DNA of 64,000 nucleotides from Gemmatimonadota bacterium (GTDB taxonomy: Bacteria > Gemmatimonadota > Gemmatimonadetes > Longimicrobiales > Gaopeijiaceae), in the NCBI GenBank assembly GCA_039589315.1, contig JBDHHQ010000011.1, positions 1-64,000 of the forward strand, in the 5' to 3' direction. Shown in pieces: positions 1 to 64,000 of the stretch (positions are counted from its first letter, which is position 1; the number at the start of each line of letters is the position of its first letter). The position numbers and the translations under genes were made by a program. The notes beneath the pieces were generated by a model, which was not told where the DNA came from, did not search any database, and saw nothing but the letters and a program-made list of their open reading frames with translations.

Positions 1-64
1 AAGAAGTGAGTACACTCGAAGGTGGCGGCGGACGGTCGGCGGCAACACGGAGGGGCACCGAAAC

Positions 65-592
65 GTGCTTGTCGAAGTAAAGGTGCAGAGCCTGGGGTTG
101 GACCGCGCGAACAAGATGCCGGTGGTCATGCTCCAGGAGCTGTCCGGGGAGCGAGTGCTCCCCATCTGGATCGGTCCCGGTGAGGCGAGCGCCATCGCGA
201 TGCAGCTCGCCGACATGAAGTTCGCGCGACCGCTCACCCACGACCTGCTCGTCTCGGTGATCGGCGGGATGGGCGGGGCGCTGCAGAAGGTCATCATCAC
301 CCGGGTCGAGGAGAACACCTTTTACGCCGAGATGATCGTGCGGCGGAACGGTGAGATTATCTCCGTGGACGCCCGTCCGAGCGACTCGATCGCAGTCGCA
401 CTCCGCATGGACGCCCGAATCTTCGCCGACGACGAGCTGCTCTTCGAGATCGCCGAGGAGGAGCCCCTTTCTTCGGAGATCGAAGACGGCGCGTCCGAGT
501 CACCGGAATCCTCGTCGGGAATGCGACCCGAGGAGCTCAAGGAACACCTGCGCCGCCTCAACCCCGAGGACTTCGGGCGCTTCACGTCGTGA
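65..592 (+). CDS. Bifunctional nuclease family protein (DUF151)
   Basis: [21 protein letters not shown] and [13 protein letters not shown] motifs; GGAGG RBS upstream of the GTG. Confidence 0.92.
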
Positions 593-634
593 TCTCGCCC
601 TCGACTCGGCCTCCACAGGAGCAGCCGGCCTACC

Positions 635-661
635 TTCACCGTCGACGGCGGCATGGTGATG
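635..661 (+). pseudogene. Remnant 3' end of fabG (3-oxoacyl-ACP reductase)
   Basis: Reads F-T-V-D-G-G-M-V-M, the typical FabG C-terminus, directly upstream of acpP; rest of the gene absent. Confidence 0.55.
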
Positions 662-717
662 CGGGTTGTCGTGTTCGTTGGAAGTCCCGATTCGCCCCCA
701 CACGCAAGAGGGGTACA

Positions 718-954
718 ATGGCGGAAGGTAGCGAGGGCAAGGTGAAGGAGATCATCATCACGGAGCTGGGCGTTGAATCCGAGAAGGTCACGGCCATGGC
801 GTCGTTCGTGGAGGATCTCGGAGCCGATTCTCTCGACACGGTCGGGCTCGTGATGGCCTTCGAGGACGAGTTCGGAATCGACATTCCTGACGAAGACGCC
901 GAGCAGATGCGCACGGTGGGTGACGCCATCAAGTACCTCGACGAGCACGGATAG
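718..954 (+). CDS. acpP: Acyl carrier protein
   Basis: [37 protein letters not shown] at 718 with GAGGGG RBS. Confidence 0.93.
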
Positions 955-1006
955 GGCTGACCGCTTCGGTTCGCTAGCTGTGAAAACCAAGGAGGTTGTT
1001 CACTGA

Positions 1007-1279
<273 letters not shown>

Positions 1280-1338
1280 CGGTAGGCCGGCAGCCGATCC
1301 AACACGGGGCTCCCGGCCAACGTCCCTAGCGAGGAGAG

Positions 1339-2769
1339 TCAGCTAGGCTCGACCACTCGGGCCGGCGAGATCCGCTCAATGTGGAAGAGCACGTCCCACG
1401 CTCGCGCTGGATTCACAATATGCGGCTCGGGCATGCTCTCCCGCTGCTCCCTCTCCTGGTTCAGCCATTCATAGACCGGCCCCTCCTGGGGGGCGCGTCG
1501 AAGGTCAACGAGAAACATCGGTATCCCCACGCGGGCGAACGCCTCGTCCAAGCTGCCGGCTGGGGGTGGTTTGCTCACTTCCGTCTGATAGGAGGCCCAG
1601 CCCGAGGAAACGCCCTGAGAATAGGTGAACCCCAGGCTCAAATAGTCGGTACCCAGCATGGATTCGGCGTATTCTCCTAGAACCGTCTGGCTGACTCCCC
1701 GCCACACCATCGGGTATTTCGCTATGTGCGTGTTGTGCGCCCACACGACGATGCGCCCGTCGGGACCTTCCCTCGCCAGCGCCCACACAAGATTCTCCGC
1801 CATGCCCGCGTCACGGGCACTGGCATCCTCGACCCGCGACTCAGGTGTCTCTGCAACCAGAGTCGAATCGAAGAAGATCCAATCTCGGAAAGCGCGATCC
1901 AGTTGCCGCGTGAACACCGCCTGCCGATAGGCCCACTCGTAGGCCTCATCGGTTGAGCGCCGGACGTAGTAGACTCGCCAGGTCTCAAACCGCGCGATCA
2001 GCTCGCCTATCGCCGCGCTGTAAGCGTTGCGAGTCTCCCCGGGCAGTAGGCCGTACTCATCGACAGACACTCGCCGGACGCCGCCGCCCTGGCCCAGAAA
2101 AGGTTCAAGAAGCGGACATATCACGCTCCGACTCGTAGCCGCGTAGGCTGGATCTACCTCCTCTAGATAGGTCCACACCGCTTCAAACGGTGTCAAGGGG
2201 CTAACGATTTGGGTTTGGACATCGAGTCCGTAGAAATGGAGCTTCCGGTCGTGCGTCGGGTCGTCGTTGTAGCGCCGCATCCAGCGGACGAGTTCTTGCA
2301 GCTCTTCCTGTGCCCCGAAGTCCGCCGTGAACCAGGTGTTCTTCCAGACATCGGGTTCCTCGCGGAGACCCAGCACGTACTCGTTGATCCACGCGGCCTC
2401 GGAGAAGCCGGTCTCCATCGCGACGGCGGTGAAGCCAAGCTCCTCGACGAAGAACTCCGATAGACGGTGTCGCACCCTGAAGAACTCGTGCGACGCGTGA
2501 ACGCTCTCGCCTAGCGCGACCACGCGAGTGTCTCCGATGATCGCCCTCAGCGGTTGGAGATCCTCGAAGCCCTGCCCCGGTTCGATAGTGGCGATGGGGA
2601 TCGCGTTCTCACGCACCCAGGCTGTGAAGGCTTCAGGGACCTCCTGGATCGCTGCGGCAGGGACTGGAAGCACCACCCACGATCCCACAGCGAACGCGCC
2701 CAACACCTGCCACAAGCTGCGGTGGTGGATCTCGTGGATGAGGCCCCTTACGCCGGTCGGCTTGCCCAT
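1339..2769 (-). CDS. Erythromycin esterase family protein
   Basis: VVALGESVHASHEF, FYGLDVQ, RDAGMAENL and VVWAHNTHIA motifs. Confidence 0.88.
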   Translation of the reverse strand: MGKPTGVRGLIHEIHHRSLWQVLGAFAVGSWVVLPVPAAAIQEVPEAFTAWVRENAIPIATIEPGQGFEDLQPLRAIIGDTRVVALGESVHASHEFFRVRHRLSEFFVEELGFTAVAMETGFSEAAWINEYVLGLREEPDVWKNTWFTADFGAQEELQELVRWMRRYNDDPTHDRKLHFYGLDVQTQIVSPLTPFEAVWTYLEEVDPAYAATSRSVICPLLEPFLGQGGGVRRVSVDEYGLLPGETRNAYSAAIGELIARFETWRVYYVRRSTDEAYEWAYRQAVFTRQLDRAFRDWIFFDSTLVAETPESRVEDASARDAGMAENLVWALAREGPDGRIVVWAHNTHIAKYPMVWRGVSQTVLGEYAESMLGTDYLSLGFTYSQGVSSGWASYQTEVSKPPPAGSLDEAFARVGIPMFLVDLRRAPQEGPVYEWLNQEREQRESMPEPHIVNPARAWDVLFHIERISPARVVEPS

Positions 2770-3223
2770 AGGCGGCTAGAGCGGGACGGGAGAGTCAGGA
2801 TGTTAGGAAGGTGTGGGGCAGACGGCTTGGATGGCAACCATTACCTCGTGGCAGTGTTTCGCGTCCGGCGTCCCGGCCTCCGACACGCGCAGATCAGTGA
2901 GAGCTTCGGGGTTCAGGTACAGGTACTCCTGATCGTCGTTTAGGCTCAACTAACTCTGGGGCAGCCTGATCGGCTGCTCCAACCTCATGTATCACTTGAA
3001 GGGCCGCCCAGATTTCGGATTTGTGGGGCCAATGAGGGGTAGCGGGTCCCATACCCCGCCCCGATTGCCTGCACCCCCCCGGGGGGGGGTCATGGACGAC
3101 GGCCTCGACTATCGAGACTCCCACTCCTTCCCAGAGGCCCCGTCGTCGTTCTTGATTCGGGATGACTCACGGGAGCATCTTCGGATAGCTTCCCCCTGCT
3201 GCACTCCGGTCAGGGACGACGCC

Positions 3224-5578
3224 TTGGACCGTCTAAAGCAGCTCATCCACGAGATCCACCGCCGCACCCTGTGGCAGGTGCTTGGGCTCTACCTGGCCAT
3301 GTCCTGGATCGTCGTCCAGGTGGTGGAAACGCTGACGGAGAGCGCTGGCCTCCCGGACTGGGTGCCGCCCGGTGCGCTAGTACTGCTGCTGATCGGACTC
3401 CCCATCGTCCTCGGCACAGCCTTTGTCCAGGAGGGCGTGGGGCGGAGGCCCGGGGACGCCGAGACGGAAAGCGCCCCCTCAACCTCACCCATCATTGGCT
3501 CCAAGCCCGCCGAGGGCGCGGCGATTCCCGTCGCACGAGCAAGCCTAGCCTCCGGCACGGGCTCCCTCGATCGCCCATCCACGCGACCACCGCGCATCGC
3601 CCGCCTGCTCACATGGAAGAACGCGATGATCGGGGGCGTGCTCGCGTTCGCGGCACTGGGTGCCGTGGTCGCGACGTACTGGCTCATGTGGGTGGCCGGG
3701 GTAGGCCCCGTAGGATCGTTGGTAGCACAGGGGGCCCTGGAGGAGGCCGAACCGGTGATCCTCGCCGCGTTCGAAAACGGGACCAGCGATCCACTTCTGG
3801 GAGACCTCGTCACGTCGACCCTTCGGATCGATCTGGTCGAGTCCCCGGTGATCCAACTCTTGGAGCCGCTCGCCGTTCAGGCCGTCCTCCAGCGCATGGG
3901 GCGGGACCCGTCCGAGCTGGTAAGAGCAGATTTGGCCCGCGAGATCGCCGTTCGCGAGGGTCTCAAAGCGGTCATCGAGGGCGAGGTGCAGGCTGTTGGA
4001 TCCGAGTACCTGCTAACCGCGACGATCCGCGCCGCCGAGAATGGCCGTCCGCTGGCAGCGTTCCGGGTGCGCGCCGAGGACGAAGGCAGCGTCGTGGAGG
4101 CCATCGACGAGCTTTCCCAGGACATTCGCGAGCGGGCCGGCGAGTCGCTTCGCTCGATTCGTGCCGGTGTGCCGCTCGAGAACGTGACGACGAGCTCCCT
4201 CCAAGCGTTGCGCAAGTTCACCGAGGCGGAGGGTCTCACCAGGCAGGGCGATCACAGCGGGGCCCTCACGCTCCTGGAGGAGGTCATCCAGGAAGACCCC
4301 GACTTCGCGATGGCTCACCGACGGATCGCGGTCATCCATTACAACACCACGCTGGATCCGGCTCGTCTGATCGAAGCGTCCACCAGGGCCTACGAACTGC
4401 GCGATCGGCTCACGGACCGCGAGCGGTACCTGGCCGAGGCGGGCTACTACACCGTCGTGCTCGGGGACCGGGAGGCCACGATCCAGGCCTATCGATCGGT
4501 TCTCCGCTCCCACCCAGACGACCCGACTGCCCTGAACAACCTCGCCAACGAATACATCGGTTGGGACGACGAGGCGGCCATCGAGCTGCTCCGGCAGGCG
4601 AACGAGGGTCCGGGGAGAACGAACACCTCTGCTGCTAACCTGGTCCGGGGGCTATTGCGTTTGAGACGCATCGACGAAGCCCGGGTAGTGCAGATGCGTT
4701 ATGAGGACGGCTACCCAAGCGATCTGGGCACAATGGGGACTCGATATTGGGTCCATTTCTTCGCTGGCGAATTCGCTTCCGCCGACAGCGCCGCGGCGGC
4801 GTTGGCCGGGACCCCACTCGGCAACGCGTTCTGGCGAGCTCAGGGCCATACCAGCCTTGCATTCACGGATATCCATCACGGCCGACTGCGCGAGGCCGAA
4901 GCTCATCATCTCGCCGCGGCTCGAGCCGCGGCGGAGCTGGGCCCTCTGGCACATTTCTTCGAAATGGCCATACGAGTTGGCCCGTACCTGTACCTCGAGG
5001 ACAGGGCCAGAGCCATCCGCATGCTCGAGGAGGGCCTGGACCTCTTCAACCAGATACCCTCGATCGCACGACCCTACATGCCGATGGCAAGCCTCCTGGC
5101 GTTCGCCGGTGAGACGGACCGCGCCGAAGCGATGATCGCGCAGTGGGAGCGCAACGTGCCCGAGGTATACCGGTCGGACGCCGACGAGACCACACTACTC
5201 GCAACGCGGGGCCTGATAGCGTGGACCCGGGGTGATCCGGCCCGTGGGCTAGAGCTTATGGATCAGGTGCGCGAGGGTTGCCCGAGCTGCTTCCTGACCG
5301 AGCGCGCCTACCTCATCGAGGAGACGGGATCGCCCGACGAGGCCATCGACGCCTGGGAGGAGCGGGCCGAGACCGTGGACTTGTTCTTTTTCGAAACCGC
5401 CATCCAGTGGCCCATTGTATTCGAGCGCTTGTGCCACCTGCACGCGGAGTACGGAGAGGCCACTCGGGCAGCGCAGTTCTGTTCGAGATTCGTGGATCTG
5501 TGGGCCGACGCCGATCCGGAGCTTCAGCCGAGGGTGCGAGCCGCGAAGCAACGACTGGACGCGTTGACGGGAGCGTGA
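3224..5578 (+). CDS. Membrane-anchored TolB-N-like/TPR repeat protein
   Basis: IHEIHRRTLWQV leader, three hydrophobic segments, DPDFAMAH and ALNNLA TPR motifs; TTG start inferred from paralogs. Confidence 0.8.
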   Translation: MDRLKQLIHEIHRRTLWQVLGLYLAMSWIVVQVVETLTESAGLPDWVPPGALVLLLIGLPIVLGTAFVQEGVGRRPGDAETESAPSTSPIIGSKPAEGAAIPVARASLASGTGSLDRPSTRPPRIARLLTWKNAMIGGVLAFAALGAVVATYWLMWVAGVGPVGSLVAQGALEEAEPVILAAFENGTSDPLLGDLVTSTLRIDLVESPVIQLLEPLAVQAVLQRMGRDPSELVRADLAREIAVREGLKAVIEGEVQAVGSEYLLTATIRAAENGRPLAAFRVRAEDEGSVVEAIDELSQDIRERAGESLRSIRAGVPLENVTTSSLQALRKFTEAEGLTRQGDHSGALTLLEEVIQEDPDFAMAHRRIAVIHYNTTLDPARLIEASTRAYELRDRLTDRERYLAEAGYYTVVLGDREATIQAYRSVLRSHPDDPTALNNLANEYIGWDDEAAIELLRQANEGPGRTNTSAANLVRGLLRLRRIDEARVVQMRYEDGYPSDLGTMGTRYWVHFFAGEFASADSAAAALAGTPLGNAFWRAQGHTSLAFTDIHHGRLREAEAHHLAAARAAAELGPLAHFFEMAIRVGPYLYLEDRARAIRMLEEGLDLFNQIPSIARPYMPMASLLAFAGETDRAEAMIAQWERNVPEVYRSDADETTLLATRGLIAWTRGDPARGLELMDQVREGCPSCFLTERAYLIEETGSPDEAIDAWEERAETVDLFFFETAIQWPIVFERLCHLHAEYGEATRAAQFCSRFVDLWADADPELQPRVRAAKQRLDALTGA

Positions 5579-5632
5579 TGACGACCGCCGAAGCCCCGCA
5601 AGCGCACTCGCCCGTCTTCTTCCCCGTATGCG

Positions 5633-5920
5633 CGATAGGTTCGGCTTGCCGGCGCTCTTTGGCGGTCCTATGAGCCGAGCCAGGGCAAGCAGAGTGTCCT
5701 CGAAGAAGACGTCTTGGACCGTGCGAAAGAAGAAGGGCGCTGTCTCGTTGAGCAGGTCGATCCGGGCGGGCTTGTCGCCAAACAAGATGCGATACTGCTT
5801 CCACAGCGAATGAAGCCAGACAAGCTCCGTTGAAAGCACGTGGAATAGGCGCCCGAGCTTGTCGCCCATCGCGGCGACATAGTCGGCTCTCACCTCGTCA
5901 TGAGACTTGGATTCGCTCAT
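5633..5920 (-). pseudogene. Truncated AbiU2-like HEPN domain protein
   Basis: MG..LG.LF..L..E..WLH..W..Y..LFG...RIDLLNETAPFFF..VQD......L.LARL..PPKSAGKPNL resembles the AbiU2 N-terminal half; resemblance ends ~5633 before any in-frame RxxxxH. Confidence 0.6.
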
Positions 5921-6014
5921 GGTCAGATGCGTTCTTATCCCCTTTCTCCTTGAACGCTTCAAACGCTCAAAGGCCACCTTTCGAGCATTCGACGTGTTCA
6001 AGGGTCAAGGCAGA

Positions 6015-9000
6015 TCAGCCTTTTCCCTTCTTGCGAGCGTCCCAGGTCCAGCCGGGGATGGATTCGAGCCTATCGATCCGGTCCTGAGAGAGCTTGCCTT
6101 TGCGATAATCGTGACGACGGTGTGTAACCCACGCTCCTAGACCGAATCCGTCTTCACGGTGCCTTTGGGGGACCTGAGCGTGGCCCTCGCGCTGGGCAAA
6201 CCGGCTGACCATGTCGGCACCGAACTGGAAATCCGCCTCGTAGGGATCCCATGTCCACCCTCTGACGGATTCAAGCGCGGCGGCCTCAGCCTCCGAGATG
6301 GTGCCTGCCCGGTATCGCTGCCGCTGCCGTGTCAGCCAACTTCCCAAGTCGAATCCTCCGTAATCCACCCCTCGAGGGACACGACAGTTCCCGTTTTGGA
6401 ATGCGAACTCGCTGAATCCTCGAAGCCCAACCTCGAACGTTGAAGAGCGACCGTCGCTATGTTCTGCCAGCAACCTCGCTAATGAGGAACCGCCTGGAAG
6501 CCCCCGCAGACCCTGGTACAAGGCCAACTGGACCTTATTCCACGTCTCACCCGGAGCTTCCTTGATCGGTCCGGAGGCGGCCTTGGGCCATTCGCCGGTT
6601 CGACGGTGATGGGCGTCGGCCCAGGCGAGAATCTCGTCAACCGTGAAGCGCGGCAGATCCTGCACGTTCCGAACCCTCCGGTGCTGGGCGAGCAGTCTCG
6701 CCAGCGACGAGCCGCCAGTTAGCCCCCGAGTTCCGCTCTTCAAGGCAACGTCAACCTTCGCCCAGGTCTCGTCCGGAGCCTCCTCTATTGTACCGGAGTT
6801 CCTACGGGGCCATTCACCTACTCTGTTGTGATAGGCGTCTGCCCAGGAGAGGATCTGTTGGACGGTGAACTGCGGCAGGCCCCTCTTGAAACGAACGCCT
6901 CGATGTTCGAAAAGGAGTCTCGCCAACGTGGAGCCACCTGGCAGTCCCCGCCTTCCGTGTACGAGGCTGAGGTGTACACCAGTCCACGTCTCACCTGGTG
7001 CCTCCTCGATTGGACCTGACTCCGCTTTAGGCCACTCGCCGGTCTCCAGGTGATGTGCGTCGGCCCATGAGAGAATGCCCTCGACGGAGAGGTCTGGTAG
7101 GTGCATCCTGTTTCGGACGCCTCGGTGCAGGGCAAGTAGCGACGCCAGCGACGATCGGCCCGTCAGTCCCCGCAGTCCATAGACCAAAGCGTTGTTCACA
7201 TTGCGCCAGCTATCGTCCGGGGCTTCGAAAATCTGGCCTGATGTCATCTTGGGCCACTGGCGCTCGCGGGCGAAGTGCGTATCAGCCCAAGACAGGACTT
7301 CGTCAACGGTCAGCGGCGGCTTTGTCGTGGAGTTAAGTACGGTCCGTATTCTGAAGGCTTCGGCAAAGTTCGGAGTGATGCCGATGGGGAGATCGAGCGT
7401 GAATCTCGACGGGAGCCTCGCAGCACGTTGCGGCCCGCGCGTCAACTCTAGCCGTATCGCATCGAGTTCGTCTGCCAGGTTGGCGTCGTGCGCTCTCAGC
7501 GCTTTGACCACGTCCCAGACCGGCTTGAACGCCGACGAATCGAGAGCCTCGTCAGCATCCTCGCTCGACTCAATGAATACCGGAAGGAGGATCGTCCCGA
7601 CGGTCTTGTCGGCGGCTTTCCGGATCGCACGCCCAACGGCCTGGACGATATCTACCTGTGAGCGCCGAGGATCGACGAAGGCCACGCCGTCTAAGGTCGG
7701 CACATCCACACCTTCAGACAGGCATCGGGCATTGGCCAGGAGGCCTCGTTGCCCATCGTCCAGGTGCCGTAGCTGGTCCAACAGTGCCATCCGCTGACCC
7801 GTGGCCATTCTCCCTTCGACATAATCGGCCCAGATGTCGCCATCGGGTTGCTCATCGTCAGGCATCCACTCCACGACCTCCGGGAACGAAGCCCTAAACC
7901 TCTTGGCGCCGTCGATCCGACTGTGGAACGTCAGGACCCTTCGCAGATCCCGCTTCTTCATCACCTTCGCCACCGCGATCTGAGCGGCGAGGGTCCGGGC
8001 GTCGGTCTGCTTGCCGTCCACCTCCACGATCCGGCCTCGCTCGGCATACCGCCGATACTCCTCGTCATCCACGCCGACGATGTAGACCTCGTAGTCGGAG
8101 AGCAGATCACGCTCGATGGCCTCGGGGAAGCTCAGGGTGTGCAGTACCGGCCCGAACTTCTCCTCGTCGTCCATGGAGGCGAGTTCAAGGTCGTCTCCGG
8201 CCGCTCGCTTGACGCGCGCGGTATAGAACCGGGGTGTGGCGGTCATGAAGAGCCGCTTCTTGGCCTTGATCCCGCTGCCGTCGAGGATGGCGGCGAACGG
8301 CCCGATGTTTCGGCCGACGCAGCGGTGCGCCTCATCCGCGATGGCAAGGTCAAAGGCCGGGACGCGCCCTCTGGCGAACGCCTCGGCCAGCAGTGGCGAC
8401 GACTGGTACGTGCAGAAGACGATCCGGCGGCCCCGTCCACGAAGAAATGACCGGATCTTCTCCATGTCCGTCGTGGCCGGGAAGCCCAGGTCGGCCAAGC
8501 TGGACACGATGGCGTCCTTCTCGCCGACCACCGTCGGGTCCGAGCAGACCGGCAGGAACCTGAAATCCTCCTGGTGCTGAGCGCACCATACCCGCAGCGT
8601 CTGGGATAGCAGCGAAAGCGTCGGCACCAAGACGAGAGTGCGCTTCGCCTCCAGTGCCTCCGCAAGAAGCACACCGACGAACGTCTTGCCGGTGCCGCAG
8701 GCCATGATGAGCTGGCCTCGGTCCCGGGCGTCAAGCCCGTCCACGACCGCCTCGACGGCTTCCTGCTGATGCGGTCGGGCCTCGAACAGGGGCTCAGGTT
8801 CGATGGGCTGGAGGTCATCGAGAGCCGCAGGCCACCGCACCTGGCTCTTCGCCAGATCCACACCGAGAACGAGGCCCACCGGCTTGGTCTGGATCTCCAC
8901 GGCGTGATGGGCGTTGCCGGAGACGTTGCTGGTCGTGGTGATCAACAAGCGGTAGGAGAACGCTTGGTGGGCCGACTCCGAGAGGAGCGAGTCCACGTCG

Positions 9001-9260
9001 CCCTTCTTGATGGTGCGCTCGGGGTCGTAGGCCTTGGCCTGGATGGCCCAGAGGTCGCCGTCGTTCGTCTCAGCGACGAGGTCGATCCCGGTGTCAGCGC
9101 CCCAGCGGCGGGGCCACTCGTTCCAGAGCCAGACCCGCTTGAGCATCCGCCTGTAGACGGGGTCGTTCAGGAGGTACCACTTGCACAGGTGCTCGAAGGC
9201 CCTGCCGCGACGGTGGCTGTCGAGGGCAAGGAACTGATCGAGCAGGTTCTGGAAGGCCAT
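6015..9260 (-). CDS. Mrr-like endonuclease + SF2 DEAD/DEAH helicase with four 74-aa repeats and two helicase-associated (HA) domains
   Basis: GIDLVA..AIQAK nuclease motif; MACGTGKT, DEAHR, MTATPR, LSEGVDVP and QAVGRAIR helicase motifs; C-terminal G...VP...LG.W...R...GWTWD x2. Confidence 0.9.
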   Translation of the reverse strand: MAFQNLLDQFLALDSHRRGRAFEHLCKWYLLNDPVYRRMLKRVWLWNEWPRRWGADTGIDLVAETNDGDLWAIQAKAYDPERTIKKGDVDSLLSESAHQAFSYRLLITTTSNVSGNAHHAVEIQTKPVGLVLGVDLAKSQVRWPAALDDLQPIEPEPLFEARPHQQEAVEAVVDGLDARDRGQLIMACGTGKTFVGVLLAEALEAKRTLVLVPTLSLLSQTLRVWCAQHQEDFRFLPVCSDPTVVGEKDAIVSSLADLGFPATTDMEKIRSFLRGRGRRIVFCTYQSSPLLAEAFARGRVPAFDLAIADEAHRCVGRNIGPFAAILDGSGIKAKKRLFMTATPRFYTARVKRAAGDDLELASMDDEEKFGPVLHTLSFPEAIERDLLSDYEVYIVGVDDEEYRRYAERGRIVEVDGKQTDARTLAAQIAVAKVMKKRDLRRVLTFHSRIDGAKRFRASFPEVVEWMPDDEQPDGDIWADYVEGRMATGQRMALLDQLRHLDDGQRGLLANARCLSEGVDVPTLDGVAFVDPRRSQVDIVQAVGRAIRKAADKTVGTILLPVFIESSEDADEALDSSAFKPVWDVVKALRAHDANLADELDAIRLELTRGPQRAARLPSRFTLDLPIGITPNFAEAFRIRTVLNSTTKPPLTVDEVLSWADTHFARERQWPKMTSGQIFEAPDDSWRNVNNALVYGLRGLTGRSSLASLLALHRGVRNRMHLPDLSVEGILSWADAHHLETGEWPKAESGPIEEAPGETWTGVHLSLVHGRRGLPGGSTLARLLFEHRGVRFKRGLPQFTVQQILSWADAYHNRVGEWPRRNSGTIEEAPDETWAKVDVALKSGTRGLTGGSSLARLLAQHRRVRNVQDLPRFTVDEILAWADAHHRRTGEWPKAASGPIKEAPGETWNKVQLALYQGLRGLPGGSSLARLLAEHSDGRSSTFEVGLRGFSEFAFQNGNCRVPRGVDYGGFDLGSWLTRQRQRYRAGTISEAEAAALESVRGWTWDPYEADFQFGADMVSRFAQREGHAQVPQRHREDGFGLGAWVTHRRHDYRKGKLSQDRIDRLESIPGWTWDARKKGKG
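6459..7319 (-). repeat. Four tandem 222-bp (74-aa) coding repeats inside the nuclease-helicase
   Basis: Units start at 7319, 7097, 6875 and 6653; consensus P.(L/F)TV..IL.WADAH....GEWP...SG.I.EAP.ETW..V..AL..G.RGL.GGSSLA.LL..HR. Confidence 0.92.
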
Positions 9261-9346
9261 GCGTCAGACGGGCCGAAGAGCGGGAACGGCTCCACCTCAA
9301 GATGCCGGTGTAGACGGGGGTAGCGTCAACCCCTGCCGGTGCCGCC

Positions 9347-10399
9347 ATGCCCCGTCGCGACAGCTACCTGCCCGAGTTCTTCACCGACGAGCGGCTGCGC
9401 TGGTATCGGGAGCTGACGGAACGGTTCCCGCTGTGGTGTGGGCATTGGCCGGAGGAGCACAGGTCGGCACCGGAGTTCGCTTCCTGGCGTCCTGAGCGGC
9501 TGATCTGGGACACCCTGCGAGATTCTTCCGATGCATTCCAAGGCTTCTGGTTCGATCCAGAACCTGCTTCAGACCTGGTCCCGCACCCGGTGCTGCAGTT
9601 GGTCGATGTCGATGCGGCGCGGGAGATCTCAGAAGAAGACTGGGAGGGCGGCTATCCGACCCTGGTGATCTCAGAGACCGAGCCGAAGATCTACGGCGCT
9701 TGGTTCGCCGCCATCAACTACATCTCCTTCAACTGGACCGGGGCGACGCCAACGCGTCAGAGCAGAGCAGGGTCCAGAGACGAGCTGCAGCAAATGGCAG
9801 ATGCCGTCACGAAGGTGCTGACGGAACGCGGGCCCGAGGGATGGAGGCTGTGGCGGGAGGTCAGGGCCGTCTCGACGGCGGAGCCCGGCCAAGAGCGTGA
9901 GGCAGCCATCCAGCGAATGCACGAAGCCTGGATGCAGATCGGAAGGGCCGCAGGTCTGCTCCCCGACGTGTCGGGAGGTGTCAGGTGCGCCCTCCCCGAT
10001 GCGTTCCTGGCCGAGTTGCGCCGGGAGGCCAAGCAGATCGTTGAAGCAGTCCGGGCAGAAGAAGGACCCGAGAGCGATCAGACTGTGCTCATGGATCTAC
10101 TGGCGATGCCGTCACGGCTGGACGACTACCGAGCCAACGTTCAGCAGGAGCGGTTGCGGAAGAAGGGCCTGCTAGAAAGCCTTATCAGGCAGATCGAGAA
10201 TGCGCTAAATCAAGAGGGTGAGCGATCGCCCGAGACCTGGGCCTCGCTGTTGAACTGGCCGATGCTCGCACCCTCGGAGATGGGGTCCCTGAGTCCGTCC
10301 CGCAGGGTTGGAGCCCTCGCCCTCGACCTCACAGCGGGACGTCTTCCGATCACAGCCGGAACGCTCCGAAACCGCACAAGCCCCCACTTGAAGGCCTGA
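9347..10399 (+). CDS. Hypothetical protein (element-encoded)
   Basis: 350-aa ORF with protein-like composition, divergent from the helicase; no family recognised. Confidence 0.65.
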   Translation: MPRRDSYLPEFFTDERLRWYRELTERFPLWCGHWPEEHRSAPEFASWRPERLIWDTLRDSSDAFQGFWFDPEPASDLVPHPVLQLVDVDAAREISEEDWEGGYPTLVISETEPKIYGAWFAAINYISFNWTGATPTRQSRAGSRDELQQMADAVTKVLTERGPEGWRLWREVRAVSTAEPGQEREAAIQRMHEAWMQIGRAAGLLPDVSGGVRCALPDAFLAELRREAKQIVEAVRAEEGPESDQTVLMDLLAMPSRLDDYRANVQQERLRKKGLLESLIRQIENALNQEGERSPETWASLLNWPMLAPSEMGSLSPSRRVGALALDLTAGRLPITAGTLRNRTSPHLKA

Positions 10400-10543
10400 C
10401 GCTCCAGGGTGTTCTGAGCGTCACGACCCTACCCCCCGAGGTCGTGGAGAATCGGCCCTTCCAGCCGGTGTATCTTCCCCTTGAATACACCGGAGACGGA
10501 CAGCCCCGCTCTGGCAAATCAACATAAATCATGAGGTTACGTC

Positions 10544-10726
10544 ATGAAAACCAACACCGAGACGTGCGTTGTCTCCACCCGGTTGACGGCCACGGACCGA
10601 GCCCTCCTGGAGGCCCTCGCAGCCTCCACTGGGCAACGAGTCTCCGAGCTTCTCCGATCCCTCGTGAGGGCCGGGATCCGAGAACGGCTTCCGCAGCAGC
10701 TGGGAGGTCGAGATGCCAGCGCCTGA
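10544..10726 (+). CDS. Ribbon-helix-helix (CopG-like) small regulator
   Basis: VVSTRLT..DRALLEALA...GQRVSELLRSLV pattern; GAGG RBS; heads the replication module. Confidence 0.7.
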   Translation: MKTNTETCVVSTRLTATDRALLEALAASTGQRVSELLRSLVRAGIRERLPQQLGGRDASA

Positions 10727-10820
10727 CCCCGCCGACTCCTTCCCGTCCGGCTGTGAGGGCCATCGGGTGTTCACAGTTCTCCGGGCTGAGATCTGGTGTG
10801 CGCCTGGGGCTTGGAGATGA
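10713..10820 (+). CDS. Small 35-aa ORF translationally coupled to the helicase gene
   Basis: GGAGG RBS before ATG 10713; its TGA overlaps the next start as ATGA (10817-10820). Confidence 0.4.
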   Translation: MPAPDPADSFPSGCEGHRVFTVLRAEIWCAPGAWR

Positions 10821-12304
10821 GCTACTCCGACCCCTACAAGATGAGGACCGACCTCGGTAACGCCCGCCGTTTGGTCAGGCAGCATGGTCATCATATGCGA
10901 TTCGCTGCCGGGAAGTGGTTCGTGTGGGAAAACGGGCGGTGGTGCCTTGACGACACGAACCAGGTCGAGCGGTATGCCAAGGAGGCCATGCTGGCCATCT
11001 GGAAGGAGGTCGAGGCGGAGGAGGATGACGACAGGCGGACGGCGCTGGCCAGACACGCAGCTGGCTCGCAGTCCCGATTCCGCCTAGAGGCCGCAGTTCG
11101 CCTGGCCCGGTCCGAGTGCGAAGTGGCCATGCCTTTGACCGACTTCGACAAGGATCCATGGCTGCTCAACTGCCTGAACGGCACGCTGGATCTCCGAACC
11201 GGCGAGCTTCGGCCTCACGACCCAGCTGACCTGATAACCAAGCTGGCACCCGTCCACTACGACCCGAATGCCGACGCGCCGCTCTGGGGGTCGTTCCTGG
11301 AAGAGGTCATGCACGGCGACGAGGAGAGGGTTCGCTTCCTACAGCGTTGGGGCGGTTACTGCCTTACGGGCGACACAGGGGAGCAGAAGTTCGTCATCGG
11401 CCACGGCCCAGGAGCGAACGGGAAGAGCACGTTCGTCGAGGTCCTTGCCGCAGCCATGGGCGATTACGCCGCTCATACGCCCGTCGAGACCTTGATGAGG
11501 AGCCGAAACGGTTCATCGGCGTCCAACGACCTCGCCCGCCTCCGGGGCGCTCGTCTCGTGACGGCAAGCGAGACAGAGGCCGGACAGTATCTCGCTGAAG
11601 CGAAGGTCAAGCAGCTCACTGGAGGAGACAGGATTACTGCCCGTTTCCTCTACGGCGAGTTCTTCGAGTTCCTCCCGGAGTTCAAGCTCTTCATCTCAGC
11701 CAACCATCGGCCTCGGATCCAGGGCACGGACGAAGCGATCTGGCGGCGCATCGTGCTCGTGCCATTCTCGGTCACGATCCCGAAGGAGCAGCGGGACCCG
11801 AATCTGAAGAGCAAGCTCCTGGTAGAGCTTCCTGGCATCCTCCGGTTCTTCGTCGAGGGGTGCCTAGCGTGGCAGATGCAGGGCCTCTCCGAGCCCGTGG
11901 CTGTGGCCCAAGCGACCGAGGGCTACCGCGAGGACGAAGACGCCCTCGCAGGCTTCATCAGGGATTGCTGTGAGTTAGCCCCGGACGGGGCCGAGGAAGC
12001 GACCAGGCTCTTCGAGGTCTACCAGAGCTGGGCTGCCGCACGCCAAAAGGCTCCAGTCTCCCAGACTGAGTTCGGGAAGCGGCTCGCAGAGCGGGGCATC
12101 GATACGGATAGACGGGGAGGCGGCGGGCGAATCCGTCGCCTGGGCCTTCGCTTGAAGGGTTTGAACAGTTCTGAACGGTCAGCCGAGGAATCTCCCAAGG
12201 ATTCTTCGATAACGCCACTTCTTCCCGCCACCGTTCAAGACCCCTCAACCCTTCAAGCGAACATACCAACGCTCCTCTTCCGTTCCCGAATGGCGAAGGC
12301 ATGA
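10817..12304 (+). CDS. Phage/plasmid P4-family D5_N + SF3 helicase (no N-terminal primase domain)
   Basis: TDLGNARRL, LLNCLNGTLDLRTG, Walker A GPGANGKST, KQLTGGD and AIWRRI motifs. Confidence 0.92.
   Translation: MSYSDPYKMRTDLGNARRLVRQHGHHMRFAAGKWFVWENGRWCLDDTNQVERYAKEAMLAIWKEVEAEEDDDRRTALARHAAGSQSRFRLEAAVRLARSECEVAMPLTDFDKDPWLLNCLNGTLDLRTGELRPHDPADLITKLAPVHYDPNADAPLWGSFLEEVMHGDEERVRFLQRWGGYCLTGDTGEQKFVIGHGPGANGKSTFVEVLAAAMGDYAAHTPVETLMRSRNGSSASNDLARLRGARLVTASETEAGQYLAEAKVKQLTGGDRITARFLYGEFFEFLPEFKLFISANHRPRIQGTDEAIWRRIVLVPFSVTIPKEQRDPNLKSKLLVELPGILRFFVEGCLAWQMQGLSEPVAVAQATEGYREDEDALAGFIRDCCELAPDGAEEATRLFEVYQSWAAARQKAPVSQTEFGKRLAERGIDTDRRGGGGRIRRLGLRLKGLNSSERSAEESPKDSSITPLLPATVQDPSTLQANIPTLLFRSRMAKA
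12153..12255. promoter_or_regulatory. Putative iteron-type replication origin (3+3 inverted 8-mers)
   Basis: TGAAGGGT, TGAACAGT, TGAACGGT (12153-12179) face ACCGTTCA, ACCCCTCA, ACCCTTCA (12230-12255). Confidence 0.6.
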
Positions 12305-12687
12305 TGCGCCTCCACGACCGCATCCGCCGCATCCTCGACGGGATGCCACCCGGCAGCTCAGTAATCCTGCGGGTGGACGATCTGCAGGAGTGGCTGGCCG
12401 AAGAAACCGCAGACGACCGGCAGGAGGATGTGCTACAACCGCCTGACCTGACTGTGGCTCAGGTGGCGGCCCGATTCGATAGATCGGACCAGACCGTACG
12501 GGATTGGATCAAGCAGGGGCGCCTGCGGGCGTACAAGCTGAACGACCGGGAGTACCGGATCACGCCCGCCGCGCTGGTGGAGTTTGAGGAGCAGCAAAGG
12601 TCGGGACGGAAGGAGACGGTTGCGTCACGGCGACGTGCCGACCTGGGTGCGTGGCGACGGGTCCAGAGTAAGGAGCGTGTGCCATAG
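12301..12687 (+). CDS. Excisionase-like HTH (HTH_17/MerR-type) DNA-binding protein
   Basis: LTVAQVAARF....TVRDWIKQGRLRAYK...YRI; ATGA overlap with the helicase gene. Confidence 0.85.
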   Translation: MMRLHDRIRRILDGMPPGSSVILRVDDLQEWLAEETADDRQEDVLQPPDLTVAQVAARFDRSDQTVRDWIKQGRLRAYKLNDREYRITPAALVEFEEQQRSGRKETVASRRRADLGAWRRVQSKERVP

Positions 12688-12792
12688 TTTGTGACACAAC
12701 GGGCCGGATCCGGCCTTGGCCAGCCGAGACGCGTCCCGGCCAAATCCTAGGAATTCCGCGGCTGACCGGGGTCCACCGGGGTCCCGTTCGGT

Positions 12793-12836
12793 CTTTGCAA
12801 GCCGGAGGTCGGGGGTTCGAGCCCCCCTGGCTCCAC
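12793..12836 (+). other. att site: 3' half copy of tRNA-Ala(TGC)
   Basis: CTTTGCAAGCCGGAGGTCGGGGGTTCGAGCCCCCCTGGCTCCAC gives anticodon loop, T-arm and acceptor 3' strand; no D-arm or 5' acceptor strand upstream. Confidence 0.85.
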
Positions 12837-13177
12837 TGATGGAAGTACTTGACCTGAATGATCTTGGGTTTGGGGTCAGTCCGGAGAGGTCGGCCCCCGT
12901 CAACAGATCCGGTAACAGATCCGCTGGTGCGTTGCCACAACTGGGAAGCGGGGAGGGGCGCTGGCCATCAGAACTGGCTCCGCTGGGATGGACAGAAAGG
13001 GGTGGCGGTCGCATCGACGACCGGCGCCCTTCATCCATGTTACCAAGTCTCTAGGTGCCCATCCGTTGTTAGCGGCAGTCGCGATCCGGTCCAGACTCTT
13101 GGGGGAGCCGATCAAAAGCCTTGCCTTATCCCTCCTGGAAACAAATGTTTACAAGACGCATGTTTCGAGGAGGGACA

Positions 13178-13495
13178 ATGTGGTACTGGCAGTGGGTCGC
13201 AATTATCGCGGTGTGGTTCGTGATTGGTCCGCTCTTCGTCTTGATCTTCACGACGCTGGGCCTTGATTACTTCATCGGTCCACGTTCAACCGATCGGACT
13301 CGCGTAGCCAGGAGAACCCGTCCGCTCTGGATGGCGGATGGCACACAGCGGCCGAGACCGCCTCGATCCGTGCTAGCGTTCAGCGCCCGGGACGAGTTGG
13401 GCGGCCGACCCTCCGCCGAGCTGGAGGCCCTGTGGTGGATGGATCGCGCCACCTCTGTCGAAGAGCCGATCCGCAGAGCGATCGGCGGAAACTGA
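13178..13495 (+). CDS. Hypothetical membrane protein
   Basis: Strong GAGGAGGG RBS; N-terminal hydrophobic segment. Confidence 0.6.
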   Translation: MWYWQWVAIIAVWFVIGPLFVLIFTTLGLDYFIGPRSTDRTRVARRTRPLWMADGTQRPRPPRSVLAFSARDELGGRPSAELEALWWMDRATSVEEPIRRAIGGN

Positions 13496-13870
13496 GGCCC
13501 GGGCACAGCTACCTGCTGTGGCGTGAGCGCGACCTCACCCTGAGCGCGCTGTTGTTCCCGCGCATCCGTTTGAACGGTGAGGCCGAGCAGCTCATAACCG
13601 TTCTAGCGATCAAGGCTCATCGCTCCGGAGCGCAGCGCTAGAGCCTCCCAAGCCGTTCCCGTCCACCGCGTCAGCAATCGCTTGACCTCATGCAGGCCCC
13701 CACCTAAATGCGTCACTTCGATCTTGGCGTTGCGTGCGCAGCGCCGTCAGAAGGTCGCGGTGGCGAGCGTTGGATGGTAGAGAACGTCGATCGCGAACAG
13801 CCGAAAGCAGCCAGTTGAACGGTGCGGTTGAGCGATGCGGACCATCTGGGGTCGGGACGGGGGTTTGAGG

Positions 13871-14578
13871 ATGGGCAAGTCATGGTGGGGAGCAGTCGCG
13901 TTAGGTCTAGCGGTCATTCTCGTTGGCGGGTGCGAGACAATCGTCACGCACGAGGATCCAACGTCCGAGGATCCGAATCGGCCGACCAGGGTCTTCGGTT
14001 CGGGCGTCGTCGTGATAGAGAGCCGCGCCCTCGAGAGCTTCACAACGGCCGAAGCCCGAGGTGGTTCATATGAAGTCGTGCTGGAGCTGGCCCCGACACA
14101 CGCCGTCGAGATCACCGCGGACGACAACCTCGCCCCGCTCCTGCGCACGAACGTCCGCGAGGGCAGGCTCGTCATTGCTGTGGATCCGCAACTGCGACTC
14201 GTCCCGACCGAGCCGATCGTCCTCCGGGTATCCGTTACCGAAGTCTCCGAGCTGATCGCCAACGGGGGGGTGTTGCTGAACGCCGACGTGGGTGCCGTGC
14301 CCCAGTTAGCTATCGGCGCGAGCGGCGCGTCGGTGGTGGACGTCACCGGATCGGCGGAGCGGCAGGTCCTGTCCATCAGCGGGGCGAGCGTTTTCCGGGG
14401 ACTCGATCTCGAATCCAGCGAGAGCGTGGTCATCGCTTCGGGGGTGAGTCTCGCTGAGCTGTGGGCGCACGACCACCTCGAAGTCGATGGCAGTGGTCTG
14501 TCCACGATTCGCTACCGGGGGCAGCCCGTCGTGATCGCACGCTTGAGCGGAGGCTCCACCGTTAGCCCCATCCGGTGA
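13871..14578 (+). CDS. DUF2807 (head GIN domain) lipoprotein
   Basis: Lipobox LVGGC; EITADDNL and SGAS repeats; SG.S.I.Y.G.P C-terminus. Confidence 0.85.
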   Translation: MGKSWWGAVALGLAVILVGGCETIVTHEDPTSEDPNRPTRVFGSGVVVIESRALESFTTAEARGGSYEVVLELAPTHAVEITADDNLAPLLRTNVREGRLVIAVDPQLRLVPTEPIVLRVSVTEVSELIANGGVLLNADVGAVPQLAIGASGASVVDVTGSAERQVLSISGASVFRGLDLESSESVVIASGVSLAELWAHDHLEVDGSGLSTIRYRGQPVVIARLSGGSTVSPIR

Positions 14579-15667
14579 CGGTGCGGTCGTTACCGCCGCC
14601 AGCGCCAGCGACGAGGAGCGTGCTGAGCCGATTCCCGTCGATCGCCCGCAGCGTGATCTCCCAGCCAAGCCGTGACCGGCTTGAGGTACTCGATGCCAAG
14701 CACGCCGGGCTGCTCCAACGATGCGAAGCTGTTCCAGTGGTGGGGTACCGAGCTGGCCCTCGCCTTCCGGCCCAACGACGAGCACCCCGACTTCTTCCGC
14801 GTGGACATCTGGGCGCGAGTCGGGTGTGCGGCTGGCATCGGCCAGATCCTGAAGGGGCCGCTCAACTGTGGGAATCAGTGGATTCGGGTGCGCGGCGGCA
14901 TGGGTGTCAGCATCGAGCCATACCTCGGCTACCGTTGGGCGCGGGTGGCGCACCGCGGCGAGGCGGGCGAGCCGATCGACCTGGCGAGTAACACACCACT
15001 ATGATGCGAGATGCAGCTGCCATCTCCCTCTGCCGACGACTAGTTGCTGATCGAGAATGTCAGGTTGCCCAAGGGGTCGGTCATGACTGTGACCACGTCG
15101 CCGGGAGCGGCGGTGGAGTCGCGTTAGCAGGGATCCCATGCCCCCGCCGGCCCCCCGGTGCCACCATGGTGCCATGGACGACCGCTACGAACCCCTGTTC
15201 AGGTTCCCGCGCCACGCGGGCCGGATGACCAACGCCGAGCCTCGAGACATTCGCGGTGGACGTGTGAATCGCGGCCGGCCTAGGGCCACAGGAGCCGCTA
15301 CTGGCGCAGCGGGATCGAGCCGCCGACGCTGAAGCGGCCCGTGGGCTGTGTCGGGAAGAGGTGGAAACGAAGAAGCCCACTTGATCCCGACTTGACCGGC
15401 CCCGGCCACGTTCCAGGTGAACTCTGACTCGCCTGGGATGGACGTCAGACCGGGGCCCGTTCGCGTCGTCAGCGCCGTCACACTCATACTGACCACCGCC
15501 TGTCAGACATGACTCAGTGTCGTTGGTTCGGTCTTGCTCGGACCGCGACCGCAGCAGTGCCCTGTTAGAACGCGCGTGTGCACTTAGACACCAAGTTGGG
15601 CTTCATGCGCCTGGATGAGTTCGTTCAACTCCCGCTCGATCCGAGAGCCTCATTGGGCCGCTTCACC

Positions 15668-16207
15668 TCAACCGTGTGGATTCTCGGAGACGACCTTTTC
15701 GAGCTCCAGCAAGAACCCCCTTGGCAACACGCCAAGGCTGTTGATGAACCGGGAGATCTTCCAGCCGTCTCCTCCATTGTGAAAGACAATGACGTGGTCG
15801 TCCTTGGCAGTGAAGCGCTCACCATCCGCATCAACCACATCGATTGAATCGGTTCCCCACGTAACGGCCCATTCACCTAGTATCACCGTTCCATGAGTGA
15901 CGATCTCGACGCCAACCACGGTCTCCTCAGCGTATACCTCCTCCATGACCGACTGCCACGCTTCCCGGCCGACGATGTCGGGAAGAGTAGAGCGCGCAAG
16001 AACCATGTCTTGGGTGAACAGGCTCGCGACCGCCTCAGCATCTTCTGCCAATTCGGCTTTCTCAAAGTCACGCAACACCTGCGCGACGACCCCCTTCGCC
16101 TCCCCCGTCGGGTCAACGGGCACCCTACCGTCATCAACCCGTGCACAGCCAAGACCGGCCAACAGGAACATGATTGGAACAGCATTCGCATGTCTCACGG
16201 GGACCAC
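15668..16207 (-). CDS. NTF2-like/SnoaL (DUF4440) protein
   Basis: DAEAVASLFTQD, IVGREA and DGWKI motifs; start and end uncertain. Confidence 0.75.
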   Translation of the reverse strand: MVPVRHANAVPIMFLLAGLGCARVDDGRVPVDPTGEAKGVVAQVLRDFEKAELAEDAEAVASLFTQDMVLARSTLPDIVGREAWQSVMEEVYAEETVVGVEIVTHGTVILGEWAVTWGTDSIDVVDADGERFTAKDDHVIVFHNGGDGWKISRFINSLGVLPRGFLLELEKVVSENPHG

Positions 16208-16300
16208 CTTCGTCGTCGAGTGATAGCTCGCGCTCCAGCTATATGACGATACCCGCCAGGACCCGGCTGGTGAGGTGGCCCGGCTGGGGGCAGGCGTGAC

Positions 16301-18310
16301 TCACCTCTCTCCCGCCGCGATCTCCTCGAGTTCGATCTCGTGTCGCATCTCATCCACGTCGGCTTGCATACGGGCGATGAGCGCCTGGAACCGAGGGTCG
16401 TCGCGAGCGCTGTCCCATAAGGGATCGATCGCGATGAAGCGCGGGAAGCGGTAGCCCCACTCCTCGTAGCTCCGCTCCGCCCAGTGGATGGCCTCGTCCA
16501 GGTTCCCCAGCGCTGCGTGGATGGAGGCCATCTCCCAGGACGCGCTCCAGGACTGGCGCTCGAGTCTGGGCTCGGCGCGTTCAAGGGTCTCGGTCAACTG
16601 CCGCCTACCCCGCTCATCGTCGCCCGTGGCGAGCAGCGTGAATCCAAGCATCGTGCTGCTGGCGTGCCATTGGTGGGAGAAGCCCGATACGTCCAGCCTA
16701 GCCGCCTCCTCGGCCGCCGTCCTCGCACGTTCCATGTCACGAGCGAACAAGGCGATTCCCGCCACGATTTGGTGGGCAGCCAGCGAGTTCGGGTGCTGAC
16801 TGAGCACCTGCTCGGCCAGCTCGAGGCCGTGCGCGAACTCTCCCCGGTGGCTCGCGAGTGTGGACAGAATGTCCAGCGTCACGAGAGCATCGGGCTGCAG
16901 AGCGAGCGCCTCCCGAGCCCACGTCTCCGCCAAGTCATATTCTTCGAGGCTCCAATAAGCCCAAGCTACAGTTGCCCGGCGGCCAATGTCCGTCGGCTCG
17001 AGGCTGAAGGCCTTGCGGGACCAGCGGAGGTACTCGTCGAACTCTCCGCGCTGAAAACTGAGCAACCCGATGTTGTTCGCGGCAGGGGAGTGGTTGGGGT
17101 CCAGCTCGACGGTCCTCCGGTAGTACTCCAGCGCTCGATCGCTCTGCCCCTGGGCCGTGTACGCTAGGCCCATCGCTTTGTACCCGTCGGCCAGCTCCGG
17201 GTCGATCTCGATGGCCCGGCGGCTGGCCGCGATTGCTGAATCCGCCCAGCTGATTGGGAAGCCATAGCGTGAGGGCCGCTGTCCGAAGGCGTCCCCCAGC
17301 CCAGCCCAAGCACGGGCGTAGCCCGGGTCGAGCTCCAACGCTTGGCGGAACAACCGGATCGCCTCGTTGTTGTCCTCGGCCTGGTATCGCTGGTACGCCT
17401 CACGCCCCTTCAGGTAGAAGTCGTACGCGGTGAGGTTCGCCGTCGGAACGCTCGCGATTCGTGACTCTTCCTCCGGCGTCAGCGTGGCCCTGAGCGCATC
17501 GGCGATCGCCTGCGCGATCTCCGTCTGGACGGTGAAGACGTTCTCGGCTGTGAGCTCCCGGTCATAGGTTTCTGCCCAAAGGTGCGTGTTCGATTCGGCG
17601 TGGATCAGCTGGGCGTTGATGCGAACGCGGTTGCCCGACCGCTGGACCCCTCCCTCCACTACCGTAGCCACGCCGAGCTCCGCGGCGATCGCCGGGATGG
17701 GCCTGTCGGTATCCGCGTATTGGAGCACCGACGTGCGGGCGATCACGTCCAGCGCGCCGATCTTGGACAGCTGGGTGAGGACGTCGTCGTGGATGCCCTG
17801 GGTGAAGTAGGTATTCTCCTCGTCGGCGCTGATGTTGGCGAAGGGGAGGACCGCGATGGAGTTACCGACGCCGTCGGCCGAGTCTGCCGCGCTCGGGACC
17901 GGGCCCGGACCCAGGAGCACCCACCCGACCGCGACCAAACCCCACAGCGCCAGCGCCAGGACCCCGCCGGTGAGGGCGTTGCGCCACGTGAGGATCGAGT
18001 GCGCACCTGTGTCGTCGCGCGGAGCCTCGGCGGGGGCCGCCACGCCGTAGATCTCCGGGTCCGACGCGACCGCTCGCTCTTGAGACCCCGCCCCGATGCC
18101 CTCCTGCACGAAGGCCGTCGCCATGACGACCGGGAAGCCGATCAGGAGCAGCGCGACGGCGAAGGGGGGGAGCCAGACGGGAAGGCCCGTCGCCTCGGTC
18201 AGGCCCTGGATGGCCTCGATCACCGCCCACGATCCGACCACGTAGATCCCCATCACCTGCCAGAGGGAACGGCGGTGGATCTCGTGGATGATCCGCTTCA
18301 GGCGGTTCAC
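16301..18310 (-). CDS. Membrane-anchored TolB-N-like/TPR repeat protein
   Basis: IHEIHRRSLWQV leader, SIAVLPFAN, VRINAQLI, AYDFYLKG, TPRs and DPLWDSARDDPRF tail. Confidence 0.88.
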   Translation of the reverse strand: MNRLKRIIHEIHRRSLWQVMGIYVVGSWAVIEAIQGLTEATGLPVWLPPFAVALLLIGFPVVMATAFVQEGIGAGSQERAVASDPEIYGVAAPAEAPRDDTGAHSILTWRNALTGGVLALALWGLVAVGWVLLGPGPVPSAADSADGVGNSIAVLPFANISADEENTYFTQGIHDDVLTQLSKIGALDVIARTSVLQYADTDRPIPAIAAELGVATVVEGGVQRSGNRVRINAQLIHAESNTHLWAETYDRELTAENVFTVQTEIAQAIADALRATLTPEEESRIASVPTANLTAYDFYLKGREAYQRYQAEDNNEAIRLFRQALELDPGYARAWAGLGDAFGQRPSRYGFPISWADSAIAASRRAIEIDPELADGYKAMGLAYTAQGQSDRALEYYRRTVELDPNHSPAANNIGLLSFQRGEFDEYLRWSRKAFSLEPTDIGRRATVAWAYWSLEEYDLAETWAREALALQPDALVTLDILSTLASHRGEFAHGLELAEQVLSQHPNSLAAHQIVAGIALFARDMERARTAAEEAARLDVSGFSHQWHASSTMLGFTLLATGDDERGRRQLTETLERAEPRLERQSWSASWEMASIHAALGNLDEAIHWAERSYEEWGYRFPRFIAIDPLWDSARDDPRFQALIARMQADVDEMRHEIELEEIAAGER

Positions 18311-18520
18311 GACTCTGCCCTTACTGAGAAGGAGGCGGGCTTCCCGAGTCCAAGATGCTCCCCAGGCGATTCCCGGAGCAAGCATGAGTCATCCGGGGCC
18401 CAATCGCTCTCCCGTCCTCGCGTCCACGAGGACCGGGGCGACATCACCTCGCGCCGGTGCAACAACCCGAGGAAGGGATAGGCAAGAGAACGGAGTTCGC
18501 CCGAAACACCAGCAGACGGG

Positions 18521-20521
18521 TCAGGAACGGCGTTGGCTCCTGCGTTCCTCACGCTCCAGCAGCGCCTGAAACCTGGGGTCGTCTCGAAGAGGATCCCAGG
18601 CCGGATCGATCTCCACCCGAGCGACGGCCAGGTACCGCTGCTCCGTGACGAGCTTCTCCAGCGTGGTGATCGCCCTGTCGTGTTCTCCGACGGCGGCGCA
18701 TACCTCCGCGAGGGACTGGAGGTAGAGGAGCCCGTCCAGCGCGTTGCTCGCGGCGTGCGCGAGCTCGACAGCCTTCTCGGCTTCCCGAATGGCGTCCTCG
18801 TCCTGGCCGAGCCCCCGGTAGGCGCGGCTCAAATGACGACGCGCCGCGTAGTCCCCCGGCTCCGCCCGGAGCACCTCTTCGAGCATCACCCTCGCCGAGT
18901 CGTCGTGGGCTCGCGCGGCTTCGGATTCGCCCGCGAGCCTCAGCGCCTCCGCCTTCAGGACGAGCGTTTGCGGAGACTCCGGATCCGCTTCCATCACGCT
19001 CAGCAGTCCGACCGCCTCGGTGTATCGCTGTTCGAGCATGGAGACCGTCGCGCGGTAACGCAGTTGTGTCGAGGACACGGCGCCGATCGCCTGGGCGCGC
19101 GCCAGCACGTCCCGGGCTCGCGCGAGGTTCCCGGCCCGCAGGGCCGCGGCTGCCGCCACCGAATAGTAGGCCGAGTTCCCGGGGCGCAAAGAAACGGCTC
19201 GCTCGAACTGATCGTGCGCTTCGTCGAACCGGCCCGTAACCGCATAAGAGCTGACGAGGTGGTAGCGAAGGTCCGCATACCTGGGGGAAAGCTCGATGGC
19301 GCGGTCGAGAACGTCGACGGAATCGTCGAAGCGGCCAATGCGGCGGAGGATGATCGACTTCGGCTCGAGGATCTCCACGCTGTTGGGGGTCAGCTGTTCG
19401 GCTTTCTCGAGTGCTGCCAACGCCAATCCGTAGTCTGAATTGCACCGATACTGGTACCAAGCCTCCGACGTGTGGGCCTCAGCCTCGTCCGGGTCCAGCT
19501 CGAGGGCCCGTTCAATCGCTTCCTTCGCCCACTCACAGTGCTCCTCGGCCGTCGCGGCGCCCGGGACCTCCTGGTTCCAACGAGCGAGGTACCAGTACAG
19601 CGCCGAGTGAGCAGTCGAGAGTCGGGCGTGGGCCGCCGCGAACTCCGGGTCGAGCTCGATCGCCTGGTCGAGCATTTGGATGGCCACCAGCTCTTCCCAG
19701 GTCTCATCCAGGTATTGCCTCGATCGGACGTACAGCTCATACGCCTCGAGGTTGTCGGTGAGCGGCTTCTCGATTCGTCGACGCTCGACACCGGTAAGCT
19801 GCGCAGCGAGGGCCCGGGCGACGTTCTCCGCCACCTGCGCCTGGATCGCGAAAAGGCTCTGCGTGGTAAGCTCGCGATCGTATTCCTCCGCCCACATGGG
19901 TCCGTCAGTTCGGGCATCGACGAGCTGGGCGCTGATGCGGACGGCCCCACCGGCACGCTGCACCGAGCACTCCATGATCGTCGCCACGTTCAACGCCTCG
20001 GCGATGCGGCGGAGGTTGTCGGCCACGCCACGGTATTCCATCACCGAGGTGCGGGAGATCGGAGTGACCCCACTGATCTTGGACAGATGGGTGAGGATGT
20101 CGTTGTGGACACCGTCGACGAAGGCGCTGTTGTCTTCGTCGCCGCCGATATTGGCACACGGCAGCACGGCGACCGTATTCGGCTCCGGTTGGAACGAGGC
20201 CGTCCGGGCCGAGGCGGGCTCTCCCCCGCGGGCGGCCCACCAGGAGAGTCCAACGGCCACGACCCCCAGTCCGGCCAACGTTGCGAGCTCGGCCGCGGTG
20301 ACCCTCTGTCGGCCGCTCTCCCCGTGGTGCCACCCGACCACCAGCACGGCGACGAACCCCACACCGAGCAGAACGGTGATAACACGCAGGAGCGGGGTCG
20401 GCCAGTCGAAGACGCCGCCGATCGCCAGCAGTACCTCGTACGTGACCCAGGCGGCCGCCGCGTAGGCAACCGCCCACTGGACGAGCTTGCGCTGCTTCAG
20501 GCGGTCGAACAGGGAAGGCAT
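18521..20521 (-). CDS. Membrane-anchored TolB-N-like/TPR repeat protein
   Basis: LKQRKLVQWAVAY leader, VAVLPC.N, AYELY, TPRs and DPAWDPLRDDPRF tail. Confidence 0.88.
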   Translation of the reverse strand: MPSLFDRLKQRKLVQWAVAYAAAAWVTYEVLLAIGGVFDWPTPLLRVITVLLGVGFVAVLVVGWHHGESGRQRVTAAELATLAGLGVVAVGLSWWAARGGEPASARTASFQPEPNTVAVLPCANIGGDEDNSAFVDGVHNDILTHLSKISGVTPISRTSVMEYRGVADNLRRIAEALNVATIMECSVQRAGGAVRISAQLVDARTDGPMWAEEYDRELTTQSLFAIQAQVAENVARALAAQLTGVERRRIEKPLTDNLEAYELYVRSRQYLDETWEELVAIQMLDQAIELDPEFAAAHARLSTAHSALYWYLARWNQEVPGAATAEEHCEWAKEAIERALELDPDEAEAHTSEAWYQYRCNSDYGLALAALEKAEQLTPNSVEILEPKSIILRRIGRFDDSVDVLDRAIELSPRYADLRYHLVSSYAVTGRFDEAHDQFERAVSLRPGNSAYYSVAAAAALRAGNLARARDVLARAQAIGAVSSTQLRYRATVSMLEQRYTEAVGLLSVMEADPESPQTLVLKAEALRLAGESEAARAHDDSARVMLEEVLRAEPGDYAARRHLSRAYRGLGQDEDAIREAEKAVELAHAASNALDGLLYLQSLAEVCAAVGEHDRAITTLEKLVTEQRYLAVARVEIDPAWDPLRDDPRFQALLEREERRSQRRS

Positions 20522-20672
20522 CAGCCAGAGCAGTTGATGGGACGCTCTCTCTCACGACCCCGCTAGCCTGTACTCCACCACCTCGCCCCTAGCCGTCTGG
20601 TGGCTGGGGTGATCGTAGGTGTCCTCGATGCGGTGCGACGGTCTCCCGGCACAGTTGTGAGGGCCTTGGGCG

Positions 20673-20837
20673 TCAGCTCTTCTTCTTCGTCTTGACCATC
20701 ACATTTCCGAATACCCGCTCGACCTTCGTGCTCTTGCACTCTGGGCACTTGGGCTGTGAGGTCCCGTGCTCGGAGATGTGCTCGGTGACGGAGAAGTCCT
20801 TCTCACAGTCGACGCAGTGATAATCGTAGGTGGGCAT
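20673..20837 (-). CDS. FmdB-family zinc-ribbon protein
   Basis: MPTYDYHCVDC...CPEC; GGAGG RBS. Confidence 0.88.
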   Translation of the reverse strand: MPTYDYHCVDCEKDFSVTEHISEHGTSQPKCPECKSTKVERVFGNVMVKTKKKS

Positions 20838-20929
20838 CGTGGTCCTCCGGGCTAAGCGGTGCAGGTCCGGTGATCTTAGCTGATGAGGACGCACCCGGCC
20901 ATGTGTCGAGGCACCGGCGGGTGTGACGA

Positions 20930-21424
20930 CTACCGGGCGCCCTTGGTGCGAAAGACCAGCCGCTGAAGGACCCGCGCTATGTAGCCTCCGACATTCGGGT
21001 CACTGGCCAGGCCGTCCCCACGGATCTGTGTGCCGCTCAGCCGAAATCCCAGGAGATCGAGGGGAACGCTCTCGGCACATCGTTCGCCCAGCAGCAGGCT
21101 TCGGTCGACGAGGAAACCGTTGCACGGCGTGCAGTACCACATCTCGGCACCCTCGACGGTGCCGGGGCGGAGCGTGCTCGTTCTACACTTCGGGCAGGAC
21201 AGCAACTCTCCGGCTGTGGGCGTGAATCCATGCCTGAGCAGCGCTTCCGGAGGACATTGATACCCCTCCTCACGGAACATCTGGAAGAGCTCACCCCGGT
21301 CGAGGAACAGCGCGGAGCATCCATCGCAGAAGTCGACCTGGAGCCTGGCCCGAACCCAGGTCTCCAGCCTTCCGGAGCACAGCGGACAGTCGATCCCAGA
21401 GGGCGGAACATGGCCAGGTGTCAT
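20930..21424 (-). CDS. zf-TFIIB-type double zinc-ribbon protein
   Basis: CPLC..VDFCDGC.ALFLDRGEL and CPKC..YCTPCNG. Confidence 0.75.
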   Translation of the reverse strand: MTPGHVPPSGIDCPLCSGRLETWVRARLQVDFCDGCSALFLDRGELFQMFREEGYQCPPEALLRHGFTPTAGELLSCPKCRTSTLRPGTVEGAEMWYCTPCNGFLVDRSLLLGERCAESVPLDLLGFRLSGTQIRGDGLASDPNVGGYIARVLQRLVFRTKGAR

Positions 21425-21499
21425 GAGAGCTTCCTCGATCCAGCCCACTCGATGCGTTCGATCGGCACGGTGAAGCGGCTGGCGAGGCCCGAGACCGTG

Positions 21500-22782
21500 T
21501 CAACCCGAGTGTACTGCGCGTCGGGCTGCTGTGCCAAGCACTTCGTGCTGCATGACCCGGTCGCAAGTCCAGAGGCTCACGTGCCGCTGGACGTCTGGTC
21601 GTGCCTCTCCCTGCCCGACGCTGCCTGCCGTGGGCCGGCGCAGTTGCCACTCGAGCACCGTGATGTTGTGCTCCTCGCAGATCTCCTTCAGTTGATCCGG
21701 CCACACGGTGACGCTCACCTCGCCCAGATGCGCCTTGCGGAGCAGCAGCATGTAGGTGCGAGACTGGCCGATGCCGCCGCCGATGCTGAGCGGGATCTCG
21801 TCGTTCATGATGGCCTGGTGGTAGGGCCGCTCCAGGTCGTCCATCTGGTCGCTCATCTCGAGCTGCTCGACCAGCGTCTCCTTGGTGACGCGGACGCCCA
21901 TGGACGTCAGCTCGTGGCGGCGCTTCGTGACCGGATTCCACACCAGGATGTCGCCGTTCAGGCCGTGCGTGTCCTTGCCCGTCTCGGCGGAGGTGTCCGT
22001 GACCCAGTCGTCGTAGTCCGCAGCCCGCATCTCGTGGGGATATCCGTCCGCCAGGGGCCAGCCGATCCCGTAGATGAAGATCGCCGGGTGCTCCTGCATG
22101 ATTCTCGTCTCGCGCTGCTTGCGGGGGAGATCCGGGTACATCTCGAGGATCTCCTCCGCGTGCAGGAATACGAGCTCCTCCGGGAGGCGGGGATAACGCG
22201 GATCGTCGAGAGCCGGATATCTGGCGAACGCGTAGTCCTGGGCGCCCTTCAGCACCTTCCAGATCCGCTGTACCGTGTCCTCGAGGAACGCCAGATTCCT
22301 CTGGTCCGCCGTGATGACCTTCTCCCAGTCCCACTGGTCCACGTACGAGTTGTGGTCGTGATCCAGGAAGTAGTCCTTGCGGATCGCCTTCATGTCGGTG
22401 TTGATCCCCTCGCCCGGGGCGCAGTCGAACTGCTTCAGCGCCATCCGCTTCCACTTGGTGGCTGCCTGGACCACGCTGGCCCGAATCGGCTCCTCGAGAC
22501 CCAGTCCGCGTTGAACTCGACCGGTGAGCGCGACCCGTCCCGGTCCAGCATGTCGTTGACGCCGCTGTCCACGCGGACGATCAGCGGGACCTGGACCATC
22601 ATGAGGTTGAGCTCGCGGGCCAGGCCGTCCTCGATGTACCGCTTCACGTCGAAAAGGGCCTTCATCGTTTCCTTCTTGCCGAGGAGCGGTTCGTAGTCCG
22701 AAGGCAGGATCTTGGCCACCTCCTCGTAGGTGCTCACGCCGGGTCCGGCGAGGTCGGCTTTCTTGTCGGCGATCGCGCTCAT
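21500..22782 (-). pseudogene. asnA: Aspartate--ammonia ligase (asparagine synthetase A), frameshifted
   Basis: SGVNDMLD in one frame; VVQAATKWKR, YVDQWDWE and SIGGGIGQSR in another; 1-nt loss near 22509. Confidence 0.88.
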
Positions 22783-22941
22783 GGTCATCACTCCGTGGTG
22801 GGTATCGAGCCCGGCCGTGAGGCCCGGTCGCTCCGATCGAACGTCATGAAGTCGTACCCAAGGAGCCGCTCCAATTCTCATGGGGCGGTCCCCGTGAGTC
22901 CAGCTTGATACCTGTAATCACGGGAGCGGCCGTACCGCCGT

Positions 22942-22993
22942 AAGGGCCTCGGACACCCACAAGGGGCCTCGGATCGCCGCAAGGACCTCGGAC
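22942..22993. repeat. Three ~20-bp-spaced direct repeats AAGG(G/A)CCTCGGA
   Basis: Copies at 22942, 22961 and 22981, upstream of asnA. Confidence 0.6.
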
Positions 22994-23020
22994 CCCGCCG
23001 CCGCCTCGCCCGAACCAGCC

Positions 23021-25243
23021 TCACGGTGCCAGAAACCCCGGCCGCGGTATCCCAGTGGACCTGCGGCGCCCGATCAGAACGATCGGTACGTCGGTCTCGT
23101 GGGCGACCGCCAGCGGGAGCTCGCCGAGCAGCCGGTAGCCCCGACGCTGCCGCTGCATCCCCAGGATCACGAGGTCCGTGTCCGCTGCGCGCTGGATAAT
23201 CGCCTCCAGCGGCCGATCCGCTTCGTCGATGGCGACCTCGTAGGGGCCGGCCGCCTCGTCCCGCGCGAGCCGCCGAAGATCGCGTTCGTACCGCCGTTGC
23301 GACTCGCGCGGAGCATTCGACGGAAGCGAGCCCAGGAACGTCAGCGACCGCTCCCGGGAGCGTGAGAGGCTCGCGATCAAGCGGGCGCGAAGGTGACTGT
23401 GGTCGCTTCGGCCGCCCAGCGGCACGAGCACCCGGCTGGCGTCGGCCATTCTCCAGCGATGAGGGGCCCGGAGAACGACGACGTCGGCGTCCAGATCGGC
23501 GATCAGGCCTTCCAACTTGGCCTCGACCCCGGGGCTCGTGAGGTTGGGGAGCCCGAGCAGCACGGTCTCACAGCGGTGCAGTCGCGCCACGCGCTCGATC
23601 TCCGGCCAGACGTCAGGGGAGATCGTGAACAACGTCTCGGCCGCGAGAGAGGCCTGGAAGCTGCGTCGGAGCGACTCGCCCAGAATGCGCTCGGCGTCCT
23701 GGAGGGCAGGGTCGCGCTCGTCCAAAGAGTCGCTGAGCGTGCGAACGACGGACAGCAGCAGGATGCGGCCGACGCCGGGCGTGCGGAGTGTCGCCGCGAC
23801 GTCGACCAGGCTCGCGGCGCTGGCCGGATTCGCGATGGGTACGAGGACCAGCGGGCTCCGACCCCGCAGACGCGCCAGGTCCGGATCCTTCGCCTCGGCA
23901 GAAGCGTCGGCCAGCCGCGCTCCGGACGCGAACATCGTGAGGTACAGGGCCACGCCGATCACCAGCCACAACACCACAACGCTCCCGGCCTGGGGCACGG
24001 CGAACGCCTGGAAGACCGCGAGACCCAGGCACAGCGCCGCGCCCAGCAGCGGCAGTGCGGGAGACTGCCCCTCGCCCGATCGATGTCCGGCCAGGATCGC
24101 CGCCCAGTGGACCATGGCGAAGCTGATCAGAAAGATGAGGCTCGAGGCGGCCCCGGCCGCGGCCACGTTTCCCACGGCGATGGCGACCACCGCCACCATC
24201 ACTCCGGTAACCCCAACCGCGATGGCAGGCGTCCCGCTGGCTCCGCGCATCCGTCCGAGGCCATGCGGTAGCGTTCGGTCGCGTGCCATGGCGAACGCGA
24301 CCCGGGAGGCGCCGAGGAGGTTGGCGCTCAGGGCGGAGGCCATGGAGAGGACTCCGGCCACGATCACGAGCCAGAAGCCCGTCGGTCCCAGGAACCTCTC
24401 GGCGGCCTCCGCGACGAGGCCCTCGGGATTGGCCCTCGCGGCCTCCGCGATCCCGCCCTCCGGCGCGCCCACCGTGGCCATGATGAACAGCAGCGGGAGG
24501 TAAATGGCCAGGGCGCACCCGAGAGACAGATACATGGCGCGGGGTACGTTCCGGGCAGGCTCCTTGACCTCGCCGCCCACGGCCGCGATCAGGTCGAAGC
24601 CCTGCAGGGCGATGAACGTGTAGCCCATGGCCTGGAGCAAGCCGACCGGGCCCGACGGCAGGAACGGGCTCAACCGGCCCACCAGCTCGGGTGGTGAGTC
24701 GCTGAGCCAGGCCCAAGCGCCGGCGGCGAGCAGGACAGCGAACAGGACCACCTTGCCCACCGTCTCCACGTAGCCGCCACCTCGCGCCCGATACACCAGC
24801 GCTAGGGTATAGAGCGCCACGGCGGCCACCGCGATTCTGATCCGTACGGCCCCGACCTGCAGGGACTCCCGTGGGCTGCCCACCTCCTGGAACGCGCGTG
24901 CGACTCCTTCCGCCGCAAAGGCGGCAAAGCCCAGCGCGTAGAGGACGGCCGCCAACACCGAGGCGAACCACACCACCCAGCCCACCACGAAGGCGACCTC
25001 GATGGAGAGCACCTTCTTCGCGTAGGTGTAGGTGCCCCCCGATTCTGGAAAGCGCCGAGCCAGGCGAGCGAAGCTCGCCACGGTGAGGAACGCCAGGGCG
25101 CCGTTGAGTCCGAAGGCCAGGATCGCCCCGGGGCCGGTGACCGCGAACGCCACGCCCGCGAGCGCGAGGATGCCGCCGCCGACGATGGCGCCGACGCCGA
25201 GCGCCGTAGCGCCGAAGAGGCCCAGGTGTCGTTCGTGTACCAT
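23021..25243 (-). CDS. APC-family amino acid permease with C-terminal USP-like domains
   Basis: GVGAIVGGGI, PESGGTY, GGEVKEPARNVP; VLVPIANP and ADTDLVILG. Confidence 0.9.
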   Translation of the reverse strand: MVHERHLGLFGATALGVGAIVGGGILALAGVAFAVTGPGAILAFGLNGALAFLTVASFARLARRFPESGGTYTYAKKVLSIEVAFVVGWVVWFASVLAAVLYALGFAAFAAEGVARAFQEVGSPRESLQVGAVRIRIAVAAVALYTLALVYRARGGGYVETVGKVVLFAVLLAAGAWAWLSDSPPELVGRLSPFLPSGPVGLLQAMGYTFIALQGFDLIAAVGGEVKEPARNVPRAMYLSLGCALAIYLPLLFIMATVGAPEGGIAEAARANPEGLVAEAAERFLGPTGFWLVIVAGVLSMASALSANLLGASRVAFAMARDRTLPHGLGRMRGASGTPAIAVGVTGVMVAVVAIAVGNVAAAGAASSLIFLISFAMVHWAAILAGHRSGEGQSPALPLLGAALCLGLAVFQAFAVPQAGSVVVLWLVIGVALYLTMFASGARLADASAEAKDPDLARLRGRSPLVLVPIANPASAASLVDVAATLRTPGVGRILLLSVVRTLSDSLDERDPALQDAERILGESLRRSFQASLAAETLFTISPDVWPEIERVARLHRCETVLLGLPNLTSPGVEAKLEGLIADLDADVVVLRAPHRWRMADASRVLVPLGGRSDHSHLRARLIASLSRSRERSLTFLGSLPSNAPRESQRRYERDLRRLARDEAAGPYEVAIDEADRPLEAIIQRAADTDLVILGMQRQRRGYRLLGELPLAVAHETDVPIVLIGRRRSTGIPRPGFLAP

Positions 25244-25353
25244 CAGCGAGTCATTGGGGAACGGAGCTCGGTCGATTGGGGCGGATGTGCATGGTACCGG
25301 TCGGAAGCCGCGGTCGCATGCCCCGGCCGAGCACAACCGTGGCGCATCCTCCC

Positions 25354-25523
25354 GTGATTCGCCAGCGCTCCCCGGCAGTTGGCTGTCGGCATGCGCCAGC
25401 GCCGCTCGTCGGTCGGCCCTCGGCATGCGCCAGCGCGCTTGGCCTGCCCGCCTTGGAGATGCGCCAGCGCTCCTGGTCGGTCGGCTTTCGCGATGGGCCT
25501 GCGCTCCTCGTCCGTTTGCCCTC
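25354..25523. repeat. Five degenerate 34-bp tandem repeats (intergenic)
   Basis: Units at 25354, 25388, 25422, 25456 and 25490 with core ATGCGCCAGCGC. Confidence 0.8.
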
Positions 25524-25627
25524 CCGGCGGGTCTGCTCGACATTCCGGTGGACCCGGCCGGATGACCGCCCGGCTCACCGAACGCGCCTCGCGACAGGCA
25601 CTCGGGAGAGGGAGGGGGACAGGCCTC

Positions 25628-26908
25628 GTGGACTTCATCGCCATCCTGACGGTTACCTCGGCGTTCATCGTCTACGGGCTGATCAGCGGCAGGATCCGGG
25701 GGTCCATCTTCACCGGGCCCATGCTGTTCACAGCAGCGGGGCTGCTCGCGGGCTCAGCGGTACTCGGCCTCGTGCCCGTGGACCTCGGCCACGAAGGGCT
25801 GCACACGCTGGCCGAGATCACGCTGATCCTGGTCCTCTTTTCGGACGCGGCGAGCATAGACCTCGAGCAGCTGCGTCGCGACCACGATCTGCCGGTACGC
25901 ATGCTGCTGCTGGGTATGCCGTTGAGCATTGCCCTGGGGACCGCGGCGGCGGTTCTGTTCTTCACGGACTTCGGACCGTGGGAGGCAGCGCTGCTGGCTG
26001 CCATCCTCGCGCCCACCGACGCTGCGCTGGGACAGGCCGTGGTGACGAACCACACGGTCCCGGTGCGCATCCGACAAGCCCTCAACGTGGAGAGCGGCCT
26101 CAACGACGGCGTTGCCCTGCCGTTCGTGCTGATCTTCGCCAGCCTGGCCAGCGCCGGCGTGGCGAGCGCCAGTGCCGAAGCCGGGGATCCCGCCGACTGG
26201 CTGACGTTCGGGGTGATGCAGGTCGTGCTGGGCCCCCTGGCCGGTGCGCTGGTCGGTTACGCTGGCGCCAAGGCGATCGCGTTCTGCTACCGTAAGGGCT
26301 GGATGGCCACGAGCGCCGAGGGCATCGTGGCGCTCGCCCTGGCGTTCACGGCGTTCGGCTTCGCAGAGCTGGTGCACGGGAACGGCTTCATCGCGGCGTT
26401 CGTCGGAGGCCTCTTCTTCGGCAACACCCTCAAGCAGAAGTGCGAGTTCCTCTACGAGTTCACGGAAACCGAAGGCACGATCCTGGTCCTGGCCACCTTC
26501 ATGGCGTTCGGGGGAGCCATGCTCCCGGAAGCGTGGAGCGATGTGACCGTAGCCCATCTGGGCTTCGCACTGGTGGCGCTGACCCTGGTCCGGATTCTGC
26601 CCGTGTGTCTGTCGCTTCTGGGCACGGGCCTGCGGCCCGTCACGTGGGGGTTCCTCGGTTGGTTCGGTCCCCGGGGACTGGCGTCGGTGCTCTTCGTTCT
26701 TCTGGTCCTCGAGCGAGTGGAGGTGCCCAACGAGGCGGGGATCTTCGCGGCCGTGGTCGTCACGGTGGCCCTCAGCATCGTGCTCCACGGGATAACCGCG
26801 GTACCCGCCGCTCGCCGGTACGCCGCGCTGACCCGGAAGATGGGGCCGTGCGAGGAGAACAAGCCGGTGAGCGAAGAGCCGTTCTCCGGGGTGATGCGCG
26901 GGCCCTGA
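25628..26908 (+). CDS. Cation:proton antiporter (CPA1/NhaP-like)
   Basis: LAPTDAALG, ESGLNDG and GWFGPRGLAS motifs. Confidence 0.92.
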   Translation: MDFIAILTVTSAFIVYGLISGRIRGSIFTGPMLFTAAGLLAGSAVLGLVPVDLGHEGLHTLAEITLILVLFSDAASIDLEQLRRDHDLPVRMLLLGMPLSIALGTAAAVLFFTDFGPWEAALLAAILAPTDAALGQAVVTNHTVPVRIRQALNVESGLNDGVALPFVLIFASLASAGVASASAEAGDPADWLTFGVMQVVLGPLAGALVGYAGAKAIAFCYRKGWMATSAEGIVALALAFTAFGFAELVHGNGFIAAFVGGLFFGNTLKQKCEFLYEFTETEGTILVLATFMAFGGAMLPEAWSDVTVAHLGFALVALTLVRILPVCLSLLGTGLRPVTWGFLGWFGPRGLASVLFVLLVLERVEVPNEAGIFAAVVVTVALSIVLHGITAVPAARRYAALTRKMGPCEENKPVSEEPFSGVMRGP

Positions 26909-27084
26909 GGCGGTGGGGCCGCCGAGTGTCCATACCTCGGCCGGCGGTCGTTTCTGTCGGGACCCGCGGACGTCCACCCGACAGACCACCCACCCCGAGC
27001 CGGCCGAAAACCGTGCGTTGCAGCCTCGTGGCGAGCCCGGATAGGTTGATGTCTCCCGCTCCCCTCCCACCGTAGACGGCTGCC

Positions 27085-28590
27085 ATGGGTCCCCACTCGC
27101 TGCTCGGGTTTCGCCAGCGAACGCTGGCCCTGTCGATGGCCGCTGTGATGGCTGGAGCATGCGCCGAACGGCCGGCCCCTCGGCCTCCCAACATCGTCTT
27201 CATCATGGCGGACGATCTCGGGTACGGTGAGCTCGGAGCCTACGGCCAGGCCAAGATCCGGACCCCGCACATCGACCGTCTAGCGGCGGAGGGGCTGCGG
27301 TTCACGCAGCATTACTCCGGGAGTCCTGTCTGTGCGCCGTCCCGAGCAGTGCTCCTCACCGGGCTTCACACCGGCCACGCATACATCCGTGGCAACGACG
27401 AGATGGCGGACCGCGGCGATGTCTGGCACGACTTGAGGCTGGAAGGCCAACGGCCGCTTCCGGAAGGCACGGTCACGGTGGCCGCGCTGCTCCAGGAGAC
27501 CGGGTACGTGACCGGTGCGATGGGCAAGTGGGGCCTGGGTGGACCGGGCAGCACGGGAGCGCCCAACAAGCAGGGATTCGACCGGTGGTACGGCTACCTC
27601 GGCCAACGGCTGGCGCACAACTACTACCCGGTGCATCTCTGGCGGGACAGCGTCGAGCACGTGCTGGAAGGGAACGACTACTTCCACCCCCACCAGGCGC
27701 TCCCCGAGACTGCGGATCCACGCGACCCGGCCTCATACGCGGCGTTTTCGGGCGAGCAGTACTCCCACGACCTCATCGCGGAGGAGGCGCTGCGCTTCAT
27801 CAGGGACAGCCAGGACCAGCCCTTCTTCCTGTACGTACCGTTCACGATCCCGCACGTGGCTCTACAGGTGCCCGAGGACGCGCTGGCCGAGTACGACGGC
27901 GAGTTCGACGAGGATCCGTACGTTGGCCCCGTGGACGGCGCGATCAGCTATCTGCCCCACCCCAGGCCCCGCTCCGCCTACGCGGCCATGATCTCACGGA
28001 TGGACCGCGACGTGGGGCGGATCCTGGCCCTTCTGGTCGAGCTCGGCTTGGACGAGCAAACGATCGTGTTCTTCACCAGCGACAACGGTCCGAGCTGGGT
28101 CGGCGGTGCCGATCCGGACTTCTTCGAGAGCCGGGGCCCGCTGCGCGGTCGCAAGGCGGAGCTCTGGGATGGGGGAATCCGGGTACCCATGGTGGTCCGT
28201 TGGCCCGGACGAATCGCTCCCGGGACCCTGACGGATCTTCTGTCCGCCTTCTGGGACGTGTTACCTACGTTGGTGGAGCTTGCCGGCGCGGCGACGCCCC
28301 CCGGGCTGGATGGCCTGTCACTCGTCCCCACGTTACTGGGGGATGAGGAGGCACAGCGCCGTCACGAGTATCTCTACTGGGAGTTCAGGGGTGGGCAGGC
28401 GGTGCGATACGGCGACTGGAAGGGGATCCGATGGCCGGGGCGCAGCGACGTCGAGTTGTACGACCTGGCCACCGACATCGGTGAGTCGCACGATGTGGCC
28501 CGGGACCATCCCCGGGTCGTGGCGCGAATCGAGGAGATCATGAGGACCGCTCGCACCGAGTCGGAGCTGTTTCCACTGGAGCACCGCTAG
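27085..28590 (+). CDS. Arylsulfatase (formylglycine-dependent)
   Basis: PNIVFIMADDLG, CAPSR, GKWGLG and FTSDNG motifs. Confidence 0.93.
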   Translation: MGPHSLLGFRQRTLALSMAAVMAGACAERPAPRPPNIVFIMADDLGYGELGAYGQAKIRTPHIDRLAAEGLRFTQHYSGSPVCAPSRAVLLTGLHTGHAYIRGNDEMADRGDVWHDLRLEGQRPLPEGTVTVAALLQETGYVTGAMGKWGLGGPGSTGAPNKQGFDRWYGYLGQRLAHNYYPVHLWRDSVEHVLEGNDYFHPHQALPETADPRDPASYAAFSGEQYSHDLIAEEALRFIRDSQDQPFFLYVPFTIPHVALQVPEDALAEYDGEFDEDPYVGPVDGAISYLPHPRPRSAYAAMISRMDRDVGRILALLVELGLDEQTIVFFTSDNGPSWVGGADPDFFESRGPLRGRKAELWDGGIRVPMVVRWPGRIAPGTLTDLLSAFWDVLPTLVELAGAATPPGLDGLSLVPTLLGDEEAQRRHEYLYWEFRGGQAVRYGDWKGIRWPGRSDVELYDLATDIGESHDVARDHPRVVARIEEIMRTARTESELFPLEHR

Positions 28591-28657
28591 CGGCGAACGG
28601 CCCCCGGGGACCTGCCGTTCGCGCCTGCCCTCGGGCGCGGTCGGGTTGCCCTGAAGC

Positions 28658-28694
28658 GGAAGCCCGCCGAAGCATCGAGCTTCGACGGGCTTCC
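28658..28694. terminator. Hairpin between convergent sulfatase and susD genes
   Basis: GGAAGCCCGCCGAAGC-loop-GCTTCGACGGGCTTCC. Confidence 0.6.
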
Positions 28695-28795
28695 TGTCCT
28701 TCCTTGGCGCCAGCTGGCACTTGCCTGCCGGCGTCCGTCTCGAGCCTCCCGGTCGTCTCCGCTACCACGGCGATCTCCACGAGACCCGCGACCGC

Positions 28796-30136
28796 CTACT
28801 GCCTGGCCAGCTGCTCCGCCTCCGGAATGGGAAACTCGCTGTTGTGCCGGTGGTTGGCGTTGTCCAGCGGCAGCTCACTCAGCTTGTTGTAGCGGCGCAT
28901 GTCGATCCAGCGGTGGCCCCCCTCGAACAGCAGCGAGAGCCACTTCTGGGTCAACAGCTCGTCCAGGATGTTCGAAGCGCTCAGGTCGTCCCTGGCCTCG
29001 AGGCCCCCGGACTGGGTCCTGATCAGGTTGATGTCGGCTGCCGCGGCGGCCACGTTGCCCAACCCGATATTGGCCTCGGCCCGGAGCAGGATGAGCTCCT
29101 CGTTCTTGATGATCGGGACGGAAGCGGACGCGTCGTTGTAGATCTTGAACGCCACGTCCGAGCTCACGCCCAGTCGCGTCCGCTCCTCGATGGGTCGCGT
29201 CTTGGCGTCGACCCGGTCGTCGAGGTCACCGTTGGCCTTTCTGGGCGAATCCGAGATGAGGGACGGATGCGCCAGGATGTCGGGCGAGTCACCCGGGTCG
29301 AAGAGGTTGTTCCTCGTATCGCCCGAGCCGGTCCCGAACGTGTGATAGGCGCCCAGATCGAACGGCGCGTCAGCGTCCAGGAACGAGGCCTGCAGGGCGG
29401 TCAGTGCCTCGTTGAAGTTCCCTGTGTACACCGCTACTCGGGCCTTCAGCGCCCGGTTGAACTCGATGAAGGTGGAGGGCGTGTCGAAGCCCGCGAATCC
29501 CGAGTGGACCTGGAAGGGGAACGCGTCTCCACCGGCTTGGAGGTGCGAGCGTGCCTCGTCGAGTAGCCGCGCGACTTCGGCGAACACCGCGTTCTTGTCT
29601 TCGATGGGCGCCGGGTCGTCGGTGGGCGGACGATTCGTGTCCACGACGCCCCCGTTCACGTCCCGGGTGTTCACGACCCGCAGCAGGTCCAGGGCCTGCC
29701 ACGTCCTGGCCCAGCCGCGGATCGCCTCCAGCTCGTCCTGATCCAGCCCCTGTACGGCGTCAAGCGCGTCGAGCAGGATGTTGGCGTTGCGGATGTTTTG
29801 GTATCGGCTGGTCCAGAGGTTGGCGCCGAACGCCGGGCTCCCGGGATCCAGCTCGCCCTCCAGCATCTCGGTGATGAAACGCGGGTCGGACCCGTCGAAG
29901 TTGTACGACTCGCGCCCGAGGATGCCCAGGAGCGAGGTATACCCGTTTCGGGTCCCCGCCTGGGCGCGTCCTCCGACCATCAGGCCCTGGGCGGCGGTGA
30001 AGACCCCGGCCGGTGTCGGGTTGGTGGCCAGGTCTTCGAGGCTCGGGTTGTTGAGGTCGGGGACCGTCAACTCGTCGGTACATCCTGCCAGGGCGAACGT
30101 CCCGAGCAGGAACAGTGCCATCAAGGCCCTATGCAT
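28796..30136 (-). CDS. RagB/SusD-family nutrient-binding lipoprotein
   Basis: Lipobox LAGC; EELILLRAEA, LFEGGHRWIDMRR, FPIP.AE. Confidence 0.92.
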   Translation of the reverse strand: MHRALMALFLLGTFALAGCTDELTVPDLNNPSLEDLATNPTPAGVFTAAQGLMVGGRAQAGTRNGYTSLLGILGRESYNFDGSDPRFITEMLEGELDPGSPAFGANLWTSRYQNIRNANILLDALDAVQGLDQDELEAIRGWARTWQALDLLRVVNTRDVNGGVVDTNRPPTDDPAPIEDKNAVFAEVARLLDEARSHLQAGGDAFPFQVHSGFAGFDTPSTFIEFNRALKARVAVYTGNFNEALTALQASFLDADAPFDLGAYHTFGTGSGDTRNNLFDPGDSPDILAHPSLISDSPRKANGDLDDRVDAKTRPIEERTRLGVSSDVAFKIYNDASASVPIIKNEELILLRAEANIGLGNVAAAAADINLIRTQSGGLEARDDLSASNILDELLTQKWLSLLFEGGHRWIDMRRYNKLSELPLDNANHRHNSEFPIPEAEQLARQ

Positions 30137-30180
30137 GGTGACCTGCCTCGTCTGTCGGTTCTCAGTCTTGGGTCGCATGG

Positions 30181-33159
30181 CTAGAACCCCAGGTCGAAGC
30201 TGAGCCAGAAGCTACGGCTGGGTGGGAAGGGCGCGACGTCGATATTCCGGGCGACTGCCTGGTTGCCGAAGTTGCTCACCTCGGGATCCAGGCCCGAATA
30301 GCCGGTGAACACCAGCAGGTTCCGTGCACCGAGTCGGATTTGGAAGTTGTCCAGCCAAGCGCCGAACCAGCCCTGTATCGTGTTCCGCGGGAATGTGTAG
30401 GTGAGGGCGAGCTCCCTCCATTTGAGGTAGGAGGCGTCCTCGAAGTATCCGCGACTGTCGCCGTTGAGCCAACGGCCCAGGCGCTGTGCGCCCAGCGGCC
30501 CTTCGATCATGGTGCCGTCGCCCAGGTCGAAGGCCTCCACCGACTCGTCATGGTCCACGTAGTTCTGACCGAAGTCGTACAACAGCTTGGTCAGGTTCAC
30601 GACCGTGCCGCCCTGCTGCCAGTCGACGAGGGCGTAGATATTGAAGTTGCCGAAGCTGAAGTCGTTCACGAACGACCACTTGAAGTCCGGGTTGGCATTC
30701 CCGATGGCCCCGACGATCTGGCTGCCGTCCGGGTTCTTCCCGAGGTTGGTCACGATCTGCGTGGCAGACTCGCCTACCTCGATCTGGAAGCTGCCCAGTG
30801 ACGTCCCGAACCCACCGGTACGGAACGACGGGACCGGCAGCTCCTTGATCTCGCTGCGGTCGAGGAAGTAGGTCGTGCGGAAGATCCACTGGAAGCTCTG
30901 GGTGTTTACGAACGTGGTCGCCAGCGCCGCCTCGATGCCCCGCACCTGCAGCTTGCCGCCGTTGAAGAACTCGGTGGTGAAGCCGCTCGACGGCGCGAGG
31001 GTCCTCTGGAGCAGAAGGTCCGAGATGTTCTTCTGGTAGGCCGTCAGCTCCAAGCTGGCCGAGCCGTCGAACCCGATCACGTCGATCCCGGCCTCGAACT
31101 CGCTCTGCCGCTCGGGCTTGAGCCCCTCGTCGCCGGTCTGACCGCCAACGATGATGCCGGGTATGCCCTGGACGTTCTGCGTCCCGTCCAACGGCGTGAA
31201 CTTCTGACCGAATAGGGGCCGGTTGCCGCTCTGGCCCCAGGCGCCGCGAATCTTGATCTCCTCGATCCCACCGGGGCTCAACACGAACCGGTAGGAGCTG
31301 GCTGCCTTGGGATACCAGAACCACTGGCCGGGGTCGCCGTTCGCGGAGCTCTTGTCCGCCCGGAGTCCCGCCGACACGAGCAGCCGCTCGTCTGCCAGGA
31401 GCCAATCGCTTTGCGCGTACCCACCGATGTCCTTCACGAGAATTCGGGTCTGGCTCACGTCCTTCACCGTGCCGGCATCCACGTTCGGCTGGCCGGCGAT
31501 CAGGTTCTGGCTCGTGATCCTGGCCACGTCCAGGTCGGCACGCTCGTACTGAAATCCTCCCGAGGTGGTCGCCGTGTACGAACTGCCCGTGTACGTGTGC
31601 ACCAGGTTGGCGTCGATGTTGAGGTTCAGGTTGCTGCTGTTGGAAAGGAGCGACGTACCGATGAGACCGTCGTTCGGCTCGTATTGGAGCTCCGGCGGCG
31701 AGAACAGCGAGTTCTTCTGCGCGAAGTAGTCCACACCGGTATTGATCCGCGCCCGCAGCTGTTGGCTCGATGTATTGGCGATGTCGAACTGGAGGTTCGC
31801 CGCGGTGATGAACCGCCACACGTCCTCGACATTGTCCAACAGATCCGATGTCTGCAGCGGGTTGCTTCGCTCGAACGGATTGTCGGGATAGGTGCCGTCC
31901 GCCTCCCGCTGTAGGCTGACGAAGTTGGGCGTGAACGGGAACACCATGTACCAGCTGGTCCCGGAGTTGTCGTTGTTGGTGAGCCCGCGCTCCGCCTCGG
32001 TGTGAATCACGTTGCTGTTCAGACGCAAGGTCCACGAGTTGAACAGCCGCTGCTCCAGATTCAGCCGGAAGGACTGCTTCTTGAAGCCGGTGTTCTTGAC
32101 GATCCCCTCGTCGCTCTTCCAGAGGCCCGAGGCGAAGAAGCGCGTGTTCTGGGTCCCCCCGTTGACGCTGAACACGGTCTCTGACGACAGCGAGTTCCGG
32201 CCAGCCAGGAGCTCTTCGTTGTCGAACGTCTGGCCCTGATTCCAGAGGTCGACGCCGGACTGACCGAAGGCGTTCATCACGTCGTCTTCGGTCTGGAAGG
32301 TCCTGGACCCGAGCTTGTTCGAGAGGGAGAACATCCCGAACCGTTGTGACAGCCGGAAGTCGAGGTCACCCGGCGTGCCCCTCTTGGTCGTGATGATGAC
32401 CACGCCGTTGGCGGCCTTGGACCCGTACGACGCCGCCGCAGATGCCCCCTTCAGGACCTCGATCCGCTCGATGTCTTCGGGGTTCAGGTCCACGATGCGG
32501 TTCACCAGCGCGTCCTGTGTGAGCGAGGGGTTGGAGCCCCCGCTCGCCAGCGTGATGGCGTTCTGGTTCGACGGGATCGCGGCGTTGCTCACGATCACGC
32601 CGTCCACCACGTACAGCGGCTCGGAGGCGCCGTTGATGGTGGAGGTACCGCGGAGTCGGACCTGCACGCCGCCGCCTGGAGCACCCGAGTTGGTCTCGAT
32701 CAGGGCGCCGGCCACCTTGCCCGTGAGCTGCTTCTCGATGGTCTCGGCGGGCGCCCGCTCGAACTCCACCGATTCGACCGTGCCGACCGCGTTCGCGAGG
32801 TTTCGCTTCGAGATCGCCGTGGCTCGCCCGGTGACCACGATGCCCTCGACCAGAAGCAGGTCCGAGGCCATCGAGATCATGACGTTGCTCTCGCCCGCGC
32901 CGACGGTCATTTCGGCGGTTCTGTAGCCGATGAGCGTAACCCGCAGCTGGACTTCCCCGGTCGGAGACCGGACCTGGAAGTCGCCGTCGGCGTCGCTGAT
33001 CGTTGCGAAGGCCGTACCGACCACCTGGACCACGGCGTCGGGCAGGCCCTGGCCCTGGTCGGCGGCCGTGACCTGGCCCGTGATTGCCCGCTCCTGCGCT
33101 TGGAGCGGAGCGCCCCAGAGGAGAGCGAGTGCCGCAATGAAGACTGGAGTACGCCTCAT
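30181..33159 (-). CDS. SusC/RagA-family TonB-dependent outer membrane protein
   Basis: PLYVVDG, DLNPEDIERIEVLKGASAAASYGSKAANGVVIITTKRG, YSGLDPEV; terminal Phe. Confidence 0.95.
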   Translation of the reverse strand: MRRTPVFIAALALLWGAPLQAQERAITGQVTAADQGQGLPDAVVQVVGTAFATISDADGDFQVRSPTGEVQLRVTLIGYRTAEMTVGAGESNVMISMASDLLLVEGIVVTGRATAISKRNLANAVGTVESVEFERAPAETIEKQLTGKVAGALIETNSGAPGGGVQVRLRGTSTINGASEPLYVVDGVIVSNAAIPSNQNAITLASGGSNPSLTQDALVNRIVDLNPEDIERIEVLKGASAAASYGSKAANGVVIITTKRGTPGDLDFRLSQRFGMFSLSNKLGSRTFQTEDDVMNAFGQSGVDLWNQGQTFDNEELLAGRNSLSSETVFSVNGGTQNTRFFASGLWKSDEGIVKNTGFKKQSFRLNLEQRLFNSWTLRLNSNVIHTEAERGLTNNDNSGTSWYMVFPFTPNFVSLQREADGTYPDNPFERSNPLQTSDLLDNVEDVWRFITAANLQFDIANTSSQQLRARINTGVDYFAQKNSLFSPPELQYEPNDGLIGTSLLSNSSNLNLNIDANLVHTYTGSSYTATTSGGFQYERADLDVARITSQNLIAGQPNVDAGTVKDVSQTRILVKDIGGYAQSDWLLADERLLVSAGLRADKSSANGDPGQWFWYPKAASSYRFVLSPGGIEEIKIRGAWGQSGNRPLFGQKFTPLDGTQNVQGIPGIIVGGQTGDEGLKPERQSEFEAGIDVIGFDGSASLELTAYQKNISDLLLQRTLAPSSGFTTEFFNGGKLQVRGIEAALATTFVNTQSFQWIFRTTYFLDRSEIKELPVPSFRTGGFGTSLGSFQIEVGESATQIVTNLGKNPDGSQIVGAIGNANPDFKWSFVNDFSFGNFNIYALVDWQQGGTVVNLTKLLYDFGQNYVDHDESVEAFDLGDGTMIEGPLGAQRLGRWLNGDSRGYFEDASYLKWRELALTYTFPRNTIQGWFGAWLDNFQIRLGARNLLVFTGYSGLDPEVSNFGNQAVARNIDVAPFPPSRSFWLSFDLGF

Positions 33160-33587
33160 GCTGCCTCCTTCGGCGGGTCGCCGATTGGTGAGGATCGGCC
33201 TGCGTCGGACGTGTTCTCAGGGGGGCATTCAACCTCGAACCATTCTTGCGAAACTGTAAGACTTCTGCAAGAAAAACCCGTAACTGGCGGCGCTTCAACG
33301 CGTTCGTCGTAGACGGGCGCGTGTGGGGTGCGGGCGGCCGGCACGCCCGACAGGGCTCGCGGGAGAGTAGTGGAGGGAGGGAGGGGCCTTGGCGCAGCCC
33401 GGCGAGCGTCCGCCGCGTCGCTCGGCTCAGGACATGGGTGGGGGGACGGGCCGGCGCCCGTCGGCGCATCTCAGGTGATTCGGCCCCGGGTCCAGGTGGG
33501 GAGTCCGGGCCAGTGCCCCCGGCCGTGACTTCGGGTGGGTCGGCCCTGGATCCGAGTGCGGACGCCCGGGCGTCGGGGGGATGGGGC

Positions 33588-34268
33588 CTATTCGGTGCCG
33601 GGCCACACCAGGCGGTATCCAATCCCGCGAACAGTCGCCACCATGCGGTCTTCGCCCCGCGCTTCCAGTTTCTTGCGGAGGTTGGCCACGTGGACGTCGA
33701 CCACGCGCGTGCACGGGTCGAATCGTATGTCCCAAACCCGGTCCAGAAGCTCCCGCCGCGACACGGTCTCGCCGGGGCATTCCATCAGCGTCGACAGCAG
33801 GCGGCACTCCGTGTCCGTGAGCTTGATGGGGCGTTCTCCACGACGGGCCGTGCGCTCGGCTTCGTCCAGCTCCAGGTCGGCGAATCGCGTGACCCTGGCC
33901 CGACCCGGTCCGGAACGCCGCTTCAGCGCCCTCACCCGGGCCAGCAGCTCACTGAGCTCGAAGGGCTTGGTCAGGTAATCGTCTGCTCCGGCATCGAGAC
34001 CCTTCACGATGTCTTCCGTCGAGCAGAGCGCGGTCAGCATCAGGATGGGTGTGGCGTCTCCGCGGGCACGGAGCTCCGAAGCCACTTCGAAGCCGCTCCT
34101 TCCGGGGAGCATGATGTCAAGGATGATGACGTCGTAATCCCCGTCGTGCGCCATCGCCAGCCCGGTAGAGCCGCTTCTCGCGATGTCGGCGCCGTGTCCC
34201 TCTCGCTTGAGCCCTTTTTGGATAGCTCGAGCTACGGCGGGCTCGTCCTCGATGATCAGGAACTGCAT
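33588..34268 (-). CDS. OmpR/PhoB-family response regulator
   Basis: IEDE, ILDIMLPG, GADDYLTKPF, VVDVHVANLRKK, TVRGIGY. Confidence 0.93.
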   Translation of the reverse strand: MQFLIIEDEPAVARAIQKGLKREGHGADIARSGSTGLAMAHDGDYDVIILDIMLPGRSGFEVASELRARGDATPILMLTALCSTEDIVKGLDAGADDYLTKPFELSELLARVRALKRRSGPGRARVTRFADLELDEAERTARRGERPIKLTDTECRLLSTLMECPGETVSRRELLDRVWDIRFDPCTRVVDVHVANLRKKLEARGEDRMVATVRGIGYRLVWPGTE

Positions 34269-34855
34269 ATCTGGTTCGCTAACACCTCGTTGTCGGTTCC
34301 GCCATCTCCGCCGCAGTGCAACCGTCGAGTGTCGTGTCGCCACGGGAGACCCCCGCGTGGGCTTTCTTCCCACCGAAGAATGCGATCGACCGTGCAATCG
34401 AATTGATAAGATCGCTTAACAATCAACACATGATGCGCACTGATTCCCCAACTTGTCGAGGCGTGAGGGGACTGAGTCCCCGTCCCGCCACAACTCGGGA
34501 GTGTTGGCGTGGCCATGGAACCCGCCGAAGCGTGAGCCCGACGCCGTGCTGAGCACGGCCTCGAACGAGCCCTTCACCATGGTCACGCCAACCTCGCGGG
34601 GGGAAGCTACACGGGTCACGCCCTGGGGCTCCCCTGTTCCGTTGTTCCCGTTTTCCCTACCCCGGCCGTCCGCTTCACCCTCGAATCGCGGACTGGCTCC
34701 TGGGCAATCCTGACAGGCCCCGCGCTGTTCCGCCATCCGCCCGTCTCCCCACCGAGTCCGCGTCACCCCGCCGAGTTCCCGGGACTGGCGTAGAGCCACC
34801 GGCAGGGTCATCCTGGGCAACGATCTGGCCTCGACCTCCCCCGTCCGGACCATCG

Positions 34856-36103
34856 ATGCAAGAATCCAGCGCGCTGATCACCAACGACGCCGTCGTTCTC
34901 GGCCTCCTGGCCGCGACCCTGGGTGTCATCTTCTGGACTGCCGCGAGCGACCGGCCATTCTTCCGGAAGTTCTACCGGTACGTGCCCGTCCTCCTGATCT
35001 GCTACTTCGTCCCGTCGCTCTACAACACCTTCGGGCTCGTCGACGCAGAACAATCACGCTTGTACTTCGTGGCGTCGCGCTATCTTCTGCCCGCCACCCT
35101 CGTGCTGCTCACGCTCAGCATCGATCTCCAGGCCATCCTGCGCCTGGGCCCCAAGGCATTGATCATGTTCCTCACCGGGACGACGGGGATCATCCTGGGC
35201 GGGCCGTTGGCGATCCTGATCTTCTCGGTAGTGAACCCGGACGTCGTGGGCGGCGCAGGTCCTGACGCGGTCTGGCGTGGCCTCACGACGCTGGCGGGCA
35301 GCTGGATCGGAGGGGGGGCCAACCAGGCGGCCATGAAGGAGGTCTTCGAGGTCAGCGATCAGCTCTTCTCCGCCATGGTGGCGGTGGACGTGCTCATCGC
35401 GAACGCGTGGCTCGCGATCCTGCTCTACATGGCGGGTGAGTCGAAGCAGATCGACGCCCGCCTCGGCGCCGACACGACCGCCCTGGACGACCTCCAGCGC
35501 AGGGTGAGCGAGTTCCAGGAGAAGCACGCCCGGGTATCGTCCATGACCGACATCATGCTGATCATGGCGGTGGGGTTCGGGGTCACCGGCTTCTCCCACC
35601 TTCTGGCGGACTGGATCGCGCCCTGGATCGGGCGAAGCGCCCCCCAGCTCGAGCGACTCAGCCTGGACAGCCAGTTCTTCTGGCTCGTGGTCATCGCCAC
35701 CACGGTGGGGCTCGTCCTGTCGTTCACCCGGGCACGGGAGCTGGAGGGCGCCGGCGCCTCGAAGGTGGGGTCGGTAATGCTCTACATCCTGATCGCCACC
35801 ATAGGCATGGGCATGGACATCGGGGCCGTCGTGGAGCGCCCGGCGCTGTTCGCGCTCGGGGCCGTGTGGATGGCCATCCACGCCGTGCTGCTGCTCGCGG
35901 TGGGCCGGGCAATCAAGGCGCCCACCTTCTACCTGGCGGTGGGGAGCCAGGCCAACGTCGGTGGCGCCGCCTCGGCGCCGGTGGTGGCGTCGGCGTTCCA
36001 CCCGACTCTGGCGCCGGTGGGCGTGCTCCTGGCCGTGCTGGGGTATGCGGTCGGCACCTATGGAGCGTGGCTGTGTGGGCAGCTCATGCGCATGGTGGCC
36101 TAG
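34856..36103 (+). CDS. DUF819 family membrane protein
   Basis: AGSWIGGGANQAA and SQANVGGAASAP motifs. Confidence 0.88.
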   Translation: MQESSALITNDAVVLGLLAATLGVIFWTAASDRPFFRKFYRYVPVLLICYFVPSLYNTFGLVDAEQSRLYFVASRYLLPATLVLLTLSIDLQAILRLGPKALIMFLTGTTGIILGGPLAILIFSVVNPDVVGGAGPDAVWRGLTTLAGSWIGGGANQAAMKEVFEVSDQLFSAMVAVDVLIANAWLAILLYMAGESKQIDARLGADTTALDDLQRRVSEFQEKHARVSSMTDIMLIMAVGFGVTGFSHLLADWIAPWIGRSAPQLERLSLDSQFFWLVVIATTVGLVLSFTRARELEGAGASKVGSVMLYILIATIGMGMDIGAVVERPALFALGAVWMAIHAVLLLAVGRAIKAPTFYLAVGSQANVGGAASAPVVASAFHPTLAPVGVLLAVLGYAVGTYGAWLCGQLMRMVA

Positions 36104-36237
36104 CTCCACGTCTTCCGGCCCGGCGCTTCGCCTGCAGCCCGAGCGCCATCCGCGCCTCCGTGCGGGGGGCAGTCGTGCCCTCGCGCCGCGCCCCGGAGCG
36201 GTCCGGTCAGCGCGACGACCTTCTGCGCGGGCTCCGC

Positions 36238-36414
36238 CTAGGGCAGGTCTCGTCTCGTGAGCTGCGGGAATGCCTTCTCGCACTCTTCGCAGTCCTTGCC
36301 GAGCTCCTGACAGGGGACACCGTCTGCCTGAGCCTGCGCGCACGGTGGCCAGCCCTCGTCCAGCCATCTCGATTCGTGCGGTTCCTGCTGGTCTGCGCCA
36401 CGTGGATCCTTCAT
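36238..36414 (-). CDS. Small Cys-rich protein (58 aa)
   Basis: MKDPRG...PPCAQAQADGVPCQELGKDCEECEK; GGGGGTG RBS-like sequence upstream. Confidence 0.5.
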   Translation of the reverse strand: MKDPRGADQQEPHESRWLDEGWPPCAQAQADGVPCQELGKDCEECEKAFPQLTRRDLP

Positions 36415-36810
36415 GGTGCTGTCACCCCCGGGCCAGCGAGTCGCCTGCCACCGATCACGATCCCGAGACATGAGGCGGCTCGGCCACCGATCGGGTGCCT
36501 GCCCGTACATAATCGATTCGGCGGCCTCGCGGGATCGGACAATGCTTGAAAAGCGTGTGGGGCATTCTCCCCGAGGGGCCCGCCCGGAGCCCCGCCGGCG
36601 GGCGCTCCGCCCCGGCGTCTCGGGACGCGGACCGGTCGGAAGCTCGGGCGACCCGAACGAGATGAGGGCGGCGGGGGCGGGAGGTCGGACGAGCGGTAGG
36701 GATCTACCCCACCGCAGACAGGGAGACTTTCCCGACCGAGGGTTCCTGCCTCGCGGCGGTAGTTTGGTCAGAGAAGCATAGTAGGCCTCCGCTCGAGCGC
36801 AGGAGGTCGG

Positions 36811-39069
36811 ATGATCGAAATCCGGATCCACGGCCGCGGTGGACAGGGCGGTGTCACGCTGGCCAAGCTCATCGCCACGGCCCGATTCCTGGAGGGGGAC
36901 TCCGTCCAGGCGTTCGGCCTCTACGCCGCCGAGCGCTCCGGGGCGCCAGTGCAGGCGTTCTGCCGGTATGACGGCGAGCCCATCACCAACCGCAACCTGA
37001 TCTACGAGCCGGACCACGTCGTAGTCCTGGATCCGACCCTGATCGGCCCCGGGATCCTGGGCGGGTTGAAGCCCGGTGGGTGGATCCTCCTGAACAGCGC
37101 CGACCCACCCGAGGCGTTCGCGGACCGCTTCGCCGAAAACCGGCTGGCTACGGTGGACGCCACGAAGATCGCTCGAGCCAACGGCCTGGGCACGCGGACC
37201 GTTCCCATCGTGAACACCGCCCTGGCGGGGGCGGTGGCGGGCGTGCTGGGCCTCCCCCTCGGGGAGATGGAAGCCGCCCTCGACCACCTTGGGTTCGGCG
37301 GGGGCAACCTGAGCGCCGCTCGGCAGGCGGCCGAGACGGTGCGGACGCTGGCGCCGCGGGGTGTGGCGTCGCTCCCTTCCGGCCCCCCCTCTACCGGAGC
37401 CCTCGTCCACGCTGAGCGCGGACACAGCTTCGTGGAAGGCGCGGGCGGAGACATGCCCAAGATCCACACGGGGGAGTGGTCCACCCAGCAGCCTGCCCGG
37501 CAACAGTTCGTGCCCCCGTGCAACCACGTTTGTCCCGCCGGCAACGACGTGCAGGGCTTCCTCCGGGCCCTGGCCGAGGACCGTCCGGACGACGCGCTGG
37601 CCATCCTGCTCGAAACAACCCCGTTCCCGTCGGTGTGCGGTCGCGTCTGTCCCGCTCCTTGCGTGGCGTCCTGCAACCGGATTCAGCTCGACGGGGCCGT
37701 GAACGTCCCTCAGCTCGAGCGACTCGCCGGGGACACCGGGCAGGCCACGGTGCAGCGGGCGTCCGAGCGGCGGGAGTCTGTCGCCGTCGTGGGATCGGGC
37801 CCGGGCGGATTGTCGGCCGCATACCATCTGGCCCGGCTGGGGTACCGTGTCACGGTCTACGAGGCTTCCGGCGAGGTCGGTGGCCTGCTGCGCACGGGCA
37901 TCCCCGACTTCCGGCTGCCCAAGGCGGTGCTGGAACGGGAAGTCGAGAGAATCCTGGACCTGGGGGTGAGCGTCGAGACCGGAGCCCGGGTCGGCAGGCG
38001 GGAGCTCCTCGATCTCACGCGGCGACACGACGCGGTTCTGGTGGCCACCGGGTTGCAGCAGCTCCGGGATCTGCGTCTCGGGCTCGGCGACGAACCCGGG
38101 GTGGAGCAGGGCATCGTCTTCCTGGACCGAGCGCGCCAGGGAGACGTTCGCGTGGACAATGAGGACGTGGTCGTCGTGGGCGGGGGGAACACCGCCATGG
38201 ACGCCGCGCGCTCCGCTCTCCGTCTCGGGGCTGCCACGGTCCGGGTCGTGTACCGTCGCACCCGGAACGAGATGCCGGCCATCGTCGAGGAGATCGACGA
38301 GGCGCTCGAGGAGGGTGTCGTCATGGATCTCCTGACCCAACCCGTGGCGCTGGCGCGGGCCGCCGCGGGCAACGGGGTGCCTGCGCGGTACGTTATCACC
38401 TGCCGGCGAATGGAGCTCGGGGAGCCCGACGAATCCGGGCGCCGGCGACCCGTGGAGGTGCCGGCATCCGACTTCGTCCTCGAGTGCGACCGCGTCATTC
38501 TCGCCCTGGGCCAGTCCCCCGACATCAGCGTCTTCCCCGAGGGCACCGAGGTCAGGGAGGGCGCGGCGCTACTCGGCCTCCTGGAGACTCCCGTGTTCGC
38601 GGTGGGCGACCTGGCCACCAACGACGGGACGGTGGCGGGTGCCATCGGGAGCGGACGCCGCACCGCCTTCCACGTCCACAACTCCATCGGGGGTGGGCAC
38701 CTGGCACTGGATGAGCATGCGGCGCGCCGGACCGACGTCGACGTATGGCAGGACGAGGTGATCCGGGCCGAGGCCCTGCGCCTCCACCTGTTCGAGCGGA
38801 CGCCGGCTACGGCGGCGGCGACGCTGCCCATGGACGTGCGTCGCACGACGTTCGACGAGGTGCACATGGGCCTGGTCGACGCGGCCGAAGCCCGCCGCTG
38901 CCTCTCGTGCGGCGTGTGCAACGACTGCGACCTTTGCATCACGTATTGCCCGGAGGGGGTGCTGAAGCGGGTGGGCCGCGAGCTGGTCTTCGACCACGCC
39001 TACTGCAAGGGCTGCGGGATCTGCGTGACGGAGTGCCCCAGAAATGTCGTCTACATGAGCCACCTTTGA
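36811..39069 (+). CDS. 2-oxoacid:acceptor oxidoreductase gamma subunit fused to a GltD/DsrL-like FAD/NAD(P) oxidoreductase and a delta-like 2[4Fe-4S] domain
   Basis: IRIHGRGGQG and AERSGAP; PPCNHVCPAG, CGRVCPAPC, GSGPGG, GGGNTAMD, YRR; RCLSCGVCNDCDLC...CP and CKGCGIC..ECP. Confidence 0.9.
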   Translation: MIEIRIHGRGGQGGVTLAKLIATARFLEGDSVQAFGLYAAERSGAPVQAFCRYDGEPITNRNLIYEPDHVVVLDPTLIGPGILGGLKPGGWILLNSADPPEAFADRFAENRLATVDATKIARANGLGTRTVPIVNTALAGAVAGVLGLPLGEMEAALDHLGFGGGNLSAARQAAETVRTLAPRGVASLPSGPPSTGALVHAERGHSFVEGAGGDMPKIHTGEWSTQQPARQQFVPPCNHVCPAGNDVQGFLRALAEDRPDDALAILLETTPFPSVCGRVCPAPCVASCNRIQLDGAVNVPQLERLAGDTGQATVQRASERRESVAVVGSGPGGLSAAYHLARLGYRVTVYEASGEVGGLLRTGIPDFRLPKAVLEREVERILDLGVSVETGARVGRRELLDLTRRHDAVLVATGLQQLRDLRLGLGDEPGVEQGIVFLDRARQGDVRVDNEDVVVVGGGNTAMDAARSALRLGAATVRVVYRRTRNEMPAIVEEIDEALEEGVVMDLLTQPVALARAAAGNGVPARYVITCRRMELGEPDESGRRRPVEVPASDFVLECDRVILALGQSPDISVFPEGTEVREGAALLGLLETPVFAVGDLATNDGTVAGAIGSGRRTAFHVHNSIGGGHLALDEHAARRTDVDVWQDEVIRAEALRLHLFERTPATAAATLPMDVRRTTFDEVHMGLVDAAEARRCLSCGVCNDCDLCITYCPEGVLKRVGRELVFDHAYCKGCGICVTECPRNVVYMSHL

Positions 39070-39082
39070 CGAGGCAGAGGCC

Positions 39083-40309
39083 ATGGCCATCGAGCTCGTG
39101 ACGGGAAACCACGCGGCCGGCTATGCCCTGAGCACCGCCGGCGAGGCCAACCGCGGCGCCCGGGGAGCGGTGTGCGGCATCTATCCCATCACGCCCCAGA
39201 CCGAGATCGTGGAGTACGCGGCCAGGTTCCCCTTCTCCAAGGGTCGGGTAGTGCCGGTCGAGAGCGAGCACAGCGCCATGGGCGTGTCCATCGGCGGCGC
39301 CGTCTCCGGTGCCCGCTCGTTCACCGCCAGCTCCTCCAACGGCCTGGCGTACATGCTGGAGAACGTCATGGTGGCCGGCTTCTACCGGCTCCCCATCGTG
39401 ATGGTCGCCGTGAACCGTACGCTGGGGCCGCCCTGGAACATCTGGGCGGACCAGGGCGACACCCTGATGCTGCGGGACTTCCCGTGGATCCAGCTCTACT
39501 GCGAGACCAACCAGGAGGTGCTGGACAGCGTACTGATGGCGTTCCGCCTGGCCGAGGACCACCGGATCCTGCTACCGGTGCTCGTGTGCCTGGACGCGTT
39601 CATCGTGTCGCACACCCAGACCGAGACAGACCTGCCCGGGCAGGAGTTGGTGGACCGCTTCCTCCCCGATCTGGAGCTACCGCATCGCCTGCGGGCCGAG
39701 GACCCCCGCACGCTGGGCGGCCTCTCGTGGCCCATAGAGTCCATGTCGCTCCGCATGGAGATCGACGAGGCGATGGCCCGTGTGCCACACGTCTTCCAGG
39801 AAGCCCGCACCGAGTTCCTGCAGGTCTTCGGCCGCGACCCCGGGGACGCGCTCCAGACCTTCGAGACGGAGGACGCCGAGCGGATTCTGGTGGCCACGAC
39901 CTCGATCGCCACGACCGCGCGAGAGGTGGTGCGAGCTCGCCGGCGCGCTGGCGAGAGGGTGGGTCTGGTCAAGCTCAAGATGTTCCGTCCGTTCCCCGAG
40001 GCCGCGCTGCGGGCCGCCTGCGCCGCGGCGGACAAGGTCGGCGTTCTGGACCGGAACTACGCGGCGGGCATGGGCGGCGTGTTCTGGCAGGACGTGCGCG
40101 CCGCCTGCCAGGGCCATCGGGACGACCTCATGGTGCAGGACTACCTGACCGGTGTCTGCGGCGGTGACGTGACGCCCGCCATGGTCGAGGAGACGCTCGA
40201 CGACCTCACTGCGCGCACAGAGGCCGGGGCACCTCGGTGGATGGGAATCGCGGCCACGGCGGGCCCACCCGTAGGCATGGCGGCGGCGGCCGAGGAGGTG
40301 TCGGCATGA
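39083..40309 (+). CDS. porA: Pyruvate/2-oxoacid:ferredoxin oxidoreductase alpha subunit
   Basis: YPITPQT, ESEHSA, TASSSNG, FRPFP. Confidence 0.88.
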   Translation: MAIELVTGNHAAGYALSTAGEANRGARGAVCGIYPITPQTEIVEYAARFPFSKGRVVPVESEHSAMGVSIGGAVSGARSFTASSSNGLAYMLENVMVAGFYRLPIVMVAVNRTLGPPWNIWADQGDTLMLRDFPWIQLYCETNQEVLDSVLMAFRLAEDHRILLPVLVCLDAFIVSHTQTETDLPGQELVDRFLPDLELPHRLRAEDPRTLGGLSWPIESMSLRMEIDEAMARVPHVFQEARTEFLQVFGRDPGDALQTFETEDAERILVATTSIATTAREVVRARRRAGERVGLVKLKMFRPFPEAALRAACAAADKVGVLDRNYAAGMGGVFWQDVRAACQGHRDDLMVQDYLTGVCGGDVTPAMVEETLDDLTARTEAGAPRWMGIAATAGPPVGMAAAAEEVSA

Positions 40310-41307
40310 GCGCAGCGGCGGCGAGCGCGAACGGAGGATCGGCTGTGTCCGGGCAGGCTACTGCCGGTGGCGCACCCGGTGGGTCGGTCGCGACCTCCGC
40401 GGCATCGGGCGGGACGCTCGAGGGCATCCCCTGCACGCCGGAGTGCCTGCTCCGGGCCGGCAACACCAACTGCGCCGGATGCGGGATGAGCGTCGGGCTC
40501 ACCATGTTGGGCCGCGCGCTGGCCGACGCGGGCGAGACGTGCACGCTGGCCATACCGGCGTGCTGCGGCATCGTCACGGCCGGCGCGTTCCCGACGACCA
40601 GCTACGGCGTGCCCGTGGTCGCTACCACTTTCGCGTCGGCACCTGCGGTGGCGTCGGGCATCGCCAGCGTGCGGGACCTGAACGGCGAGACGGGGCAGGT
40701 GATCGCCTGGGCCGGCGACGGGGGCACCTACGACATCGGGCTCGCGACCCTGTCGGCCGCGGCCGAACGGAACGAGAACATCATCTACGTCTGCTACGAC
40801 AACGAGATCTACGGCAACACGGGCGGGCAGCGATCCTCGGCCACGCCCCCCGGGGCCCGGACTACCACCACGCCCGCCGGCAAGCGCGAGGAGAAGAAGG
40901 ACATCCTGGCCATCATGGCCGCCCACCGGGTTCCGTACGCCGCATCCCTCTCCATCGCCCACCCCGAGGACTTCGCACGGAAGATCCGCACGGCGCTTTC
41001 GGTCCATGGGATGCGCTTCCTGCTCATGCACTCGCCCTGTCCCATGGGATGGAAGTCCGAGCCCGCCGATTCGCCAGAGCTCGTACGCCTGGCGGTGCGG
41101 AGCGGGCTCTTCCCCCTGTACGAGGTCGTGGACGGCGTGTCGTACCGGATCAACGTCGAGCCGGACTGGACCGATCCGGCCGAGTACTTCGCCCGCCAGC
41201 GACGCTTTCAGGACCACCAGGTCGATCTGGAGGCAACCCGGCGCGTCTGCCGGGAGCGGTTCGAGCGGCTGAGCACGATGGCGCGGGCGTTTCCGTTCCC
41301 GGACTGA
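40306..41307 (+). CDS. porB: Pyruvate/2-oxoacid:ferredoxin oxidoreductase beta subunit (TPP-binding)
   Basis: CAGCG, GDGG...DNEIYGNTGGQ, SPCP; ATGA overlap with alpha. Confidence 0.88.
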   Translation: MSAAAASANGGSAVSGQATAGGAPGGSVATSAASGGTLEGIPCTPECLLRAGNTNCAGCGMSVGLTMLGRALADAGETCTLAIPACCGIVTAGAFPTTSYGVPVVATTFASAPAVASGIASVRDLNGETGQVIAWAGDGGTYDIGLATLSAAAERNENIIYVCYDNEIYGNTGGQRSSATPPGARTTTTPAGKREEKKDILAIMAAHRVPYAASLSIAHPEDFARKIRTALSVHGMRFLLMHSPCPMGWKSEPADSPELVRLAVRSGLFPLYEVVDGVSYRINVEPDWTDPAEYFARQRRFQDHQVDLEATRRVCRERFERLSTMARAFPFPD

Positions 41308-41364
41308 GACGAGGCGGCCGCGGCGGAGTCGTCCAGGACCTTGGCGCCGGGCATGTCCCGGTCC

Positions 41365-42333
41365 CTATGGGCCCGGCTCGAACGGCATCTCCAGCTCTCC
41401 GGCGATGGCTCGTCGATATAGCGTCTCGTAGTTCTCGGCCATCACCTCCGCGCTGAACCGACGTTCGACGTGTGCCCGGCAGGCCGCCGGATCGATCTCG
41501 TCGAGGCGGTCGAGCGCCTCGACGAACGCGTCGTCCGAAGGGCACAGGAAGCCCACCGGATCGCCACGGGTCTCGAAGAGCTCGGGTTGGGATCCCCGGG
41601 GGGACGCCAGCACAGGGCACCCCGCCGCCCAGGCTTCGGCCACCACCAGCCCGAAGGGCTCCTCCCACCGGATGGGAAACACGAGCGCGCGGGCACGTCT
41701 CAGGAGCTCGGCCTTCTTCCGGTCGTCCACGGGACCGACCGAGCGGATTCGCGGGCTCGGGTTGAAGCGCCAGCCGCCCGCGATCACGAGCCGACGACCG
41801 CTCACTCGGGCGATCTTCTCGGCTCTGTCGACGCCCTTGGATCGCCGTCCGGGGTCCCCCAGGAACAGCAGGAAGTCGTCCTTCTGCGGCTGATAGACGT
41901 AGTCCTGCAGCTCGATCCCGTTGTACACCCAGTGGCGTCCGCCCAGGCGCTCCATGTGGTTCCGGGACACGAAGGAATGGTGGGGGCCGTAGGTCCTGTC
42001 CTCGTTGCCGTGGATGGTGATGATGTGGGGCCGGGTGGTACGGGCGGCCAGGCCGAAGTGGAAGTGGACCACGTCCAGCCCGGTGGGGAGGTGTGCGTCG
42101 GCGTCGAAGGAGGGGTCGTCGAAGGCCTGTTGGACGATCTTCCTGGGGATGTGCTGGACGATCGCGCCGGTTCCTGCTCCGTGGCTGCCCGGCGGCGCCA
42201 GGAGGACCACACTGTGTCCCCGGGAGACCAACGTCCGGGCGAGCCAGAGCACCACGCGCTCCGTGCCGCCGTACTTGCGAACCGGCAGCCGTTCGCGGTG
42301 GCAGAGCCCGATGCGGAGGGGGGAGGCCGACAT
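41365..42333 (-). CDS. Glycosyltransferase family 4
   Basis: YGGTERVV, VYNGI, WEEPFGLVVAEA motifs. Confidence 0.9.
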   Translation of the reverse strand: MSASPLRIGLCHRERLPVRKYGGTERVVLWLARTLVSRGHSVVLLAPPGSHGAGTGAIVQHIPRKIVQQAFDDPSFDADAHLPTGLDVVHFHFGLAARTTRPHIITIHGNEDRTYGPHHSFVSRNHMERLGGRHWVYNGIELQDYVYQPQKDDFLLFLGDPGRRSKGVDRAEKIARVSGRRLVIAGGWRFNPSPRIRSVGPVDDRKKAELLRRARALVFPIRWEEPFGLVVAEAWAAGCPVLASPRGSQPELFETRGDPVGFLCPSDDAFVEALDRLDEIDPAACRAHVERRFSAEVMAENYETLYRRAIAGELEMPFEPGP

Positions 42334-42360
42334 GCGTGGAGTCTGGCCCCCGGGCCACCG

Positions 42361-42507
42361 GTGCGCCACCCGGCTGAGAGTGGCGCCCCACACGACCGGG
42401 TTCTGGCGCGCCACGCCGCTGACGAGTGGCGCGCCACACGACCGGGTCTTGGCCCGCCACCCGGCTTACGAGCGGCGCGCCACACGACCGGGTTCGGCAC
42501 TCCACCC
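42361..42507. repeat. ~3 copies of a 46-bp tandem repeat with a palindromic core
   Basis: CCACACGACCGGG at 42388, 42434 and 42480; GTGGCGCGCCAC palindrome. Confidence 0.85.
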
Positions 42508-42525
42508 CGCAAGCCTCCCGCGCGC

Positions 42526-43545
42526 TTACCGGGGGATGAACTCCTCGACCAGGTTGTACATGATGGTGTTGTCGATGCCACCGATCACGTAGAGGCGACC
42601 GCCGAGCGTGACCGCCTTCGCTTGGGAGCGGCGCAACCGCGGCTCCGGGTACTCGTACCACTGGTCCGCCACCGGGTCCCACGCCACGTGGGTGGTCTGC
42701 TCCACGAAGTTGGCGTTCTGACCGCCCACGAAGTGGATGCGACCGTCCAGTACCGCGGTTGCCGGCCGATCGCGGACCCGCTTGTGTACGCCGACCTCAG
42801 CCCAGGATCCGTCGCTGGGACTCCGCACGAGCAGCTCGCCGGCCGGATTCGTGTCGAGCGTGGGACCCAGATTCCTGCGGCCGCCGGTCAGGTAGACGGA
42901 CCCGGCGGCTTCGACGACGTCCGGCGAGATGCGCAGTTCGGGTCCCGGCTCCCGCGTCCAGGTGCCCGTCGTGGCGTCATACGCCAGGGCCCGCTCATCC
43001 GAAGATCCCCAGCCTCCCACGATCAGGATTCCACCTCCCGCTGTGGTCACGGCGAAGCTGTGTCGGCCCTCGGGCATCGGGGGCCGGGAGCTCCAGGAGT
43101 CGCTGTCCGGGTCGTACGCCCACAGGGACGGGAGTGCCAAAGCCCCTGCCGAAACACCGCCCACCGCGAAGAGGGTGTCGGCCACCACCACCAGACCGTG
43201 ATTGGCGACCGGAGCCGGGAAGTCGTTGAGCGGATCCCACTTCCGGGCGGCTACGTCGTACCGGTAGACTCCGTCCACCACGAGCTCCTGAACGCCCTGC
43301 TGCGAGATCCCCGCCACCACCCAGAGGGCGCCCCGGTACGCAGCGACCCCGAACGCCCGGAGGGGGATCGGCAGGTCCGCCGTCCCCTGCCACTCTCCCG
43401 TGCCGGTCAGAAACTCGTTCACCGGCAGGTCTTCGGGCGGCGGTGGGGTGACGTCGGCGGACTCCGACGAGCACGCGGCAGTCAGAAGGCACATCAGGGA
43501 AACCAGCGCCGTCACTGCCGGCGAGCCATCAACCTCGGTCCGCAT
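42526..43545 (-). CDS. Kelch-repeat beta-propeller lipoprotein
   Basis: LTAAC lipobox; repeated GG...YD....W motifs. Confidence 0.88.
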   Translation of the reverse strand: MRTEVDGSPAVTALVSLMCLLTAACSSESADVTPPPPEDLPVNEFLTGTGEWQGTADLPIPLRAFGVAAYRGALWVVAGISQQGVQELVVDGVYRYDVAARKWDPLNDFPAPVANHGLVVVADTLFAVGGVSAGALALPSLWAYDPDSDSWSSRPPMPEGRHSFAVTTAGGGILIVGGWGSSDERALAYDATTGTWTREPGPELRISPDVVEAAGSVYLTGGRRNLGPTLDTNPAGELLVRSPSDGSWAEVGVHKRVRDRPATAVLDGRIHFVGGQNANFVEQTTHVAWDPVADQWYEYPEPRLRRSQAKAVTLGGRLYVIGGIDNTIMYNLVEEFIPR

Positions 43546-43740
43546 GGCCAGGTCCTTTCCCGGGTCCCTTCCGTCCAGCCGTCACGAGAAGGGATACGCG
43601 AACCGCCTGAGAGCTTTACGGCCGAGGCCCGCCAAGACGCGCTTCCTCCGCGGCCGCTCGCAGAGCGGACTCCGACGAATGCCGGCTTCGGGCGCGCGAC
43701 CGGACAGCGGGTGGGCGCCCGTGCGGCCACTCGGCAGGTG

Positions 43741-44619
43741 CTATCGCTTCCGGGTGGCCTCCATCCAGACCTCGATGCCGATCCCCAGGACCGTGAATCC
43801 GGACGTCTCGTCACCCTCGAAGTCGAAGTGCACGGGCCCCTCCTCGACGTCCACGACCTCGCCATCCTGCATGAAGCCGATGTAGAACGTGTTGGGCTCG
43901 TCCGAGCGGACGAGCTCGAAGGCCCAGTCGCCGTCGTCCACGAGGCCCCGGAGCTTACCGTTGGCATCGATCAGCTCGAGCTCGAACTCCCAGGTTTGAT
44001 CACCCTCTCCGAGAATGGTCAGCTCGTAGTCGCCCAGATACGGGGCGATCTCGTCGGGCGTGAAGGCCTCGGCCAGCTCGGTCCGATGGATCCCCACGTC
44101 GAGGGAGATGTACGTGGTGCCCCAGTGCATGTGGAGGGTGGTGCCGTCTCGGCGCACCTCGGGGAAGTGGAAGGTGAGGACCTCCAGGTGCTCGCCTTCC
44201 TGCGGTGCCACCGGCAACGAAAGCACGTACTCGTCTTCCGGCGGATGCTGTGTGTGGAAGCGGTCGGCCTTCGGGCTCAGGCGGAGCATCCACTCGCCGT
44301 CCTCCTCTGGCACGAGCCAGACCGAGTACTTGCCGGCAGCCACGTCGTGACCGTCCAACGTGGCGTCCTTGGAAAACTCGAAGGTCGTGGCCCAGTTGGC
44401 CCCCGGGGTCCAGACCTCACTCCAGTGGATCACGCCACCGAAGATGTCGTCACGGCCACGCGTCTGTGGGCGTGCGTAGTCCACCACGATATCCGTCCCG
44501 TCGACGCGCTGGGAAACTCCGCCCCGCTCGCTGGCCCGCACCTGGGCGTCGGCCTGTGAGACGATCGAAATGAGGAGTACGAGGCCGGCGGCCAGACCGG
44601 CTGCGGGGGGGCGGTGCAT
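43741..44619 (-). CDS. DUF2911 domain protein
   Basis: VDYARP..RGR..FGG...VWTPGANWAT, AGKYS. Confidence 0.88.
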   Translation of the reverse strand: MHRPPAAGLAAGLVLLISIVSQADAQVRASERGGVSQRVDGTDIVVDYARPQTRGRDDIFGGVIHWSEVWTPGANWATTFEFSKDATLDGHDVAAGKYSVWLVPEEDGEWMLRLSPKADRFHTQHPPEDEYVLSLPVAPQEGEHLEVLTFHFPEVRRDGTTLHMHWGTTYISLDVGIHRTELAEAFTPDEIAPYLGDYELTILGEGDQTWEFELELIDANGKLRGLVDDGDWAFELVRSDEPNTFYIGFMQDGEVVDVEEGPVHFDFEGDETSGFTVLGIGIEVWMEATRKR

Positions 44620-44699
44620 GGAACCTCCGGGGTGGGGGCGGACCGGGCCGGCTGGCAGCAGGTCGTAAGAGTGAGGAGCGGCCAGGGACGGGTCCGTGG

Positions 44700-45146
44700 T
44701 CAGGCGAAACGGGCGTCGATGGCCGTGCGGATCGCCTTCAGCTCCTTGCCCTTCTCATGCAGGCGGTACGCCTCTCGCGCCTGGCCCTTGCAGATGTCAC
44801 AGAACTGGGCCATGCCCTGCTCCTCGTAGCAGGTCAGGAGCGAGTAATAGCCGTCCAGCTCGGCGCATCCGCAGTGACAGCGAATGCCGTCCACGATCTC
44901 GGGGATCTCCCGGACCATGTCGTAGACCGGAGCCGCCGACGGGTTGGCCAAGCGGTCCGCGGTCAGGACCTTGGACGCGTCGATCCCGGGGCGCGGATCG
45001 GGGTGAGCGAATGCGCCGCGTCCATGGGTGACCGGGCCGCAGTGGGTGGCGGAGTCGGCCATCGCCGAGCGGGCACCGGCGGCAACGGCGAGGAGGGCGC
45101 CAGGCAGTATGCCAAGAAAACGTCTACGGGTCTGAGTGTCCTGCAC
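44700..45146 (-). CDS. PCYCGC-motif protein with twin-arginine signal
   Basis: TRRRFLG; CHCGC...SLLTCY...CDIC; GTG start inferred. Confidence 0.75.
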   Translation of the reverse strand: MQDTQTRRRFLGILPGALLAVAAGARSAMADSATHCGPVTHGRGAFAHPDPRPGIDASKVLTADRLANPSAAPVYDMVREIPEIVDGIRCHCGCAELDGYYSLLTCYEEQGMAQFCDICKGQAREAYRLHEKGKELKAIRTAIDARFA

Positions 45147-45293
45147 GCGGTCCGTCTCGCTGGAAGATCGTTGAATCACCGCAGGCCGGCACGCGGAGCG
45201 CTCGACACGAAGGCCCACCGCTGTCGGGCTGCCTACCGACGTCACTAACTATCGTGCTTCAGCGGGGTCGATTTCAAGGGCGGTCGTCGGCTA

Positions 45294-45311
45294 CGGCCCC
45301 TTTCGGGGCCG
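45294..45311 (-). terminator. Hairpin downstream of the alcohol dehydrogenase gene
   Basis: CGGCCCC-TTTC-GGGGCCG. Confidence 0.45.
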
Positions 45312-45319
45312 CGGCTCAC

Positions 45320-46348
45320 TCACTCCACCCGAAGCACCTTGGCGCCGCGGATCTTCCGGTTCTTCAGCTCTAGAAGCGCCCGGTTCGCGTCTTCCAGGGC
45401 GAACTCCTCGATCTCGGGCCGGAAGCCCGCCTCGGCGGCCAGGTCCAGGAACTCGCGCACGTCTCGCCGCGCGACGTTGGCCACGCTCTTGATCTCCTTC
45501 TCCATCCACAGGTGCTCAGGGTAGTCCAGCCCGAGCAACTGATCCTGGTCGTGGGACTCCTTGCGGATGGCGTTGATCACCAGGCGGCCCCCCGGGGCCA
45601 GGTTGCGCAGACCTTCCACCACCGGCTTCCATACGGGCGTCGTGTCGATGATGGCGTGCAGGGGAGACGGTGCCGTGGCCGTGGTATCGCCGGCCCATGC
45701 CGCTCCGAGCTCCAGCGCGAACTCCCGTTCCTGGGGACTCCTGGCAAAGACGAAGACCTCGGTGTCGGGCATGCGGTGGCGCAGCATCTTCAGAACCAGG
45801 TGCCCGGATGCGCCAAACCCGGTAAGGCCCAGTCGCTCGCCTGCGGCGAGTCCGGTCAATCGGAGAGACCGATATCCGATCGCCCCCGCGCACAGGAGCG
45901 GCGCGGCCTCGGTATCGCTCAGCGCGTCCGGGATGGCGTGGGCAAAGGGCGCCGGGACCGTCATGAGCTCCGCGTAGCCACCGTTCACGTCCCGCCCGGT
46001 CGCGCGGAAGTCGGGGCAGAGGTTCTCCTCGCCTCGGCCGCAGTGCTCGCAGGTCCCGCACGCCGAGTGGATCCACGGCACGCCCACCCGGTCGCCGCGG
46101 GCCAGGCCGCTCACGTCGGCTCCCAGGGCTTCCACCACCCCCACGGCCTGATGTCCCAGGATCACGGGGAGGGAGGGCGGAGGCGTCCGACCCTCGATCT
46201 CGTCCAGCTCGGTGTGGCAGACGCCGCAGACGCGGACCCGCACGAGCACGTCGCCGGGACCGGGCGTGGGGTCGGGGACGTCGGCGAGGCGTAGTGGCCG
46301 CGGATTCTGCGCCACTGACCCCAGCGCCTCCAGGAGCATCGCCTTCAT
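45320..46348 (-). CDS. Zinc-dependent alcohol dehydrogenase family protein
   Basis: CGVCHTE, GHQAVG, CGTCEHC...ENLC, PLLCAG. Confidence 0.92.
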   Translation of the reverse strand: MKAMLLEALGSVAQNPRPLRLADVPDPTPGPGDVLVRVRVCGVCHTELDEIEGRTPPPSLPVILGHQAVGVVEALGADVSGLARGDRVGVPWIHSACGTCEHCGRGEENLCPDFRATGRDVNGGYAELMTVPAPFAHAIPDALSDTEAAPLLCAGAIGYRSLRLTGLAAGERLGLTGFGASGHLVLKMLRHRMPDTEVFVFARSPQEREFALELGAAWAGDTTATAPSPLHAIIDTTPVWKPVVEGLRNLAPGGRLVINAIRKESHDQDQLLGLDYPEHLWMEKEIKSVANVARRDVREFLDLAAEAGFRPEIEEFALEDANRALLELKNRKIRGAKVLRVE

Positions 46349-46477
46349 TCGTGGGTCACGCCGATCGAGGTCCGGGTGGTGGGTGCGCCGGAGCCGGTGT
46401 GGGGCGTTCCAAGCAGAGCCTCACGACGGGGTGCAGTGGATCACGCTCTCCAGGAGGCGCGCTCACACCGGCCGATG

Positions 46478-46878
46478 TCACGCCTCAGAAGAACGGCGTT
46501 CACGCCAGGCGTCAACGCTCCACGTACCTCCGCCCCAGGCCCAGAGCAGCAGGAACATGAAGCAGAACAGCACTGGCGCCTCACCACGGTTCATGAGGGG
46601 CCAGATGGGGTTCCCCCAAGCATGCCGCCACCAGAAGATGACCGCCATGTGACCAGTGAGCAGGAATGCCACGGGTCGCGTGAAAAGGCCAATCGCCACC
46701 AGGGCCCCCCCGAAGAGCTCGATGATGCCAGCCGTCCAGAAGATCGTGAAGGCCTCGACCGGATTCTCCCGACCGAACCACGCGAACAGTTTCTGGCACC
46801 GTGTTGCCAGAGCTGGAAGCCTGCCACGAACCTCAGGGCGTTCAGAGCCAGCCGTTGAAAGGGTGTCGCGTCCTTCAT
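46478..46878 (-). pseudogene. DoxX family membrane protein, frameshifted
   Basis: LRFVAG...QHGA in one frame, QKLF..AGIIE...GLFTRP in another; one C missing near 46795. Confidence 0.8.
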
Positions 46879-47150
46879 CCGAAGCTCTCCTCGCATGTGG
46901 TCTCGAACCAGCAGCTCCGGCGGGATGCCGCTCTCCACCTGTGACACCGACGGCCCTTCGAACGTTGGCCCCAGCGCGGGGAAGGCGCAGCGATCTCGCG
47001 ACCAAGGCGGGAAAAGTGCAGGAGCCCGGCTCCAGGATCGCCAGCGACCAGGGCCGGCGCAATCCGAAAAGCGGCGCGTACGGCGTCGGAGAGATCCGAA
47101 AGGGGATCCCACGGCACTGTCCATGGGTACACGAGGATTGCCGAGGTTGG

Positions 47151-47192
47151 AAATTAGGCTTACCGAAGTTTAAATTAAGGTTATCCTAAAAA
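47151..47192. promoter_or_regulatory. Tandem DtxR/MntR-type operator boxes
   Basis: TTAGGCTTACCGAA (47154) and TAAGGTTATCCTAA (47176), each one mismatch from TTAGG-N4-CCTAA, 22 bp apart, in an AT-rich patch. Confidence 0.8.
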
Positions 47193-47250
47193 CCGGCCGA
47201 TAACCCAGTGTGACCCAGATGTGCTCTCTTCCACGGGAGGCTAGCCAGCG

Positions 47251-48291
47251 ATGACCGATCCCCTGACCGCCTTGGCGTGGTTCGCGGTCGCTGTCGTGAT
47301 CGTGGCTGTGGTCTTCTGGCCTCGACGCGGGGTGGTGGCGCGGTTGTCCCGCCTGCTGGGGATGACCGAGCGGGTCCATTTGGAGGACGCCCTGAAGCAC
47401 CTGTACAACTGCGAGTACGCGACGCAGCCCGCGACGCTGGACAGCCTGGCGGGGGCGATCGGCGTTTCGCGAGGGCGAGCCGCTGAGCTCCTCAAGCGGC
47501 TGGAGGAATTGGAACTGGTCGACTCGGACGAAAGGGGTCCCGCCCTGTCCGAGGAAGGTCGTGCGTACGCGCTCCGCATCCTCCGCACGCACCGACTGTG
47601 GGAGCGCTACCTGGCTGATCGCACTGGTGTGCAGCCCACTGAATGGCACCGGGAGGCGGAGCGTCTCGAGCACACCCTGTCCGAAGACGAGACGGATCAG
47701 CTGGCCGCCAGTCTCGGCCATCCCGTCTTCGATCCCCACGGGGATCCAATCCCCACGCGTGACGGCCAGGTGCCGCCGCCGGCCGGCGTGCCCCTGACCG
47801 CGCTGAAGCCGGGCCAACTCGCCACGATCCTCCACCTGGAGGACGAGCCGTCGTCGATCTACGACCGGCTGCTCAGCGAGGGACTCAGCCCCCTGATGGT
47901 GGTGCGGGGTGTGGAGTCGCCCCGGGGGCAAGTCCGCGTGGAGACAGAGGGCCGGGAGCTGGTATTGGAGCCGGTGGTGGCCGGCAACGTGACCGTTCAG
48001 GTGTTGCCGCCCGAAGCCGATGCCGGCGGCTCCGCCGCCACCCTGGACGAGCTGGCGGCCGGAGAAGCCGCCATGGTCACGGGCATCTCGGCCGTGTGCC
48101 AGGGTCCTCAGCGACGCCGGCTCCTGGATCTGGGCGTCGTGCCGGGAACGACTGTCACGGCCGAGCTCCGGAGCGCGTCCGGTGATCCGGTGGCCTACCG
48201 GATCCGGGGAGCCCTGATCGGGCTCCGCCGTGAGCAGGCGTCCTGGATCCACGTCGATCGCAAGCCGGCGGGCGGGGAGGACGTGGCGTGA
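47251..48291 (+). CDS. DtxR/MntR-family metal-dependent regulator with N-terminal TM helix and two FeoA-like domains
   Basis: [41 protein letters not shown]...GDP.AY. Confidence 0.9.
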
Positions 48292-50543
48292 ATCCGGTGG
48301 CCGCCACGCCGTGTCGGGGCTGCAGCCAGCACCGGACCGAGAGCCTGGTCCAGCTGGGCCTGAGCCCCAGCCGGTGGGACTACCTGGTGGCGCTGGCCGG
48401 GAACCCCAACACGGGCAAGAGCACCGTCTTCAACGCCCTGACCGGACTACGGCAGCACACGGGCAACTGGCCGGGCAAGACGGTGGTCCGCGCCGAGGGT
48501 GTCTTCGGCCACGGCGACAAGAAGGTCAAGATCGTGGACCTCCCGGGGACCTACTCTCTCCAGGCCGGCAGCGCCGACGAGGAGGTGGCCCGGGACTTCA
48601 TCCTGTTCGGCAGGCCCGACGTGACGGTGGTGGTGGTGGATGCCACCCGGCTCGAGCGGAATCTCAACCTGGTCATCCAGATCCTGGAGATCACCGACCG
48701 CGTGGTGGTGTGCCTGAACCTCATGGACGAGGCCCGCCGTCACGGTATCGCCGTCGACCCGGACAAGCTGTCGGAGCAGTTGGGCGTGCCGGTCGTGCCT
48801 GCAGTGGCCCGCCGCAAAGAGGGGATTCCCGAGCTGCTCGGCGCCATCGACGACGTGGCGTCGGGTCGTGTGCGGCCGACGCCGTACCGGATCGAAGACC
48901 AACCGCCCGAGGTGGAAAGCGCCGTGAGCGCCCTCGTTCCGACCATCGACGCGGCGTTTCCCGAGCTGCCGAACGGCCGCTGGGTCGCCCAGAGGCTGCT
49001 CAACGGGGATCGACGCGTAGAGGAGGCGGTGCGCACCGGCGAGGTGGGCTTTCTGCGCCCGGACGAGAGCTACGGGCCCCACGACGAGGAGGAGTTCGAC
49101 GACGGTGGGGTGGCGGTGGCGGTGGCCAGCTCGGTGGGCCAGAGGGTGATCCGCAAAGCCAACCAGCTTCGCTGGACACTCCGCCCGGACTTCCACGACG
49201 CCATCATGGAGCGGATCTACGGCGTTGCCCAGGAGATCGCCAACCGCTCGATGTCGCGCGGCCTGAAGCGGGCCAAGTTCGATTTCGATCGGACGCTCGA
49301 TGGATGGCTCACGAGCCGGGTGCTGGGCTTCCCTCTGATGCTGGCGATCCTCACCGTTGTCTTCTGGCTCACCATCGCCGGGGCCAACGTGCCATCCCAG
49401 ATGCTGGCGGTGCTGCTCATCGACAAGGTCCACCCGCTGCTCACCGGCTTCGGCGGCGCCATCGGGATGCCATGGTGGCTGTCCGGCTTCCTCTTCGACG
49501 GCGTGTGGCTGGCCACGGCTTGGGTGATCAGCGTCATGCTGCCACCCATGGCGATCTTCTTTCCGCTGTTCACGCTGCTCGAGGACTTCGGCTACTTGCC
49601 CAGGGTGGCGTTCAACCTGGACAGCCTGTTCCGCCGGGCGGGCGCCCACGGCAAGCAGGCCCTGACGATGTGCATGGGCTTCGGCTGCAATGCGGCCGGC
49701 GTGGTGGCCACCCGGGTGATCGACAGCCCCAGGGAGCGGCTCATCGCCATCATCACCAACAACTTCTCGCTCTGTAACGGGCGCTGGCCCACGCAGATCC
49801 TGCTGGCCACCGTCTTCATCGGCGCTCTGGCTCCGGCGCATCTGGCGGGGCTCGTGTCGGCCAGCGCCGTGGTGGGCGTGGCTCTGCTGGGCATCTTCTT
49901 CATGTTCCTGGCTTCGTGGATGCTGTCCCGCACCGTCCTCAAGGGACAGGCCACCACGTTCAGCCTGGAGCTGCCGCCGTACCGTCCACCCCGCGTGCTC
50001 CAGACGCTCTACACGTCCTTGATCGACCGCACGCTCATCGTGCTCTGGCGGGCCATAATCTTCGCGGCGCCCGCCGGGGCGGTGATCTGGCTGGTGTCCA
50101 ACATCTCGTTCGGGGGCGCCAGCGTCGCCGAGCACATGATCGACTGGATGAACCCGTTCGGCCTGCTCATCGGGCTGAACGGCGTGATACTGCTGGCGTA
50201 CATCGTGGCCATTCCGGCCAACGAGATCGTGATCCCCACGGTGCTGATGCTCACGGTGCTGTCAGCGGGCATGACCGGGGTTGGAGGGGGAGCCGGTGTG
50301 ATGTTCGAGCTGGACTCGGCATTCGCCATCGGCGGGATCCTGGCCGGCGCCGGCTGGACCCTGCTGACGGCCGTGAACCTGATGCTCTTCAGCCTGCTCC
50401 ACAATCCGTGCTCCACCACGCTCTACACCATCTGGAAGGAGACGGGGAGCGCCAAGTGGACCACGGTTTCGGCCCTCCTGCCCCTGGCCATGGGATTCAC
50501 GGTCACGTTCCTGGTGGCCCAGCTCTGGCGGCTGCTGGCGTAA
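48288..50543 (+). CDS. feoB: Ferrous iron transport protein B
   Basis: [34 protein letters not shown]. Confidence 0.93.
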
Positions 50544-50635
50544 GCGCGGGCCATGATCAGCAACCCCGGAGAGCACGGACTCTCGGTCGGTGAACGACCC
50601 GACAGGACTCGGGGCCGATCAGTCACACGGTCCCT

Positions 50636-53560
50636 CTAAGGCCCGCCATTCACTCGAGCGAGTGCCGCCCGTCCAAACTCCACCATCGGCTGGAGCTCCA
50701 CATCGGCGTCCGCCCACGCGTCGACGAAGTACCGAAAGGCCTGGGTGGCAAGTTGGAGGTCTCCGCGGGCTTCGTGAATCAACCCGAGCCGGTAGTGGGC
50801 GAGTGGGCTGTACCATAACTGGCGGAAGTGGGGTTCCGACCGTTCGAGGTCCCCGAGCTCGAGGTAGATGTGGCCCAGCCAAGCGTTGGGATACCAATCC
50901 GCCTTGCGAATGACGCTGCGCGGCCAGGGGCCGAGGTACCAGGAGGTCTGGTCCGCGCGGTCGAGGAGCTCGATCGCTGACCGAGAATCTCCACGCCTCC
51001 ACGCCGCGTAGCCACGCATCTCGGAGACGGCTGCATCGAGCCGCCGGGCCACGGCTTCCTCTCCGCGCCGGCGCGCCTGGTCGGCGCGGGACTCGGCCTC
51101 GGTAATCGCTGCGGAGTGGACGTCCCAGCGTCCGAGGTCGGCGGCCACATAGCCCCGACAGGCGAGGAGGAAGTGGATGGGGCCGTCCTCGTCCTCCAGT
51201 GTGGTCAGCGCCGCCTCGAGTACGCCGTCCGGGACGGGGATTCCCCAGCCAAGGGCAACGGCGGGCAGACACGCTCTCGTGACGGGGGACACCCGCCCCT
51301 CGCCGAGGTACTCGACCGCTCGTCCGAGATGCCCCCGTTTCCAGAGGCTCTCCAAAGCGAGGATGTCCGACACCGACCGCTGCCCGCTCGGATCCAGCCG
51401 CTCACGCAGCGACAGGAGGACTCGCTCCCGCCCCTCCCAATCCTCTGGATGCTTGAGGTTGAGCTGGGCGACGGAAAGGACGTTCACGTCCACGCTATCC
51501 AATGGAGTCGCAGACGGGACGCCCCCCGGCCCGGCTCGGAAGGCCACGTCGAGCGCCAAGAGGCCGCCATGGTAGTACGGCGAGCCTGCGGAGACGCCGC
51601 CGTACTGCCCGAGACGGGCGGTGGCCAGGGCGCTGTCCCTATGGTGGTTGAAAGCGAGCTCGACCCCGTGGGGCTGATAGAGGGCGAAGGCAGGATCGAG
51701 CTCGGTAGCACGGCGGAACGCCAGGTCAGCTTCTTCCGGCCCCGTCAGGGCACTGGTATGGAGATGGGCGTCACCGAGCAGGAACCAGGCTTCGGAGTCG
51801 TCGGGGTAGGCCCGCACGGCTTCCTCGAGCAGGTCCACGGCCTCCGGTCGCTGCTCCCCGGTGACGTGACGGGCACGGACAAGACCGGCTTCACGATCGG
51901 GCAGTCGATCCGCGTGCCTGAGCGCCATCTCGCGATGCCGTCTGGCCGCGGGGAACTGAATCCCCTGTCGCCACGCGTGGGCGCTGGCCAGGTGGTAGTG
52001 GGCCAACGCGAACGTCGAATCCGCCTCGATGGCTCGCGTATAGGCCTCGATCGCCTCGTCGAAGGCGGCTTGTCTCGAGTGAAACTCGCCTTCCAGGTAT
52101 GCTTTCAGCGCCGGAACCGAGCTCGTCGTGATGCTCGCGAGGTTCACCGGGGGGAGCTCGCCACCGCCTCGTTCCCGGATCACTCCGAGCACTTCGACGG
52201 CGAGGCGATCGGCGAGAACCAGCACGCTGTCGACCGCGCCCTCGACCTGTCGTTGACCCAGCGGGACGCGGTCGTCGACCGAATACACGTCCGCCGTGAC
52301 TCGAGCCACCGGCCCGATCGCGACCACGGTTCCCAGGAGTGCGTACCGCGCGCCCATGTCCCCGGCGATGCTCAAGCTCGCGGTCTGGTCAAGGCGTCGG
52401 GTGTTTCGAGACAGCTCGTCCCACCGAGCCATCACGGTCCGGCTGGGGATCGTTCGGAGACCGCCTGCGCCGTCCAGTCCGGTCGATAGGAGATTCACCA
52501 GACCTTCCCGCCACTCCTCCAGCCCGGCACCGGTGATCTCGAAGGGAAGGACGGCGATAGACGACGAGACGCCCGCCTCAGTGACTCCTGGGGAAGGGGT
52601 GGCTGCACGACGATTCGAGATGAAGAGCCCGGCGAGCCCGGCCAGGACCGCAATCGTGACCACAGCGGCGACGCGCCGTGCAGCTTTGCTGGCCGGGCGG
52701 ACCAGCTCCTCCTCCGTGATCTGCAGGGCGTCGTTCAGGGCCTGTCCGAGCGCGCGCGCGGTGCCGTAGCGGTCCGCCGGCACCTTGGCCAGCGCCTTCA
52801 TCACGACCCCCTCGACGCTTGCGGGGATCGTCGCTCGCACGGTTCGCATGCTCGGCACCGGGTCCAGAGAGTGCCGGGCCATCACGGCCTGAGCGCTGGA
52901 GCCCGCGAACGGTGCGGCCCCCGTGAGCGCCTCGTACAAGACGCACCCCAGAGCGTAAACGTCGGACCGACCGTCCAGTCGGCGCTCTCCGGTGGCCTGC
53001 TCCGGGCTCATGTAGGACGCCGTGCCCACCACAACTCCGGTCGCGGTCAGCTCGGTGCCACCGGCCTCGACGATGGCACGAGCGATGCCGAAGTCCGCAA
53101 TCAGCGCGTGCCCATCGGAAAGGAGGATGTTCTCCGGTTTGATGTCTCGATGCACGACGCCCTTGTCGTGGGCGTAGCCCAGGCCGTCTGCGACCTCCCG
53201 GGCCATTGCGATGGCATCTCCGACGTCGAGTTGTGCCTCCCGGTTCAACCGGTCACGTAGCGACTCACCGTCGACGTGGGGCATGACGAAGTAGAAGAAC
53301 CCCCCCGCTTCGCCGGAGTCGTACAGGGGGAGGATGTGTGGATGGCTGAGCCCAGCGGCGATCTCGATCTCGTGCAGGAACCTCTCGGTGCCCAGGGCTT
53401 GTGCGACCTCCGGCCTCAGCACCTTCAGCGCGACGTCCCGGTTGTGCTTCAGATCCCTGGCGAGGTACACGATGGCGGTTGCACCCTGCCCCAGCTCACG
53501 CTCGAGGCGGTAGCGATCCACCAGATGCGACTGCATGCGATCGGCGATCTCTCCAGCCAT
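50636..53560 (-). CDS. Ser/Thr protein kinase with TM, TolB-N-like and TPR domains
   Basis: LGQGATAIVY, VALKVL, HRDIKPEN, DFG, YMSPE; SIAVLPF; WADAD..LQP tail. Confidence 0.92.
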   Translation of the reverse strand: MAGEIADRMQSHLVDRYRLERELGQGATAIVYLARDLKHNRDVALKVLRPEVAQALGTERFLHEIEIAAGLSHPHILPLYDSGEAGGFFYFVMPHVDGESLRDRLNREAQLDVGDAIAMAREVADGLGYAHDKGVVHRDIKPENILLSDGHALIADFGIARAIVEAGGTELTATGVVVGTASYMSPEQATGERRLDGRSDVYALGCVLYEALTGAAPFAGSSAQAVMARHSLDPVPSMRTVRATIPASVEGVVMKALAKVPADRYGTARALGQALNDALQITEEELVRPASKAARRVAAVVTIAVLAGLAGLFISNRRAATPSPGVTEAGVSSSIAVLPFEITGAGLEEWREGLVNLLSTGLDGAGGLRTIPSRTVMARWDELSRNTRRLDQTASLSIAGDMGARYALLGTVVAIGPVARVTADVYSVDDRVPLGQRQVEGAVDSVLVLADRLAVEVLGVIRERGGGELPPVNLASITTSSVPALKAYLEGEFHSRQAAFDEAIEAYTRAIEADSTFALAHYHLASAHAWRQGIQFPAARRHREMALRHADRLPDREAGLVRARHVTGEQRPEAVDLLEEAVRAYPDDSEAWFLLGDAHLHTSALTGPEEADLAFRRATELDPAFALYQPHGVELAFNHHRDSALATARLGQYGGVSAGSPYYHGGLLALDVAFRAGPGGVPSATPLDSVDVNVLSVAQLNLKHPEDWEGRERVLLSLRERLDPSGQRSVSDILALESLWKRGHLGRAVEYLGEGRVSPVTRACLPAVALGWGIPVPDGVLEAALTTLEDEDGPIHFLLACRGYVAADLGRWDVHSAAITEAESRADQARRRGEEAVARRLDAAVSEMRGYAAWRRGDSRSAIELLDRADQTSWYLGPWPRSVIRKADWYPNAWLGHIYLELGDLERSEPHFRQLWYSPLAHYRLGLIHEARGDLQLATQAFRYFVDAWADADVELQPMVEFGRAALARVNGGP

Positions 53561-53580
53561 CGCGAGTGCTCCCTGTCCGA

Positions 53581-56247
53581 CTAGTTCCCCACCCGCTCCT
53601 TCAGCTCTTCGAACCAGTTCTGTACCAGGATCACCTCGGGCGTCTCGACCTCGACCTGGCGGAGCATCACGAATCGCTGGTCGTCGGCCGTGACGTCGTA
53701 GAGGGTGTACTGCTCCTGCTCGATGATCAGGTACTCGGGTCCGATGTCGAAGAGGGCGATACGCTCTTGGACGCCGAATTCGGACCCGGAGCGAATCTGA
53801 GCCGCCACCATGCGGCGCTGCCCGTCCACGTAGAAGAGCTCGGTACCGCTGTGTGCCCACTCGGGCATGACTCCTCCCGCCGAAGAGACCTGCCACTTGG
53901 CGCTCTCCGTGTCCGGGAAGGGCCTCACGTAGATCTCGTTCTGGCCCGTCTCGTCGGACTCGTACGCGAGCCACCGACCGTTGGGCGAGAGCGAGATGGC
54001 CTTTTCGTCGAAGGCGCTCTGGACGAGGGGCGAGGGGGCGCCCTCGGCACCCGGCGCCAAAGCCACGATGTCCCGGGCGCCGGCCGAGCCCAACAATCCA
54101 CCCGTGCGGCCGATGATCCACCCGTCAGCGGACACCACGCCTTCCCAGATCGATTGCTCGGCATCGTCGAGGAGCAGCTGGGCCGAGCCCGTGCCGTCCG
54201 CACGCTTCGAGTAGAGGTCCGCGTTCCCGCCACGTTCCGAGAGGAACGTCACGGAGCGCCCGTCCGGGGTCCATCTGGGCCGGACGTCCTGCGCCGTGTC
54301 AGCGGTGAGGCGGGAGAGGGGACCCCTGGGAAGCTCCTTGATCCAGACGTCCTCGTCGGTCTCGCCGAGAATGCTGACGGCCATCCGCCGGCCATCCGGC
54401 GACAGGGCCAACCCACGGTTGTTGCCACCCGGGTCGAAGGTCCATTCGGGATCCACCACGGCGCTGGCGCCGTCTCGGTCGACCCAAACGACCTGGTAGA
54501 GCGACGAGGCCGAGCCTGTGGCGTAAACCAACGTGCCATTCGTGGAGATCGCGAATGGCGACTGGAGCGTTGGGGCGTCGTAGGCGACGCCGGTCAGAGT
54601 CGGAATTGCCGGGCCTGTGAGCTCGAGGGACTCGGCATCGAAGGCCGCGGCGAGGAACTCGCCCTGTGGGCTCGCGAAGACCAGGTGCCCCGAGGCGGTG
54701 ACGTGCGGCTGCGTGCCGCCCTGCGCCAGGGCTCGAACGTCGCTGGAGCCGAACTCGAACGCGTGGATCCCGGGACCGCCGGGCGCGTTGAGCGTGAAGA
54801 TGACCCCGACCCCCGGGATCACGTGAGGATAGAGGTGGCGCGGGGCGCCGTCGGCGCTGGAGGTCACCACTTCAGTCGGTCCGCCGCCGGCCGGCGCGCG
54901 GCTCAACCCCCTGGCCATGTCCGAGTAGTAAATGAACCCGTCCGAGGCCCAGTGTATGCAGCAGAATGCCGAATCGGTGAGCGTTCGGGACACGCCCCCA
55001 TCGAGGGAAACGATGCGTATGGGCCTGGGTGGCGGGCTCCGGACCACATACGCCACTTCCTGGCCGTCGGGCGAGATCGAGGGGCCGACTCCGAATCCCG
55101 AACCTGGCAGCGGAGTCGCATCGAGCTCGTCCCACCGGCGGACCCAGAGCTGGCTCAGCTGGTCCTCGGCCGCGCCCTCGTAGATCAGGACCGACCCGTC
55201 GGGCGAGAGCGCCATCGTGCCATTGATCCCGCCCCGCTCCTGGGGCAGGAGGACAGACATGCGCATGGTAGGCGCCGGCTGCCCCGGTCGGAGCAGCGCC
55301 CACATGGACATGGCCGCGAACGCCAACGTCGTCACCCCGAGACCCAGCGCCAGCCGCTTCCACGCGCCTGGATCAGCGGGGGCGGCGGCGCCGGCAGGCG
55401 CCCCATGCCGGAATCCAGGATCGGACAACGCGTCCGAGAATCCCTGTGCTGAGCCGAACCGGTCGGCGGGGATCTTCTCGAGTGCGCGGCGGATGGCGGC
55501 GTCGACGTTGGGGGGGATCGAGCGCCGGGCGACAGTGGGTTCCACCGGTGCACCGGAGATGATCTTCCCCAGCACCGCTTGCGCCGTGTTGCCGAGGAAT
55601 GGCGGCTCGCCTACCAGCATCTCGTAGAGAACACATCCCACCGCGTAGATGTCGCTGGCCGGTCCCACGGGTTGGTCGCCGGTGGCCTGCTCGGGGCTCA
55701 TGTAATACGGGGTCCCCAGGCTGAGGCCCGTCTCGGTCAGGCGACTGCCTCCCGCGGCGCCCACGGCGATGGCGATCCCGAAGTCCGCGACGACGGGTTG
55801 CCCGTCCTGAAGGAGTACGTTCGCGGGCTTGATGTCGCGGTGGATCACCCCCTGGCGGTGCGCATGATCCAACGCTTGAGCGACCGCGGCGGCGATCCGC
55901 ACCGCCTCCTGGACCGGCAGCTGCTTTTCGCGGTTGAGGCGGTCGCGAAGCGTCTCTCCCTCCACGTACGGCATCACGTAGAAGAGGAAGGACCCGGCCT
56001 CGCCGGAGTCGTGCAGCGGAAGCACGTGAGGGTGCTGGAGGTTGGCGGTGGTCTTGATCTCGGCGATGAAGCGGTCCGCGCCGACGACCGCGGCCAGCTC
56101 CGGCTTCAGGACCTTCAGCGCCACCCGTCGCTCGTGCTTGAGGTCCTGGGCGAGATAGACCGTGGCCATCCCGCCCTCGCCGAGCTCTCGCTCGATGACG
56201 TAGCGGCCCTCAAGGGCGGCGTTCAGGCGAGTGACGGGATCGGACAT
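53581..56247 (-). CDS. Ser/Thr protein kinase with TolB/PD40 beta-propeller
   Basis: LGEGGMATVY, HRDIKPAN, DFG; SPDG repeats; NWFEELK tail. Confidence 0.93.
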   Translation of the reverse strand: MSDPVTRLNAALEGRYVIERELGEGGMATVYLAQDLKHERRVALKVLKPELAAVVGADRFIAEIKTTANLQHPHVLPLHDSGEAGSFLFYVMPYVEGETLRDRLNREKQLPVQEAVRIAAAVAQALDHAHRQGVIHRDIKPANVLLQDGQPVVADFGIAIAVGAAGGSRLTETGLSLGTPYYMSPEQATGDQPVGPASDIYAVGCVLYEMLVGEPPFLGNTAQAVLGKIISGAPVEPTVARRSIPPNVDAAIRRALEKIPADRFGSAQGFSDALSDPGFRHGAPAGAAAPADPGAWKRLALGLGVTTLAFAAMSMWALLRPGQPAPTMRMSVLLPQERGGINGTMALSPDGSVLIYEGAAEDQLSQLWVRRWDELDATPLPGSGFGVGPSISPDGQEVAYVVRSPPPRPIRIVSLDGGVSRTLTDSAFCCIHWASDGFIYYSDMARGLSRAPAGGGPTEVVTSSADGAPRHLYPHVIPGVGVIFTLNAPGGPGIHAFEFGSSDVRALAQGGTQPHVTASGHLVFASPQGEFLAAAFDAESLELTGPAIPTLTGVAYDAPTLQSPFAISTNGTLVYATGSASSLYQVVWVDRDGASAVVDPEWTFDPGGNNRGLALSPDGRRMAVSILGETDEDVWIKELPRGPLSRLTADTAQDVRPRWTPDGRSVTFLSERGGNADLYSKRADGTGSAQLLLDDAEQSIWEGVVSADGWIIGRTGGLLGSAGARDIVALAPGAEGAPSPLVQSAFDEKAISLSPNGRWLAYESDETGQNEIYVRPFPDTESAKWQVSSAGGVMPEWAHSGTELFYVDGQRRMVAAQIRSGSEFGVQERIALFDIGPEYLIIEQEQYTLYDVTADDQRFVMLRQVEVETPEVILVQNWFEELKERVGN

Positions 56248-56510
56248 GGGGTTTCGCTAGGGCTATTGCCGGCTCGAGGTTGGCAACGAACCCTTGAAAC
56301 GTAGGGACGACAACCGGGAGGAGGCCAGCTTCGTCTTGGGATACTCATTCCAGGGCGCTCGAAGGCATTATGGACATCGGGCTCAGGCGCGAGCGGACGA
56401 GTGTGCACCATCCGGACTCGGTGTCCGAGGCCGTGCGGGATTCGGTGCCCGCGCCGGGACCCTGTGAGACCACGTAATGGCCAGGTAGACTGCAAGCAAC
56501 CATCAACTGG

Positions 56511-57638
56511 GTGGACCCCGTGACTCTTCTCGTGCTCACCGTCGTCACCGTCCTGGTCGTATCGGCCTTCTGCTCCCTGAGCGAAGCGGCCCTCTACGCG
56601 GTGCGGCTACCCTATGTCCGTGGACTGGCCGAGTCGGGAAGCCGGGCCGGAAGGGTGCTGAAGAACTTCAAGGAGAACATGGGACGCCCCATCACCGCCA
56701 TCCTGGTGGTGAACACGGTGTCCAACACGGCGGGCGCGGCGGTGTCGGGCGCTTTGGCTGCCGTCGTATTCGGCGGGCGACGCCCGTCCATCGTGATCTT
56801 CTCCGTTGTCTTCACCCTCGCCGTTCTGTTCCTCTCGGAGATCATCCCCAAGATCGTCGGGGTCTCCCACAGCCGTCAGGTGGCGAGGGCGATCGCGATT
56901 CCGTGGAAGGCGGCGATCACGCTCATGGGACCGGTGGTTCTCGCGGTCCACCAGCTGACTCGAATCCTGACCCCTGCGACGGCCCATCCCAGGGCGCCCG
57001 AGGAAGAGGTGGAGCAGCTCGCCATGATCAGCGCCGAGGAGGGCAGCATCCTGGAGCTGGAGGCCGCCCTGGTACGGCGGGTGCTCAAGCTGAACGAGGT
57101 GCGGGTCCGAGACATCATGACGCCTCGCACCGTGGTTCAGCGCTTTCCCCAGGACATCACGGTCAAGGAGGCGGCGGCTCAGGTGGGGGACTGGGTCTTC
57201 TCGCGCATCCCGCTCCACGACCCCGACGACCCGGAGCGTTGGACCGGTTTCGTCCGGAGTCAGGATATCCTCGTTCACCTGGCCCGGGACCGCTTCGAGA
57301 CCCTGCTGGAAGACATCGCCCGGCCGCTACACCAGGTGCCCGAGGCCAGGCCCGTGCACAGGGTCCTGGCCGATTTCCTGGCGCGACGAGCCCACATCTT
57401 CGGGGTGGTGGACGAGTTCGGCGCCAGCGACGGCGTCATCACCCTGGAGGACGTGATCGAGACGCTGTTGGGCAGCGAGATCGTCGACGAGGTGGACGAG
57501 TTCGCCGACCTCCGTGCCATCGCCAAGCTGCGGGCCCGCCGGTTGAGCAAGATCAGGGAGCAGGGGGAGTCGAGGGCGAGGCGCGGTCGGGGCAGCAACG
57601 GGGAGGGCAGCGGCGAGGGTTCGGGAGGTCCGAGCTAG
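56511..57638 (+). CDS. CNNM/DUF21 + CBS domain protein (hemolysin-like)
   Basis: SAFCSLSEAA, SEIIPK, IMTPR, FSRIP, VDEFG...G.ITLED. Confidence 0.9.
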   Translation: MDPVTLLVLTVVTVLVVSAFCSLSEAALYAVRLPYVRGLAESGSRAGRVLKNFKENMGRPITAILVVNTVSNTAGAAVSGALAAVVFGGRRPSIVIFSVVFTLAVLFLSEIIPKIVGVSHSRQVARAIAIPWKAAITLMGPVVLAVHQLTRILTPATAHPRAPEEEVEQLAMISAEEGSILELEAALVRRVLKLNEVRVRDIMTPRTVVQRFPQDITVKEAAAQVGDWVFSRIPLHDPDDPERWTGFVRSQDILVHLARDRFETLLEDIARPLHQVPEARPVHRVLADFLARRAHIFGVVDEFGASDGVITLEDVIETLLGSEIVDEVDEFADLRAIAKLRARRLSKIREQGESRARRGRGSNGEGSGEGSGGPS

Positions 57639-57823
57639 CCTCTCCCTCCTGGATGGCGGGCGCGGCGCCGTCGGACGCCTGGTGGCCGCACTCCCCTCAG
57701 GGTGTCGGGGGCTTACGCGGGCACGGTCAGGAGTCCGTTGATGCCTCGGAACCCGTGGACGGCAGCCCCGTGATGACTCTACTCTCCCGCCCTCATCCCG
57801 ACTCCCTGCTTCCGGACCTCGCC

Positions 57824-59710
57824 ATGATCAGGTTCCCCGTGCGGTCTCGATTCTCTCCCCTCATCGCCCTCCTCGCACTCGCACCGCCCTCATCGGGGGC
57901 CGCACAGCTCGAGGTCACCGAGGCGTCCATCACCGAGCTCCAGGCGGCCATGACCTCCGGCGAGACGACCTCGGCCGAGATCACCACGGCATACCTGGCG
58001 CGGATCCGTGCCTACGACCAGGCCGGCGCAGAGCTCAACGCGATGATCCGCCTCAATCCGAACGCACTCGCGGAGGCGGAAGCGCTGGACCGGGAACGCG
58101 CGGCGCGGGGGCCCAGAGGCCCGCTCCACGGCGTCCCGATCATTCTGAAGGACAACTACGATCTGGCCGGAATGCCCTCGACGGCGGCTTCGCTGGGACT
58201 CGCGGGCCTCATGCCGCCCGACGACGCGTTCCAGGTGAAGAAGCTCCGGGAGGCCGGGGCCGTGTTCATCGGCAAGTCGAACCTCCACGAGCTGGCGTCC
58301 GGGATCAGCACGATCGCGTCGCTGGGCGGCCAGACGCTGAATCCCTACGACCTGTCCCGAAACCCCGGCGGCTCGAGCGGTGGCACGGGGGCGGCCATCG
58401 CGGCCAGCTTCGCCGCCGTCGGTTGGGGCAGCGACACCTGTGGCTCGATCCGGATTCCGTCCTCGCACAACAACCTGGTGGGGCTGAGGCCCACAAAGGG
58501 TCTCTCGAGCATCGACGGGATCGTGCCGCTCTCCCACACTCAGGACACCGGGGGACCGCTGGCACGCACGGTGAGGGACCTGGCCATCGCCCTCGACGCC
58601 ACGATCGGTCCGGACCCGGCTGACCCGGCGACACGCGCCCTCGAGGGGAGAGCGCTCCCGGTATTCTCCGACGCGCTGGATGAGCGAGCCCTCGACGGTG
58701 CGCGCATCGGGATCCTGGAGCAGCTGTTCGGGGGCGGAGGGGCCGAGACCGCGGCGGCCGACGTGGTTCGTGCCGCGATCGGGGAGATGGTCGAGCTCGG
58801 CGCGGACACCGTGACCGTGGAGATCGCGGAGTTGGATAGCCTGACGGCTCGAACGGGCGTGATCAGTCACGAGTTCGTGGCGGACCTGGCCGACTATCTG
58901 GCCGGAGTACCCGATGCCCCGGTCGAGTCGCTACACGAGTTGATGGAGCAGGGCCTGATCCACGAGGCGCTCATCCCCAGAATGCGCGCCCGCACGAGTG
59001 GCGAAGCGCTGGACCCCGAGGCCTACCGGGAGGCCCTTTCCCGGCGAGGGCCCCTGGCGGACACCCTGGTGGCGCTGATGGACCGTCACGAGCTGGACGC
59101 TCTCGTGTATCCGACGATCCGCCTGATCCCGTCAACCAACCCGGACCCGCAACGTGGGTCGAACTGTCAGCTCGCGGCGGCGAGCGGCCTGCCCGCAATC
59201 AGCGTCCCGTCCGGATTCACGGAAGGTGGCTTGCCGATCGGTGCGGAGCTGCTGGGACGCTCGTTCGACGATGCGCGACTGGTGGCGCTGGCCTACGCCT
59301 TCGAGCAGGGCACGGATCACCGACGGCCGGCACCGAGCACGCCGCCACTCGTGGGCGGTGCCGCTCCACCGCCCGTGTCTCTCGACCTTCACGCGACCGG
59401 GGAGGGCGCCGCGGAAGCGCGTGGCCAACTCGTCTTCGACCCGGTGCGGGGCACGCTCGCGTACGACATCACGGTGTCCGGGGTCGATCCGGCGGACCTG
59501 TTCGCAGTGGCGCTGCGGTCCACCGACAACGAGGGCCAGGAGATGGTGGTGCGGCGCGTCTCGGGGCCGGAGGTCACCACGCCGCGCGGCACGCTCACGC
59601 TCACGCCAGCCAACAGGTCGAGGCTGGAGCGGGGCGAGCTCTACCTCGACGTCTTCACGCGCGACCGTCCCTTCGGTGCCGCACGGGCCAGCCTGCGGCT
59701 ACCCCGCTGA
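57824..59710 (+). CDS. Secreted amidase-signature enzyme with C-terminal CHRD-like domain
   Basis: GPLHGVPIILKDN, GGSSGG, GSDTCGSIRIPS; L..GELYLDVFT...P.G..R tail. Confidence 0.85.
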   Translation: MIRFPVRSRFSPLIALLALAPPSSGAAQLEVTEASITELQAAMTSGETTSAEITTAYLARIRAYDQAGAELNAMIRLNPNALAEAEALDRERAARGPRGPLHGVPIILKDNYDLAGMPSTAASLGLAGLMPPDDAFQVKKLREAGAVFIGKSNLHELASGISTIASLGGQTLNPYDLSRNPGGSSGGTGAAIAASFAAVGWGSDTCGSIRIPSSHNNLVGLRPTKGLSSIDGIVPLSHTQDTGGPLARTVRDLAIALDATIGPDPADPATRALEGRALPVFSDALDERALDGARIGILEQLFGGGGAETAAADVVRAAIGEMVELGADTVTVEIAELDSLTARTGVISHEFVADLADYLAGVPDAPVESLHELMEQGLIHEALIPRMRARTSGEALDPEAYREALSRRGPLADTLVALMDRHELDALVYPTIRLIPSTNPDPQRGSNCQLAAASGLPAISVPSGFTEGGLPIGAELLGRSFDDARLVALAYAFEQGTDHRRPAPSTPPLVGGAAPPPVSLDLHATGEGAAEARGQLVFDPVRGTLAYDITVSGVDPADLFAVALRSTDNEGQEMVVRRVSGPEVTTPRGTLTLTPANRSRLERGELYLDVFTRDRPFGAARASLRLPR

Positions 59711-59764
59711 CGACCGGGGTGGCAGGCATCCGGAACGAGAGCCGCTCTCGATCCCCGAAGCCCG

Positions 59765-59930
59765 TCAGTTCTGGAGCTCTACCGGGTCCTCCCCTGGAGC
59801 GTCTACCACCTGGTAGAACGTGCCGTCCGACTGGTCCTCCACCTCCTCGAAGAAGACCATGTCGAACTGGTAGTATGTGACGCCGCCCTCTTCGAGGGTG
59901 GTGGAGCCCTCCGGAAGTGCGACTGCGAGA
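59765..59930 (-). pseudogene. C-terminal fragment resembling DUF6515 proteins
   Basis: LPEGSTT...GGVTYYQF..VFF......GTFYQVV; no credible start. Confidence 0.4.
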
Positions 59931-60238
59931 ACCACACAGCTGAGTCGTCTCATCGCCCTCCGCCGCCGATCATGTTCCGTGGACGCGAGGCGCCGTCGTT
60001 GCCGCCCGCCACGCCTTCGAGAGGTGCCAATGCACGGGAACGACTCGTGCAGGGCGTGTGCCAGAGCAGACTACGCGTGGATGTGAGGAACCCCTCGAAG
60101 TTGGTCGGGCAAGGTCCTCAAGACACTGCGGCGCAGATGGTGGCCTGCATCACGAGGTGGCGAGGGCGATCGAGGTCTTCGAGGGTCGCTTGGCTCCTCT
60201 GGTTCGCCGGTCGCTGCAAACGCTTTGTTGTCGTGACC

Positions 60239-60664
60239 CTACGGCGTGACCTGATCCTCCGGAATGCACGCTCCGAATGCGACGAACCCCGTGCCATCGT
60301 CGGTGATGGTCAGAGACATGTCGAGGTCCTCATCCGAAAGGACCATGCTCCAACCCCGACCGCCCTCGGCTCCCGAGAGAATCGTCTTCCCGTCCTGGCG
60401 CGCCACCGCACCGACGCGCGTCTGCTCGCCGCGTCTGGACTCGGGAGCCAGGAGAGTGATGACGCCGGCTTCGACGTCCACATGGATGAACGTAGGAGGT
60501 GGCGGGTCCCGAAGGGGCGGCTGGCAGTTGAGCGAGTCGTCGCACTCGAGCCCGCTCACAACGGAGCAGACGAGGGGAGCGGTCTGTGCGGTGGCGGCCG
60601 AGGCGGCCACCGCGAGGATCACGAGCGAGAGACACGAGCCTCTGACGCTGCTTGCGTTCGTCAT
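60239..60664 (-). CDS. Hypothetical secreted protein with four mature-region Cys
   Basis: Signal peptide; LVCS....ECDD...C, GRGWS, FGAC. Confidence 0.65.
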   Translation of the reverse strand: MTNASSVRGSCLSLVILAVAASAATAQTAPLVCSVVSGLECDDSLNCQPPLRDPPPPTFIHVDVEAGVITLLAPESRRGEQTRVGAVARQDGKTILSGAEGGRGWSMVLSDEDLDMSLTITDDGTGFVAFGACIPEDQVTP

Positions 60665-60684
60665 CTTCGTCGGTCCCGGTCGGT

Positions 60685-61206
60685 TCAGGTTACGGTGTAC
60701 CCACGAGCCTGCATGCAGCCCACCCAAGCACGGTCCCACCGCTGGAAGTTCGAGTTGAATTCGTCGACTGCGGCTTGGGCTTGCGCCTGAGCATCCGCCT
60801 GGGCTCTCCTCGACCGACTGCCCCCGATCAGGCCCCCCGCCACAGCGCCGATGGCGGCACCCTTTCCCGCGTCTCCAGCAATCGCGCCGATGGCCAAGCC
60901 ACCAAGGGCGCCACCCGCGGCACCCCGTACGCCGCCGCCGGCAGCGGCGTCGGCCTGCTCAGCCGCGACGTAGCCTGCCTCCACGAGCGCTTGGTGGGCC
61001 ACGTAGGGATCCCAGCCGCCCGTGTTGTCGCTGGCCCACCAGTAACACTCGAGCTGATCGCGCTGCTGGGTGTCCACATCCTGTCCCTCGGCGGGGTAGA
61101 CCATCCGCTGCGCGGGATTGGTGCCCGGGGGCAATGGGCGATCCTGTCCCTGGGCGGCCAGGGGCGCCGCGACGAGCGCCAGCACGGATATCGCTACCCA
61201 TCTCAT
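60685..61206 (-). CDS. Glycine-zipper (YMGG-like) secreted protein
   Basis: YPAEGQ...QQRD..EC..WA, GAAGGA..G.AIGAIAG, CMQARGY. Confidence 0.85.
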   Translation of the reverse strand: MRWVAISVLALVAAPLAAQGQDRPLPPGTNPAQRMVYPAEGQDVDTQQRDQLECYWWASDNTGGWDPYVAHQALVEAGYVAAEQADAAAGGGVRGAAGGALGGLAIGAIAGDAGKGAAIGAVAGGLIGGSRSRRAQADAQAQAQAAVDEFNSNFQRWDRAWVGCMQARGYTVT

Positions 61207-61476
61207 TGAATGAGCTCCTTCTTCCGGTGAGACCCAGATGAAACGGACGAACCGAGAGCCGGATCGGCCGATCGGTCGCGATCCGAGGCTGAGGACTCAG
61301 AATAACCAAGTAACCCATCCTCGCCAACGCGTGGCGCGCAGGACGGCCAGACCGATCGGTGCTCGCCTTGCCCGTGCGCCCACCCCGAGATCATCTTCGC
61401 GCCCCGTTCGTCGTTCCACCCGTTTCGAACCCGGGAGCCTGGTCGGCCGACCCGTTGCCCGGGCAGAGGTACAAAC

Positions 61477-61920
61477 GTGAATTCGCTGACTATCTATGCA
61501 GCCGGCGAGATCCACTCCGACTGGCGGCAGCGCCTCCGTGACCAGTTGGCCGCCCTCGGCGTGGAGGCCACGGTCATTGGCCCACAGGAAATACATGACC
61601 GGTCGGATTCGGTGGGCGAGGACATCCTGGGCGAGCAACCGGGGCCGCGCTACCGGGACCTCATGGGCGCCCGGGTGAACACGCTCCGCACGAGGATTCT
61701 CATGCGTCGCGCCGATCTGGTCGTCGCCTACTTCGGGCAGAAGTACCGCCAGTGGAATACGGCCACCGACGCGGGGGCGGCCTTGGCAGCCGACGTGCCG
61801 TTGGTGCTGGTCCGGGAGCCCGACCTGGTCCACGCCCTCAAGGAGCTGGACGCGCTGGCGACGCTGACCGTCGAGAACCTGGAGCAGGCCGCCCAGGCCA
61901 TCGCCTACGTGTTCGAGTAG
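61477..61920 (+). CDS. YtoQ family protein
   Basis: IYAAGEIHSDWR, FGQKYRQWN, HALKE. Confidence 0.85.
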   Translation: MNSLTIYAAGEIHSDWRQRLRDQLAALGVEATVIGPQEIHDRSDSVGEDILGEQPGPRYRDLMGARVNTLRTRILMRRADLVVAYFGQKYRQWNTATDAGAALAADVPLVLVREPDLVHALKELDALATLTVENLEQAAQAIAYVFE

Positions 61921-61995
61921 CTCGCCACGGAGTTCTTCAGCCCTGAGTGGGCAGCGGCGTGGCTGGATCCGGCCCGAGCCCCACCGTTACGACAA

Positions 61996-62039
61996 GGAAA
62001 CCCCGGGAGGCCGGACTGACCGACCTCCCGGGGCTTTCC
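61996..62039. terminator. Bidirectional hairpin terminator
   Basis: GGAAACCCCGGGAGG...CCTCCCGGGGCTTTCC between convergent genes. Confidence 0.7.
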
Positions 62040-62062
62040 GTCTAGGCGGGACTCTCCGAGCC

Positions 62063-62632
62063 CTACTGTTTCGGCTGCTGTGACGGCGGATCCTCACCCA
62101 GCGCCTCAGCGATCGCCTCTTCCTCGAAACGCTCCAGCACGTCGTCACGATCGCGGTCCGTCAGTAGCGGCGAGTCGGCCAGCCGTTGGGCCCGGGAAGC
62201 GAAGGCACGCTGATCCCGCGTCTTCCCGGCCTTGCCCGCGACCCACGCCGCATCGGTGTAGATGTGAGCCGCCCGGATGACGTCCCCTGCGGCCAACGCG
62301 TGCTGCGCGGCTCCCACGAGGTCCCTCATGGCGGCGGCGTGATCGCGAAGGTAGTAGGAGAGGCGGCCTGCATAGACCAAGTCCTCCACTGCTTCGGGAT
62401 CACCGTCTTCTCGGAGGTTGGCTGCCGCCCGGTACAGCGACGCAGCATAGTCCCACCGATGTCTCTGTTCACTGAGATCCTGGGCCTCGGATTCGAGGCT
62501 GGCTGCCCGGGCTTCCCGGGCGGACGTGCCCTGCGCGGTTTGGGCCTGCGCCGGTGCTGTGTCGATTCCCAGAGCCGCGAGCGCGGCAATGACCACCACG
62601 CCACCCATCTTCGTTCCCCTCATCGTCCACAC
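62063..62632 (-). CDS. Hypothetical secreted helical protein
   Basis: Signal peptide ending AQA; GGGGGAG RBS. Confidence 0.65.
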   Translation of the reverse strand: MWTMRGTKMGGVVVIAALAALGIDTAPAQAQTAQGTSAREARAASLESEAQDLSEQRHRWDYAASLYRAAANLREDGDPEAVEDLVYAGRLSYYLRDHAAAMRDLVGAAQHALAAGDVIRAAHIYTDAAWVAGKAGKTRDQRAFASRAQRLADSPLLTDRDRDDVLERFEEEAIAEALGEDPPSQQPKQ

Positions 62633-62815
62633 TCCCCCATCACACGCACGAAGTCGAGCGACCCCCGGTCACCCGGACGACCCCCTGGCCGTCATGTATA
62701 TAGACGCGTGTGAGCCCTCTCAGGTTGCAGATCAGACGGAAACAATTGTGTCACGAGGTGGCACAACGGCTGCTAACTCTCCATTTGACAGGTGGTTGAG
62801 GAGATACGGTCCTGC

Positions 62816-64000
62816 TCATGAGCCTCCGTCCGCCTGCGCCGGTCGGTTGCCCAGTCGCCGGATGAAGAAGTCTGCCGTGGCCCGGTACGCCGTGACCCAG
62901 TTCCGATGAAGGAGGAATCCGTGGACTTCGTCCGGGAAGACGAGCTCCTCCGTCTCGACGCCTCGAGCGCGAAGCCGCTCCACGAGCTTCACGGTCTCGT
63001 TGAAGTTCACGTTGCGGTCGTCGTCGCCGTGGATCATCAAAACCGGTGAGCGCCAGTCGTCCACCCAAGCCAGGGGTGACGCCTCGAACGCCGTGCGCGC
63101 TACTTCGGGACGGTGCTCGGGGACGTAGTGGGGCACGAAGTTCTGGATGCCCGTGTTCCAGTCGTGAACCCCGTGGAAGTCGACGCCCGCAGCGAACAGG
63201 TTCGAGGCCTTGGCGAGGCCCATGGCCGTCAGGTATCCGCCGTAGGAGCCGCCCCAGAGGCCGATGCGGGCCGGGTCGACGTCGCCCCGGCCCTTCAGGT
63301 ACAGACCTGCGGCCAGGACGTCGTTCACCTCCGCACCTCCGGATGCCCCGTAGTTGGGAGCCTCCCGGAACTCCATCCCGTAGCCGATGCCGCTCCGGTA
63401 GTTCACCGACAGCACGATGAACCCGCGGCTCGCCAGGTACTGGTTCATGGCGTAGGCGTTGTGGTAGTAGCCCCGGTGGTGGAACGCCAGAAGCATCTGG
63501 CGGCGAGATCCCCCATGGAGGAACAGCAGCGCGGGCCGCCGTTCACCGGGCTGGAGGTCGGTGGGCAGGAACAGCTGCCCGTGTATGGTCAGGCCGTCGG
63601 TGCTGGAGTACGTGACCTGCTCCGGAGTGACCAGCCGGTCCGACGGGAAGTCGTCGGGTAGCTCGGCGGAGCCGGGCACCGCCGGGCTGTCACCTCCTGC
63701 GAGTACTCGAGTCATGGCCGGCTCGGTGGGCCCCGACCCCAGGTAGGCCACTGTGCCGCTTTCCGCGGTCGCGACGGGCGACCACTCCACGCCGGTCCCC
63801 GAGGTGACGGGCCCGGGGCGTCCTCCGCCGACCGGCACACGCCAGATGTGCTGTCGGTCGATGTCGCCTTGGTTGGACGAGAACAGCACCTCGGTACGAT
63901 CAGGGCTCAAGGAGACGAACTGGACCTCGAAGTCGCCCGGCGTGAGGAAGGCGGCCTGACCCCCGCGCGCGGGCACCGAGTACAGGTGGGTCCAGCCGTC
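62816..64000 (-). CDS. S9 family peptidase (prolyl oligopeptidase-like), 5' end outside window
   Basis: LHGG, NYRSG.GYG, GGSYGG, HGDDDRNV, DEVHGF. Confidence 0.92.
   Translation of the reverse strand, partial: DGWTHLYSVPARGGQAAFLTPGDFEVQFVSLSPDRTEVLFSSNQGDIDRQHIWRVPVGGGRPGPVTSGTGVEWSPVATAESGTVAYLGSGPTEPAMTRVLAGGDSPAVPGSAELPDDFPSDRLVTPEQVTYSSTDGLTIHGQLFLPTDLQPGERRPALLFLHGGSRRQMLLAFHHRGYYHNAYAMNQYLASRGFIVLSVNYRSGIGYGMEFREAPNYGASGGAEVNDVLAAGLYLKGRGDVDPARIGLWGGSYGGYLTAMGLAKASNLFAAGVDFHGVHDWNTGIQNFVPHYVPEHRPEVARTAFEASPLAWVDDWRSPVLMIHGDDDRNVNFNETVKLVERLRARGVETEELVFPDEVHGFLLHRNWVTAYRATADFFIRRLGNRPAQADGGS

Follow-up and report, generated by a model that had tools for sequence, protein, structure and literature searches.

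How can a DNA-cutting motor choose its substrate and spare its host once the host-protecting methylase is gone? Thousands of bacterial genes raise this question by having kept the cutting and motor half of the Type ISP restriction enzymes and dropped the methylase, and no report of the targets of these enzymes or of the survival of their hosts was found in the literature that could be searched. One such gene, which encodes the protein P0001, lies in a 64,000-nucleotide stretch of DNA from a Gemmatimonadota bacterium, referred to here as the window. The most likely reading, to which we give about an even chance, is that P0001 acts as an ATP-driven, methylase-free restriction-type nuclease whose C-terminal array selects the DNA. 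The locus adds a putative reader tail of swappable small modules, here of two unrelated-looking kinds in one chain, and an uncatalogued repeat, R74, which outpaces the motor by far in its diversification and also occurs in direct fusion with nucleases. Modular reading of DNA sequence by such arrays would make them a recognition scaffold that is new to biology and might be of use in engineering; should they recognise features of modified or foreign DNA, the proteins would form a class of restriction enzymes without a methylase that is both large and new.

A Type ISP nuclease-motor without a methylase

Judged from its motifs and alignments (Table 1), P0001 combines, intact and in a single chain, an Mrr nuclease and an SF2 DNA motor that belong to the Type ISP lineage. 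Residues 3-603 align with residues 15-656 of LlaBIII (PDB 4xqk) with an E-value of 5.6e-91 in a phmmer search against the PDB, in which LlaGI (PDB 5ffj) is matched at E 5.9e-67, and the nuclease and helicase motifs pair residue for residue with those of LlaBIII. The nuclease residues E23, D56, D60, Q74 and K76 (DTGIDL ... IQAK) are all kept. The roles of the motif E ... D-x-G-x-D ... Q-x-K in Type ISP enzymes are described in PMC2790908, according to which D74, D78 and K94 of LlaGI, the equivalents of P0001 nuclease residues, are essential for cleavage. Helicase motifs I, II, III and VI are likewise intact, with GTGKT (Walker A) at residues 189-193, DEAH at 309-312, TATP at 340-343 and QAVGRAIR (motif VI) at 540-547.

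The likeness to LlaBIII and LlaGI, in which the same Mrr-family nuclease is followed by the same SF2 motor, is colinear up to residue 603. The Type ISP enzymes continue with a coupler, an N6-adenine methyltransferase and a target recognition domain (TRD), whereas P0001 has none of the three and carries four R74 units and two helicase-associated (HA) domains at residues 648-1081 in place of the MTase-TRD part; the alignment ends at LlaBIII residue 656, and a C-terminal TRD of the Type ISP kind is not present. No methyltransferase family was found in P0001 (Pfam at E <= 0.1; NCBIfam) or in the 37 neighbouring frames scanned (26 + 11, positions 1-33159), and neither Pfam nor NCBIfam revealed a known family of modification readers, such as SRA or EVE, in P0001. 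The initial annotation had proposed an Mrr-like nuclease and SF2 helicase with intact motifs, an N-terminus shared with Type ISP enzymes, an array standing in for the MTase-TRD and no methyltransferase in the reading frame or nearby. All of this is borne out, by the Pfam matches and motif positions, the LlaBIII alignment and partial PADLOC profile, the replacement of one half by arrays of small domains and the scan of the neighbouring frames, respectively.

The PADLOC check that had also been suggested gave partial matches only. Its Type ISP model, REase_MTase_IIG (PDLC03597), is matched at profile positions 3-653 of 1646 only (E 1e-151); the N-terminal half of P0001 is hit by models of Type ISP and Type I R-M enzymes, and the PbeA helicase is matched weakly. 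PADLOC-DB 2.0 gave neither a full-length component match nor a complete system for P0001, and no match for the neighbouring genes.

A functional analogue is SauUSI, which consists of a nuclease, an SF2 motor, a coupler and a TRD and has no methyltransferase (PMC7913695). This ATP-dependent Type IV enzyme (PDB 7clg) resembles P0001 in that one polypeptide holds a nuclease, an SF2 motor and, at the C-terminus, a recognition part, but no methylase; however, its nuclease is of the PLD type and its SRA-type TRD reads 5-methylcytosine, whereas the nuclease of P0001 is of the Mrr family, and no sequence similarity between the two proteins was detected.

Table 1. Features of P0001 and its surroundings in the window
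Feature	Position	Strand	Residues of P0001	Evidence or remark
P0001 reading frame	6015..9260	-	1-1081	1081 aa; nuclease, helicase, 4 x R74, 2 x HA; stop codon 6015-6017
Mrr-family (PD-(D/E)xK) nuclease domain	8826..9167	-	32-145	Pfam Mrr_cat_2, E 1.3e-34
Type ISP-like nuclease and SF2 motor module	7452..9254	-	3-603	phmmer against PDB; PADLOC PDLC03597
SF2 helicase core	7617..8786	-	159-548	Pfam and motifs; ResIII 159-344, Helicase_C 433-548
Four tandem R74 units	6432..7319	-	648-943
R74 unit 1	7098..7319	-	648-721
R74 unit 2	6876..7097	-	722-795
R74 unit 3	6654..6875	-	796-869
R74 unit 4	6432..6653	-	870-943
Two HA (helicase-associated, PF03457) domains	6036..6431	-	~944-1008, 1009-1075	Pfam
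AbiU2-type HEPN fragment, downstream neighbour	5651..5863	-		Profile positions 2-67 of 193 only
P0241, divergently transcribed	9347..10399	+		350 aa; no recognised family
D5_N + DUF5906 primase-helicase of mobile element	10796..12304	+		Profile match
HTH_17 (AlpA/excisionase-like) protein	12301..12687	+		Profile match
Strain-specific segment (approximate)	5580..13600			DNA comparison with same-genus genome G001

Relatives with HA and R74 arrays

The N-terminus of P0001 is matched by 7,989 of 7,999 scored candidates. Among the matches listed, all 119 closest relatives consist of Mrr and SF2 parts without a methylase and without R74, and are 55-60% identical to P0001 over 97-100% of residues 1-640; 115 of them carry between one and 14 HA domains (mostly six to eight), and four carry none. 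By these matches and by a tree of the motors, which places it among the members, P0001 belongs to the large Mrr-helicase-HA family. These proteins, which are named "Helicase associated domain protein" or "DEAD/DEAH box helicase" in, e.g., Mycobacterium and Rhodococcus, have the same domain order with C-terminal HA domains and no methylase, and their genes stand alone on plasmids. P0001 differs from them in having only two HA domains with four R74 units ahead of them. R74 is also found behind the same Mrr-helicase motor in other proteins, and such arrays are common. The R74-bearing nuclease-motors of Planctomycetota resemble P0001 in the motor (46-56% identity) and in the R74 units that follow directly, with arrays starting at, or within three residues of, residue 648 of P0001 in P0017, P0024, P0066, P0116 and P0117 (residue 645). 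They contain five to 14 R74 units and no HA domain, as opposed to four and two in P0001, which comes from a phylum in which R74 was found in none of 300 other genomes.

The enzyme design is widespread, and the suggestion that it is a new architecture does not hold, given the 119 listed relatives that are already methylase-less Mrr-helicases and the frequent occurrence of R74 on this motor. Similarly, the "new defence enzyme" of the initial annotation falls into a large and already named family as far as the methylase-less Mrr-helicase with HA arrays is concerned; what stands is the mixture of R74 and HA, which was seen in P0001 alone among the 435 proteins examined. An assembly chimera is an unlikely source of this mixture because a near-identical variant (1080 of 1081 residues), which differs by a single substitution and keeps the full length, is on record on four contigs. 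The gene is present in one copy in its own genome. No functional study, phenotypic or biochemical, of an Mrr-helicase-HA or R74 protein was found in the searchable literature.

The R74 repeat and the HA domains

The period of R74 is exactly 74 amino acids, or 222 nucleotides, at the protein and DNA levels, and the four units, which confirm the tandem repeats described initially, are 53-64% identical to each other. In the AlphaFold2 model (pLDDT 94.5, pTM 0.73), the array folds with confidence as a module of its own that is made up of small helical units, each consisting of a helix, a beta-hairpin and two further helices. R74 matches no Pfam family at E <= 10 and no NCBIfam family across the repeats. 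An assignment to INT_rpt (PF14882) was rejected, as none of the four units gave a hit at E <= 10; PF14882 also had no match in five planctomycete genomes holding R74 arrays, in a search run without a positive control. The two HA domains described initially are confirmed by the Pfam HA profile, which is matched in two stretches of P0001 and scores 102.3 bits where the cut-off is 28.4, and a model of residues 867-1081 has a pLDDT above 90 across the HA part. The second HA domain aligns with the NMR structure 2kta over 72 of 74 residues (Z 7.0; next row Z 3.7), and PMC12191111 cites the HA domain as a reported DNA binder. R74 and HA occupy the same place on the same motor, their models show the same order of helix, beta-hairpin, helix and helix, and a tryptophan opens helix 2 in both. 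However, the loop between helices 2 and 3 is longer in R74, a profile comparison gave an hhalign probability of 0.2%, and 2kta, which the HA part matches, does not appear in the listed rows of the R74 search.

R74 matches 3,202 protein clusters, which are mostly from Planctomycetota and mainly stand-alone arrays. Across 786 units, W11, W22, P23, W38, R50 and R66 form a near-invariant scaffold, whereas positions 24-26, 29, 31, 39, 40, 43, 46, 47 and 49 are hypervariable and map to the loop of the hairpin and to a single face of helix 2. The mean net charge per unit is +2.7, the leaders of the arrays are basic, and a hydrophobic leader was found in none of 71 stand-alone arrays. Fusions recur with nucleases and with two kinds of SF2 helicase, and R74 is joined directly to an Mrr nuclease in five proteins (P0350, P0378, P0357, P0281 and P0028).

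The structure search with one repeat, which had been proposed as a check, returned only weak helix-turn-helix-like matches (best Z 4.4), and R74 is a predicted DNA binder. In geometry, an R74 unit fits best, though weakly, onto the SauUSI four-helix coupler subdomain (residues 616-668; rmsd 2.5 Å over 52 residues, Z 3.9). An array that does not read double-stranded DNA at all, but binds a protein partner, single-stranded DNA or RNA, thereby serving as a scaffold or a sensor that switches the motor on, would fit the lack of a strong match to a DNA-binding domain, the resemblance to a coupler, which is a linker rather than a DNA reader, and the 117 of 136 newly retrieved R74 representatives to which no enzyme is attached. 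Such a role is nevertheless rather improbable in view of the repeated fusions to nucleases and two SF2 helicase kinds, the basic units and leaders, and the position of R74 where relatives carry HA, the reported DNA binder.

Divergence of arrays and motors

When the R74 and HA labels were mapped onto a tree of 79 motors, four changes were needed, at least two of which are forced by well-supported branches. Of the 59 pairs of enzymes that bear R74 and whose motors share at least 75% identity, 57 have arrays that are 49-66% identical, as opposed to 78-91% for the motors. Repeat number on related motors, which had been proposed as a check, varies from five to 14 R74 units. Divergence is far faster in the arrays than in the motors. 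The idea that the array is a DNA reader gains indirect support, because the motor tree shows two or more switches of array type, because the arrays diverge beyond the motors, because helix 2 has a hypervariable face, and because R74 units are basic and fused directly to Mrr nucleases.

A more far-reaching proposal is that R74 arrays are natural modular DNA readers, in which each unit would contact a short DNA stretch via the hypervariable hairpin and helix-2 face and arrays of four to 16 units would be exchanged to retarget nucleases. Mrr-R74 proteins would then be TALEN-like, Mrr-helicase-R74 proteins would be retargetable restriction motors, and P0001, as the only mixture of R74 and HA seen, would show the two to be interchangeable heads that one array can combine. 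This proposal is speculative, and we consider it unlikely.

Proposed mode of action

On the preferred reading, P0001 probably cuts incoming or foreign DNA, the predicted target of its repeat tail. By analogy to the TRD of Type ISP enzymes and SauUSI, the C-terminal array would bind DNA and choose the substrate; this binding would license ATP-driven translocation, whereupon the Mrr domain would cleave. The sporadic distribution of the gene and the mobile carriage of its relatives speak for this reading. Lacking both a methylase and any known means of immunity, such a nuclease-motor would be expected to endanger the cell that carries it, which counts against this reading, as do the PADLOC matches to half-models alone, the weak structural matches of R74, the lack of a conserved neighbour around R74 genes, the fragmentary AbiU2 gene and the absence of an integrase from the contig. 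The host could be spared if the target is modified, as in Type IV-like systems, if the recognised sequence or structure is rare in the host, or if the enzyme is regulated.

Genomic island and mobile carriage

The gene lies on a strain-specific segment. DNA matches to the same-genus genome G001 stop at position 5570 and restart at 13596-13605, with one 45-base match in between (12793-12837). Matches to the gene occur in two of 40 related genomes, both at 37-43% identity, and, among 300 further genomes from the phylum, in 19; its distribution is sporadic and island-borne. A housekeeping helicase-nuclease of DNA repair or recombination is hinted at by NCBIfam, in which the helicase core resembles XPB, UvrB, RadD and Hef, though weakly and in every case far below the cut-off. 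The gene was not found in the other 38 related genomes, including that of the same genus, it is a single copy on a strain-specific segment, and the nearest solved relatives of its product are restriction enzymes, which makes a housekeeping function highly improbable.

The initial annotation regarded the gene as cargo on a satellite element. Among the features of phage satellites and integrative elements (P4-like, PICI-like), a primase-helicase and an excisionase-like HTH_17 gene are indeed present, but no tyrosine integrase was found on the contig, no tRNA, att-like or flanking direct repeats were detected, and no capsid or packaging family occurs in the frames scanned; the satellite element is a putative one. 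Part of the element could be missing because the contig starts at base 1 of the window. Of the other neighbours, P0241 is matched by none of Pfam, PADLOC and PHROGs, and the ESM Atlas gave only unnamed clusters for it; the nominal reading frame of the AbiU2 neighbour (5249-6001) overlaps the end of a convergent TPR gene (2987-5578). No conserved neighbour was found around R74 genes.

Decay of the island could have left the gene as an inert passenger, unexpressed or inactive. The AbiU2 neighbour is a fragment, as is an rve gene at 1013-1279, the integrase is missing, the match of the primase reading frame to phage primase profiles is confined to their C-terminal part (e.g., positions 333-755 of 772), and no sigma-70-like promoter was found for the gene. 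However, the promoter scan covered this one promoter type alone, 1081 codons are open with all motifs intact, and the single-substitution variant is full length too; an inert gene is thus very unlikely.

P0001 might instead process the DNA of its own mobile element during transfer, replication or end recognition, the array recognising a feature of the element. Such a role is possible because relatives on two Rhodococcus plasmids (44-45% identity) adjoin MobF relaxase genes and because TtrA of Streptomyces, a helicase with tandem HA domains located at telomeres, is implicated in transferring telomeric ends according to bioRxiv 10.1101/2024.11.13.623437. Motor relatives are present on 621 plasmid records, 301 of which are from Streptomyces, with many among the listed rows lying a few hundred bases from the end of the record, and in the window the gene adjoins the primase-helicase and the excisionase-like gene. 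The SF2 helicase of TtrA is of the same lineage (28-38% identity in 25 listed Streptomyces rows); however, TtrA is subtelomeric with a proposed role in conjugal transfer. P0001 is encoded on a draft contig. The Streptomyces proteins match only residues 147-646 of P0001 (12 of the 25 listed rows cover residues 159-634), with starts at about residues 147-181, and therefore lack the Mrr nuclease, all catalytic residues of which are kept in P0001. For this reason, P0001 was rejected as a telomere helicase of the TtrA type. In addition, the scanned frames of the window contain neither a relaxase nor a conjugation gene, and the primase, P0241 and HTH_17 genes accompany relatives of the gene at none of six loci examined. 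Altogether, processing of the element's own DNA is an improbable function.

Relatives of the restriction-type nuclease favoured here also occur in other mobile contexts. Some plasmid copies adjoin NACHT, RES-Xre, DUF262 or HEPN genes, and a contig in IMG/VR encodes an Mrr-helicase of 1035 amino acids with five R74 units, flanked by genes for a prohead protease and an integrase.

Domain architecture and relationship to Type ISP enzymes

The nuclease-helicase consists of an Mrr nuclease and an SF2 helicase, together forming the motor, followed by four units of a 74-residue repeat (R74) and two helicase-associated (HA) domains. The Mrr motifs (E23, D56-x-G-x-D60 and Q74-x-K76) and the helicase motifs (GTGKT 189-193, DEAH 309-312, TATP 340-343 and QAVGRAIR 540-547) are complete. 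The R74 units share pairwise identities of 53-64%, and the array is visible at the DNA level as a 222-nt period. No Pfam methyltransferase family was matched in the ORF. ORF, Pfam, motif and repeat data thus bear out all elements described in the initial annotation, namely a nuclease, a helicase with intact motifs, four 74-aa repeats, two HA domains and no methyltransferase in the ORF. Since a 1081-aa variant with one changed residue is recorded on four contigs, the mixed R74 and HA tail is unlikely to be an assembly chimera.

Features of the nuclease-helicase gene and its surroundings
Feature	Position	Strand	Remarks
Nuclease-helicase ORF	6015-9260	minus	Uninterrupted frame, 1081 codons
Mrr_cat_2 domain	aa 32-145	minus	Pfam, E 1.3e-34
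ResIII	aa 159-344	minus	Pfam
Helicase_C	aa 433-548	minus	Pfam
Four R74 units	start aa 648, 722, 796, 870	minus	Head-to-tail, exactly 74 residues each, between helicase and HA domains
Two HA domains (PF03457)	C-terminal to R74 units	minus	Pfam, 102.3 bits (cut-off 28.4)
AbiU2-type HEPN gene	5249-6001, match 5651-5863	minus	Profile positions 2-67 of 193 only (first third)
350-aa ORF (P0241)	9347-10399		No family assigned; in strain-specific segment
D5_N/DUF5906 primase-helicase	10796-12304	plus	Matches C-terminal part of phage primase profiles only, e.g., positions 333-755 of 772
HTH_17 excisionase-like gene	within strain-specific segment		Family match

The protein is homologous to Type ISP enzymes, and its motifs are intact: residues 3-603 are colinear with residues 15-656 of LlaBIII (PDB 4xqk; E 5.6e-91), and LlaGI (5ffj) is matched with E 5.9e-67, which agrees with the earlier statement that the N-terminus is common to these enzymes. 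A study on LlaGI gives D74, D78 and K94, equivalents of the nuclease residues found here, as essential for cleavage, to which E38 and Q92 contribute (PMC2790908). While the complete Type ISP nuclease-motor with all its Mrr and helicase motifs is present, the coupler, methylase and TRD of Type ISP enzymes are all missing, and the PADLOC Type ISP model is covered only at profile positions 3-653 of 1646. From the alignments and the intact motifs, the protein is apparently a functional Type ISP nuclease-motor lacking these three parts. SauUSI is composed of a nuclease, an SF2 motor, a coupler and a TRD, and likewise has no methylase (PMC7913695). By analogy with Type ISP enzymes and SauUSI, the array of the nuclease-helicase would bind DNA and thereby permit translocation powered by ATP, with cleavage by the Mrr domain as the last step. 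We hold this reading of an array-guided, ATP-driven, methylase-free Mrr nuclease, for which we infer binding, translocation, cleavage and target, with moderate confidence.

A widespread family of methylase-less Mrr-helicases

A search with residues 1-640 matched 7,989 of the 7,999 scored candidates. The 119 relatives listed among these matches are 55-60% identical and all contain Mrr_cat_2 and SF2 domains; HA domains are present in 115 of them (1-14 copies, most often 6-8) and absent in four, and R74 was found in none of these 119 closest relatives. The sources name such proteins "Helicase associated domain protein" or "DEAD/DEAH box helicase" (Mycobacterium, Rhodococcus and others). Because Mrr and SF2 domains are shared by all 119 listed relatives and HA domains by 115, a methylase-less Mrr-helicase carrying an array of small domains is an already existing architecture. 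The suggestion of a candidate new enzyme therefore does not stand for the architecture, which belongs to a large named family, but the mixed R74 and HA tail is a new variant. The gene thus encodes a mixed-tail form, found in a foreign phylum, of the nuclease-motors that derive from Type ISP enzymes and have no methylase, a class that is widespread and already named. The literature searched yielded no functional work on Mrr-helicase-HA proteins.

Motor relatives are found on 621 plasmid records, with NACHT, RES-Xre, DUF262, TcmP and HEPN genes as well as MobF relaxases as neighbours on the actinobacterial plasmids; the Mrr-helicase and array design is clearly mobile outside the window. Of the relatives with a described role, the nearest is TtrA of Streptomyces, a telomere-located helicase with tandem HA domains that has been implicated in the conjugal transfer of chromosomal ends (bioRxiv 10.1101/2024.11.13.623437). 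A similar role of the nuclease-helicase for its own element would fit its HA domains; however, the matches on Streptomyces plasmids span only residues 147-646 (residues 159-634 in 12 of the 25 listed), so these Streptomyces proteins lack the nuclease, whereas the enzyme studied here has an Mrr domain, and a TtrA-like role is unlikely.

Of 435 proteins examined, only the nuclease-helicase combines R74 with HA domains, and it has the fewest R74 units; as the protein listings favour high-copy arrays, further mixed arrays may exist. The motor of the nuclease-helicase is most similar to those of HA-type enzymes (median identity of 58% versus 46-53% for 16 full-length R74-type matches); the motor of the R74-type protein P0397 is 56% identical. 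R74 was found in none of 300 other sampled genomes of the host phylum and, within the host genome, in this gene only; an origin beyond the phylum is therefore most likely, either for the R74 block or for the entire gene. The gene is single-copy. With this query, only two of 40 relatives gave a match (37-43% identity, in ORFs of about 1,400-1,540 aa), and the same-genus genome was among the 38 without one. In the phylum sample, 19 of the 300 other genomes contain a match, mostly in frames of more than 1,000 aa and often of 1,340-1,650 aa, as long as Type ISP enzymes, and one match is an HA-type copy with 58-61% identity. A housekeeping repair protein would hardly show such a distribution, and this explanation is very improbable.

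Distribution of the R74 repeat

R74 matched no Pfam family, even at E <= 10, and no NCBIfam family. A profile of the four units, searched against 1.84 billion cluster representatives, retrieved 3,202 proteins at E <= 1e-3 and 2,527 at E <= 1e-10. The search of species genomes yielded 177 confirmed stretches and 77 retained loci; almost all belong to Planctomycetota (Gemmataceae, Pirellulales, Isosphaerales and Phycisphaerae) and a few to Armatimonadota and Verrucomicrobiales. The commonest gene form is a stand-alone array of 5-14 units, at times in several consecutive genes; 117 of 136 newly retrieved representatives are of this type. The leaders of these arrays are short and basic, and none of 71 is hydrophobic. 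Two to four tandem stand-alone genes are found in Gemmataceae and other planctomycete genomes (locus L023, 1984-9560, with 6-8 units each, and loci L013 and L081); here too the leaders are basic, and no enzyme domain can be recognised in the arrays.

R74 arrays are also located behind motors of the type described here (46-56% identity) and behind a different ResIII helicase. On the related motors, the repeat number varies from 5 to 14 units, a variation for which the initial annotation had proposed to look. In five metagenome proteins (P0350, P0378, P0357, P0281 and P0028), Mrr_cat_2 is fused to 6-10 R74 units without a helicase, a layout that recalls engineered TALE nucleases. An IMG/VR contig (L087, 2-10676) encodes a 1035-aa Mrr-helicase with five R74 units between the genes for a caudovirus prohead protease and a tyrosine integrase, the latter followed by a DnaB-like helicase. 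This gene sits at a prophage end, and prophage ends often house prophage-borne defence genes. In two planctomycete loci (L012, 1-8485, and L063, 3414-13033), an R74-array gene adjoins a DUF499 and DUF1156 gene pair, a pair predicted to be a restriction-like defence system. The commonest neighbour of R74 genes is a Ser/Thr kinase (9 of 77 loci); such kinases are abundant in Planctomycetota, and the association was put aside as probably incidental. Precomputed Pfam labels on R74 proteins (HD, Phage_TAC_18, 3HBD, Pyrophosphatase, DUF2274, DUF7936 and Phage_int_M) were rejected as spurious, as they are marginal, lie inside the repeats and pass in no single stretch. ESM Atlas returned only unnamed planctomycete clusters for R74 (0.78-0.80).

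R74 fold and the array as candidate specificity module

An AlphaFold2 model of residues 645-945, based on an alignment of 61 homologous arrays, has a pLDDT of 94.5 and a pTM of 0.73. In the model, each unit begins with a helix of 15 residues, followed by a short beta-hairpin and two further helices of 10 and 9 residues. Foldseek, recommended earlier for the repeat, gave only weak structural matches in the PDB, none below E 0.16. The best VIA-align hit among 48,161 chains is a TetR-type HTH (Z 4.4), followed by weak HTH, homeodomain and AraC matches, and a second structure search gave the same result. The four-helix coupler subdomain of SauUSI weakly resembles the R74 unit (Z 3.9, rmsd 2.5 A over 52 residues). 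As a control, the HA domain of the nuclease-helicase retrieved the HA NMR structure 2kta with Z 7.0 (next match 3.7); 2kta is absent among the matches listed for R74. Profile comparison of R74 with HA by hhalign gave a probability of 0.2%. The R74 and HA models show the same succession of elements, a helix, a hairpin and two further helices, and in both a Trp opens the second helix; a very distant kinship is possible.

In a maximum-likelihood tree of 79 motors, at least three groups of R74-bearing enzymes are interleaved with HA-bearing ones; four changes of array type are needed, at least two of which are forced by well-supported branches. Among pairs of R74-bearing enzymes with motors at least 75% identical, the arrays are only 49-66% identical in 57 of 59 cases, the exceptions being P0105/P0016 and P0105/P0042. 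Across 786 units, a near-invariant scaffold (W11, D13, W22, P23, G28, W38, L45, G48, R50, L62 and R66) accompanies hypervariable positions (24-26, 29, 31, 39, 40, 43, 46, 47 and 49), which in the model would make up the loop of the hairpin and a single side of helix 2. The mean net charge per unit is +2.7. Changes of array type, array divergence, the hypervariable face, the charge and the direct nuclease fusions together point to the R74 array as a putative nucleic-acid-targeting module. A target other than dsDNA is an unlikely alternative for the array. The most interesting question raised is whether R74 arrays read DNA modularly.

Genomic context of the nuclease-helicase gene

DNA of the same-genus genome matches the flanks of the region from ~5.6 to 13.6 kb at 65-80% but, within the region, only 45 bases (12793-12837). 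Only the first third of the AbiU2-type profile is covered; the remainder of that ORF overlaps the 3' end of a convergent TPR gene and looks like an antisense reading, and the gene is probably a truncated defence gene. The primase-polymerase part of the primase-helicase may be missing or encoded by the upstream ORF P0241, for which ESM Atlas gave unnamed clusters only. No tyrosine integrase was found on the contig, and neither att-like flanking direct repeats, a tRNA nor, in the segment, a capsid or packaging gene was detected; Rfam families were absent from positions 1-20000. The primase, P0241, HTH_17 and AbiU2 genes were not found beside relatives of the nuclease-helicase in six loci. The gene had been described as cargo of a satellite element: with primase and excisionase-like genes nearby, cargo of a mobile-element remnant is reasonable, but a satellite is not borne out, as no tyrosine integrase, direct repeats, tRNA or capsid or packaging genes were found. 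A scan for sigma-70-like promoters gave none, and sites resembling terminators were no more frequent than expected by chance. An inert relic, as the truncated neighbour and the promoter search might suggest, is quite improbable for an uninterrupted frame with complete motifs.

An 80-base non-coding element (13605-13684) marks the right end of the strain-specific segment. It recurs at 16 other places in the host genome (79-100% identity), with several copies per contig, and at more than 10 places in the same-genus genome, and corresponds to neither an Rfam family nor a tRNA. Near the contig start, a fragment of an rve integrase-core transposase (1013-1279, plus strand, below cut-off) adjoins an erythromycin-esterase-family gene (1339-2769, minus strand). 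Three large TPR proteins (2987-5578, 16301-18385 and 18521-20521) form one paralogous family, and parts of their genes have counterparts, with 65-80% DNA identity, at many sites in the same-genus genome.
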